64,000 nt of DNA from Cetorhinus maximus (taxonomy: Eukaryota), in contig NC_135902.1 in assembly GCF_964194155.1 (NCBI RefSeq), forward strand, positions 27,590,001-27,654,000, given 5' to 3'. The position numbers and the translations under genes are program-made. A model generated the notes under the pieces. It saw nothing but the letters and a program-made list of their open reading frames with translations. It was not told the origin of the DNA and searched no databases. Below are positions 1 to 64,000 of this stretch, in pieces. Numbering within the stretch: the stretch's first letter is position 1; the number at the start of each line of letters is the position of its first letter.

Positions 1-879
1 CCAGAAAACATATCCAATGCCATTTTGGCTCGGGTACTATAGAGGCACCCCTGGCATCGTCCTAAAACAGCTCTTAAATCCTTTGCACATTCTGATAAGG
101 GGCCTGTTGCCGGCATTAAGAATCCCTTTCTGAAACTGGTAAAAACCTTGGCAGAGCTTTGGATTTGCATCCCTCAGACTTGAAAGTACGATCATTGAGC
201 TGCAGACTATGCTTCGCCTGGCCACAGAAAGCAAGTATCTACTTGTGTCAGAATTGTAAATAGCCCAATTCTAGGAAAGTCAATAAAATTAGTCTTTCTT
301 GCTTTGACCTTTAATGTTAAAAACAGGGTAAGAGAATCAAATGTAGCAAAACGCTGAAGTAGCTACTTAATCTTCAAGTTGTATGTGTGGGAGTCTTTAA
401 AGTTTAATTCTATAATTCTAACCTTTATATCTGAACTCAGCTGGTGAAAATTCAATGCAAATGTCAGAGTGGGTAAATTCTGTAACAGCATACCCTGAGG
501 CATTTTGCATTTTATAGCGCATTTGAATTTTTTCTGGGTATTGATGCATTTATTTTGTGTCAATGCCAATTAGGTACCTTAGCCCAATTAATGATTCTAT
601 TGCAAATAAGCAGACTATTTCTTATTTACTTTATTTATTGCAGATTATTTCAACTATAGTCACAAATGTTACAGAAAATATCCCCTCTCACTGCCTTTCC
701 CTGAAGCCTTTCTTCAGCATAAGGCAAAGTGGCCTCTCTTATGGATTGAAAACTGAGTATGTGTTCTCTCTACATTTTTCTGGCATTGCTTAATTAACCC
801 TAATCCCAGCAAATAGTTTACTGGAGTAAATGCAGGATTCAATGGCACCTCCGAAGTTGATTTCATATAAGCTAATTTG

Positions 880-1900
880 TTGTTCCAGATTGATGTATTT
901 TATCTTTTGTTCTTGGGATGTGTTTGATGCTGGAAAACCTACCATTAATTGTGGTGGCAGTCCTTCTCCTTGAACCATGGCAGACCATGTTATAATGGTG
1001 CTCTCATGATGGTATCAAGCTGAAAATTCCAAGAAATGACCCAGTGACAATGAAGGAATGTTAATAGATGTCCAGTTCAGGCTGGTATGTGGCTCGGAGA
1101 GGAATTTAGAAGAGTTGGAATTCCCACAATATTACCGCTCTTCAATTTCTTGGTGGTAGAGACTACAGGAAGGGAGGTCATGTTGAAGTAGTCATGTGAG
1201 ACTAAGTGAAGTGCATCCTGTAGATCATGCATACAGGAGCCACTCTGCTCTGGCTCCAGAGGGGTTTAAAATTGAGTCCAGTGGCATTGAGGTTCATCCA
1301 TAAAACTAATTTGGTGCGGATGAAGCCAAGATTCTCGAATGTTGCCGCTGCACACATCTAGCAAAATGGTGAGCGTACGCCTGGTCCAGTAATGCTTCTG
1401 GTCAACAGTTAAAGGACGCTCTTTATTGTGGTGAGAATGCTAGTACCAGGCTGGATTTAATTCAGATTCTGCTGTCGGCTCATATGGGCTGTCTTCTGAT
1501 CAGGAAAATCTTGAATGGAGCTAAACCTTGGAATGCGCAGCAAACAAATTCACTCTTGACCTTATGGTAGAGGAAAGGTCATTAATGAAGTAGATGAGAA
1601 TAGTCTAGACAAGGATGTTTCACTCAAAGAACTCCTGGAAGAACTCCTGCAATGATTGATCTATTGCAATAGGTTTGACTGCAGCCATTGGAGGACTTAC
1701 CTTTCTCCCCTATCCATTGACTTCAATTTTACTGAAGCTTCTTGGTGTTATATTTGATCAAATTCTGCCTTGAGATTAGGACACCTGCCCTCACCTGTCC
1801 TGAGCTGAGCATTTCTGGTGAATTCCTAACTGAGCATCAATGAATATGTAACTAATGAGTAAATATTGTAATATTGATAATGCCTTCCTTCAATTTATTG
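880..1900 (-). mobile_element. Old, diverged fragment (RT region) of the LINE family seen at 46648-49600
   Basis: The reverse complement resembles the RT and 3' region of the 46.6-49.6 kb LINE (by-eye similarity). No intact ORF. Confidence 0.55.
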
Positions 1901-1921
1901 ATGATTGCAAGAATCAGATCC

Positions 1922-2032
1922 TGAAGCAGTCTATGCCCACATGCAGCAAGACCTGGACAATATTCAGGCTTGGGCTGATAAGTGGTAAGTAATGCTCATG
2001 CCACACAAGTGCCAGGCAATGACCATTTCCAA
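1922..2032 (+). mobile_element. Short LINE RT fragment, same family as 49195-49303
   Basis: gaagcagtctatg...cagcaagacctggacaatattcaggcttgggctgataagtgg...gccacacaagtgccaggcaatgaccatttccaa is near-identical to 49195-49303. Confidence 0.8.
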
Positions 2033-2615
2033 ACTCCATTCCCTAACTACTGATTCCAACCTTCTCCCTGGCAACAATCTGAGGTTAAGCCACTCCGTTC
2101 GCAATCTTGGTGTCACGTGTGATCCTGCGAAATGCTTCTGACCTAATATTTGTGCCATCACTAAGACTGCCTATTTCCACTGCTGTAACATAGCTTGGCT
2201 TCACAATGTCTCAACTCATCTGCTACTGAAACCCTCATCCATGCCTTTGTTACCTCTAGACTCAACTATTCCAGCACAGACCTGGCTGGTCTTCCACATT
2301 CTACCCTCCTTAATCTTGAAGTCATCCAAAACTCTGTTGCCCGCAGCAAGTCCCCTTCTCCTATCACCTCTGTGTTCACTGACTTACATAGGCTCCCAGT
2401 CAAACAACATCTTGATTTTAAAATTCTCATTCTTGTTTTCAAATCTCTCCATGGCTTTTCCCCTCCCTATATCTGTAATCTCCTCCAACACCACAACACT
2501 GTGAGATACCTGTGCTCCTCTAATTCTGCCCTCTTGAGCATTCCCAATTATAATTGCTCTGCCATTAGTGGCTGTGCTTTCAGTTGCCTGCACTAAGCTC
2601 TGGAATTACATCCCT
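2033..2615 (+). mobile_element. L2-clade LINE 3' ORF2 fragment, with its tail displaced to about 4560-4660
   Basis: ORF 2195-2596 has ETLIHAFVTSRLNY and LHRLPVKQHLDFKILILVFKSLHG, typical of the L2 ORF2 C-terminus. A tail gtgctatataaatataagttgttgtt lies at about 4631-4657 and matches the tail at about 22563-22586. Confidence 0.8.
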
Positions 2616-2619
2616 ACAC

Positions 2620-3785
2620 CCCTATATATTCCCAGGATACACATCGTTTCGATGGCGGGTGGGCTCCGATTCACCATCCAGGCTGTCACCTCGCTGCTTC
2701 ATCACGCTAGGCACCACATTTAAAGTACAGCCGTGCTCAGTGCTTCCAGCCCAGGACTGCAGCAAAGAAGACATGGTACCGAAAAGCAAGATGTCTGCAG
2801 CCCTCGAGCGCCTTTTGGATGTCGTGGAGGCCCGCTGCGATGTCCTCTACCCCCTCTCTGGCTGCAGGAGGGGCAGCAACATTACCACTCTGGCTTGATA
2901 GGCGATGGCAGTGGTGATCAGTTCCAAAGCTGCACAGAAGAGGTTGGCCATCGAGTGCAGAAAGAGGGTGAATGATCTCATTCATGCAGTCGGGGTATGG
3001 CAACCATCTCATCAATCTAAGCTCACACACTCAAGCCCATCACACATTCATTGGCATCTCACTCACTGCCAGCTCAAGGGACATCACCACTCATTCTCAC
3101 ACACATACCCTCACATGTCCATCTGGCCTCATCTCCTGTGGAGACTGCCTCCTCAGCCCTCACCCTCTTGGGGCCACTTGCACAGATCAACATGTACCCC
3201 CACACATACCCTCGGATACCCTCCTTCCCCAGTACAGCCCTTGTCTTGCAGCCTCTCCCCTTGCCTGAGGCCACTTCTTCCCCTCCTTCCCCAAGCAAGC
3301 CCTAGCCCTGCAGCTGTTGAAAAGCCACCCACATATGGCTGATCTGGTAGGTAGAGACCTGTTCATGAACTCCCCATAAAAGTGATGTGGTGCTGTCTGT
3401 GAAGCCTGGCACTGATGACTTTGAGTGCTGATTGAAGCAAGGTAGACAAATAAATGTTGAAGTCCCGAGCGAAGTGCAGCCCGCCAGGTGCATGCCTTAT
3501 ATATGCTGTTGTGAAAACATCGGCGTGTTTTCCTGCCGACATGGGCGGACGATCCAGCGGGGTGAGGGGGGTGGTGGGGAATGAGCTTGGTGGGCTGGCC
3601 TTATAATGATATACTGATGTATTCCAATTAGGTTCCCGACGTCTGATGGCGGGAACTGCGGCCCGCCATCGACAGGCTGAAAGGATGATGGCAAACTGGT
3701 TTCAAGATGTCATGAAACTTTGGCCTTTTAGCCATATTGTCTCCTAACACCACCGAACGCCAGCAGGCACAGAAAATCCCAGCCC
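2620..3785 (+). mobile_element. Non-autonomous PIF/Harbinger derivative (family B) with a degenerate Myb/SANT exon 1; left end truncated
   Basis: ATG at 2773 reads MVPKSKMSAALERLLDVVEARCDVLYP..., then AQKRLAIECRKRVNDLIHA, with a GT donor at 2995. The right TIR gaaaatcccagccc ends at 3785. Colinear with 25495-26738. Confidence 0.8.
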
Positions 3786-3959
3786 TAGTGTGAATGAGGG
3801 AATGCAGAACAAGGCTTGGCTAACAGCCCAGATATTCATTAGTCTGTTGAAACAGCTGCACCCCAGGGAAAACATAATTTAATTGACAGCTCTTTCTCTG
3901 ATATCTATTCTGTCCATTGCACAATGCTTATTTCCACAAGATAGAGAGGTGCCAAGGGC

Positions 3960-4548
3960 TTATAGTTTTCGCAATTGCTACTTTAAAGGGCCTGGATGAT
4001 TGACACTTTTATAGCCCTGTGATAAAAGCAATTTTATTAAAATAAAGTAGGCAGTTATGTATGAATGACTTTTTAAAACCTTTTGAACACATGCTATTAT
4101 TATTATAGGGTTCACCTCTTCTGTACAAAGAATATATTGGATAAAAGCTCATTGAAGTGCCATTGGTTGGCATGAAGGGTTTGAAGGGGCCACTGGGTTG
4201 AGGTGGGGTATCAGGCAGCATTAATTGGCATGGATGGGACATGCGGAGTATGTGGAGGGTGTGGGCTGTGAGGAATGAGGGCTAGAGGGCTGTTTTTTGT
4301 TTTATTGATTTTATTGTAACTGGGATGAAGCCCAAAGCGCCAAGGCGGGTCTTTTAAATAGCTTGCCACAGCAGCGGTCGGACCCCGTGGCTGCCTCCAA
4401 ACTCTTTCTGGGGCAGCGGGCCCGACTCCAGTTACCTGCTGCCCCCTGTCTGGAATGGAAATGCCCTGTTTATATCCTGAGGTGGGTGTGCTGAGCTGGC
4501 AAATTTCCAGAATCCGGCTACCTGCCTCTAGGTTGAATATCCAGCCCA
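3960..4548 (+). mobile_element. Right part of an older Harbinger-type non-autonomous element, related to 22865-24950
   Basis: GGG-rich block and end gaatatccagccc resemble 24450-24950 and 41450-41896. Confidence 0.45.
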
Positions 4549-4679
4549 ATATTTCCATAGGTGACTCTGTGTCAAACTTTGTTTTATAATGCTCCTCTGA
4601 AGTGCCTTGGGTTGTTTCATTACATTTAAGGTGCTATATAAATATAAGTTGTTGTTTTGTCATCGAGTGCACTCAGCCT

Positions 4680-5290
4680 TGGCAGCAGGTCAATTAGAAT
4701 CATCTACTCAGCATTTTGGCTGACAAAGCTTCCAAATATTTAAGCCTTATCCCTTGCCCTCATGATTGACAATGGGAATGTTCATTGAGCTTCCTCCTCC
4801 AGTTAGTTGACTGGTTGAACGTCACCATCCTTGACTGGTTGTGTCGGGGAGAATAGCTTTGCTGTGCTCCATTTGGTGGGGGACTGCTTAGCTCTACCTA
4901 GAGCCTAGCTGCTGCTATTGGTGGTTAGCCTGCAGTTAACCTTGTGCAGCATCTATGGTTCTGTGAGTTTGACTATTTCAGACTGTTGCTTTGCTGACCT
5001 GTGGGACCAGTCTTCCAGTTTGACACCAGCTTGCAAATGTTATAATGCAAGAGATCGCCTAGGCCCTGTTCTGATTGATGTCTCCGAATCTGTCCATTTG
5101 TTAAATTACTTTTGAACTTTCCAGTGATTGTTAACTGATTAACTAAGCCATATCAGTGGACATGCAGCAGCATCAACCTCATGTTGTAGGATTAAAGTCA
5201 TGCACTTGCCAGATGAGGAAGAGGTGACAGATTGCCTTCTGTGAAAGACAGTAGTGAACCAGCTGGTATTTTATGACAGTCTGGTAGCTT
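4680..5290 (-). mobile_element. Old fragment (post-endonuclease region plus 5' UTR) of the tRNA-headed LINE family
   Basis: 4720-4860 matches the reverse complement of about 48100-48260. The minus strand of 5205-5285 (ccagctggttcactactgtctttcacagaaggcaatctgtc) matches the LINE 5' UTR at about 46820-46865. Confidence 0.6.
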
Positions 5291-5559
5291 TTTAAGGTTA
5301 TTTTCTGGTGCTATTCCACAGATTACTCTTAAAAATAAAATGATACACTTAAGCAAAATGAGATAGCTAAACTCAAACTCATCATGCCTTGTGATACAAC
5401 AGTTCTGTAGGATAAATCAGCTGAGTCTCTATTTTTGGTATAGAGTTTCTAAATATATGCTTTGAAGTTAGGTCCTAGACGTATAATTTGTGAGTTTATA
5501 GTACCCAAGAAGTCTGGACACCCCTTATAAACCTGAAGTCTTTTACAGTGGAACTTTTT

Positions 5560-6040
5560 GGGCAGAATTTTGCTGTCGGCGAGCAGGGGGCGGGGCCCGC
5601 TCGCCGACGCGTAAAATGACGCGAGATGATGTCGGGGAAACCCCCAGTGTCATCCCGCCCCATTTAAATTTTCAGGAAGGTGGGGGCACAGCGCGATCAG
5701 CTGTGCACCCGCCGACCTGTCAATGGCCAATTGAGGCCATTGACAGGATCATTTAAACAATTAAAGGACCCGCCCGTCTAACCTTAAAGTTGGTGGGCAG
5801 GCCAGGAGCCCCAGCGGGCAATAGAAAGAACATGAAACCTCATCCACCAGCAGGATGAGGTTTCAGGCAGGGTTTTAAACAGTTTAATAAAGTTTTACTG
5901 TAATTTAAGAACATGTCCCATCTCGTGTGACATTGTCACATAAGGGGGACATGTTAAGGATTTTTTTAAATTTCCATTTTTAATCTTTTTAAAAGTGTAA
6001 TCGATCTCCCTGAGGCAGCACTTAGCCTCAGGGAGATTTT
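5560..6040 (+). mobile_element. Harbinger MITE (family A), one end truncated
   Basis: TIR GGGCAGAATTTT at 5560. Contains the three family hairpins (gaaacctcatcc..ggatgaggtttc; acatgtccc..gggacatgt; atctccctgaggc..gcctcagggagat). Confidence 0.85.
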
Positions 6041-6338
6041 GGGGACCTGATTTGACACTGAGTTAAATATTTTAACTACCATTTCCATGGATAGACTCTG
6101 CACTGCTCATTAACAATTCTGATTGGTTAAGAAGATACAGTTTCTTACCTTGTTCACACAGGTCCACGAATCCCTGTAAAAGACACTGTTTTTAATGGTT
6201 GTTTAACAAGGAACTTCCTATGCAAAAACCTATACAAAGCCTATAGGCAAGTGCAATTCAAATGAACAGCTGGTATCATCTGTTCATCACTGATGATAAA
6301 AATCAGCCAAATGTGTTCTGTTCCACAGCTTTGTACAT

Positions 6339-7473
6339 TGTTATGGGCAGGGGAGAGGTGGTGGGATAGTTTCCCCTTTTTCCCCTCTCGACCAACCGAA
6401 GGGCAGATGTGTTTTTAAAAAGAAAAATAAGAGTTTTGACCCCCTGAGTGCCGTAACTGTTAAGAACAGACAAATGATAGATTTTCTTTTAAAGTTTTTA
6501 AAAAAAGAAGGATAAATGTTTATTACTCAACACCCAAAATGTAATCAAACTACACCTACTCACAGGCTCATACAGGCACTCTAGAAAAGATGGTTTTTTG
6601 CAAAGGAGATAGCATGCACTTGGGTCTTAAAAGTCCAAAGATTCACTGTCGCACTTGCTTCTCCCACGATGAAATCTTGAGATGTTGCAAGCTTGTGATT
6701 CCTTTTTGTTGTACTGAAGAAATAAAGTCAGGAGGTTGATGAAGTCAGATTTGCAGTAATTTACTGCCTGTAGAAGCAGGTTTCTCTTGCTTTACTCCAC
6801 TCGAGGTGCAATCGAACCCTGTACCAAAAAGTTGATTTGATTCTTCAAATAGATAAGTAAAGGCTAACCTGAATTCCCTACCTGCTGATGGATCTTAGGC
6901 AACGTCCTGTTCATTTGCTGGTATGGACCTTTTTCCCTCTTCCTGTTGCAAACATTTGTCTTATTAAATGTACTTAATCTGAAAGCCTAGTTCCTGTCAT
7001 GTGACCATAGTAGCTGTTTTCCATTGTCCTCACAAATGGTCTCACATAACTTGGTCATTGTCAAACAATGGGGTCCAAGTTGCACCCATTCACATATCAT
7101 TGTGATAGAATAGGGTTTTTCACACCCATTCTTTGGAATTCCTTTCTGAAGCTGAAAAGTCTGCAATGAGTATTGTGAGCTTCTTTCTTTAATTATTTGG
7201 ATAAGGTCAGTCATTAACCACAGGGAAGGTTTAATGACTTCTCAGTCAGATGTCCCAAAAGTTCATTTCCATTTGAATATCTTATCCAAAGATGAAGTCT
7301 AGCTCCAAGGTCTCATGTGGTTCATCTACATTGACAGGAAAAAGGTCCCCTGACCTCTCAACTCCATTTTGTTTTAAAAATAAGATGTCCAATACCCATT
7401 TTGTTTAAAGATAAAGTGTTAATTTCAAATTTATCCTTCTAAATCCATGATGCCACATTGCATGAGCGTGATA
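6339..7473. mobile_element. Probable solo LTR
   Basis: Begins TGTTATG like the solo LTR at 61352. Possible end gcgtgata with imperfect flanks acat/ccat. Non-coding, about 1.1 kb. Confidence 0.35.
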
Positions 7474-7932
7474 CCATAGTGAAAAGATGGACACATCCTC
7501 TCAGCACTTAGAATATTTCGCAAAAATAAAATTGGCAACAACTGCTATGTCAGGTTGGAGACAGTTTACTTAAAACTTTCTGGAGCACTGGCTCCTCAGT
7601 TTCCGCTGGGAGAAATGCCTACTTTTCTGGCCATGTTTCGGTCACCTCAAGAGGTCCACTTACCAAATGAAAAATTCCAGTTGACCTGGGAAAGGGTCCT
7701 TAATAGGCCCTTAATTGACTATATTGGTTACCTGCCGCTTGTGGCTAGGAAGATGTTTCGCACCGGGCCAGCCTCCTCAGAAATGGCCGGGAGTCGGGAC
7801 TGTGCTGGGAAACTGTTTAATGTCCCATCATCTACAAAAATACATCGTTGTAAGTTCAATGCACATGAAGAAAGAACCAAGGAAAGTTTTATGTACTGCT
7901 TCATTTTAGTCCCCGTTCAGTGAGTGTATCAT

Positions 7933-8589
7933 GGGCAGAATTTTGCCCTTGACATGTGGGCTCGGGGTGGGGGGTGCAGGCGGGGGCGGTCAGGAAGCTG
8001 ACCACCGCCCACAATCAGACCCGGAAGGCAATTTCACGCTGGCGGGACAACCAAGGCCTGCCCAGCGTGAAACGCGAGCAGCAGTGCTGAGCACTGCCTT
8101 TGCGGGCAGGGGAGGGGGAGTGCAAGCACGACCTTCGCGCATGAGACAGCTCTGAACTGATTTGAAAAAAAAATTAAAGATTTGATAAATGTGATGAAAC
8201 ATGTCCCCTCATGGGACTCTGTCACATGACCAGGGACATGTTATTTATGAAGAATTAAAGCTTTTATTTAATTTGTATTTGCTTTTGAAAACCTCATCCC
8301 GCCCGTAGGTGAGGTTTCCAAAAAAGTGCAAAGGCCGCTTGGTCTTTTTGCCTGCCCGCCAACTGTAAGGCTGGACAGGCAATGAAAATGTTACTTCAAT
8401 TACCTTTTAAATGGCCTTAATAGGCCTTTTAATAGTCGGTGGGCGCGCTGCTGACTCCGGCGCTCGCCCGCCGAGCGAAATATCACGACAGTGCACAATG
8501 ATGTCAGGACACACGCCCGACGTCGTTGCGTCATTTTAAGCTTGGTCGGGTTGGGCGTGTGCCCGCCCACCGAGGTAAAAATGTTACCC
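7933..8589. mobile_element. Harbinger MITE (family A), complete
   Basis: TIRs GGGCAGAATTTT and aaaatgttaccc, with 3-bp TSD CAT at 7930-7932 and 8590-8592. Internal hairpins present. Confidence 0.85.
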
Positions 8590-9599
8590 CATGGGATAAA
8601 GTGTAAAATGGCTATTGATTCTAAATTTGTTGTTGATACTAAATGAATGCTGGATATTACTTAAAAGCGAATGCTAGAATTGTATCCCTCAGGATTTACG
8701 TGTCACAGCAATTTTATTCATGATACATGAAATACTGCTTGAAGTTTTTTGGTGTCATAGAATATTAGTTTATTTTTTGGCTATTGGCTGTACCATTTAC
8801 ACCCAACCAAAGAATATGACCAATGGGCTCATGTTTTACATAACGACCCAGGAACAGCAATAAACATGAGTTCGTAATGTCCAAACTCAGGTTCCTTTAT
8901 GAAATAAGCTTCCAATTATTACAAGTGTGCATATCATCGAGCTTCAAAGCGTTGCCCCACATAACCATCCGTGCACCCATAGTAAAACTGCAGGAAAGAT
9001 TTCGATTCTGCAATTATGCACAAAATCTATAAAGCCTAAACTGACATCACGGTTGCACATAAAATCTTACCCTGGTAGCATGAGTGACTCATGTATTCTT
9101 GCCAGTTTGGAACTCAGCAGGAATTTTCTGCGAGGACAGATGACAGGTGGATAACTGCTAGATAAAATATTAATCTATATGTCGGTATGTGTTCTGTCAG
9201 TTTTATTTTAATGTAATGTCATTCTCCTAGGTGAGCGAGATAAGGTCCAGAGTCACAGCTGATAACTCGAGTATATTTCCCAAATTATGCAGAAGAGGCA
9301 GGTAATGAGAAGGCTCCGCGTGCATGTCTGACAGATAAAAAAAATGATATTCAAGTGTCTGCATTTTTTGTGGGGGAGGGAATATCATAATGTAACTCTC
9401 AGAAGAATTTTGAATGTTTTGGAAGGATGCTGTATACCTCCATAATTTGGCAATGCCCTGCAATATTAATGTTGTCCTGATGGATGACAGCAATGGAAAA
9501 TGGAAATGGAAAACCAAGGGAATGCACAAGAACTGGGTGTGTGACATCTGAGCAGCAGTGCAGAGTATTGGCCAATCTGCAAGTGTTAGAGTAGGGTCA

Positions 9600-9940
9600 A
9601 CTTCACTCCTTTGTTGGCACTATCATCCCCGAGACAGAAGATTGTGGCCTCAAGTCCCATCCCAGGACCTGAGCGCATAATCTAAATCGGCATTTCAGTA
9701 TAGAACAGAGGGAAAGATGCATTGTCTTTCAGAGGATACACTACATTCAGGCCCAGTCTGCCTATCAAAGACCCATGGCACTCTTTGAAGAAGGGTAGGG
9801 CATATTCCATATTCCAGAATTTGGCAGCATTCCAGATCCCACCAGCACTTCAAAGAACAGAGTAATTGGTCATTCATCTCACTGACTTTTTATAGGGTTA
9901 TAGATTTACTTACCTAACTGTGGCTGCACTTCAAAAGTAA
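9600..9940 (+). mobile_element. Diverged Deu-domain SINE (SacSINE1/AmnSINE-like)
   Basis: Degenerate B-box-like gcctcaagtcccatcccaggacctgagc is followed by a Deu-like core (cagaggga...gtctttcagagga...caggcccagtctgcc...cccatggcactctttgaagaag). Confidence 0.55.
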
Positions 9941-10078
9941 TTAATATTGGTATAACAATCAAAAGAGGTGTCCAGGGCACACACCACAGCTGGGGTGGCT
10001 GCGTTCAGGAAAAACAGGTCCACATATGGCCTAACCACCAGTTATTAAAGGGGTTGCAAAGGCTGCAGCTAAAACACT

Positions 10079-11677
10079 GGGCAGAATTTTAAGGCTGATG
10101 CGCGGGTGGTGGAGCCCGCACGTCAGCGCTTACAATATCACGCGAGCGTCCCGACGTCAGCACGCGGCATCGCGATATTTAGCTGGGCGGGTGCACTATG
10201 AAGCACGACGCGCGCCCGCTATTAATTAAAGGCCTTGTTAAGGCCCTTAACTCGGCAATTGAAGCCGATTTTGAGGACCCGTGTGATCTTCGCCTCGGCG
10301 CACGGGCCCAACGGGCAGGCGGGTGAGTGATTTTTAAACAAACCTCATCCAAGGGCGGGATATGTGGGCTCAGAGGGGTTGTTCATGTTTTTTCTGAAGT
10401 ATTTAATGCAGAAAGTGTTTTAAACTTGCCTGTGTGATTGTTAGCAGCTCAGATTGATTTCCAATAGCTTTCTCTGTACTTTGAAGCTTCAGCTCAGCAG
10501 TCTGCAGACAGTAATCTTTATCGGGCCTGCAGCTTTCCAGAGGCCTACATTTAGCCTGGGTATGGGTTCTGACATCTCCACTAGAGACAGCTCCTCTGAA
10601 GAGGAGGGGAGGGATAGAATAAGGAGGAGGCCAGGAGTGGACAATCAGCCTCCAGGGGAGCCACCTTTGGGAGGCCAGGCACAGGCACAAGGGGCGCAGG
10701 GCCAAGAGGTTGTCCAAGGTGGAAGGGGCCGCAGAAGACGCCACTATCCTGCTGCCAGGGTTTACAGGCGGCGAAGCAGCTACCTCAATATGACTGAGGT
10801 GCAGCGCCGAAGGAGGCTCCATCTGTCAAGGGAGACAGTCAACTATATCTGTCAGATGACTGGCCCTGAGATCTCCCCTAACTGTGTGGGTGGACACCCC
10901 ATGCCAGCGGCTCTGAAGCTCACAGTTGCCCTCCACTTCTATGCATCTGGCTCCTTCCAGGGCTCGATGGGTAATCTTTACGGTGTCTCCCAATCAGCTG
11001 TCCACACTTGTGTCAAGCAGGTTGCAGACGCTCTGTTCAGACGGGTATTGACCTTCATCCACTTCCGCTGTGACCAGGCAAGTCAGATACAGCGAGCCAG
11101 AGGCTTTGTGGCCATTGCTGGCTTCCCCCGCGTCCAGGGTGCTATAGACTGCACACATGTGGCCATCAAGGTGCCAGCAGGTGAGCCTGGTGCCTTCATC
11201 AACAGGAAGGGCTTCCACTCCATGAACGTGCAGATAGTGTGTGATCACAGGATGCTGATTCTACAAGTCTGTGCAAGGCACCCAGGCAGCTCCCACAATG
11301 CCTACATCCTCAGGCACTCCCAGGTGCCAGGGCTCTTCAGTGCTCCGGCTCGGCTGGATGGATGGCTGGTGGGTGATAAGGGCTATCCCCTCGGAAGGTG
11401 GCTCATGACGCCTCTCCGCCATCCAAGAACAGAAGCTGAGCAACAGTACAATAGGAGCCTCGCCTCCACAAGGACATGGTGGAGAGAGCCATCGGTCTTC
11501 TCAAGATGCGCTTCCGTTGCCTGGACCACTCGGGGGAGTTGCAAACCCGCTGGGCGGGCCTTAATTGGCCCGCCCGCGCAAAATGCCGGCGCGGCCCATT
11601 TCGCCGGCAGGTATCGGCTGCCCACCCGCTGCAGAGTCAGTCGGGCCCGCCCGCCCGTCAAGGGCAAAATTCAGCCC
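10079..11677 (+). mobile_element. PIF/Harbinger DNA transposon, internally deleted, transposase-bearing (family A ends)
   Basis: TIRs GGGCAGAATTTT at 10079 and AAAATTCAGCCC ending 11677; flanks ACT/AGT (imperfect TSD). The subterminal regions resemble the family A MITEs. Confidence 0.92.
10562..11538 (+). pseudogene. HARBI1-like Harbinger DDE transposase (DDE_Tnp_4 type), frameshifted near 11475 and 3'-truncated
   Basis: Motifs LTVALHFYASGSFQ, GVSQSAV, AGFPRVQGAIDCTHVAI, NRKGFHSMNVQIVCD, PGSSHNAYIL, WLVGDKGYPL, YNRSL, then in another frame VERAIGLLKMRFRCLD. Confidence 0.93.
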
Positions 11678-13199
11678 AGTAAGTTTTTAAAATCCTGAAC
11701 TGAATACGTAACCAAGAGATGCAAAAATGTTCCTCCCTGCTTCACAAAAAAATCCATGGGCCGTTGCCAGACACTATTTGGCCCCTTTTCTCTTCTGATT
11801 GCTGCCACAACCCTCTCTGCAATTCCCCATGCCCCTCTAGATCTCCGCCCTCCAGGTTTTTCCCAGCCCATCGCCTCCTGTATCTCTTGCCCTCTTCTCC
11901 CGATCTCTCTCTCCCCCTTTTTGCCAAGACTTACCTGACCTATGGGTGACATAACAGCTCCACATTCACATGTTCTTCGCCACTAAACTCCTTGGGAATT
12001 CCCAGCAGGTGCCACAGCTTCGATGCAAATGAGGCCCAAGGCCCAACAATGACTGGGATTCTGGCCTACCCATTCTGGCACAGGGAACCCAGAAGGAAAA
12101 AAAACTGTTTGGAGCAGTACTCTTATTTCCCAGTTTTTACTGGTGTTCCATTTTAAAGTATACAAGACCAGTTTGGACCAGTATTCTTATTTCCCAGTTT
12201 TTACTGTTTTTTTTTCCTTTTGGGAACATTCACAAACCTATTTCCAGGCTGTGATGCTCCTTTGACAAATAGGCCTCTATCAGTTGTGACAGTTTTGATG
12301 CCAGGACAGTATTGTTTTCCTGAAAAATGTCAGACTACTGATGATCTGATGCTGTAATATGGGCTAATTGAACTGTAACGTGAAAGAACATTTGGCTGCC
12401 TGTCTTGGTAGCAGCTCATCTTTGTGGAACTTGATACATATATCACTTGTAACTTATGATAAATTATTATATAGAGTTTGTGTTGCTATTGTCTGAAATG
12501 TTTGAATGTAATAACAACATTAATGATGGAGATATTTATTTCCATTCCCTTTCTGGTGTTTCTGGAGCTGACTTGCTGTAGTTTATTGAAGCAAAGGGAT
12601 GAGCTAGTCACTGGATTGTCATTGTGTACTTGGACTAATGAGCATATTGTGGCCCTCAACACCCTGTGCTTGCTCCTGACTGAGGTAAGTTGTGCATTGG
12701 AGTAGGACCTTTCCCACTTACACCCTTGCCTATTTAGTCCATACTGAGAATGAAAATGCTACAAACCAGAATTTTTTTTGTTGATACACAACATCTGCAG
12801 GTCCCTGTTTTGTGGGATCTTATTTTGACTGGAGATTTCCTGGTTTAAAAACCTGTCATGCTTGTTATATAAATACAATGATTGTTCTTTCTTGAAAATG
12901 GATGAATCCATAAGATATCTGGCTTTATAGAATGTTACACAGTTAGACAAGTCCATAAGGTGGGAGAAAAGGATTCTAAAAAAACTCAAAGGCTTTTTTT
13001 TTCCCCCTGCAAGAAACACACTTAGCTTAAGGGGCACGCAACAAATTAAAACTTAATAGGATCAGTCAAGTATTTTATTCTTCTTATAAATCCAACAGTC
13101 AGAGAATGGCAACTAACATTGACAATAATCTACTTTTATCTTCTAACAAATTGCTAATCTATGTTCAGCTGCCTGATCAGATCCTTTGGAAAGCGAATA

Positions 13200-14420
13200 A
13201 CATTACTGACCACACACAGGTCTAAACTGCACATCACATCTACTCCAAATGAAAAATATATATATTTTGGGGGATTTTAATGCCCAGTGAATTTACAATT
13301 GGTTAGTCTGGAGAAAGACCTTGACATCATCTTCACAGCTAGTAATTCAGACTTGAAAGCACCGGTTGGATCATATGTCCGATATTGTCAACTCTACCTA
13401 TTTCTTTGCACCGCAAAAAAAAGGGATGACAGCTTACATTGCACATACAAATTTTCTGTAGTAAAAAGAAACCAGAAAACTAAGCAATCTTGTTCTACAC
13501 CCCATGACGAGCATTATTTCTGAGAGACATTTGTGAGATATAAGAAATGGCAATTCAAAGTTCCTGATCCTCTTTGTAAGGCAAAAAAGTTGCTAGTATT
13601 TTGCTTGAATAGATGAAGAATACATTTAGAGACATTACACTTCTGTTAACACTATTGGTATGTGCCTTTTGTTCATTGCAAAGCATCAATTGACATATCA
13701 GTTTTGATGGTAGAATAATGCAACAAAAACAGGTACACTGATGTGACTTTCTAAAGGATTAAAGAACCTAATTAAAATTAATCAAATGTTCCACTCTCAT
13801 TAGGAAAATTTTCTATACTTGAGATTTCTCATTGATGCAACAGACTTCAGAGTTCACTTAACAATCAGTCCCCTACAAGAGGTTCATGAGGGTAATGAGA
13901 AGGCATTTTTTGTTGAGCAACTTTGAAAAAAGACTTTTCAATGCAAAGCTCAAATGCTTCAGGCCTAGACAATTTACAATTCATAAAAAATAGGCCGTCT
14001 CAGCTTGTTTGATGTTACAAATGTGTGAGAACACCTTTATTTCTGGTTGCTTTCTTACCTGACCTGAAAAATTCCTAACAGCTTCATTAATTTATGAAAA
14101 GGGGAGGGATCCCCTCAATCCTTCCTTATATAGATTTATATATACTCTCATTAAATGTTGACTTTAAGCATTTGCAAAGATGTTAGAAACTAGTCTCAAG
14201 GGAATACATCCACATTGATTAAATCTGATCAAACAGGATTTATATTTTTTCAAAATGATGTGTGAATTTATCAAGGAATTCACCACAGTGAGATTGATGG
14301 ATTAAGAGCTTTGGTGGTCTCCTTAGGTACTGAAATATCTTTTGACCTTGTGGAATGTGAGGTCCTGTGCGCTGTGCTGGATGGATTAAGCCTGGAAGAC
14401 AAATTGCAGAATGTTTACAA
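13200..14420 (+). mobile_element. Ancient L1/Tx1-like LINE ORF2 remnant
   Basis: Degenerate motifs readable in order: ILGDFNA (about 13263-13283, endonuclease), ASGLD (KAPGPDG-like), NVDFK..FAKML, IKSDQTGF (about 14218-14241), SLGTEISFDLVE (SLDAEKAFDRVE-like). Confidence 0.65.
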
Positions 14421-14764
14421 AATCAGGAGTATACGATGAGAAAACGGAACAAAATATTGAAATGTCTTTGGCATGCTTAAGGCTAATCTATGTCTGTAAT
14501 TATGGGGGTAGAAATTGGTATGCATCAGGTTTAAAAGAGGCTCAAAGCTGACCAGCTTAGCAGTGAGACAGCCTCCGCTCAATCTGTGCAGGTGTTGGTC
14601 CCAATGCTAAACTCATGAGGCCCATTTTGTAGGTGTATCTCAGCTTGATCACAGTGCCTCAAATGTTATTGGACAGTTGCTACTTGAATTTTAGATAAGT
14701 TAAGCAGGTTTAAGCTCCTAGAATTTATTATAAATCTTGTACTTAAATGAAGATTTCTGTATAA

Positions 14765-14880
14765 AAAAAAGCTACTGAAGATGCTTGAAATTTGAAATGA
14801 AAACATAAAATGCAGGAAAACACTCATCTGGCCAGGCAGCATCTGTGGAGGGAGAAACAGATTTGATGGGTTAGGTTGTT
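14765..14880 (-). mobile_element. Degenerate Penelope-type terminal fragment
   Basis: ggaaaacactcatctggccaggcagcatctgtggagggagaaacag matches 63527-63572 and 59661-59710. Confidence 0.6.
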
Positions 14881-15834
14881 GTCCTAGCTCCAGAACATAG
14901 CATACCCCTTTCATTACTTTGAGGAGAATGCTTTCTGGGGAATTGGTTAACAAAGGATATGAACCTGTTGTTATAATGCTGCAATTATTAGCTGGAAAAT
15001 AAATGTCCAAGTAACTAAATAGTTCATGTTTTATTTAGAATATGCAGGGCTAAATTATTGAAAATCTCATGGACTGGAGAAATTGAAAACTGTTGATAAG
15101 ATTGAGTAATGTTATGGAAAGATTAACTTTATCACTGGTTTGGTTTGCCTGTTGAATACCAGCATAAGTGCTGCAATTCCTGACATTCATCCATCTTTAA
15201 ATCTAGTCATATGAAAATGTTGTAATAAGTTGTCTTAGGTTTGCAGACTAAAATATTCCTAAATCGATGCTTAGACATCATATTCAGGCCTCATTGTTCC
15301 CAAGAATTACACTTTGCAATATCTGTTTTTGCTGTGTTTAGAAATATTTTGATCATTTCACTAAGGTGCAGCCTTACAATGCCAATGTTAGGTTAACTTC
15401 CTAATATATTAAAGTACAAAAGTATTGTTTGGTGTAGTTTAGCTGTAGCAACATCCAATTCCCAGAATGTTACAATGCATTTTAGCAAAACCTTAGGAAG
15501 CATCATAATGAGAAGACATTTTGGGAGAAGAATTATTCTGGCTCATTTTCAGGTGCATCATCGTCAGTACACGCATAGCATGTTCCCAAACTAGCAGGCC
15601 TGAAGCTTACCTGAAACTAGGCCTCAGTTTCATTTTAATTATTATGGTAAGCTGCCAATGCGTGTTAGGCCTCCAGATGCAGCTTACGCTTTCCCACAAA
15701 TCAATTTAGGCCATTTTCAGCAGATTTCTCAGAGAGGAAAAGAGATTTTTTTTGGGCGGGGCGGGGGGGGAGGGGTGGGCGGTGCAGGGTGGTGTGGTGG
15801 GGGAGTGGTGTTGGGGGTTCTAAGATTTGAGGAG

Positions 15835-16040
15835 ATGACAAGATAAAGTCAGGCAAGGCCATAAAGAAACTTAAATCCAATGGTGAGAATTTAAAATGTC
15901 AGGTTTTCCTGAACCAGGAGCCAATGTAGGACAGTGAGGACAGGGTTAAGCAGCATTTGGTGTGTGATAGCATATGGGCTGTTTTGGATGAGCTGAGGTT
16001 TATGGAGCTTGGAGGATGGGGGACCAGCCAGGAGAGCATT
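15835..16040 (-). mobile_element. L2 LINE fragment
   Basis: gagaatttaaaat...aaccaggagccaatgtagg...ttttggatgagctgaggtttatgg is the reverse complement of the L2 HWLP/IQN region. Confidence 0.5.
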
Positions 16041-16606
16041 TAAGGTTCACGGTTCAGTTTTGACATGTAAGAGCAGTGAGGCTGAGTTGCATCCATGGGG
16101 AGAGAACATGACAGTGCAATCATGGAACTGTGATGTATGTTATGAATTAAACCCAAGGGACAGATTTCACAGTGGACTAGTTTTAGTCTAGCTTGTTTGT
16201 AATGTAAATCATAGTAAAAAAAAAATGGTCTGTAGCTATTCCTCTCAAGTTTATTTTTAACCTTGATAAAGATTAGTTGATGCTCTACATATGCATTGTG
16301 GACTGGCAGTAAAAGCTGCACTTGTTTGCTGATTTGCCAGCTGCCTCCTAGCAGTTTACTGATAATACAGTTTCTGTTATAATGAAGATGACTTAATTTG
16401 AAAATTAAAATTCATTAGCATGAATAAACCATGTAACTGATGAAAGGTGTCTAAAAAATTGCATGACTATCGAGGAGAATGCATATGTGGACTGCTGGTC
16501 TAAATTGATTTAAGTGCTAGAGCAGCTGTAATTTAAGGAGGCTTTACATTTTTCTCCAGACAGAACTTGTTGTCGCAGTCAAATCATTTGATTTGAACAG
16601 CATCAT

Positions 16607-16736
16607 CGCGCGGGATCTTCCTCACCCGCCCACCGCTGGGATCGTCCGATCCCGCCGCAAGTCAATGCACTTCTGGCTGGGGCACCACCTCCCCCGCGGC
16701 GGGTCCCGCCCACAACTGGGCAGGAAAATCCCAGCC
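16607..16736. mobile_element. Very short (about 130 bp) Harbinger-type MITE
   Basis: Ends gcgggatcttcc and ggaaaatcccagcc, flanked by CAT (16604-16606) and CAT (16737-16739). GC-rich island in AT-rich context. Confidence 0.65.
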
Positions 16737-17479
16737 CATGCTATTTTTTGATTATTTCCCGTCTTGATATAAACATTTTGATTGCCCCAACAGAGCTTTG
16801 AAGATTGAGAAAATATTGAACTATTGCTGGACGTTTGCTTCTTTTAAGCCCTACTAAACATAATTTTCATTCAGTCTTGGACTATGAAAGACTGTACACC
16901 AGCAAGAACATTGCCCACTTGACATTTTTGCCCCTCTTTTTCTAGAAGTGTCAATTCCTGTAGAGGTACTGTTCTGCAGGTTCTAGCAGCCGTTCAGCAC
17001 CCTGTGGGGGGAACACTCTGGCACCTTCTGTTATCTTGTCCATGCCTAGGTGACCCTACAGTGGGGAGCATGTGGAGACCACCAAGTACTGTTGGGGCCT
17101 TCCGCAACTGGTGGGTACCGCAGGACATAAAGGCCTGGAGTTTCTGCTCAATTGTGTTGCAGAGGAATTCCCCTGAAATCAGTCAAACCAGCACAAAAGA
17201 TTTTGGAACTCTAGGTGAAATTGAGCTTCTACAATCTTTTGTTTAGTTTAAAAATCATTGACATAGAAGCCAGACCCACCCATGTCCCCAGAGTGAATTA
17301 ATTATCATTGGGAGTTTCCACTATTTGCGCCTGTTTGCAGGCCTTCAAGGAGGCTGTTAAAATTAAACTGGATCCTTTGAGCACAAGCACATTTTAACAG
17401 CTTTTGAATATAATTTGTTGAAAATTTACTCAGAAACTGACTACTGTACAACAACCAAAGTAGTTCAGAGGGGAGAGAA

Positions 17480-20400
17480 GCTGAGATGGAATTAAAGTTA
17501 AAACACTAGTTAGTGAGTCTGGAGAGCAGAGGAAACATAGGCTAGATAAAAAAGAAGTGAGTTTAGCAAGGCTAAATGGAATATATTTTAATGCAAGGTG
17601 CCTGAGGAAAAAGACAGACAAGCTGAGGGCACAGATAGGAACGTGGGTGTATGATATTGTAGCAATGACCGAGTTTGGCTAAAAGAAGGGCAGGATTGGC
17701 AGCTCAACATTCCTGGTTATAGGAATTCAGATTCAGATGAGATAGAAAGGGGGTTGAAGAGGAGGGGAGTCACAATATTGATCAAGGAATCAATTATAGC
17801 AGTGAGGAGGGATGATATCCTGGAAGGATCATCAAATAAGGCCATATGAGTGGAAATAAACAACACAAAAGGGGAAAACACGCTGTTGGGTGTGTACTAT
17901 AGGCCCCCAAACAGTCAGGGAGAGAGAGGGTCAAATATGTAATCAAATTTCAGAGAAGAGTAAGAATAATAAGGCAGAAATAGTAGGGGATTTTAATTAC
18001 CCAAATATTAACTGAGGCAGTTTTAGTGTGTAAGGTAGGGAGGGAGCAAAATTCTTAAATTGCATCCAGGAGAACTTTTTTAGCCAGTACATATAAAGCC
18101 CAACAAGGGAGGAGGCAGTTCTGGACCTAATATTTAGAAATGAACCCGGGCAGGTCAAAGACGTATCAGTAGGGGGGCGCATTTTGGAGGTAGTGATCAT
18201 AACTCAGTTAGGTTTAGGATAGTTATGGAAAAGGATAAGGTTGGGCCAGGGATAAAAGTTCTAAACTGGGGAAAGGCTAATTGTACTAAGATGAGATGCA
18301 ATTTGGCCCAAGAGGACTGGGAGCAGCTATTTGCAGATAAAACTGTGTCAGAGCAGTGGGAGGCATTCAAGGAGGTAATAGCGAGAGTGCAGGGAAAATA
18401 TGTTCCATAAAGACAAAGGGGAGGACTAAGTCCAGGGAACCCTGGATGTCAAGGGACATAAAAATTAGGATTAGGGAAAAAAGAGAAGATTATGGCAGAT
18501 ACCAAGGGCTCAATACGGCAGAGTCCTTAGAGGAGTATAGAAAGTGCAGGGGGGATCTTAAAAAGGAAATTAGGAAAGCTAAGAGAGTGCATGAGAAAGC
18601 GTTGATGAGTAGAATAAAGGAAAACCCAAAGGGGTTTTTTGAATATATAAAGAGCAAGAGAATAACTGGGGAAAGAATAGGGCCAATTAAGGACCATAGA
18701 GATAATCTGTTTGTGGATCGGACGACGTGGGTACAGTCCTCAATGAATACTTTGCATCTGTCTTCACAATGGAAAAGGACGACGCAGGTATAGACACCAG
18801 GGTGGAGAACTGTGAAATATTAGAGGAAATTAACATAGAGAGAGAGGGGGTAATAGCGGGTATAGCGGCCTTAAAAGTGGATAAATCTGCAGGCCTGGAT
18901 GAAGTGTATCCCAAGTTGTTGAGGGAGGCAATGGAAGAGATATGAGGGGCCCTGGCAGTAATTTTCAAATCCTCTCTGGCCACAAGTGAGGCACCAAAGG
19001 ACTGGAGGACTGCTAACATTGTCCCATTATTAAAAAAGGGAGGAAGGGATAGACCAGGAAATTACAGGCCAGTCAGTTTAACCTTGGTGGTAGGGAAGTT
19101 ACCAGAAAGAATTCTGAGGGACAGAATATATCTGCACTTGGAGAGACATGGATTAACCAGGGATAGTCAGCATGGGTTTGTTAAGGGAAGGTCGTGTTTG
19201 ACAAATTTGATTGAATTTTTTGAGGAGGTAACTAGAAGCGTTGATGAGGCTAATGCATTGGATGTGGTCTACATGGAATTTCACAAGGTCCCTCATGACA
19301 GAGTGGTCAAGAAAGCCAGTGCCTGTGGGATCCATGGCAAAGTGGCACGTTGGATCCAAAATTGGATGAGGGGCAGGAGTGGAGGGTGATGGTAGAGGGA
19401 TGTTTCTGTGACTGGAAGTCTATTTCCAGTGGGGTTCTGCAGGGCTCAGTGCTGGGGCCCTTGCTGTTTATGGTGTACATAAATGATTTGGACTTAAATG
19501 TAGGGGTTACGATTAAGAAGTTCATGGATGACACGGAAATTGTTAGGGTGGCAAATAGTGAGGAGGATAGCTGTAAACTTCAGGAGGATATCAATGGACT
19601 GGTCAGGTGGGTAGAGCAGTGGCAAATGGAATTCAACTCCGAAAAATGTGAGGTAATGCACTTGGGGAGGGCTAATATGGCAAGGGATTACACTATGAAT
19701 GGTAGGACCCTGGAAAGTACTGAAGAGCGGAGTGACCTTGGTGTGCATATCCACAGATCTCTGAAGGTAGCAGGGCAGGTAGGTAAGGTGGTTAGGAAGG
19801 CATATGGGATACTTGCCTTTATTAGCCGAGGCATAGAATACAAGAGCAGGGAGGTTGTGCTGGAATTGTATAAAACGCTAGTTAGGCCACAACTGGAGTA
19901 CTGCATGCAGTTCTGGTCACCACATTATAGGAAGGATGTGATTGCACTGGAGAAGGTGCAGAGATTTACCAGAATGCTGCCTGGGCTGGAGGGTCTGAGC
20001 TATGAGGAAAGATTGGACAGGCTGGGGTTGTTTTCCTTGGGGCAGTGAAGGTTGAGAGAGAACCTGATAGAGGTGTATAAGATTATGGGCAGAATTTTCG
20101 GGTCGGTGAGTGGGGGTGGGGCCCGCTCGCTGACGTTTAAAATGACACACAATGACGTCGGGCGTGCATCCTGACGCCATTGTGATGTTTCGTGCGGCGG
20201 GTGAGTGCCGGAGTCAGCTGCGCGCCCGCCGAAATGTCAACGGCCAATAAAGGCCATTAAGAAATCAATTAAAGCAGTTAAGAATGCTGCCCATCCAACC
20301 TCAAGAGCCCAGGCGGCCTTCGCATTTTTCATGGAATCTCATCCATGGGCGGGATGAGGTTTCATGAAGTGTTTAAAAATTGAATTAAAAATTCATTGAC

Positions 20401-20960
20401 ATGTCCAGCTCATGTGACACTATCACATGAGGGGACATGTTTTAAAATGTTTTAATATCTTTATTTACATGTTTAAAACTTAAACGAATCTCCCTGATGC
20501 ACGTCTGTGTCTCAGGGAGATTTCTGAGCTCTTTCATGCACATGCGCGAAAGAGCACAGGCCCTGACTCAGGGAATCCCCCCCCCTCCCGCCTGCACAGG
20601 GAGCGCTCAGCACTTCCAGGTGTGCATCACGCTGGGCGGGCCTTAATTGGCCCACCCACATAAAAAGGCGGCGCGGGCCCGATCGGGGGCACTGATTGGG
20701 TTCGCCCCGCCCCCGCCTGCCCCCACACAACCCCCCCCCCCCCCCGACGCGGAGAAAATTCTACCCTATGAGGGGCATAGATAGGATGGATAGGTAGGCA
20801 CTTTTTCCATTAGTAGAGGGGTCAATAACCAGGGGGCATAGATTTAAGGTAAGAGGTAGAAGGATAAGAGGGGAGTTGAGGAGAAGTTTTTCAACCAGTG
20901 GGTAGTGGGAGTATGGAACTCACTGCCTGAAAGAGTGGTTGAGTCAGAAACTCTCATAAC
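17480..20960 (+). mobile_element. CR1-clade LINE ORF2 (endonuclease plus RT), frameshifted and interrupted by a MITE at 20087-20766
   Basis: Motifs YFNAR, GVYYRPP, VGDFNYP, LDLIF, SDHN, KSAGLDEVYP, NYRPVSLT, QHGFVKGRSCLTNL, SGVLQGSVLGPLLF, KFMDDT, WQMEFNSEKC, LYKTLVRPQLEYC, LSYEERL. Confidence 0.93.
20087..20766. mobile_element. Harbinger MITE (family A) inserted in the CR1 LINE
   Basis: TIRs GGGCAGAATTTT and AAAATTCTACCC with perfect TSD TAT (20084-20086, 20767-20769). Removing the MITE and one TSD copy restores CR1 YKIMRGIDR. Confidence 0.95.
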
Positions 20961-20961
20961 T

Positions 20962-21590
20962 ATCTCTTTCTCTTTCTCTCTCTATCCCTATCGCTCCATC
21001 TAACCCTCTCTCTCTATCCCTCCCTCACTCTATCCCTCTCTATCTCTCTTGCTACCTCTCTCTCTATCTCTCTCTCTCCTCATGTATCTCTGTCTCTCTA
21101 TCTTTCTTTGTATCTCTCTCTCTCACTGTCGCTCCCTCTCTATCTATCTCTCTCTCTTCATCCCTCTCTATGTCTCTCTGTCTCTCTCTTTCTCTATCTC
21201 TCTTTTCTATCTCTCTCTCTCCCTATCTTTCACTCTATCTCTCTCTATATCTCCCTCTAGGTCCCCCTCTATCTCTCTCTTCATCTCTCCATCTCTCTTT
21301 CTTTCTCTCTCTCTTTCTCTCTCTCGCCCTCTATATCTCTCTAATCTCTCAATTTTAATCTCTCTCTATCTCTCACTCTATCTCTCACTCTCTCTCTCGC
21401 TCTCCCTCTCTCTGTCTCTTCATCTCTCTCTTTATATCTCGCCCTCTATCTCTCTCTCTCTACTTCTCTCTAGCTCTCTATCTCTCCCTCTTTCCCTCTC
21501 TCTTTCATTATCTCTCTCTCTTTATGTTTTTCTCTGTCTCTCTATTTCTCTGTCTCTATCTCTCTCTCTCTCTATCTCTCTCTATCTCCT
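20962..21590. repeat. Long imperfect (CT)n/(CTAT)-rich microsatellite, polypyrimidine tract
   Basis: About 630 bp of near-continuous ctctct with interspersed atct and gtct. Confidence 0.95.
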
Positions 21591-21689
21591 GCACCATTAC
21601 CTCTGGTGTCCCCCTATCCTTAGTCCCCTCTTATTTCTTAATCTACGTATGCTGCTCCTTAGGGCCATGATTTGAAAACATAGCGTCTG

Positions 21690-22586
21690 ACAACACCCAG
21701 CTCTACCTCACCACCACCCCTCTCAACTCCTCCACACTCTCTAAATGATCAGACTGCTTATCCAACATCCAGTACTAGATGAGCAGAAATTTCCTCCAAT
21801 TAAATATTGGGAGGACCAAATCCATTGTCTCCAGTCTTCAAAACAAGTTCCATTTCCTAGCAACTGACTCCATCCCTCTCCCTGGCAACTGTCTGAGATT
21901 GAATCAGAATGTTCACAACCTTGATATCAAATTTGACCCCAAGGCAAGCTTCCAAGCACATATCCACACCATCACTAAAACTGCCTAATTTTGTAATAAT
22001 GCCTGACTCCACCTCCATCTCAGCTTAACTGTTATTGAAACCCTCATCTATGCTTTAGTTACATTTGGGTGTGACCATTCAAACACACTCCTGGCTAGCC
22101 TCCCACATTCTACCCCCCATAAACATCTGGTCATCCAAAACTCTATTGCTGCTGTCCTTAATCGCACCATCCCAATCACCTCACTTAGCGGCATTGGCTC
22201 CCAGTTAAAATCCTCATCCTTGTTTTCCAGTCTCTACATTCTTCGTCCTCTCCCTATCTCTGTAGTCTCCTTCAGCCCCACACAACCCTCTGAAATATGT
22301 GAGCTCCTCGAATTCCAGCCTCTTGAACATCGACAATTTTAACTGCTCCAGTGTTGATGGCTGTGCGTTGAGCTGTCAAGGTCCGAAGTTCTGTAATTCC
22401 CTACCTAAATCTCTCCACTCCTCTTTTCTCCTTTAAAATGCTCCCTAACCTCTTTGACCAAGCTTTTGATTATCTGTCCAAATATCCCCTTACGTAATGC
22501 AGTCACATTTTACAGAATAACACTCCTGTGAAGCACCTTGGGATCTTTCACTGCATTAAAGGGACTATATAAAAACAAGTTGTTGA
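21690..22586 (+). mobile_element. L2 LINE 3' fragment with tail
   Basis: MSRNFLQLNIGRTK, ETLIYALVT; tail gaagcaccttgggat...gggactatataaaaacaagttgttg. Confidence 0.85.
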
Positions 22587-22864
22587 TATTCATGGCAGAT
22601 TTCACACTGGGCAATATGGAAATGAATTCAAGCAGAAACTCAAGGTGAAAGAAACGCATAACTAAATGAGTGCAATTTTGGCTGCAATGCGTTCACAGAT
22701 TGCCAATTATACCCAAAGTGTAAACTGTACTCTTGAGTGTCTTACTGATATAAATAATAACATTAATACAATTTAGTTCAATTAGATTTTATGTTTAATT
22801 ATGTTATTGGTGTTTCCTTGGTTAAAAGGAGGCCTTATGCAGTTGCATTTCTGTTAGTGACACT

Positions 22865-24950
22865 GGCCTGAATTTTTGTGGGGACAGAAGGGGACTCCAA
22901 CTTAGGTAAAGTGGCACTGGAACCCCAATTACAGAAGCCTCGCCCCCGAATCTGGCACCCACCATTTTCACCAGGGGGGAATGGGATGGGTCGTAGTTTG
23001 CACATCTGTGGTTCACAAGGGTAACTGCAAATGTAAAAATGTAGCTGCCTTCAAACAGATGCAAGTTTCATTCATGGGATGTGCAAAACATGACTCGTGG
23101 ATTTTAGACATTTGAGAAAAACGTCTAAAGCTGCCAGAGTCATTTTGAGAGGTAGGGTAGACTTTTGCAGTTATAAAGTCCCCTTTTCGAGAGGTCAAGT
23201 GGCTTTTGGGAGAAGTCATGTCCTTTAGGAGAGGTAAGGCACTGTTTGTGATTGTTAAAATTAGACATGAATGTGCATAAATAGTGAATAAATTCATTGG
23301 AACTGTCAAGCTGCCAAAGCATTTAAATCCCCAAGCCCTTTAATTTGTCTTTAAAAAAAAACAGTCTGCTGTGGTTGCTTGCAATTTCACTATGTCTGTT
23401 GACATAAGCCTGAGGGTTATCATTATAGTACTAGTGCTGCATGACTGATTCTACAACTTAACATTATCACAGTGGGGACCTATACTTTCACAGTTTGATT
23501 GACAGCTGAGTGGTTACAAAGTTTTTTGTTGTGGGCTGTGAATACAAATGCTTGTTTTTATAATGGATTAAGCACTTGAATAAAATATTTGTTTTCATAA
23601 AGGATTAAGTAGTGGAAGGAATTTAAAAATATTGAATGGGTTTTTATCAATGACTATTTTTGTTTTAAATAGCGAAGTTATCAATAGATACTTAGGGCAG
23701 AACTTTCCCCTCTTCGGGCAGGCGCAGTGGGCGGACCCAGGAAAAGCCACAAGATGGACCGCTGCCTACGATCGGGCTTCGACTGCAATTTCACGCTGGC
23801 TGGCCAATTAACGGCCAGCCAGCATGAAACGTGTGTTGAGAGCCTCAGCACTGCCAGGGTGGGGGCGAGAGGAGCATGAGCACTGAAGTCTGTGCATGCG
23901 CAGAGGAGCACGCACTGCAAGGTTCCTAAAGGCACAGAGCTGCCTCAGGGAGCTGAAGAATTTTAAAATGAAAAATAAACATTTTACAAATGATATAAAC
24001 ATGTCCCTGCATGTGACGCAGTCACATGAAGAGGGACATGTTGAAAATGATGTTAAAATTTTAAAAAATTTTTCAGCTACCATTGGAAACCACATTCTGT
24101 CAGTGGATGAGGTCTCATAAAAAATAAAAAGGCTGCCTGACCTATTTGCCCCATCCCCAATCCAACGGTTGAGCGGCAGTGAAAAATACAAATTAATTAC
24201 TTGTTTAAGGGTCGTAATCGGCCTCCTAATTGTCGGCAGGTGTGCTGCTGCCTCCCATGCATGCCCGCCGACCGAAAGATTGCAAGATTGCGAGATGACA
24301 CCGGGATGCTCGCCCGACATCATCACACACCATTTCACTCCTGTTCGGGTCGGGCGCGCGCCCGCCCGCAGGACAACAAGTTCTGCCCTTAGACTTTTAT
24401 TTTATTTCATCTAAGCATGGCTCCCGATGTCTGCCTCTGGTAGATATTGGGTGAGTTCGCATGGAGGATGTCAGGCAAAGGGTGGTGGGTGGGGGGCATG
24501 AGTTGGTACTAAGTTAGCATAGGGGCTATAGAGGGCCAGGGGGATGAGTGGGGAGGTCTTGGCTTTGCATGAGTTGGCACTAAGATGGCATAGGAGGTAC
24601 AAAGGGCCATGGGAGTGGGTAAAGGGGATAGCTTGGTATGGAGGGTATGAGGGACCAAGAGGGTGGGTGGCGGCATGAAGTGGCATGGTTGGTGCGTTGG
24701 GGGAGGGGGGGGGGTGGCGAGGGAATGTGAGTGCTAAGAGCTAGAGTGCTGCTTTTTTTTTTACAGCTGGGACGAAGAGCACCGAGGGTGTGCCTTTTAA
24801 ATGGCTGCCTCGGCACCTGGTAGCCCCTGTGGATGTCTCCACACTCTTTCTAGGGGTGGTGGGCGTGGCTCGGACTGCCTGTGGCACTCCTTTCCGATCT
24901 GGGCTTGCGGAGCTGGGAATTCCCTCGATTTGTGAGTGAAAATTCGGCCC
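22865..24950. mobile_element. Older Harbinger-type non-autonomous element hosting the 23695-24388 MITE
   Basis: Ends ggcctgaattttt and aaaattcggccc. The interior is homologous to about 40990-41660, which lacks the MITE. Confidence 0.65.
23695..24388. mobile_element. Harbinger MITE (family A)
   Basis: TIRs GGGCAGAACTT and AAGTTCTGCCC with TSD TTA (23692-23694, 24389-24391). Internal hairpins present. Confidence 0.92.
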
Positions 24951-25494
24951 CTTGTGTCACCTCCTGCTGGTTTAGTTAAAATAAGACGGGTCAATGTCTA
25001 ACTTTCATCTTGAAAGCAACTAACCTGTGGGAGCTGCTTCTTGTGGCACTCCAGAAAGTGAATGTCAGCCAGCTATTTGACTGTGGAAGGCATTGATTAA
25101 GGTCCTATTCTCACATAACATTCATAGCAAGGATCACAAGACTGTCAATCCTGTTTATTTTTCCTCCAATTGGGGCACTGTGATTAAACATAAATTCCGA
25201 CGTGTTATTTCAACTGACAATAGTACCATCTGGTCTATGATTCGGTACTGAGGTAACATTATACTACAATTTATCTCCTACTATTAAGTAGTGCTTGTGT
25301 CACAGCTTACTAACATTGTTTAGTGGTGATAAAAAAGGGAAACCTTTGAGCGCAATGACTTAAGTCTAATATTCAACCTGTAGCCTCACTCGCAGTCTTG
25401 TCTCTATATTTTTTGTACCTGAATTTTCTTCCCCTCTGTCCCTGAAGGCAGAGTTGAGGATTCATGGCTGCCAGCAGCATTTTTGGTCATGAGC

Positions 25495-26738
25495 CAGTCT
25501 TAGGATTGTCCCAGATTTGCACGAAGCGCGGTAGCGGGCAGATAAAACATTGTACCCGTCAGCCGTAATGGAGGCTTCTCACGCCATATCGTCCCAAGCC
25601 CACCGCATTAATTAAGCATTCCCGGAAAACACGCTGTTTCCATGGTGGGCCGGCTCCACTCCACCCGCCACACCGTCACCTCGCCACTTTATCACGCTGG
25701 GCGCCATATTTAAAATATAGCCGCACGCACATCTCTCAGTGCTTCCAGCCCAGGACTGCTGCAAATAAGACATTGCCCCGAAAGGCAAGAAGACTTTAGC
25801 CCCCAGGTTTAGTGACGCATTCCTTGAGCGCCTTTTGGATGCTGTGGAGACCCACCGTGATGCCCTCTACCCCTGCTCTAGCCGCAGGACGGGCAGTAAC
25901 ATTGCTACTCCGGCTTGCTAGGCGATGGCAGTGGCGATCAGCGCCAACGTTGCACAGAAGAGGTTGACCATCCAATGCAGAAAGAGGATGAATGATCTCA
26001 TCTGTGCCTCCAGGGTAAGACAACCATCTCATCACTCTCAACTCACACACTCAAGCCTATCGCACTTTCACTGGCATCTCACTCACTGCCAGCTCAAGGG
26101 ACACCACCCTCTCTCACACTCTCTCACACACACCCTGCACGGGCCACTTGCTCAGATGAACTTGTGCCCCCACACAAATCATGGGATACCCCACTTAACC
26201 AGTACAGCCTCTTCCCTTGCCCGAGGCCACTTCTTCTCCTTCCCTAAGCAAGCGCTAGTCCTGCAGCGGTACAAAGCCACCTCCGCCTTATATCCTCTGA
26301 TAGGTAGAGTCCTGCCTGTGCGCTCCCCTAAAAGTGATGTGGTACTGCCTGTGAAGCCTGGCGTCGATGACTGCGAGCGCTGCCCGAAAAAAGGTAGGTA
26401 AACAAACCTCGAAGGCCCAAGTGAAGTGCAGCTCGCCAGGTGCAGGTCACTTATGTGCAGTTGTGAAACACGTTGGCGTGCAATCACACCCACGTGGGTG
26501 GATGATCCAGTGTGGGGGAATGAGTCTGGCGTGCTAGTCTTACTATGATATGCATTTGTATTACAACGAGGCTCCCAAAGTCCAATGGCGGGAAACACGG
26601 CCCACCATCAATGGGCTAAGCGGACGATGGCAAACTGGTTTCACGAGGTTGTGAAACCGATTTTTAGCCTTTTCGCCATATTGTCCGCTCATGCCGCCAA
26701 ACATGGCTGATGCCAGCGGGCCCCTGAGAATTCCCCCC
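25495..26738 (+). mobile_element. Non-autonomous Harbinger (family B) with a degenerate Myb/SANT exon 1
   Basis: catatttaaa upstream. The exon at about 25772-26014 reads FSDAFLERLLDAVETHRDALYP...AQKRLTIQCRKRMNDLICASR, with donor GTAAGA at 26015. Right end gagaattccccc. Confidence 0.8.
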
Positions 26739-27842
26739 TTAATGTATGAGACTGGAGCTATACAGGCGGCAATTTCAGACAGGTGTCTGCAGAATAACAG
26801 CACAATGATTGTCTTCTTATCTCTCCTTACATTTCCATCAAGGGGTGTTTCCTATTTAAAAAGCTGATTTGATGTTGATATAGTCCACGATACAATCCTG
26901 TGCCAAATGTCGCAGAGATGTCAACTTATTAAATAATGTGTTTTTTCTTAAGCCTCAGGGTATTTAATGAATTCGCTCTTATATCCATAAATTCTACAGC
27001 CAGCATGGCATCTAATTAAAATCTAAATGTCAGACAAACCAGGTTTGTTTTGATTTGAAATATTTTGCAAAAAAATGGAGAATAAAAATGCTTCACTTTA
27101 ATACACAATATGTAAATTATTTTCACCATAGGTCATATGACCCCTTGGGCTATCTTCCATTCAGACATTATTCCTTTCACAAAAAACAGCTTGTTTTAAA
27201 AGAAATCACAGTGGATTGGAAAATAGATTTATTTTCCTTGCATTCTGTAAAGGATGAGGATTTATGATATCCTATATGTGTGTTCCACTATGAGATGGCA
27301 AAGCTAAAAATTAAGGGACGCATAGTTGTCCTACACATGAGTGATACCATTGGTCAAACACTTGCCTGACTTCAGCCACAGAGGAACAATTACCAGAAAG
27401 AGAATGAACCCAGCAGCAGAACTGTAGAGCCTGGAAGACCTGACAAATGGGAATAAACAGGGAGAGAGGGAGAGAGAGAATGCATTGTGGTCAACATCAA
27501 GGTGACAACCTTGGCGCTTTGTAATGGTGATCCTCCTCTTAGATAAGGTGTAAGATTCTTTTGCAATTTGCTGGATTAAAGCTAAGGAAGGGGCAGAGAT
27601 CGAGGGCAACATTTATCTGCTCACCATCTCATTCATACTGAAATATAGAACAGTAGACATCCTTTTTTTTAAAAAATCCCACAAATTGCCTGACTTAATT
27701 TCTGAGCAGCCTCAAAACGGGAATTCAGGTCTCTGGCCAAAAATTTTATTTAAATGTTTAAATCTAGATCCTCCCACAAGTTGTGGAGCCCTGACACAAT
27801 ATTCAGGTAGTAATGGGTGAAGCACTAGTGGTGCCAGACACA

Positions 27843-30608
27843 GGCCGGGATTTTTGAAGCCCGATCATGACAGGCGTGTTCAGTGGGAAGATTGGAGAAG
27901 GTCCTAGTCGTGTTTCCCAATGATGTAAATCCAGGATGTAATTGTCCAATCCCCCGTCAACAACGGGCCGCATCGGGAACATCAGGAACTTAATTTTAAT
28001 AAATTTGCATCTCATTATTGTAGCTACACATTGGAATCATTCCCCCACATCAAATTTAAATCCCATGGCAACATGATATACAACTGCCTTTAAAAGGCGG
28101 GGACCTTAACTTCAAGGGAGGGCCCTCAGAGGTGCGTGCCCACAACTTTCCGCAGTGCCCCCGATGATCCCAGCGTCTCCGTGGATTCGGGGGACACAGG
28201 CAAGTCTCCGTATTGGCATTTTCATGACTGGCTTGTGGTGCCGGAGCAGGGGTGACAGTGCTGGAGAGAAGGGGAAGGAGGGATCATCTGGGCAAGGGCA
28301 ACAGTTGAAGGGGAAGAAGGCAACCTCAGGCCAGGGCGGCTGGGGGGGGGCGTCATGACAGCGCTAACTGAAGTTTAAACACAGACACCTGTCGGGGGAG
28401 GGGTGAGCAAGTGGGGGAGGGAAGAAAATGGCCAAAATAGTGGTAGAACGCGTCAAAGATGAGCACTCCACTGCAGCTGAAAGCATTTAGCTTGAGCTCA
28501 ATTGACATGCTTGGTGTCAGCCTAGTCATGCAAGTGTGCCCACCCAAGCAGCAGTAATTGCTCACAGTGCCAATGATTGCCTCTTGGCTGTTAACCCCTC
28601 GCATGCACACTTCAAACTTGAATGAGTGCTATGCTGCCCAGAACCATGGCACGACTGGGCAAGCCTGAGCAACTTGTTGGGAAAGGTGGCGATCGAACGC
28701 TGAAGGAGGGGTACACCCCTAGTCCCTTGCATTGTGTTTCAGTTCACACTGACCAGCCACCCTCATGATACAAGCAAATCACGAACCCTTGGAGCACAGG
28801 TTAGGAAAATTCCTGCGCTTGCGATGAGAGTTCAGGACGCTGTCACCACTTAATCACGTGGTGTGCAATAAACACTGGACATCCGTGTGACGGCCTGGAC
28901 TCCCTGGCATGCTTTATGCAGCCTTGAGAGGCAGCCGCAGGCGATGACTTGACCAAGAGTGGTCCTTAGTCGACAATTGCTGATCTTCTTATCTCTCTCT
29001 TTGATACTAAAATGAGGAAACAATCAGGAACACGGAGTCTGATGATCTCGCTGTCTGCCTGATTGCCGATAGGCAGGAGGGAAGAAGGAGAAGAATGTGA
29101 CAGGGGCGCCTGGCTCACCAAAGGGAGGTGCAGAACCCTGAAGACCAAGGTTTCACATCTGATTGACACAAACACTGCTCATCATAATAAGGAGCCATAG
29201 ACAAGGGGGAGAATTTTCTCCCCGCTGGGTGGGCCAGTCGGGAGTGGGCACCGGGTGAGCAGCTCCGTGCCTCAGGGAGATTAAGCTCAATTTAAAACGT
29301 GTTTAAAATAAAAAAAATAAAATTATGCAGACATATCCCCTCATGTGACAGTGTCACATGAGCTGGGACATGTTTATGAATTTTAATAAAATTTTTAATT
29401 TAATTTATAAACCCTTCATGAAACCTCATCCCGCCCATGGATGAGGTTTCATGAGAAATGCGAAGGCCGCCTGGGCTCTTCGCCCACCCGAGAACCTTAA
29501 GGTTGGACAGGCTGGCCTGACAATGACTTTAATTAGTTAATTAATGGCCTTAACAGGCCTTTGACAGTTCGGCGGGTGCGCAGCTCACTCCGGTGCACGC
29601 CCGCCGAACTGAAGATCAGAATGACGCACGGTGACGTCGGGACATACGCCCTGTGTCATTGTGCGTCATTTTACACGTCGGCCTGCGGGCCTGACCCCAC
29701 ACACCGAACAGAAGATTCAGCCCAAGGAGACATTCTTGGGAGTTTATTTGTAATGGTCAACATTAAGTACAAGTGATTAACATCCGTGCCCATGTTGTGC
29801 AACTAAATCTTCTTGACCTTTCTAACACTGCCGCTATGTCTTGGTGCAACCTCTACAACCACAGCGGATGAAGAGGCAGCCTGCTGACTGATACACCCTG
29901 TCTGTGATGACCTTGGCAGGTGTCCTCTGGAAGGCCGAGACCCGCCTGCTTTTGGGGTCCTGCTGCGTGGACAGTGGAGCTGGAGCTGCTGGGGTCACAG
30001 GAAGAGGAGGTTCGGATGGGCCGGACACTCCTGGAGTCACCTGGGTGGATGACCCCGGAGTGTGGACCTGCTGATCCTCCTCCCTATGGGTGCCCGAGGG
30101 CCCCTGGCTGACTCCTTGAGAGGAAGGCGCAGCTCGAATGAGCTCAAGATGCCCTGCCTCCCTCTTGCGTTGACACTGATGGATGCTTGCAAGTGCCTCA
30201 GCGATGGAGTGCAGCTCCTGCAGCAGTGCAGGACCAATGTCCTGGACCAAGGACTCCATAGCGGCTGCTATCCTACCAGTGTTGACCTCGGTGCGTTGGC
30301 ATGCTGGCGTGATCACCTCAGCCTGAAGGGAGGGAAGCATCAAGAAATTTGTAGGCCTCATGTTTCCTCCCTTTGGCAGCCATGACTTTTGAGCAGATTC
30401 CAATCCCTTAGAGGGCACCTGCTCTGTGCAGGGGCGCCCTTTAAATATGGTGCCCGGATTACTGAAAGCCTGAGGTGATGGCGGGGCAGAATCAGAGGCT
30501 GCCCCACCAGCAATCTGAGGTGAAATTCGTGCCTCTGCATTTTTTCAACAAAGTGCCGCAGGATATGGCGGATAATGGGCTTTGCTAATTTCTGGGGTAA
30601 TTCTACCC
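27843..30608 (-). mobile_element. Composite degenerate Harbinger with C-terminal remnant of the Myb/SANT partner gene on the minus strand
   Basis: Ends ggccgggattttt and ggggtaattctaccc. Minus ORF 29834-30418 (GRIAAAMESLVQ...PSSQGVSQGPSG...TPGSSTQ) is homologous to 34260-34560. TATA-like ccatatttaaa on the minus strand at about 30440-30450. Confidence 0.6.
29206..29723. mobile_element. Harbinger MITE (family A), internally deleted, nested in 27843-30608
   Basis: TIRs GGGGAGAATTTT and AAGATTCAGCCC with TSD AAG (29203-29205, 29724-29726). Hairpins present; opposite orientation to the 20087 copy. Confidence 0.9.
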
Positions 30609-30689
30609 GTAGTGTGGCCTAAGCAGCTATCCTTAACAGCAGCTGACCACCCTAAGAACAGGATAAAGACAAAGCTGTCACTGAATTTG

Positions 30690-31284
30690 GTGGGGCTAGG
30701 ATGCATCCATGCTTCTCCTGGACCTACAGTTACCTCATGGAGTGGAAGGCCCAGGCACCATATTTAAAGGGCACCCGGAGAGCCTGCACCACCCCATCAA
30801 ACTTGCCTGTTCACTGCTCCACCTTTCCCCATTATCCCTTCCTCCCTCCCCTGGTCATCCTCCACGCAACTTGCACAGCCACCACCCGGTCTCAAGCATA
30901 GGCTGGCATTTACAGACACTCCCCAAAGAGGACAATGCAGCAGCAACTCACCGTTAATCATGGGAGAAGTCGGTCTAGTCAGGTGCACGCCACTTATGTG
31001 CGGTTGTAAAAGTGAACATCCTAATTTCTCACTGGTGGGGAACATACTTTTGGGGGGGGGGGGGGGGGGTGGGGGCGGGGAGCTTAATTCCGGCAAAGGT
31101 GGTCTTTTAATGAGCATGTAAAAGGGCTTCTTGACATTGTTCTTTAACCCGTCTTTGAAGTCCTGAGACTGTAACATGCCAAAGTTCATCCCACTGTTGG
31201 GAAGCTGATTTTTGTCCTCATGCCAGATTAAGTTCCGCTGCCCACCCAGCTTCCCGCTGCTGGTGGGACCGGACGGTTCTGCCC
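30690..31284. mobile_element. Harbinger-type terminal fragment
   Basis: ggcaccatatttaaagggcacc motif at about 30755-30775 and end ggttctgccc at 31284. Confidence 0.45.
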
Positions 31285-33023
31285 ATAGTCCTTGTGTTAT
31301 TAGGGAGTCCGCACTTTACAAAACTTGCCAGAGATGCAAGTAACTTGTTCTTCCCTTCGCAAGATCTTTCATTCAATACACGTTTTTATTCGTTGCTCAG
31401 CGTTAATTATTTAAGATGCAACCAATTCATTATTTTTTCATTCTTCCCTCCTCCTTTCCCAAAAAATAATCCTTTCTTTTTCTCAGATATTTGCATAATT
31501 ACTAAGAATTTCTTTTTTCCCTTTACCCGACATGGCGGGTTTGCAGTTTTTGTGGAATTTTTGGTCAAACTCTGCACCTGGACTAGGAGGCTATCCATTG
31601 TTTACGCTCCGACAATGAGCACCTTGGCCAAATGCACCATTCACCTGGCTTGGCTGATAGACACAGGGATGGATTTTCAACTTGCCACCTCGGTATCAAA
31701 CTGGCGTTTCAGATCAGCAGCTCCTTCAGCAACACCCGATTTTCCATTTGTTTTTCCATCAGAAAAACACAACAACATCGCAGATCTGACAGCAACGCCC
31801 CACTGCCATCAAACAGATAGCAATGCAACTTAAACACTCTTTGCTTGCTCCTCAGCACAGATGGTGTTGGTACTATTCGAAAACTGTTAATGTAACGGGA
31901 ATAATAAGTAGGCCAACATCAGTGGATATAATCAATGAATAACTTAACACACACACTGTCAAAAGAATAATGAGGTCTTTTTGCAAAAAGCGGGTGTTGA
32001 AAATGAAGGAACTGGGAAGGAAAATGGCTCAGCTATAAAGGGTAGAAATTGTGCTGTGTCTTGCATGGTTGTCAAAGTCTAGAATGGGCCAATTCAGGGG
32101 TGTGTTGGAAAAATGCCAGAAGTGCAAGCAACCTTACATTTGTCCAGGCCCTCAGCTGAGATCCCCAACAGCTTCCTGCAGGTCTGTTCTGTTTCTATCG
32201 ATGACCTTCATTATCTTGTGATCTTGTCTTAAATATTTGTGTAAATGTACATGAAGTCCTTAAATGTGAAACAATTTAATAGGTCCACAAAGAAAATACA
32301 CATAGGGGTAATCTGGGTGCACCACCAGATACCCATGCCCCTTAGAGACTCACAGATACACCAGTCCTGTATACTTACGTAATGGTACCTAAACATGAGC
32401 ATGTATTGTAAATAGTTATACTTCTCTGGAAGGGAGAAAGTATCTTTAAAAAGAAAGGGGGGAATCCTGCAATATGCCTTTAAGGGATAGCAGTGTGCCA
32501 TCACTAGGAGGAAAGGGGAAAGTGTGTCATGTGATCGAGGCCCAGTTTCACTTTGGACTGTAAGCAGAAAACAGCACGCACAGCTCTGCTGCTGATGTCT
32601 TCAAGCTTTCTATGCACATATATATGTTCTGATGTGCCTAGTTTAAATAAATGAATCCATAACATGTTTACACAATCCTTATATATCATTATAAAGACAC
32701 GACAATCAACAGATTTTTTGTTAGCTAAGGGCATCAGGAATAAGGCGGAATCGTCCCAGAGTTGCACTAAGTGCAGTGGCGGGGGGGGTAAAACAACGTT
32801 TTCCCTGCTAACCGCAATGGTGGCTTCTCACACTGTATTGTCCCAAGCCCGCCGCATTAATTATGCATTCCCAGGAAACACGCCATTTCCATGGTGGGCG
32901 GGTTCCCATTCAACCTCCACACCTTCACCTCACCGCTTCATCACGTTGGGCACCACATTTAAAGTGTAGCTGTGCACAGACAGCTCAGTGCTTCCAGCCC
33001 AGGACTGCCACATGGAAGACAGG

Positions 33024-34580
33024 ATGGCCCCGAAAGACAAAAAGACTGCAGCCCCCCCTCTTCAATGACGCATCCCTCAAGCGCCTTTTGAATGCCGTGG
33101 AGGCCCACCGTGATGTCCTCTACCCCCGCCCTGGCCGCAGGATGGCAGCTGCATCACCAATCCAGTATGGGGGGCAGTGGCAGCAGTGTCAGCGCCAATG
33201 CCCAGGAAAAGAGGACAGACACCCAGTGCCACTACAGGATGAATGGTCTCATCCGTTCCGCCAGGGTAACTTGTTCTTCTCATCACTTTCAACTCACACA
33301 TTCACAAACCCATCATACATCTACAGGGATCTTACACCTCAAGGGACAACACCACTAACTCTCACACACACCCTCGCATCTCCATCAGGCTCATACCCTC
33401 TCAAGCTCACATCCTCATCCTGTCCATGGCTCCACTCACAACACAAACATTCCATGCAGTGCCATGTGTCCTGCTCACACTCTCTCCATTTGATTCCTCT
33501 CAGGAGAAGCCTGCTCACATCAGCAGGGAAAGGTCCCAGACTAGGGGTGGAGTGGCCCACATTAGGCCCCTCACTCACTTTAAGGAGTGTGACATCACGC
33601 TGACTGGTGAGGACATGGACCCTGCCTGCGGTGACGGTGAGGTCGGCGGTGAACACCCACAAGAGGATCCTGCACCTCATCATCCCTCCCTCAATGTAAC
33701 TGTGAGTGCTCTCTCCTGCTTTTGACTCTGCTGCCATGCACTAATTATCTCTACTTTGGTTCAGAGGGAGATCTGCCAAGCGACCTACAATCTCAGCCAG
33801 CCAATCCCTCAGCTCCATCCACATCCTCATCTCCAGCCAAGAAGACACCTTCTCCATTGGAGAGCTGGAAATAAGCAGCCTGGAAGACCCGTCACAGCGC
33901 TTACCCACACCCTGGATCAGCGCAGAGACACACACCTCGGTGGGACCTAGATCTAGAGCAGCCTCGGGTTCACAATCTGATGGTCACTGCATGGACACAT
34001 GTCCGCAGGAGGAGGAGGCAGGCTCAGCCAAGCTCCCTGGCACTTGGAGGGCTGCTGGGGAATTGGCATCTGCGAGTCCGAGTCAGATGAAGAGCCTCTG
34101 GATTCAGCCTTCCAACTCATCCTGGAGAGTCAGCAGAAGGTGTGGGACCGTCACACAGAGCTGTTGGAAGCCCTCAACTGAGTAGCACATGAGTCGGACG
34201 AGTGCGTCCGCCTGCTCTCTGGTGAACTGGTGCCCACATGTGCGTGTATGAATGTCTCCATGGGGAGGATGACGGACGCCATGGAGACCCTGGTCCAGTA
34301 GAACACAGGTGTATGCAGACCTGCACTGCATCGTGGGAGCCATGGGTGAGTTCCTGCAGTGGTGATGCGAGAGGGAAACGGGGCACCTCGATGTTCCTCC
34401 ATGTGCTCCTTCCCCTCAAGGAGTCAGGCCCGCGCCCTCAGGCATCCAAGAGGAGGAGGAGTGGCAGCTGGACACCCCTGGGTCATCTACTCAGGAATCT
34501 CAGAGGCTGTCCTCTCCCTCTGAGTCCCCTTTGCCTGTGAGCCCCTCAACCTTGTCCTCTGTCACTGCAGAGGGAGCAGC
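33024..34580 (+). pseudogene. Myb/SANT-like (NAIF1/MSANTD-type) Harbinger DNA-binding protein, spliced and decayed
   Basis: Exon 1 33024-33265 (MAPKDKKTAAPLFNDASLKRLLNAVEAHRDVLYP...KRTDTQCHYRMNGLIRSAR, GT at 33266). Exon 2 from 33504 (EKPAHISRERSQTRGG, like the RRERxxTGGG motif). Probable exon 3 from about 33765 with a coiled-coil-like SAFQLILESQQKVWDRHTELLEALN. Frameshifts and stops present. Confidence 0.8.
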
Positions 34581-34859
34581 CAGCTGATGAGTGATTCTGG
34601 AGGGAGAAGTGTGTGTGTGTGGCAGGGCCTTTTGGAGCCTCGTGCAAGCTCTCTCCCACTCACACGGATCCTTCCTGTATCACACTCACCTCAACGTCCT
34701 GAGCATTTTCAGTGCTGCCTGCTGGGGTTCACTTTCAGTTGTCCATCTGAGTTGACCTGCATCTCCACCCACCCACTGATCACACTCCCATGCAGCACCT
34801 GATCTCACCCACCACGACTCTCATTTCACTTTCTGTTTAGACAGCATGGTCTGGATTCG

Positions 34860-36060
34860 GTTTTTCATGCCTCCATCTTTTCCCCTCCCCCAATACCCAT
34901 TTCCTTTCTCCCATCACTGTTGACCGACCCCACCCTGGGATCACCTTCCACCTCCCCTCCGTGACCTACCAGCCGCAGCCCTTTTCTTTCAGGGATGTCC
35001 AGGTAAACATGCACGTTCCCTTCCTTCCCGAAAACCCCACCCCCATCCACATTCACCTCCCTGACCTCCTCCTTCCCACCCCCAGGGTCCGTGTCTGCCT
35101 CCGAGTCCCCACCAACCACCCTCGCCGTTACCTTCGAACCCTCACCCTCCCACCCTCCCACCTCACTCTGCCCTCGGCCATTCCCTCGTTCCACACCCAT
35201 CCTCAGTTCACTCCCCAGGAGGCAATCATGGTCTCATCAGAGCCCTCCCCTGCACATTCACCTGGACAGCCCCCTCTGGACCCCTTCCCTCCTCCGCACC
35301 CCTTCCCCACTTGGAACCTCTTCACCCCTTTGAACCGCTTCCATCCTCCAGACCCCGTCCCCCCTTGGAACCCCTTCCCCCCTCCAGACCACTTCCCCCC
35401 TTGGAGCCACTTCCACCCTTGGAAACCACCACCCCCCACCTTGGAATCCCTCCCCCCTGCCAGACTCCCCTCCTTGGTCCTGCCCACTCCCCGCACCCCT
35501 CCCCCCCGCCAGACTCTACCGCCGCTTAGTCCCTCTCCATTCCTGACTCCTTCAGGCACCCTTACTTCTACCGCCACCCTTAGTCCTCCCCCACCGACTC
35601 TTTCCTCCAGCCTTATTTCTTCCTCCAGCATTATTCCTTCCCCCTTCCTGACTCCTTCAGGCACCCTTACTTCTTCCCCTCCCTTCACGCCTTCCTCCTC
35701 CCAGACTTCCTCCCCTCTTCACATTCCTTCCTGCCCCAGACTCCTTCCCCCCTCCGAACTCCTTCCCTTACACCTTCCACCCCACTTACACCCACCTCCC
35801 CAGTTGCTGTCTTCTCCTGTTACCTCCTCCTTCCCCCATAATCCCTCCCCCCTCACCCCTCCCCGACACCTTCATTCCCCCCTCCCAACCTCACTCCATC
35901 CTGACACCTTCATTCCCCCCATTCCCAACCTCACCCCATCCTGACACTCTTCTTCTCCCAATCGACCCTAGACCTTCCTCTCCCATCCCCCAGTACATCT
36001 TCCTCTCCTAAACACAGCTAGACCTTCCTCTCCACCCCCTCGACCATCATCCATTATGAG
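34860..36060. repeat. C-rich low-complexity tract with degenerate short repeats
   Basis: Repeated cccttggaaccccttcccc-like units and a duplicated ttcctgactccttcaggcacccttacttct (about 35540 and 35645). Confidence 0.8.
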
Positions 36061-36539
36061 CAGACCCTCAATGGTGACTTTCCAACTTCCGTAAGCTGGA
36101 CCATATCCATGAGAACCCACCAATCCATGCCATGGATCTTCCTCCAGGATCCCGTTGCTGTCGGGTTCCAGCATCTCCTGATCCTCGGATGTCAGCAATG
36201 TGAGCAAGGCCCTGGCGGTAAGTCCCTGCTTCTGCACGTCACACTTGTCAGGACGTGTTTTGCACTGGCGTGTAATCACACTGTCATGGACAGACAATCC
36301 AGCACTGGTGAGGGGGATGGGTCCAGTGGGCTGGCCTTATAATGATATGCGGGTGTATTACAATGATGTTCCCGACATCCAGTGGTGGGGAACGCGGCCC
36401 TCCATCGACAGGCTGAGTGGATGATCGCAAACTGGTTTCACGACGTCACAAAACCGATTTCTGGCCTTCCTGCCATATTGTCCGCTCACACCGAAGACAC
36501 CCGATGCTAGCCACATGGACAATTCTGCCCAAGGTGATA

Positions 36540-36640
36540 AGACATATAAATAGAGTAGAGTTGCAGATCAGCTTTAATCTTATTGAATGGCTGAACAAGC
36601 TCAAGGAGCCAAATGGTTGAATCCTGTTCCCAATGTCTCT
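36540..36640 (+). mobile_element. CR1 3' UTR tail fragment
   Basis: agatcagctttaatcttattgaatggc...gctcaaggagccaaatgg...tcctgttcc matches the tail at 43284-43365. A similar piece lies at about 52470-52540. Confidence 0.55.
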
Positions 36641-39600
36641 ATGTTGCTAAATCCTGACATGAAGGACAATGTATGGCAGCTTTGATGTGGCATCACATTA
36701 ATACACCTATTGTTGACCTACAAGACGATATTGCGATATAATATAAATGAGAGTCAAGGGTAAGTACAATATTTGTAGTGACTTTCACATAATATCAGTG
36801 CCCCAAAGCCTAAAGAGGTGGTCATAATTGTTTATTAATATCTAATCAAGCATTATTAAATATGATTTAATCAAACAGTGTTAAGTTATGTGTGGCTACT
36901 GGTCAGCAGAAACCTTTCATAAAATTTACCAAAATTAATGTTCAACCTTGGAATGTTTCATTGTTCCATGTTGTGGTTGACGAGAGAAAATCCCAGGCAG
37001 TTTGGAGATGTACGTTTTCACTTGCAAAATGGTCAATTTAGTCTGTAGCTTCAACTTGTCCCAAAATGGTCCCAGGTTTGCCAAAACAAATCCTGAACCA
37101 GCACCTTCATAGTTGATTGTTGCCTGAAATACGAGTTTGCGTCACTGCAAGGTTGTTGTGGGGAATTCGGGAAGCAATGGAGAAGTCACTGCACATTTTT
37201 AATGAAGCAAGGTTGTCAGTACTCATAATTGTAATTTAAAGGCAAAAATGAACTCACAAATGTGTCTACCTAAACTTTTGCATAACTGGTTTAGCACACA
37301 CCTTCATTTTCCGCTAAAGCAATACATTTTGTGCAGACATCCATAATAAACATAATCCAGTGGCTATTATTTTTGCTAGTCCTTTTTAAAGAGTACTTAA
37401 GATAACTTAAGGGGACCTTTACATTAGGTGGATGTATCTTTTCATAGGATTTGTGAAGGCAATGGGCAACTGAAGTAAAATTCCAATTATATAAGTTTTG
37501 GAAAAGAGATATACATCACTGTCTTTGCACTGTTTATTTTTATTATGTTCTCCCTCTTTTCCTTTGAATGTATCCAAATCCATCTGCTGTTATACCTCGG
37601 CTTGAAAGTATGCAGCCTCTACCTTTCCTATCAGTGATTGTAAATTGTATATCCTTAGGCCACTAATAGAGGCAGACAGATTGCTTTTCAGTAGCCAACT
37701 GAATTCCTTCAGCCAATATTTTAAAGTTAGTAAGAATATAGATATACCTAGCACTGTGTTTAGACCTTAGTATTTCATCTAAAGTTGTGTTGTTTATGGT
37801 GCCGTAGGCAAGAGCAGTAAATTTATTACAAGGCAACTTAAACAGTTTATAACAGTTAATCTTATTGTGGACTGCAAATAACACACTGCAACTGCCTTGC
37901 AATAAGTAGACTTATGTGGACGCAAGTGTCACTGGATATTTTTTTCCAGATTTATAACATTTTCCTTTGCACTGTTATCCAGTACCATCATTGCTGCTTA
38001 GCTTTATTTTCTTCCTACAGTAGGAAAATAAGGTGTAGATTACTTTGCAGTTGGCACTGATTGTACTCAATGGCTGACTTGAAGTATACTCAATAGCTGT
38101 CCTAAAATAGATGTCATGCAGAGGGTAGAATACAAAAAGTAATCTTACCCTTTTTTTATATGGAGTTGATTGAGTTCTCTAAGTAATGGATTGCCAGTTA
38201 ATCCAGTGGCAGCAATTGTTTGTAATTCTATTCCAATTTATTCCCAATATTCTCCGAGTTAAATGATTTCATTCTTGCAGGATGAACGTACAGATTGTTA
38301 TAACTTTTGAGGTGGTTACTTCACAATTGGTCACTGCTTTAGGGATTGTATTCTCCTGATGCTATAACTTGAGTTGAAGATCAGTGAGAACCTTGTTTAT
38401 GGGTCTACTCCATGCTAATCAACTGCCAACTTTACGACAGCTGGTCAGGTGAAACCCACAGGAAATTCATGATGTGAGAGTTGTACTTCTAACCAATCCC
38501 ACAGGCCAGTGCTTGCCCTCTGTATAGGATGAAGATTTGAAATCTTGTTATTTACTATGTGGAATATTCAAGATAAGAACCCAAGAAATAAATTCATCCA
38601 GTTAAAACCAAGCAATTCTGAGCGTCTGTCATGCACACCAATGACCAATGAAACAAGGCACTTTGACATTAAATTACTTGGCCACTGATAATTCTCAAAG
38701 TTTAGTTTGCTCCAATTACCAACATATTCAAAAACATTTGCATAGTAGGATTCCTTAGTGGCCGGAAAGTTTGAGGTGGGCTGTGCACAATTGTAAAAAA
38801 TTTCATCTCATAACACAGACGATAAAAATCAGATATTTGAATAATCGAATTTGAAGAAATGACATTCAGATAAGTATAATATGTGGCACAAATTGTGGTT
38901 ACTTCACAGCCACTGGCTGCCATTTAAATCTTCCAAGCTGCCAGGGATAAACTCTCAAGCAGTTTCTGAGTCTGAATTGATGTAGATTGGTTCGTATTTA
39001 TGCAAATTTTCTCAACCCAGATCAATTCAGCCTTGGGATGCCGAATCTTCTAATTCCATGTAAGTAGAATGACAGGTGTTGTCACAGATAATGACTGGAG
39101 CTATCTGTAAAGCCAACTGCACTGTTATGAAATTTACATTGAGATTTAGAAGCACAGAAATTATAATTCAAACCCATATTTAAGCAAGTTTGGTTCTTCC
39201 CACAAGCCGCAAGCTAACGGTGTCGGCTGAGCACTACAGCCCTCAGATCTAGGCAGTTTTTATGATTGGCAGGCATCGATACATTGTTAGCACCCACATT
39301 GCTGAAGAATATTAACTCTGCTCCTAACCCATGGAGTATAACTTTGTCAAGACTGAGGCAAAGTGCTGCTCTGGATAAAGTAGAGGCAATGGAGTTAAAT
39401 GTTGATGAAAAAGGACAATCAGTAGGTAGCACTGTACATGACATATTTAACAAAGAATACCACCACATATTGACAAAGTTTTTTTTTAAAAACACTGTTA
39501 AATTCCCCTCACAATGGAAGTGTACCTCACCTGAATGACAAACACAACATTTCCTCATTTACATCAAGTTTCCTAGCATGGGACTATATACAATAGATAT

Positions 39601-40502
39601 TCAGCCAAATCTTCCTAGAAAAATAATGCCATATTAATAATGTACACTGTTATTAGTGCGTAAATCAGCCATGAAGTTCAGGGGATTAAGAGATATACCA
39701 TGAGCTGTGAATCTCTGGTGCTTGCTGGTTGATTGACACCGCTCTGCCATTTGCCTCACACAAACAGCATCTTGTTCTTAGCCTCCCACAATTGTTAAGA
39801 ACTTGCTAGATGTTGTACATTATTTGCTCAAGGCATTTGCACAAGCATCCTTATAGAGACATGTTAATCGTTAATGCAATGCCAATCAATTTCCCTGATC
39901 CAGAAAGGGAACAATTTCAATTGTTGAGTCTCATTCCTGCATGTAATAAATTGCTAGAGAATTTTTAAAAATCAATTTTTCATTCTTTCTTACTTTTCCT
40001 TTATGTTTCTCTTATCTCCCTCTCTCGTAATCTGATCTTTCTTTCCCTCTATTCTCTTTCTGTACTTGATTTGACTTTAATTGAAAAGCAAATACGGCAG
40101 ACGCTGGAAATCATCCTGTTTCTCCATCATTCCTCCATTAGTTTTCAGTCTTCAAATGCTTTTGGTTAAGGGGATTTGCTGTTAGTCGCGCTGTTCACAA
40201 AAACCATAGGGTTCATAATGGCACAGAAGGAGACCACTGTGACTATTGAGTCCATGCCAGCTCTCTGCTGAGCAATCCAATCACTCCTGCCCCAGGTGCT
40301 CTATTGCCCTCACCGCCAGGTTATGAAACCTCCAACAAGATTTTGAGCTGAAGGATGCAGAGACAGTCTATTTAATGGCATATGGCATGAGCCACTATGC
40401 TCTAGAATTTCATTTTTTGTGCTGGCATTAGATTAGGTGTGACATTTGTAGTTCTTTTATTTGAAAGAGCTCAAAAGGTACACAGCTATTTCTAATTTTA
40501 AT

Positions 40503-42385
40503 GGCCCAGATTTTGTGGTCAATGGCAAAGGAATGGCACTCATCATTCACCTCAGAGGCTGCTGCCCACAAGGCCTTTGGAGGGTTTAGAGTGTAGAATT
40601 GCTCTAATCTATCTGATCCAGCATTGTGCCCCCTTCCCCAGACAGTGAATCTGTGGCAGGAGAAAATCAGTGATGCTCTTCAATCAAGTAGATCAAAAAA
40701 CCCTCACTAAGACACAAAGATCTAGATTTTCACAGAGTCATGGAGAGTCCATGACGTATCCAAAATGGTGGTGAGAACCCGGATCCAGAATTCCTGCCCC
40801 CATTTCTGATGGATCTTATTTTCGCCGGTTGGGGAATGGAGGGCAGAACATAATTCACACATAGGGGAATCCAGAACTTAACAGTGCCATTTGAACTCAG
40901 TGCTGACCACATTTTTGCTGGAGTGAGGCCCTTATCCCACAGTGTGCAGTTTTTAGGACAGATAAGGTCCGTAGAACTGTCAAGCTGTCAAATTATTTAA
41001 ATCCCCTTCCCTTTAAATTTTGAGGAAAAAAACAATCTTCCTGTGTCTGTTAGTTGAAAACAATGTAGAGCAAAACTGCATGCAGTTTCGATAGATGTTC
41101 GGTGACATGACCCTAAGGGCTATCATGAAAGCATTATTACTGCTTGACTGCTTTCACAACATGTCATTATCACAGTCGGGGAGCTGTACGTTCACAGTTT
41201 GATTGACAGCTGCATGAGGTTATTAAATGATTAGCGGTCTTTGATGTCGAGGTATGAATAGAAAAAGTTGTTTTTATAAGGAATTACCTACTTGAGGAGA
41301 TTTAAATGTGTTGAATGAGCTTTTACGAATATGAGTGATATTTTTATATAGTGAAGTCTGTAATAGATACTTAGAACTTTATTTCATCTCAGCCTGATTC
41401 CTGAGGTCTGTCCATGGTGGATACTGGGTGAGTTGGAAAGGAGGATGTAAGGGCAAAGGGTGGTACTTGGGGAGTTATGAGTTGGTAGTAAGTTGGCATG
41501 GGGTTATATTGGGCCATGGGGGTGAGTGGGTGGCATGGGCTGTATGAGGGGTCAGTAGGGGTTGTGAAGGGGTGTGGGTTGGCATGAGTTTACATGGCTG
41601 GGGCATGCGGAGTGAGTGGGGTGGTGAGGGGCTGTGAGGGGTGAAGGCTGGAGGGCTTAATATTTAACAACACAATTGCAACAACATTCCAGAGAACACT
41701 TGGCACTTGGCAGCACCTGTGGCCACCTCCAATCTGTGTACAGGGGTGACTGGCCAGACTACAGCACACACCACCCTCCCACCCACCCCCACCCCGGAAT
41801 GAAGTTCCTGCATTTGGGGCACTTTTCCCCAAGGCAGGTGCAGCAAGTCAGGAAACTCAACTCTGCGCACCCACCTCAGGAGTGAACATCCAGGCTAAAG
41901 GGTCTAAATTAGGAAGTATAAATCAGGAAATATCCATTTGATTAATATCCTGTACAGAAAGTGAAATAAAGATTGGGAAATAGAGATAGGATTAACAGAG
42001 TGAGATAAAAGCAACATACTAGAATTTTTTTAAAAACCTCCAAAGCTGATTTTCTTCTCATGAAATGAGTCTCTATACCTATAAATTTAAATTTTCTGGG
42101 CCAGAGAGTTTGACAAAAGTTATCACTTATCACACTTGCTCCTGAATGCACTGGGCTAAACTTTTTATGCCACGTTTAGTGAGGAACGAGTGGCCAAGTT
42201 CATGATGTTGTATCCATTTCAGTACCGGGTCTATCAGTGAGGACTGCAACTGTGCATCCTGTGAAGGAACAGGATAACTCCTACATCAATTTACGTATTT
42301 AACTACATATATGCAGATAGCAGAAGTTGTTTATAATGATGAACACTGCTAACTTCACTATTATCCATATCACAAAATCTGGCCC
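40503..42385. mobile_element. Old Harbinger-type element (TIR GGGCCAGATTTTGTG) with a nested element at about 40740-41896
   Basis: ggcccagattttgtg at 40503 and cacaaaatctggccc at 42371-42385 are inverted repeats with one mismatch. The inner part is homologous to 22865-24950. Confidence 0.6.
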
Positions 42386-42629
42386 ATAATCTTTCAATAC
42401 AACAGTCCCAGAATCAACAATGTTGTGAGCAGATAATTGTCCCAGATACTCAATGACAAACTTAGTGGCAGTGTACAGTCATACTGAAATATTCAGATGC
42501 CAGTACTGCAGTCGACAGAGTACAGTCAAAGATGTAAATAGTGATTATAAGAATCTGTTCAGCAGATTAAACTTTTGGAAGTGATTGCGCATTTCTGTGA
42601 GCAGAGAAGTAATAAAATGTTTGTTCGTC

Positions 42630-43620
42630 CACAGTCAAGAGCACTGTGTCCACTTTTGGACATCCCATTTGGAAGAAAGGACATTAGGGATGTCCAAAAG
42701 TGCGTGCAGGTATGCAGATGCAGCAATTAAGTGATTAGGAAGGCATATGGAATGGCTGTATTTATTGCAAGGGGAATCACATATACCAGTAGGAAAGTTA
42801 CACTGCAGTTGTACAGGACATCAGTGAGACCACATCTGGAGTATTGTGTATGATTTTGGTCTCTTTGCTTAAGAAAGGATACAGTTGCACTAGAAACAAT
42901 TCAGTGAAGGTTCCAACTGAATCCTGGGATGAAGGAGTTATCTTATGAAGAAATGTTGAGCAGTTGGACCTGTATCCATTGGAGTTTAGAAGAATGAGGG
43001 TGATCTTATTGAAACATGTAAGACCCTGAGAGCAGAGTGGGTGCTGAGGGGATGTTGGAGAGTCTAGAACCAAGGGACACAGTTTTAAAATTGGGGGTCT
43101 CCTATTTAAAACTGAGATAAGGAGAATTTTTTTTCTCTCAGAGGGTCGTTAGTCTGTGGAATTCTCTTCCCCAAAGAACAGTGGAGGCTGGGTTATTTCA
43201 TTTATTCAAGGCTGAGTTAAATAGATTTTTGATCAGCTAATGGAGTCAAAGGTTATGGGGGACAGACAGTTGAGGCCACAATCAGATCAGCCATGATCTT
43301 ATCAAATGGTGGAGCAGGCTCGAGGGGCTGAATGGCCTCCTCCTGCTCCTAATTCTTGTGTTCTTATGTATTTGGGACAAAACATATTAAAACAATAGGG
43401 AGCATTTAGTGTAGGTTGCACCAAGAGTAATGCCAGAGATTGGAAACATCTAGAAGAAAGATTTGAGCTGCTGGATTTTTTGCACTGGACCCGAAGAGGC
43501 TAAGAATAGATTTAATTGAGGCTTTTGAAATTATGAAAAATTTTGATCAAATGCATTGGGAAAAGCCAATTATCTCTGTTGGGGGAGTCAGCGGCAAAGT
43601 ATCATTAATTTAAAATTGTC
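42630..43620 (+). mobile_element. CR1 3' fragments: a younger copy (about 42720-43370) apparently inside an older copy
   Basis: RPHLEYCV-like and LSYEE-like motifs, 3' UTR agatcagccatgatcttatcaaatgg...tcttgtgttcttatg. Flanking older CR1-like sequence at 42630-42710 and 43400-43620. Confidence 0.75.
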
Positions 43621-45740
43621 ACCATGTTATCACCCAAGATGGCTGAGATGACAATTTATGAGTGGCAAGGTGATCTGTGAGAAATGTAATTCAGTTTTAC
43701 ATGAATAACAAACAAGGCAGTTCTCCATTTTCTTTGTCTTCTAGTTTCTTCGATTCTGATTTTTTAAAACTTGTGACCAGTGTGAAATTCTGGAGTGTTG
43801 CACAGTAGGTAATTTTTTGGCTAGGCAGGCATTGTGTTTGTGACAAGCACTTTCATGTTCTGTTCAATCGGGAGATGATTGACTTTATGCTCTATTTTGG
43901 GGCCATTTTTTTTTTAATGATGCAGTCACTTTACTGTGAGGAAAGAGAACAATTGCACATCTTTGCTCACATTGGCATTGTATGCAAGTGACAAGGTGAT
44001 ATTTCTTGAATACGGTCAGATATTTTTTGCCTTGTATTGCATCATTTTGTGAACAGATTTCAATAAATGCAACACTTAATTTCAAAGAAAATCAAATTGT
44101 ATGAGAGTTCTTTAAATTACACATTTGTCTCAAAGTTGTTCTGCAAAGGAGAGATTGGTGTGGAAAGTAGGTGCATAATTAGCAGATAATAGAATTTGCA
44201 GTAACATTGCAGTGTTTGGGTATTTTTTATTATTACTGCATAAACAGAAGTATAGTCCTTGGGTAATACACATTTTTCATATCTCTTAATAAATTGATTT
44301 ATCTGCCTAAATTCATCCCCAACACAAAAAAATTCACATGGAACTGGGTTGTAAATTGCCAATATATTTACATTATACCTATAGTTTTTTTCCCTCAAAT
44401 TTTGTATTTTTTCTAGGCCTCAGTTCTTGTCCATGTGTGGGAATGGCATTGTCAATGAGACTGAGTGAAGCTGTTATCTCTGAGGCCGCTAATGGTTGTG
44501 CATTTCAGGAAGGAGATTCAAAGAGCCTGCTGTATTCAGTTCACCTCTGAAGAAGTCTGTTGTCAGAAGCAGACAGATTCTTTTTTTCCTCCTGTACCTT
44601 AACACTTTGGTGGTTGCTATGGCTATCTCCTTGGAAATCAGTTGTTCGGAACTGGAAGCAATGCTGGGGGCAGTCTGAGTTCATCCACGTCACATGAGTC
44701 ATTTGAAATAGTCTCGTGCCTCACAGTTGGCTATCATAACTAGGTCTGGTCACTGGCCTAATTCACGGAGGTTAGTTCGGTTCCAAAGAAACAGAAATAA
44801 ACACACCGTCTTACAATTCTGCTGAATTGAAGTGGTGATTAGTGAATAAGTGAGGAAAAATTGAAAATCTTCAACAATTTTCCATCACACCCAGTGTATT
44901 TGCTCACTAACTAAATGATTTTGTTTTACCAGAAGAGTATTGATTTATTTTCCTTTAGTCCAAACATTTTCTCTATTTATAGTCTTGATTAATCCAGTTG
45001 CTGTTGAGACCTGCAATATTTCAGTAATATGCTAAGCCACAATGAATTGCATGCGTGACTAGTACAACTCCACACTAGAAATTTGTCAGTGTTGTTTTGT
45101 TTTTAGTGAGCCACACGGTGCTCTGGCATGGCCCCTAATGCCACAAATCAGGTTTGCCCTTGTATATTTAGATTTTAAAAATGCTTTTGTGTAATATGAC
45201 TGAAAATGTGAGCTGGTAACACCCTGTGAGGGAAATCTGAGTAAACAGGGAAACAATTCCTTAACCGATCAGATTGGAGGATTGTGAAATTTACGGCAGA
45301 AGGTCTGAGAAAGGAATGCAAACTAGAGTAGGTGAATCCAATGTTAAATCAGATACGGGGAGATAAATAAAGAGAGGGAAAGAAAGAGTCAGGGAAAAAT
45401 GACAGAACAAAATTTTTTTTTTAAATGACTTTTTCAAATCTCTAACGTCAATTAAAACCTAAATGAATGAGACGCCAAGCTTTTAATAGTTAAAATTCAG
45501 TTCCAGACTTAGCTTTCTGCTGCGAGTTTAGCCTGCGCCCACTGAGTAAATATAGCAGCTTCATCCCATTCAATGTATTTCCAATGGTGAGGCAGCCAGC
45601 AAGATGCTTCTGAGAGAAAATGGTGGAGCAAGGCATCTGGAACAGCAATTTTTAGAATTCCACATTTTAACTGTGCATCAGCCTTTGCCTGAAGTTACAA
45701 TAGCATTTGTGCATCAATAATGGTGAGCACCCTTGGCTGC

Positions 45741-45965
45741 TGTGAAGGGTTAACATCAGAAGCACTTGATGCTGATGTAACTATGATGTAATCTCACATG
45801 ACCAAGTGGCAAAGATCAGGAGGGAAGGAGAAGTATAACCTCATGTAGGATTACTAAATTTAAATTGAGCTGCAAATAAATAAAACTTCGGTCTTAAGTA
45901 GCTTTCTTAGTGAAACGGTTAAATCCTAAAGAGGCCCACCTTGACCCCAAACACAAGACGAAACA
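45741..45965 (+). repeat. Gypsy 5' LTR
   Basis: Shares aagggttaaca, cacatgaccaagt, ggagggaaggagaagta, aaataaataa, gtagctttcttag and caaacacaagacg with the 3' LTR. Followed by a PBS-like tgtggcagtgg. Confidence 0.85.
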
Positions 45966-46229
45966 TTGTGGCAGTGGACAGCGAGTAAAAGACCCAGAAA
46001 AACTCCAAGAAAAGACTGCAGGCCTGACAGACCTACAGATCCTTGGAAGAAGGATAAAAAGAAAACTGATTGAAGGTGCATCTGAAAACTCGGAACATCA
46101 TGGGTGCAGCTGATGTAAGCTGAGACACAAACCCAGAGTCTGGACAGCAGTGAGCACAGACCAGAACACTTACAAACCAGACTACTGAAGCAGCTGCATA
46201 CCTAGAGCTTAGGACATGGAGTCTGCATT

Positions 46230-46635
46230 GCCAATCCCCAGAACTATTCCAAAGCACTGAAGGCTTGCAACAGGCTCAACACTGGGACAAGTGGAGAAGG
46301 AGGTTTTCCAGATATCGAACAGCTTCAGGTTTTTATAGAAAGGGACAAAGGGATCAGCTCAGTACTTTACTCTATGCAGTTGGAGCTATAGCCAAAGATG
46401 TTCATAGTGAGACAGGGAATCGATGAGGACTCAAGTCCTTATGACGAAGTCCATACAGGTATTTGATTCGTATTTCAGTGTTCAAAAAAATGTAATCATT
46501 GAAGGAACAAAGTTTAATAAGCGGAAACCAAAACTGGGTAAATGCATGGATTCATTCATTAATGATATGCACGGGCTAGCAGAAAATTGCAACTACAAGA
46601 TCCTGAAAGATGTATTAATATGTGATTGCATCGGT
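46230..46635 (+). pseudogene. Gypsy gag N-terminal remnant
   Basis: WDKWRRRFSRYRTASG...QLSTLLYAVG; FDSYFSVQKNVIIEGTKFNKR...DSFINDMHGLAENCNY...DVLICDCI. Confidence 0.8.
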
Positions 46636-46647
46636 TTGACTTTTTCA

Positions 46648-46738
46648 GAGGCGATGGCTTAGTGGTATTGTCACTGGACTAGTAATCCAGAGACCCAGGG
46701 TAATGTTCTGGGGACCCGGGTTCGAATCCCGCCATGGC
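46648..46738 (+). promoter_or_regulatory. tRNA-derived (tRNA-Ser(AGA)-like) Pol III head at the LINE 5' end
   Basis: A box TGGCTTAGTGG 46655-46665; anticodon arm CTGGA-CTAGTAA-TCCAG; long variable-arm hairpin; B box GGTTCGAATCC 46719-46729. No good acceptor stem, so not a functional tRNA gene. Confidence 0.8.
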
Positions 46739-49600
46739 AGATGGTTGAACTTGAATTCAATAAAAATCTAGAATTAAAAGTCTAATGATGACCATGAAAC
46801 CATTGTCGATTGTTGTAAAAAGCCATCTGGTTCACTAATGTCCTTTAGGGAAGGAAATCTGTTGTCCTCACCTGGTCTTGCCTACATGTGACTCCAGACC
46901 AACAGCAATATGGTTAACTCTTAAATGCCCTCTGAAATGGCCTAGTAAGCCACTCAGTTGTAACAAACTACTACAAAGACACAAAAAAGGAATGAAACTG
47001 GACGGACCACCCGGCATCGACCCAGGCATCGGAAATGACAACGGCAACATTGCAGCACTGTCGACCCTGCAAAGTCCTCCTTACTAACATCTGGGGGCTC
47101 GTGGCGAAATTGGGAGAGCTGTCTCACAGACCAGTCAAGCAACAGCCTGACATAGTCATCCTCACGGAACCATACCTTACAGATAATGTCCCAGATTCCT
47201 CCATCACCATCCCTGGGAATGTCCTGTCCCACCGGCAGGACAGACCCAGCAGAGGTGGCGGCACAGTGGTATACAGCTGAGAGGGAGTTGCCCTGAGAGT
47301 CCCCAACATCAACTCCAGACCCCATGAAGTCTCATGGCATCAGGTCAAACATGGGCAAGGAAACCTCCTGCTGATTACCACGTACTGCCCTCCCTCAGCT
47401 GATGAATCAGTGCTCCTCCATGCTGAACATCACTTGGAGTAAGTGCTGAGAGCGGCAAGGGTGCAGAATGTACTCTGGGTGGAGGACTTCAATGTCCATC
47501 ACCAAGAGTGGCTTGGTAGTACCGCTACTGACCCAGCTGGCCAAGTCCTAAAGGACATAGCTGCTGGGCTGGGTCTGTGGCAGGTGATGAGGGAACCAAC
47601 AAGAGGGAAAAACATACTTGACCTCATCCTCACCAACCTGCCTGCCGCAGATGCATTTGTCCATGACACTATCGGTGGGAGTGACCGCCGCACAGTCATT
47701 GTGGAGACGAAGTCCCCCCTTCACATTGAGGATAACCCCATCATGTTGTGTGGCACTACCACCGTGCTAAATGGGATAGATTTCGAACAGATCTAGCAAC
47801 TCAAGTGAGGCATCCATAAAGCTCTGTGGGCCACCAGCAGCAGCAGAATTGTACTCGAACACAATCTGCAAACTTATGGCCCTGCGTTTCCCCCACTCTG
47901 CCATTACCATCAAGCCAGGGGATCAACCCTGGTTCAATGAAGAGTGCAGGAGGGCATGCCAGGAGCAGCACCAGGCATACCTAAAAATAAGGTGTCAACC
48001 TGGTGAAGCTATAACATAGGATTACTTGTGTGCCAAACAGCCTAAGTAGCAAGTGATAGAGCTAAGCGATCCCACAACCAACGGATCAGATCTAAGCTCC
48101 GTAGTTCTGCCACATCCAGTCGTGAATGTTGGCGGACAATTAAACAACTCACTGGAGGAGGGGTCTCCACAAACATCCTCACCCTCAATGAAGAAGGAGC
48201 CCAGCACAGCAGTGCAAAAGATAAGGCTAAAGCATTCGCAACAATCTTTAGCCAGAAGTGCTGAGTGGACGATCCATCTCGGCCCCCTCTGGAAGTCCCC
48301 AGCATCACAGGTGCCAGTCTTCAGCCAATTCAAATCACTGCTTAACTTGCCACGCCCCTAGCTAAGCTGTTCCAGTACAGTTACAACACTGGCATTTACC
48401 CGGCTATGTGGAAAATTGCCAAGGTATGTCCTGTACACAAAAAGCAGGACAAATCCAACCCGGCCAATTACCACCCCATCAGTCTACTCTCGATCATCGG
48501 TAAAGTAATAGAAGTGGTCATCAACAGTACTATCAGGTGGCACTTGCTTAGCAATAACCGCTCACTGATGCCCAGTTTGGGATCCACCAGGGCCATTCAG
48601 CTTCTGACCTCATTACAGCCTTGGTTCAAACATGGACAAAAAAACTGAACTCCCAAGGTGAGGTGAGAGTGACTGCCCTTGACATCCTCACCAACCTGCC
48701 TGCTGCAGATGCATTTGTCCATGACAGTATCGGTAGGAGTGACAACCGCACAGTCATTGTGGAGACGAAGTCCCCCCTTCACATTGAGGATAACCCCATC
48801 ATGTTGTGCGGCACTACCACCATGCTAAATGGGACAGATTTCGAACAGATCTAGCAACTCAAGTAAGGCAACCATAAAGCTCTGTGGCATCAAGGCAGCA
48901 TTTGACCGAGTGTGGCATCAAGGAGCCCTAGCGAAACTGGAGTTACTGGGAATCAAGGGGAAAACTCTCCACTGGTTGGAGTCGTTCCTAGCACGAAGGA
49001 AGGTGGTTGTGGTTGTTGGAGATCAGTCATCTCAGCTCCAGGGCATCACTGCAGGAATTTCTCAGGGTAGTGTCCTAGGCCCAACCATCTTCAGTTGCTT
49101 CATCAATGACCTTCCTTCCATCATAGAGTCAGAAGTGGGGATTTTCGCTGATGATTGCACAATGTTCAGCACCATTTGTGACTCCTCAGATACTGAAGCA
49201 GTCTATGTTCAAAAGCAGCAAGACCTGGACAATATCCAGGCTTGGGCTGACAAGTGGCAAGTAACATTCGTGCCACACAAGTGTCAGGCAATGACCATCT
49301 CCAACAGGAGAGAATCCAACCATCGCTCCTTGATACTCAATGGCATTACCTTCACTGAATACTATCAACATCCTGGGGGTTACCATTGACCAGCAACTGA
49401 ACTGGACTAGCCATATAAATACTGGCTACAAGAGCAGGTCACAGGCTAAGAATCGTGTGACGAGTAACTCACCTCCTGACTCCCCAAAGCCTGTCCACCA
49501 TCTACAAGGCACAAGTCAGGAGTGTGATGAAATGCTCCCTACTTGCTTGGATGAGTGCAGCTCCCACAACACTCAAGTAGCTTGACACCATCCAGGACAT
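46648..49600 (+). mobile_element. ORF2-only LINE (CR1/L2-group-like endonuclease plus RT) inserted into Gypsy gag; internal deletion, internal duplication, 3' truncated
   Basis: VLLTNIWGL...PDIVILTEPYL...HRQDRPSRGGG, WVEDFNVHH, EPTRGKNILDLIL, WKIAKVCPVHKK...NYHPISLLS, ALD/IKAAFDRVWH, QGSVLGPTIFSCFINDLP, FADD. Confidence 0.9.
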
Positions 49601-49759
49601 CTCATCCATCTCACCAACACACTACAAATCGTACGACCGACTGAGCTCAGAAAGCAAAATAAAGCAGTTGTTCCCACGGAAACAAATGAATGAGATCATT
49701 CAATACATCAGATGGAAAAGAGAACATTAAAGCAGAAGCCCGTGAAATCGGGGGAAAAG

Positions 49760-49900
49760 TGCACCAACCGCCTTCTTGAAATGCTCTCGGTGTGTCAGGA
49801 AAAACCTGCAAAAGAGGGAAGAATTCCCGGCATGGAGAGCAGAGTGCCACACCTGTGGAAAGTTAGGACATTTTAAAATTGGCTGCCAATCTAAAACACA
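49760..49900 (+). pseudogene. Gypsy gag zinc-knuckle remnant
   Basis: CSRC...PAWRAECHTCGKLGHFKIGC (CX2CX4HX4C). Confidence 0.8.
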
Positions 49901-50029
49901 AGTAGCTCATAAGAAGAAAGAGAAAACAATAAAGCCAAACCAAATACAAAAAGTGGAAGAGCCACAGATAAACAAATAATCTTACTAGTTAATGAAGTTA
50001 GTGAAACAGAAAATAATTACTGGAGCATG

Positions 50030-51620
50030 AAACTGGAATATCACCTGAAATTCCAGCGCACTACAATCCAACAATTACCAACAATGCTGGCAGCAGACAC
50101 ATTGTCTACAGGTTTGGGTGCAGCTTTCTTTCAAGTTGAAAAAGATGGTAAAAGAAGACCAGTTTATTATGCATCAAGATCACTCACAGACACAGAGAAA
50201 AGGAATGCAACCATTGAGAAAGAAGCGTTGGCAGCCAAACTGGTGTGCGAGAAGTTCTCTGGTTATGTGATGGGTTTAAGGTTTAAAATTAAAATTGACC
50301 ACAAGCCTTTGGTTACTCTTCTTAACCTAAAGGAGATTGCAAAGATACCTAGAATTCAATGTTTCAGACTCAGACAAATGAGACACAATACATTCACTGA
50401 GTACATTCAAGAGAAGTGCCAGATGGCAGCTGATGCACTGTCAAGAACACTAGTGGAAGGAACCAATGTGGAAGATATGGATTTCATTGAGGAAGTGGAA
50501 GCATAGACTTCAATCATTACCAAACACTTAACAGCCACTGAGAAGAGACTACAAGAGGTTAAGCAAGCAGAACAGCAGGATGATAAATGCATCCAAATAA
50601 AAGAGTATTGTCAGAGAGGGTGGCCAGATTATCCACCTAACAACCCAATACTACACCAGTACTTCGAACAGAGAAAACATCTCACAACCATTGATGATTT
50701 CTTAGTTATAATGACAGACAAGTCATCCAGAAAACACTTCAACATGACATTCTCTAAAAAAAAACATCAAGGTCACTTAGGGATATTGAAATGCCGAGCA
50801 AGAGCTTGGCAATCAGTGTGGTGGCCAAGCATTAGTCGTTCTCTCAAAGAATTAATCTTGAATTACCTTATACATGCAGTGAATAGCCAACAGCAGAGTG
50901 AACCGCTGGCACCCTCCACTTTTCCATTGTGGCCTTGGGAATAGATTTATTTGAGTTTAAGGGCAAAGTATTTATCATCATCATTGATTACTACTCCAGA
51001 TGGATTGAAGTGAAATAGATTGCACAGCGTCACAGTGGAGGCACTCATTCAATCACTGAAGAGAATCTTCACCACACATGGCTTCCCAGACATTGTAAAG
51101 TCAGAAAACGGCCCACAGTTTGCTAACAAAGTATTCCACAACTTTGTGCAGGAATGTGGTTTCATGCATATGACTAGCTTGCCTAGATGTCCTCAATCGA
51201 ATGGAGAAGCAGAAAGAGGAGTCAAACAATCAAGGAACTGATGAGGAAGAATGAAGATATTAACTTAGCCCTTAGTTACAGAACCTCACCACTACAAAAC
51301 GGATACTCACTGTCAGAGTTGTCAATGGGAAGAGAACTAAAAACGCAACTTCCAGCGCTAGAACAAAAAACTGTGAGCAAACATGACATCAGATGATCAT
51401 GAGAGAGTTAAAAATTGTGAGGAGCAACAAAGACGCAATCAAGCTTGTAACTTCAACTTCAGACACAGAGCACAAGGCTTAAAACTGCTGTAGCCCAGAG
51501 AGGGAGTATGGGTACGAGACCAACAGAAAAAATACATAATAGTAGAAAAAGCTCCTCAACCAAGGTCTTATAGAATCAAAACGGACCAAGGAAATATCAG
51601 AAGGAGCCAAAAAGTCTTGA
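50030..51620 (+). pseudogene. Gypsy pol remnant: RNase H plus integrase
   Basis: AADTLSTGLGA...RPVYYASRSLTDTEKRNATIEKEALA...DHKPLV...AADALSR; HQGHLGILKCRARAWQSVWWP; IIDYYSRWIE; IFTTHGFPDIVKSENGPQF...PQSNGEAERGV; LSYRTSPL. Confidence 0.9.
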
Positions 51621-51892
51621 AATCCTTGGAAAGGAAGCCAATAGCAACTTGCTATTCAGATCTGGATGGAGACAAGGAACAAGAAACAAGGCAAAGCTCT
51701 ACACCCAGGAGAAGGACACTCATATCCAAGGAAGAGAGATTGTAGGTAGTCCTCAACCTCAGAATGAGATCTGAACAAGATCAGGGAGTTTGGTCAAAGC
51801 ACCACAGGTACGAACCCTGTGAAGTCTGAGACTTTGCGGGGAGATGTAGAATAAGATAATTGTATATAATTGGGATGAAGACTTGGGGGAGA

Positions 51893-52241
51893 TGTAGAGT
51901 AAAGGGTTAACACCAAAAGCTGCTGATGGAACAATAATGCAATGTCACATGACCAAGTAACAGCGATCTGGAGGGAAGGAGAAGTACAACCTTGTGTAGG
52001 GTTACTGAGATGTACATAGAGCTGTAAATAAATAATAATGGTTTTACACACTACAGTCTTTCGTAGCTTTCTTAGGGAAACAGTCAAACCCTGAAGAACC
52101 CCATCTAGACTCCAAACACAAGACGAGTTCTGTTGAAGGGTCATGAGGACTAGAAATGTCAACTGCACTCTTCTCCGCCGATGCTGCCAGACCTGCTGAG
52201 TTTTTCCAGGTATTTTTTATTTTTTGTTACAAGACGAAACA
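51893..52241 (+). repeat. Gypsy 3' LTR, interrupted near its end by a Penelope-type fragment
   Basis: Homologous to 45741-45965; ends acaagacgaaaca at 52241. Confidence 0.85.
52126..52228 (+). mobile_element. Penelope-type terminal fragment with a hammerhead-like motif and a 9-bp TSD
   Basis: ACAAGACGA at 52118-52126 and 52229-52237. The insert matches the reverse complement of 63511-63610. Confidence 0.85.
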
Positions 52242-53434
52242 GTTGCACTGTTAACTTGAGGAAAAATTTTGGACCATAATGTTCTAACTGTTTGAGAGGC
52301 ACCTGAATCCCTTTATTTATGTGAATGTGCAAGAGAACTGAGAACAACAGGACAAAGTTTACTTAAAGGAGGGAAGGACTTCATCGTTATTCATGCATGA
52401 TTGATGATTCTTTCTTGGGCAAAGTAAAGGTAAAGGAAGTGGACCAAAGGCAGATAAACAGAGATATGATATAGATCAATCATGCCCTGATTAAATAGTG
52501 GCACAGACTCAACGAGGCTGAATGACTTACTTATTTCCTGTGCAAAGAAGTGGGGTTAGGGTTCTGAATAAAATGCCGCTTATTCTGACATGTAAGCTGT
52601 GTCTTTGGCTGGGAACAAGTACTGTTGTAGGGATATTTGGTGAAAAAAGAAAGACTGCCTTTGGGAGTTGTATTTTGGCTGTTGTACCTGTACTATTGAA
52701 GTCCAGTCACCGCACCATCATCATATTGGCACAGTCATTAGCAACCATTCACCAGATTGTACTTAACACTGAAATGGTAACAACTGCAATATTAAAACAG
52801 ATTTGACATCAAAATAACAACAGTGTAATCATAGTAACAATCTATGAGGAATATTGTAAGGTTCAGTGGAGAGCAGCTGTTATTTATAAAGTTCATTGTA
52901 AGATTGAAAATATGACAACTTCATTATAATAAGAATGAAGAGCAGTGTTGTATGAGATTAGCAAGTAATTTATTTATTGGGCAGATTCTATTAGTAGTGC
53001 TGTTTCCTGTGTGATGCAGCTGATTTCATTAACTATTATTTATGTGATGAGATGTCTGAGGCAAAGAAGAGTTGGAACACTGGTTAAAAGGGAAGGCAGT
53101 TGTAAAATGCAGAACTTTAAAAGCAATTTTTTTTTTTAATTACAAAGAATATGGTCCTAATAATAACTGTGAGGTGGGAAGGGAAACCCAAAGGTTCAGA
53201 TTTCCTATAGGCTCTTCTGAATTTAACAGCAGGACTTGATTGAAAATTTTCAAATTGTTCTCCCCACAACCCCCACCACTTCCCACAAGACTGAGGGACT
53301 GGCTGGTTGTCAGACAGATTGGCAGCTGAGGAGTGGAGTGGAGTTGAGTCAGACATGGGGAGAAATGGAGTTGGACATCAGTGATCAGTGGGGGAGGAGC
53401 ATAAATCAGAGGTCGGGCGCGGCATTGGACATTA

Positions 53435-53615
53435 GAGGTCAAGGGGAGTTGGAGACTGGAGGTCAAGGGGAGTTGGAGACTGGGGGTCAAGGGGAGTTGG
53501 AGTCTGGAGGCCAAGGGGAGTTGGAGACTGGAGGTCAAGGGGAGTTGGAGTCTGGAGGCCAAGGGGAGTTGGAGACTGGAGGTCAAGGGGAGTTGGAGAC
53601 TGGAGTTCAAGGGGA
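53435..53615 (+). repeat. 24-bp minisatellite, about 7.5 copies
   Basis: Unit gaggtcaaggggagttggagactg; gives the spurious GGQGELET repeat ORF. Confidence 0.95.
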
Positions 53616-53799
53616 TGAAGTTGGACATTGGAATTTGGAGGGGATATTGAAAATTGGAGTTGGGCAGCTCATCATGGTCAGGAAGGGAGTCAGGCATCAG
53701 AGGTGGAGGGAAAGGGGATAGTTAGACATAAATTGCAGCTTAGGAGTTGAACATCAAAGGTCAAGAGGTGAGTCCAACACTGGGCATGTTGAACATCAG

Positions 53800-54040
53800 G
53801 AAACTGATTAAGAGAATTTTAAAATTGAGGCATTGTCAGGCCAGAAGCTGTCAGTGAACGGGATTTGGTGATAGTTAGGATATGGGCAGCAAGGTTTAGG
53901 ATAAACTCACGTTTATGTAAGGTGGAAGATGCAAGGTCGACCAGAAGAGTGTTGGAATGGTCAAGTCTAGAGGTAACAAAGACGTGAATGAGGGCTTCAG
54001 CACCAGAGGAGCTGAAACAGGAGTGGAGTAAGGTAATGTT
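53800..54040 (-). mobile_element. L2 LINE fragment
   Basis: ggaatggtcaagtctagaggtaacaaagacgtgaatgagggcttcag is the reverse complement of EALIHVFVTSRLDHS. Confidence 0.7.
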
Positions 54041-55104
54041 AGGCCTTAACGGGACCCGATTCTGTGATCAGGTAGGTCACGTCGTGAGGTGGTTTACAGC
54101 ATGCTTGGGTGGGCTGGGGCGTATCATTCCTGCTGCTCTTGGCCCATAAGCAACACTAGAACGGCATTTACTTCCACCATCTAGCTACTCTCCCCTCTCT
54201 TCAGCAGGAGGGTTTCCTGAGGCCCAGTAAGCCCGGGCCAGAGGAATTAAATGTGAAACAAATGTTGAATTGGAGGCAAGCAGGCTCATTAAAATATTTT
54301 AAGGACTGATTCACATCCCTATGGCAGATTGGTCACTTTCCCCTTTAACCCGCTGCTATTAAAACTGGAAGTGGTAGTATTGGAAGAGGGTTGTGCTCAA
54401 TTTTTCTTTATTTTGAGTTCCCTATCCACCTGCCCATCCCACCCCCACCCCCCTCACCCACCCATCCTTAAGCTTCTCCCTATATCACTGAGCCGTCCGC
54501 ATCCAACATATTCATACCAGGTCAATTCTTCCATCATAGGATTCTTGCTCTCATTTTCAGGGCCCTGGGCATAATATGTAGGAGCATTGGAGACCAAATT
54601 TACAGTTCTTATCTAGTTCCAATACTGAGGAGGCAAATAAAATATCTTTATAACAATATGGTGCTTCTTTAGTGGGCTGCCTATTTGGACTTTAATCTAA
54701 TTGGAAACGGAGCCAACTCTTCCTTGGCATCTTGATTTGCCAACATTGCTAGGATTGAAGGTCTTGTGGAAGAATGCCCTCCATCCTAAGATTGTGATAA
54801 GGACATGTTGTGTCTCTGATCCTCAATTAATATATTTGTTCAAAGTAATTTCCCTACGTAAAGCAATAGTGTGTGCAGAAGCTGTATTGCTCAGGGTGAA
54901 ACAGAGGTTAGTTAAAAGGCGTGCTGCTAGGATATGGAAGTGAGGAAGAGGTGTATATACTGAAAGAGCTTGAAAGAAGTTTGTAAGATGGACAGTGTAG
55001 CAGCAAAAGAAATGTTTTAAATTAATATCTGGGAAATAAATAATTATTCTTACTAACAGCTGACCTGACCTGTGTATTCAAAAACTGACTCATTGTCTAG
55101 CAGA

Positions 55105-55757
55105 GATTAAAGGATATGGCATGCTTGCCTTCATCGGCAGGGGTATTGAGTATAAAAGCTGGGAAGTCATGTTGCAGCTGTATAGAACCCTGTTTAGGCC
55201 ACACTTGGAATATTGCGTGCAATTCTGGTCGCCACATTACCAGAAGGATATGGAGGCATTGGAGAGGGCGCAGAGGAGGTTTACCAGGATGCTGCCTGGT
55301 CTGGAGGTTATAGCTATGAGGAGAGGTTGGAGAAACTCGGATTGTTCTCACTAGAGCGATGGAGATTGAGGAGCGACTTGATAGAAGTTTACAAAATTAT
55401 GAGTGGCATGGACAGAGTAGATAGTCAGAAGCTTTTTCCCAGGGTGGAAGAGTCAATTACTAGGGGACATAGATTTAAGGTGAGAGGAGAGAACTTTAGA
55501 GGAGATGTGCGGGGAAAGTTTTTTACGCAGAGGATAGTGAGTGTCTGGAATTCACTGCCAGAGGAGGTGGTGGAAGTAGGTACGATAGTGGTGTTTAAGA
55601 GGCAGCTTGACAAATACATGAATAGGATGGGAATAGAGGGATACGGACCCCGGAAGTGCAAAATGTTTTAGTTTGACAGACAATATGATCGGTGCAGGCT
55701 TGGAGGGCCGAAGGGCCTGTTCCTGTGCTGTACTTTTCTTTGTTCTTTGTTCTTTGA
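55105..55757 (+). mobile_element. CR1 LINE 3' fragment with tail
   Basis: MLAFIGRGIEYKS...RPHLEYCVQFWSPHY; YSYEERLEKLGLFSLE...TRGHRFKV...FFTQRIVSVWNSLP; tail (tctttgt)n. Confidence 0.92.
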
Positions 55758-58700
55758 TATATCCCAGATGAAAAGATCTCAATTACCCATATCCTGCAGA
55801 TGATCAGAAGACATCCCTGAATTGAATGGATCTTTTTGGAAACAAAGGCAGTGATTGTCTTAACGGCCTCAGGATGAAAATCGTCAAGCAATAAACCAGC
55901 ATGTGGCTGATCAACCCAAGACTGGCACCCTGGAAAAGGAACTGTGGGTAGCCACATGGTAGAGCAGCCATGTTTGTCTCCTTTTAATCCTTAAATGCTG
56001 TCTACAGACAGAGAGACAGGGCTGAAGGGACAATAACATTTTGAACCAAAATCTGTAACATCGTAAGGACTCCAAGCCAGTTCCTTTGGGTTCATCGAAA
56101 CAGCAAACTGACCTCCTGGTAATGAGACTACATGCAACTAACTTTGTGACCTGCAGAAAGGAAATTTCGAGGAAATCCTGAAAACAACATCAGCATTTGT
56201 CATTGGCTGTTGAATTCACCCAAACTACATTTCAGGAGTGAACACATCTTTCACCAGGCCTACAATGCATGCTTTCCAGCACAAGACAATCACATGAATT
56301 GTGAACTAATCTTTTGTTTAAATATTAGTAAAAGTGCACTATTCTCTTCAATGGTACTTTCCTTGAGTGTGTTTGTGTACGTGCTTATGTGAGTGAATGC
56401 TGCAGTGTTAGATTTCTGGGTGAAAATAAGGAATCATCTTTCTTTCGTGAAACCCACAAAAATCTTGCAGCTGGTTATTCATATTGCCCATACACTCAGG
56501 GGTTAAAAATCAGGATGCCAACTCTGGGGGAAAAAATAAAGAACATATGGGGGGTGCAGGGGGTGGGGGAAAGTGCCATCTAAACCAGAGTGGGAGAAGA
56601 AAGGGCTGCTGGTAGAACCACAAGGCTGAACATCCCAGGCCACCCTCCTTATCAGGCCTGCCCAGAGCACTCCTCCCACCCTTCTACAACTGCCCTGACA
56701 CCCTCATGCCTGCCCGCCCTACCCTCCCCCTTATATTTGCCAGGAACCCCCCCCTCCCCATCAGGCCTGCCAGCACCTCCTGCCCCCTCAGGCCTGCCTG
56801 CACCCCCACCCTTCCCCCTCACTCCTGCCTGCAACCCACTCTTGCTTAGATCTGCATGGACCCCTCCCTCTTACACCTGTACTCACCTCCCCTCACCCTT
56901 AGACCTGCCCACAAGCCCACACCCCCTCAGGCTTGCCCACACGCCCCCATCCCCTCAAGCCTACCAGCAACCCTCACCCCCTCGTGCCTGCCCAAGTCCC
57001 GCCAGCCACCACCCCTCGCACCCAGTGAGGCCTGCCATAACCCCCCTGGACCTTTGCTGGACCTGACCCCTCCCCCAGGATTCGGGCCTCAGAGTGCTGT
57101 CACTGCAGCCAGGCCCGACTTTTGGAATGGAAACTACCCCCCCACCCTCTCCGGGTTTGGCCTGAGTGCAGCTGCTGCCGCTGCCATCAGGCCCCACCCC
57201 CTGATCCCACCATCAGACCTCCCCTAGGACTCCCCCAACCCCAAACACCTGCCGAAGCTGGGCATCTTTGAGAGGAGAGTGCCAGCCAGTGCTGCTGCTC
57301 TCACATGGCCGAGTGCCTGCTTTTGCACACTGTGCTGGCCCAGGACTGCTTATGCGCAGCAGCGCAGTGCACATGCTCAGGCACTCTGAGCAGTCTCCAT
57401 GGGGGAATCCAGGACCAATGGTGTCCCAGGAAGCCCATTCCTGGGACGCGGGACATCAAGCCAAATTCCGAGACAAACACGGAAAACCCAGGATGGTTGG
57501 GTCACGATCTTCCCCTCAGAAATTCACCGATTACAGACAGCAGCAGGGACCGGGGATAAGGATCTCAGCAGTTATCTCTCACCCTGTCCGGAACATAACT
57601 GTACAAAAGCAGGTGAAATGTGAAAGCTCATGTGACTACAGCTCCAAATGAGAAGGTTTTTGAAGATCTGTTGTGCATTATTGTTTCACCGCTGGTTGGA
57701 GTGTTGCTCACTCCATCTTCTTTCTCCGTGTGGAATTTACTGGGATAGTAGTTAATATTTACAAGCCAGACAGAGAATATATTACATGGAGCTGTGGGAT
57801 ATGAATCATATCTCATAAATCTTCATCATTATGCCTTACTTTAAAAATGAATTAGTAAAGAGGCAAAAAAAAAACAAGGTTTAACAGAGGCATCATACTC
57901 CTTTGTGAGTTTGTTTCAATGCAACTGGAAGGAGCATGAGTGTTAATTAAACTATCTCTGTGTGATAAGTGTAGACTGTACGTGGATCTCTCTCCAGATG
58001 AATCTTCAAAGGAAAAGTAGTTCCAGTAACTAGAATGTGGGGTGAGGCTATCTATATTTCATGGAAGTAATACCATGTAGAATATAAATTATATAGAGAC
58101 AATAACAAATGTGAAACTATTACCTGTCAAGAGTGCATTTATTAAAAAAAAAACATACCGTCTTTCTGGAGGATTGGATAACTCAGAACTCATGTTCTTT
58201 ATATAATTCATACAGCAGAATTACATTTGTTCTTGTGCATAAAATATAACGACGGCCCACCTAACAGGTTAAGATTGACCCAGAGGCTTGGTTCTCAGCA
58301 TAGCAATTTAAGTTTGCTGTAGTCGATGCACATTTGCTTCTATTAGAGATCCTGGCCTAGAAATTGGATCACAGACAATATCACAGCAGCATGACCACTG
58401 GAGATTTATCTGCAGGGCTTATTTGTATATTACTGGTACCTTGCCAGTCATGGTGGGATAGCAAACTTGGTCAGCTGGAGACACTGAATGAGGTGAGCAG
58501 ATCATTAACAGGGAGGATATGGGTGGGCACTGACCAGCAGAGGCCTCTGGTTTTTATGTGGTCTCAGGAGGAGCATTGCTGCAGGTAAGTGTAAAATGTT
58601 ATATTTACCTTTTAAGCAGCAGCCTCCAACTGTCCCTTTAGAGACTTTTGGGGATCATCTTATTTGCCTGTCATGCATCCTAGATAACTGAGTCACAATC

Positions 58701-59660
58701 CGATTTGGCAAAGGGGTTGAAACAGGTGTGAGATCCCTGATTTACGAAGGCAATAAGCCAACCTATTTCAGACGAACACCCTGGACAACTCCCTGGTGTC
58801 CTGGTCAATATTGTGTGCGGTGCACTTCCGATGTTACTGGCAGGGCTACGGAGCCCAATTTGGTAGCTGATGTTAATCGTCTTTGACTTTTATTTACCTC
58901 ACGTTGGATACAGACGTCACTCTTCATTGATCATTTAATTAGCAACATTTAGATATATAGAGGATGATGCAGATCACCAGCAGTGTATACTGTACAATTT
59001 TTCCCTGCCCACTAAACTATATTAATGCTTTGACTTACCTTACTTAGTGTCGTATCTGACAACATCAGTGGTGTTAAGATTAACAACATGCTGATTTTAT
59101 TAACAGGCATTTATGATCTTTAAATATGTGTAATCATATCTTATCTAGTCAATAATTGAAGAACATACAATCTTGTAAAAATAACTATTGTAACCTAATC
59201 TAAACAATAGTCTAGTCTGGTTTGACAGGCAACTAGCCTATGACATATTCAATGTAGGTAGTTCATTTCATTAAAGGCAATGTTTAAATTATTTAGAATA
59301 GAAAAGTTAATAAAGTAGTATGAAAAGTAATAGGCTATCCAGTTTCTCCAGCTTGTCTCATCATTTATTAGGCCTTTGGGAAAGAAAGAATGTAGCTTAC
59401 ATTTCAGAACTTTTACTCACAAAGTTTGATCATATATTCCTATTTTCTTCTGTATTTTTTTTGAATATAACAAATATTGTAATTCAATGTTTACTGTGCT
59501 TCATGTTAGTTTATGAAATGGCTTGCCATGAGGCACAGCTAACGTTGAAGTGCTATCATTATTGCAATGTAGGGAATTGCAGCAACCATTCTGGCCTCAT
59601 GAACAATAACAATATATACGTTTTGGTGGTGCTAATTGAAAGAAAGATGTTGATCACAAA

Positions 59661-59818
59661 AATTGCTGAAAATACTTAGCAGATCAGGCAGCATCTGTGG
59701 AGAGGAACAGTTTAATGTTAGCTCTGTTTCTGTCCACAAATGCTGCCTGACCTAAAGAGCGTTTCCAGCAATTTTGTTTTATTTCAGATTTCCAGCACCT
59801 GCGGTAATTTGTTTTTTG
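59661..59818. mobile_element. Fold-back (inverted) Penelope-type terminus
   Basis: Arms aattgctg...tcaggcagcatctgtggag..aacag and ctgtttctgtccacaaatgctgcctga...cagcaatt, centred on aatgtt (59714-59719). Confidence 0.75.
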
Positions 59819-59829
59819 TATGAAGATCG

Positions 59830-59975
59830 ACTGGGCCAGTGCTCTTCAAATGGTGCAGTGGGATCGTTTAAATCCACCTAAGGCGGCAGATAGGACTCTG
59901 GTTTAATACCTCATCGGGAAAATGGCAGCTCCAACAGTGCAGCACACCCTCAACGCTGAACTGGTATTAATTTAG
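59830..59975 (-). mobile_element. Deu-domain SINE fragment
   Basis: The minus strand reads gagggtgtgctgcactgttggagctgccattttcccgatgaggtattaaaccagagtcctatctgcc, a Deu-core-like sequence. Confidence 0.7.
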
Positions 59976-59980
59976 ACTAT

Positions 59981-60690
59981 GGGCTGAATTTTACGTGCTC
60001 CCAGTAGGCGTGTTTCCTACGATGGAGGGGAGTACATAAAATGGGGTATGTGTACATCCCATCACCTTCCCGCCCATCCCCAAGCTCACCCCATAACACA
60101 GGAGGCGGGCAGGCGGTGAAATCGGCAGCCTGCCCGCCATATTTAAATCAACAGTTAAGGGTCAAATAGCCTTGTTATCAAGCCAATTGGCCCTGATAAC
60201 ATGCTGCCCACACCATAATACGTTTGGCGTGTGCAGCAGGGCAGAGGCAGGGAGCCCAATCTTTAACCTGAAATGGTTAAAGGGTGGGAAGAGGGTGGTG
60301 GGTGGTGTTTCTCATCAGAGGCTGCCTTTTGTCAATCATGGGTAGCCCCCCTTACACCCCCTTTCTTCATACCGGCTCCCTCCCTTAAACCCAGCCCCTC
60401 CCCATCCCATTGCCTCTCCCCCTAACCTCCCCTAGCCCTCCCGGGCTAAGACCCCGGACTTACCTGTTCCAGGGATCCTAGGCCTTGGTCTCCACTCCTC
60501 ACCTGCAGTCCCAGCAACTACCACTGACGCCTCCCTGGCACTGCTAGCCAACCCGACTGGCTGGCACGTCCAGAAGGCAGGATTTCTGCCCCAATGAAGG
60601 CCCCATGTGCTCAAGTTTCAGGAGTGGGTCTTGAACCTGCAACTTTCCGACTTAGGGGCAAGGGTCCTACCACGGAGCCAAGTCTGACAC
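59981..60690. mobile_element. Harbinger-type MITE, diverged
   Basis: Left TIR GGGCTGAATTTT after TAT; internal gcccgccatatttaaat; right end degenerate. Confidence 0.6.
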
Positions 60691-61351
60691 CATTTGTAAT
60701 TTAATACTAATTAAAATGTCTGTGATGCGATTATTGTTAAAATCTGCTTAGTCAACATCATATCAATTAACTTTACATGTTTCTTTATTTCACAAATAAA
60801 GAGGTTTAGCTACAAGATCCCAGAACCAGATTTGGTTGTCTGCTATAAAATTCAAATTGCTGTTTGATAAATAGGCAGCTCTCCTCACTAAAGTTCTCCT
60901 GGTTTCTGGTAACAATGTAAAACTTCGTAAATTTGGCAACAAAACTATGTGATAAATCATTGTTAACTAATGTATTACTGATGCAGAATTTTGTGGTTCA
61001 TGAATTATGGTCTGGCTCGTATGTGGAACAAATATCATCTTCATTATCACCTTCAACACCTTCCAAAAGCTTTTATTTCTGGATAAATCTGGCCTCGTTT
61101 ACTGACTTTCTTTATTTTTTAAGCCCCGGTCACCTTGATCTGTTTACCTGCCACAGCTGAGTGGGCGAGCGGCCTGCTCTCATGCTTTTACCCGTGCCAT
61201 GTTAAATCAGCTGTAAGGAGGTAATGGGAGGCGTCTAGTTTCCTTCTGTTTAGCATTCTTCTCCGTGGGGAAACATTTGGGGCAGGACTTTCCTTCAGGC
61301 ATCTGAACCCAACGATCAGGTTTAAATGGAGGTCAGAAGTTCGCACTGTGT

Positions 61352-62654
61352 TGTTATGATCCCAGCTGAGATTACCCCTGGACAAGCCTGATCCCAGAGT
61401 GGAACCCAGCTTGATAGATCTTAACTGTTAAATTGTTTAAATACGTGGCGAGTAGCTACTGAACAGTCACAGGAGTCAGCTGATGAACTTTTAACAAAAG
61501 AATAAAACATTTATTAAACAAGAAAATATGAACGATATTACAATACTACTTCACCCACAACTATATCTTTACAGATATATACAGATTTATAAGGATAACA
61601 CAAGTTACAAAAGCTATCTTATACTTTAATGTTCACAGTAAGTACACAGTCCATGTAAACCAATAGGTACCTTGTGGTCAGGCACACCACACTCTGAAGC
61701 CAAATGACAGATGCCTCCTCAACCAAATGCTGTAGATCTCTCCATAGCTCCCCCCCGGACGCTTGTCACATCATGAGCCAACCAGTCTCATTGCACTCCA
61801 TCTTTCTAATGAGGGTTTTCAACCTTCATTCTCCAAGAACTCGCTTTGGGATCTTCTCCCACACCGACGCTTTCTCTCAGGCTCTGTCCACAAGAGTTCA
61901 CCTCCAGGGTTTTGAACTCTCCGCTTCCCTGAGTCACTACATGCATTCAAGCTGACTTCCTAGCACTCTATCTCACCAACTCAGCTGTTAACCAGTACAC
62001 CATTGCTTCACGTGCCCATAGCAAAGAGTTATAGACCTTCAGTTGTCTCTTTTGACCTTCTTGCCTCTTACGAGCTGTTCCTTCTTTAAATCTGCTTTCT
62101 GTAGCTTTTATCTCTTTAAATCTGAAGCTTGGAGCTTTTCTTTCTGTCACTCACTCTTAATTTCACTTAACAGGGCCTTTTCCAAGTTCCTGCCTTTCCC
62201 TTGACTAGAAGGTCTGCTTGAGACTTTCTCCTGTTCCACACCACTGGATTCTGGGGTCTGTTCTTTAGCTTGGGACTTGCTATATGTCCATTTTGTTCCA
62301 GTATCTCCTGGAAGCTACTTGCAAAACCAAATGAACTCAAACAGCTTCCAAAATCAAACTGCTGTTTCTCTTCTTCTACGTGAATGTCTGTGGGAGGGAC
62401 CTGCCTCTCTGGACCCCTGTTGCTAGGCAACTGCATTTTTTTTTTCTACTCCTGTTTGCTTAGCTTAGCTTACAGATGTAAATCTCTCATTGGAAATGCA
62501 GGCACCTTTTTAAAGTGAAACTAAAACTCAATTTGACCTTTTCTTAACACACAAATCCAGAAATACAAATCAAACTTAAGCTTTAAAGCTAAAACTCATT
62601 CATAACACCCACAAATACCAATATAACTTCATTAAATTATCTCATTTCCTAACA
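61352..62654. mobile_element. Solo LTR, about 1.3 kb
   Basis: Termini TGTTA...TAACA with perfect 4-bp TSD GTGT (61348-61351, 62655-62658). Confidence 0.8.
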
Positions 62655-63510
62655 GTGTGAGAAAAATCACAATGTGATATTCTCCAGACTGGCCAATTAA
62701 TGGTCAGAGGGTGGGCTCGTCATTCAATTAAGGACAGTGGGTGGTCTTTCAAAGCTGGAGGGCCAATCAGGATGCCTTGGCAGGTAAGTGAGGGAGAGGA
62801 TACTTCAAAGTGGAGGCATCCTGTCCCCAAATTTTAAATTTAAAAGAAAAAATGACCTTTACAGCTGGGCTACCACAGGATTGAACCCCTCCACAGGATG
62901 GCCTGTAGCTGCTGCAGCACACAGGCAGCAGGCAGGGAAGGCCTTTGGGTTTGCCTGGAGTGCTAACCCCCCACCCCTGCCCCCCACAACCCCTTACCCC
63001 CACTTTGCCACCAGGAGTTCACCTTCAGCCAGCTAAATTGCATCCCCACCATTTCCAGGAACCTGGAGACTGATTGGAAAATCTAAGTCAGCCTCCATTA
63101 GTAGGCCTTGATAGGCTTTTAATTAGGACAGCTGGCCACCCGCTGCTTGAAGGCCTCTGGGAGAATTGCCATGTTAAACTCGCTCTAAGGAGGTCATGGG
63201 AGATTCCTAGGCACAAATTTCCACACCTGCCTGCTCACTACCATTCCTGGCTTGGGTATGGATGATAAATCAAACCCTTCGTCGTCAGTCAGTATCTCAC
63301 AATGACAAAACAACTAAAGCAAATGAGGAGAATAAATGATTAACCTAGGTCATTTAAAATGATATCTTGCAGGGTAATTGTCTGGCAGTGATGGGAAAAG
63401 AAACTTTGTTTGCCATTGTTTTTATTGGTTAAAATTACAACACACTTCTATCAACAATGTTGCCAATCTATGTGCACATTATCATTTTTACTTCACATTC
63501 AAGACCCAAT

Positions 63511-64000
63511 ACAAAAACAAAAATAGCTGGAAAAACTCAGCAGGTCTGACAGCATCTGTGGAGAGGAAGACAGTTAACATTTCGAGTCCATATGACTCTT
63601 CATCAGAACTAAAAAAAATAGAAATGAAGTGAAATATAAGTTGTTTGAGCGGGGTGGGACAGGTAGAGCTGGATAGGAGGCTAGTGATAGGTGGAGGCAA
63701 AGAGGAGATTGCCAAACATGTCACAGACAAAAGGACAAAGGGGTGTTGACGGTGGTGATATTAGCTAAAGGATGTGCTAATGGTGACATTAAGGGTAGAA
63801 AGCAGGACGAGTAAGTGGCAGATGGCCCTTGTGGGGGGAAGAGATCGAAATAGGCTAAAGGTGGAGATAAAACAATGGATGGAAATAAATTTTAAAATAA
63901 TAATAGAAATAGGTGGGAAAAGAAAAATGTATTTTTAAAAATATATAAATTATTAGAAAAAGGGGGGATCGGAAAGGGGGTGGGGATGGAGGAGAGAGTT
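63511..64000 (-). mobile_element. Penelope-like element terminal region, running off the window
   Basis: The minus strand ends ...ccacagatgctgtcagacctgctgagtttttccagctatttttgtttttgt and carries a hammerhead core. The Penelope assignment is by recall and by the ribozyme motif; no RT or GIY-YIG sequence is inside the window. Confidence 0.7.
63572..63610 (-). ncRNA. Minimal type-I hammerhead ribozyme motif
   Basis: Minus strand AGUU-CUGAUGA-A-GAGUC-AUAUG-GACUC-GAAA-UGUU-AACU: catalytic boxes, 5-bp stem II, AGUU/AACU stem I. Confidence 0.75.

Follow-up and report, generated by a model that had tools for sequence, protein, structure and literature searches.

The Locus and Its Features

The stretch of DNA analysed here (the window) comprises 64,000 nt of the Cetorhinus maximus genome (assembly GCF_964194155.1, contig NC_135902.1, positions 27,590,001-27,654,000 of the forward strand). 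Its plus strand carries, at 46648..49599, a copy of a Zenon LINE with 93% identity to the majority line of its family. The copy lies in the remnant of a Gypsy LTR retrotransposon (45742..52126, plus strand), whose LTRs, at 45742-45961 and 51899-52126, have 76% identity. A first-pass annotation of this DNA had placed the insertion in the Gypsy gag, and indeed a gag-like frame is found on the left and a CCHC knuckle on the right, with the LTR pair flanking both.

The copy begins with a tRNA-Ser(AGA)-derived head (46648..46739), followed by a non-coding body, or 5′ UTR (46740..46963), which together with the head forms the 5′ part of derived SINEs. After an in-frame stop, the long frame opens with an arginine-rich leader devoid of AUG (46964..47073), and a short ORF in the +1 frame, whose AUG is conserved, overlaps this leader. 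An apurinic-type endonuclease (EN) domain at 47074..47750 and a reverse transcriptase (RT) region at 48344..49359 follow, all on the plus strand; both are decayed, and were recognized through Pfam matches on a sister copy (PF14529/PF03372 and RVT_1, respectively). The RT region is split by a copy-specific duplication of 47625-47829, located at 48683..48887 on the plus strand and 95% identical to its source. Besides this 205-bp internal duplication, the copy has a 97-bp deletion and lacks the 3′ ~430 bp; the poly-A tail is missing in the window copy itself.

An older related copy is present on the minus strand at 4677..5281 (62-64% identity), comprising post-head body, the start of EN and a later ORF piece. 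As had been proposed, it joins the post-tRNA 5′ segment to ORF2, family positions 164-528 corresponding to 5281-4954 and 1372-1655 to 4945-4677; no tRNA head is detectable in it. Old RT and 3′ pieces on the minus strand at 951..1905 (~62% identity) are possibly the rest of the same copy, and a younger Zenon RT fragment (1914-2032, plus strand, 88%) is nested among the old minus-strand pieces. Fragments of other repeats are found at 18341-20048, 25505-26685, 2628-3741 and 32750-33394; the segment 18745-19916, with 28% protein identity to the Zenon ORF, is probably a CR1. The window also contains two stop-free frames on the plus strand (10445-11698 and 34841-35944, of 417 and 367 codons), a degenerate tandem array (20960-21588) and an imperfect palindrome (59659-59775).

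The tRNA-Derived Head

The head was delimited by ARAGORN, by alignment to the tRNA-Ser(AGA) genes of the host and by the start of the sequence common to 39 loci. The elements that the first-pass annotation had listed at the start of the insertion can all be read directly on the plus strand: a Pol III A box (46655..46665), kept in the young and old majority lines and in published consensuses; an anticodon arm (46675..46689); a long variable arm (46690-46718); and a Pol III B box (46719..46729), which fits GWTCRANNC, the consensus quoted in PMC9073682. Shared lineage changes affect none of the eight non-CpG positions of the B box.

The resemblance to tRNA-Ser(AGA) was also confirmed, as the head aligns to the genome's own genes for this tRNA, with 14 of the 15 anticodon-arm bases identical. 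The variable arm is longer in the head than in the host tRNA, and the bases homologous to the acceptor stem have lost their pairing (alignment, by eye); the stem proposed by ARAGORN borrows the A box. The head (46651-46739) is the single ARAGORN call over the 64-kb window, and it is labelled Thr(AGT) because its anticodon is altered. A pattern search of the genome returned eight tRNA-Ser(AGA)-type loci and one head variant; ARAGORN, run on five of the eight, called all five tRNA-Ser(AGA). Five tRNA-Ser(AGA)-type genes, four of them checked by ARAGORN, are clustered on both strands within 95 kb (G000:C22:29872721-29966573, L141-L144), and the head variant (L139, G000:C3:94590910-94590956) retains the original AGA anticodon and has a short deletion in the variable arm. 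Rfam, searched over 45500-48000, revealed no known IRES or ribozyme family and gave a weak tmRNA match on the T-arm only.

Constancy of the Head-LINE Junction

The window copy passes from the head into EN with neither a poly-A nor a TSD junction, as had been claimed from the sequence, the VLLTNIWGL motif starting at 47074, ~335 bp past the head. When the head together with EN was used as a query, 40 loci were scored out of 13,747 candidates and all 39 non-self loci matched contiguously across the junction. In 39 loci fetched at 5.5 kb, the shared sequence begins at the head, no common sequence is found upstream of it, and all but three (36 of 39) extend to the same 3′ end, which carries a poly-A tail.

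Since such a query favours joined copies, three other tests were run. With the head alone (40 loci scored, partly overlapping the previous ones), all 30 loci examined run into ORF2, one through an internal deletion, and no free SINE was found among them. With the EN protein, 12 of 20 loci examined (146 scored) reach the head and eight are cut inside the 5′ part, and no alternative shared upstream sequence was found at the boundary in these 20. Finally, an arbitrary sample of thirty-nine 10-kb stretches (390 kb) contained five copies with head and ORF, at 75-88% identity; summed matches to the family amount to 36.4 of 390 kb, about 9%. Scaled from these five counts, the genome would hold, as a rough figure, some tens of thousands of LINEs with the head.

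Head-bearing segments, 81 in number, form an identity ladder from 67% to 94%. Contigs from four other organisms cover the element in all 30 bins, with pieces bridging body and EN in two of the organisms, which is a statement of presence only. The proposed absence of ORF1 is in agreement with these data, as only ~320 nt precede the long frame and nothing is shared upstream of the head in the fetched or EN-selected loci. The possibility that the head is normally a free SINE abutting ORF2 only here was not borne out: free head SINEs do exist and are ~2x commoner in the arbitrary sample, but the junction recurs family-wide. The results support the view that this LINE family, once autonomous and lacking ORF1, has the head as its fixed 5′ end, and that the head is not a SINE abutting ORF2 by accident.

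Consistent target-site duplications were not found in 34 full-length copies, where a few matches of 7-10 nt were seen. A single decayed copy, used as a query in viral and metagenome contigs, returned no relatives. An alignment query retrieved 80 distant LINEs, at 24-41% identity; in none of them was the ORF preceded by a convincing tRNA head, and the sole relaxed ARAGORN match in that position (L203) was rejected, as it has no A or B box.

Coding Frame and Protein-Level Selection

The majority line was built from 37 aligned copies (L044, L050 and L065 were left out) and measures 3,283 nt (3.28 kb) before the poly-A tail. It consists of a head of ~95 nt, a body of ~225 nt, a stop, one frame of 969 codons, a 3′ UTR of 54 nt, with AATAAA ~45 nt ahead of the tail, and poly-A. 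Pfam identified Exo_endo_phos_2, Exo_endo_phos and RVT_1 on natural copies, and the body has no match, by eye, to a Deu or Meta domain. The first in-frame Met of the long frame is codon 284, past the endonuclease, and the leader codons include no CTG, GTG, ACG or TTG; the +1-frame AUG, ~80 nt upstream of EN, occurs in six of the seven published elasmobranch Zenon consensuses. The 5′ 473 nt of a single decayed copy folded no better than shuffled sequence (z -0.69).

Substitutions were analysed in 125 segments, distinguishing private changes (one copy) from shared ones (many copies). Private substitutions are distributed 759/752/772 over the three codon positions and 21% are synonymous, whereas shared, lineage substitutions are distributed 26/29/69, with 55% synonymous; this richness in third positions indicates that the headed element evolved as protein-coding. 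Built from 41 older segments (at most 86%), a second majority line departs from the first at 107 sites, of which most are third positions, and retains the open frame, the A and B boxes, the absence of T4 and the first Met at 284. Together with the pattern of shared substitutions, it argues that protein selection acted on masters that carried the head. Among the 146 copies scored none was intact, the longest open frame being of 784 codons, and any mechanism thus refers to past masters.

Pieces of the ORF with 62-70% identity are contained in three annotated shark host proteins, P0001 (zinc finger), P0003 (transporter) and P0071 (FERM domain), either by exonisation or by annotation error.

Depletion of T Runs

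T tracts terminate transcription by Pol III. A scan of the plus strand of the majority line for terminators of T4 or longer, which the first-pass annotation had put forward as a check, returned no T4 run and five T3 runs, against 15 T4 and 46 T3 on the opposite strand. The ORF contains three T3 runs, compared with about 11.4-11.5 expected when codons are permuted among synonymous positions, and none of 5000 shuffles was as low; runs of A, C and G are as expected under the same shuffle. Windows with four T out of five number one versus 5.8 expected (P=0.006). The absence of T4 alone is not significant (P=0.12 by synonymous shuffle, P=0.23 by a dinucleotide model), so the signal rests on T3 and near-runs.

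A canonical CR1 of the same genome, whose majority line was built in the same way from 25 loci, served as a control: it has 36 T3 and 7 T4 runs in 2.9 kb and is free of T3 depletion. More distant controls were the 36 ORFs of at least 600 codons found among the 80 distant LINE loci, whose observed/expected T3 ratios are 0.75-1.17 versus 0.26 in the Zenon ORF; every one has at least two T4 runs. Phe makes up 1.9% of the Zenon ORF versus at least 3.0% in these 36. Low Phe (2.1-2.7%) is also seen in some invertebrate homologues, whose frames nevertheless begin with Met near the endonuclease. Many homologues of 930-960 aa, several with low Phe in that same range, are encoded on contigs of 3.2-4.7 kb (P0012, P0019, P0029, P0033, P0037, P0039 and P0044).

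SINEs Probably Derived from the LINE

Shorter forms, consisting of the head joined to the tail, number 10 in the arbitrary 390-kb sample versus five copies with head and ORF, being thus about twice as common. The fetched loci contained seventeen such forms, which break near family positions 292, 301-305, 315 and 334 and continue mostly into the last 70 nt. They are 370-450 bp long, and these derivatives alone are short and non-coding, as a SINE is. Four SINE forms and several LINE pieces of the Zenon family are found within ~6 kb at L120:3852-9555. The SINE joint recurs in contigs of all four other organisms, in terms of presence only.

A tree of 37 heads (37 of 40 rows, three alignment-artefact rows having been dropped; 292 columns), including 15 young LINE heads, has mostly weak support; five younger SINEs are nevertheless placed among young LINE heads with support of 100/96, and the oldest SINE is joined to the oldest LINE heads at 95/81. 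A single clade of SINE heads is rejected (AU p=0.0016), SINE and LINE heads being interleaved. The simplest reading of these sequences is that the SINEs arose by repeated deletions from the LINE of the day and were not the donor of its head; exchange of heads is another possible origin of the interleaving.

A Putative Pol III-Transcribed Coding LINE

A tRNA-derived promoter, the avoidance of T runs and the lack of a normal start codon together make the element a likely case of a protein-coding sequence read by Pol III, and we infer that the active Zenon masters were probably transcribed by this polymerase from the A and B boxes of the head. According to the proposed mechanism, TFIIIC and Pol III would start at the first base of the head, and Pol III would read 3.3 kb free of terminators, up to a T tract in the flanking DNA, as it does in Alu-type SINEs, where it runs on to a flanking T tract. 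Translation of this uncapped RNA would begin in the basic leader at a codon other than AUG, or else at the conserved AUG of the +1 frame, with a -1 shift into the long frame; the enzyme so made would use target-primed reverse transcription to copy the RNA that encodes it. As the transcript includes its own promoter, a LINE that lost part of its interior would be a ready-made Pol III SINE, and this would explain why the SINE heads track the LINE lineage through time.

The full scenario holds that an autonomous coding LINE has relied on Pol III since before the shark-ray split, with a 3.3-kb uncapped mRNA, a coding sequence rebuilt against terminators, AUG-less translation and repeated birth of SINEs by deletion; towards this we lean by a small measure. 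A product of 3.3 kb is far beyond the usual length for Pol III and uncapped RNA is poorly translated. Furthermore, the AATAAA ~45 nt before the tail would be equally in keeping with 3′ processing of a Pol II transcript, and a U-poor RNA could have been selected for other reasons. The earlier proposal of a once-autonomous SINE-LINE hybrid with a Pol III head was sustained as regards the constant head, the ORF1-less LINE and the protein-level selection, whereas the use of Pol III is a probable inference from the sequence.

The same AATAAA would also suit an ordinary Pol II LINE, with its promoter in the 320-nt 5′ region or relying on host co-transcription, in which the head was captured once, as a passenger or as an aid that binds TFIIIC, and where Pol III serves the short derivatives alone. 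PMC5786205, in the part available, treats LINEs as transcribed by Pol II, Zenon elements elsewhere have neither a Pol III promoter nor ORF1, according to the accessible part of PMC6740152, and the missing T4 runs alone reach only P=0.12. We consider this unlikely, since it leaves unexplained the loss of T runs over the whole coding region, absent in the host CR1 and in the 36 other LINE ORFs, as well as the missing AUG and the retention of both boxes, A and B, in sharks and a ray despite drift in the intervening arms. The missing AUG would be accounted for if the tRNA-like fold were instead an RNA signal, at which the element is released from a host co-transcript by RNase P or some comparable activity, leaving an uncapped RNA with a non-AUG start. 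ARAGORN does fold the head as a cloverleaf, and six LINE clades are described, in the portion of PMC5786205 at hand, as using 5′ self-cleavage, by ribozymes in R2 and RTE. However, the loss of acceptor-stem pairing, with the ARAGORN stem borrowing the A box, speaks against a processed fold and the signal offers no reason for the loss of T runs, which makes this explanation quite improbable.

A non-autonomous passenger, that is, a long SINE-like chimera moved by another LINE and carrying its frame as a leftover, would be compatible with the lack of an AUG start and with the lack of intact copies among the 146 scored, but it is largely refuted by the lineage substitutions, rich in third positions and 55% synonymous versus 21% of the private ones, and by the young and old majority lines, both fully open in frame; it can be given very little credence. 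Free SINE forms with the same head (10 in 390 kb) might suggest a chance nesting, at this locus only, of such a SINE beside a 5′-truncated LINE; a junction found in 39/39 non-self loci, in the five headed ORF copies that the arbitrary sample contained, in 81 segments ranging between 67% and 94% identity and in the consensuses of five species refutes it and renders it hardly credible.

LINEs are classically coding elements transcribed by Pol II, and SINEs are non-coding elements transcribed by Pol III. If the Pol III reading is correct, a natural Pol III mRNA of 3.3 kb for a 969-residue enzyme would break this textbook split, and would do so in an abundant family, matches to which amount to about 9% of the arbitrary 390-kb genome sample. 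The birth of SINEs by simple deletion of a LINE would, if true, reverse the usual account, in which a LINE fragment acquires the head of a SINE. The reach of Pol III, the translation of uncapped AUG-less RNA in vertebrates and the origin of SINE heads and bodies become testable questions.

Comparison with Known Systems

Elasmobranch Zenon LINEs, belonging to the CR1 group and named CarCar_, ScyCan_, RhiTyp_, HypSab_ and SquAca_Zenon, are reported in the available part of a recent study (Stuart et al. 2026, PMC13343379) from five elasmobranchs, as elements without ORF1, with a poly-A tail and absent so far from repeat repositories. CarCar_Zenon-1 is, by eye, nearly identical to the family majority line over its first 400 letters and has a length of 3,288, compared with about 3,290 for the present family, and both have a poly-A tail and no ORF1; on this identity by eye over 400 letters and on the length, this family is the catalogued elasmobranch Zenon. 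The supplement of that study lists intact ORF2 in 3 of 612 copies for HypSab and in 1 of 1419 for RhiTyp. The element has several features expected of a Zenon, namely a single ORF with EN and RT, no ORF1, a poly-A tail and, by eye over 400 letters and in length, identity to a published consensus. It shares with SINE2 elements a tRNA-derived head with A and B boxes, while at 3.28 kb and with a selected frame it is neither short nor non-coding.

The head lies at the start of all seven elasmobranch Zenon consensuses, from five species, whereas two hagfish consensuses and one from coelacanth are without it (first 400 letters of each, PMC13343379 and its supplement). Six occurrences of two exact B-box strings were counted in the 400-letter cells of that supplement, every one of them in a row of elasmobranch Zenon. 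The terms "tRNA", "Pol III" and "polymerase III" do not occur in the available main text of PMC13343379, nor do "tRNA" and "promoter" in its available supplement, and no mention of T-run loss, an AUG-less start or derived SINEs was found in its accessible passages. The novelty envisaged in the first-pass annotation is therefore partly removed, since the family and its lack of ORF1 are already catalogued in those parts of PMC13343379, where the head goes unremarked; what is new here is the promoter, with what follows from it, rather than the element itself.

No description of an autonomous LINE with a Pol III head was found in searches of the open-access literature. A LINE containing a tRNA-like sequence that matches SINE2 heads is mentioned in one sentence (RTE-1_DAn and relatives, Repbase; Kojima 2018, PMC5786205), and no other paper naming RTE-1_DAn was found. 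Compared by description, RTE-1_DAn belongs to the RTE clade and Zenon to the CR1 group; the position and function of the tRNA-like sequence are not given in the portion of PMC5786205 concerned.

Lepidopteran Zenon elements, as described in part of PMC6740152, resemble those of sharks in having a single ORF, a poly-A tail and short derivatives, named Persaeus, formed of 5′ and 3′ ends by deletion. However, Persaeus is described there without tRNA homology or a Pol III promoter, while the shark derivative is a tRNA-headed SINE, because its parent LINE carries the head. Bov-tA, CoeSINE4 and SINE2_Gav likewise combine a tRNA head, a LINE 5′ part and a LINE 3′ tail (PMC5786205, same portion); according to the bipartite-SINE model outlined there, the head is added after the deletion, whereas in sharks the full-length coding LINE is already headed. 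Sharks and other cartilaginous fishes have further abundant tRNA-headed repeats, SacSINE1 and the Deu-SINEs, of which SacSINE1 comprises a Deu domain and an L2 tail (available part of PMC5499810), while the Zenon body has, by eye, no Deu match. An identification of the 5′ part with SacSINE1 and its Deu domain was rejected, as no match was seen, by eye, to the Deu alignment in the accessible PMC7245038 supplement.

R2-type LINEs are known for a non-AUG start. R2 and other LINEs with a 5′ ribozyme have, like Zenon, a single ORF thought to work from uncapped RNA. The ribozyme LINEs, however, are cut from co-transcripts, as stated in the available part of PMC5786205, whereas the 5′ end of Zenon is a type 2 Pol III promoter.
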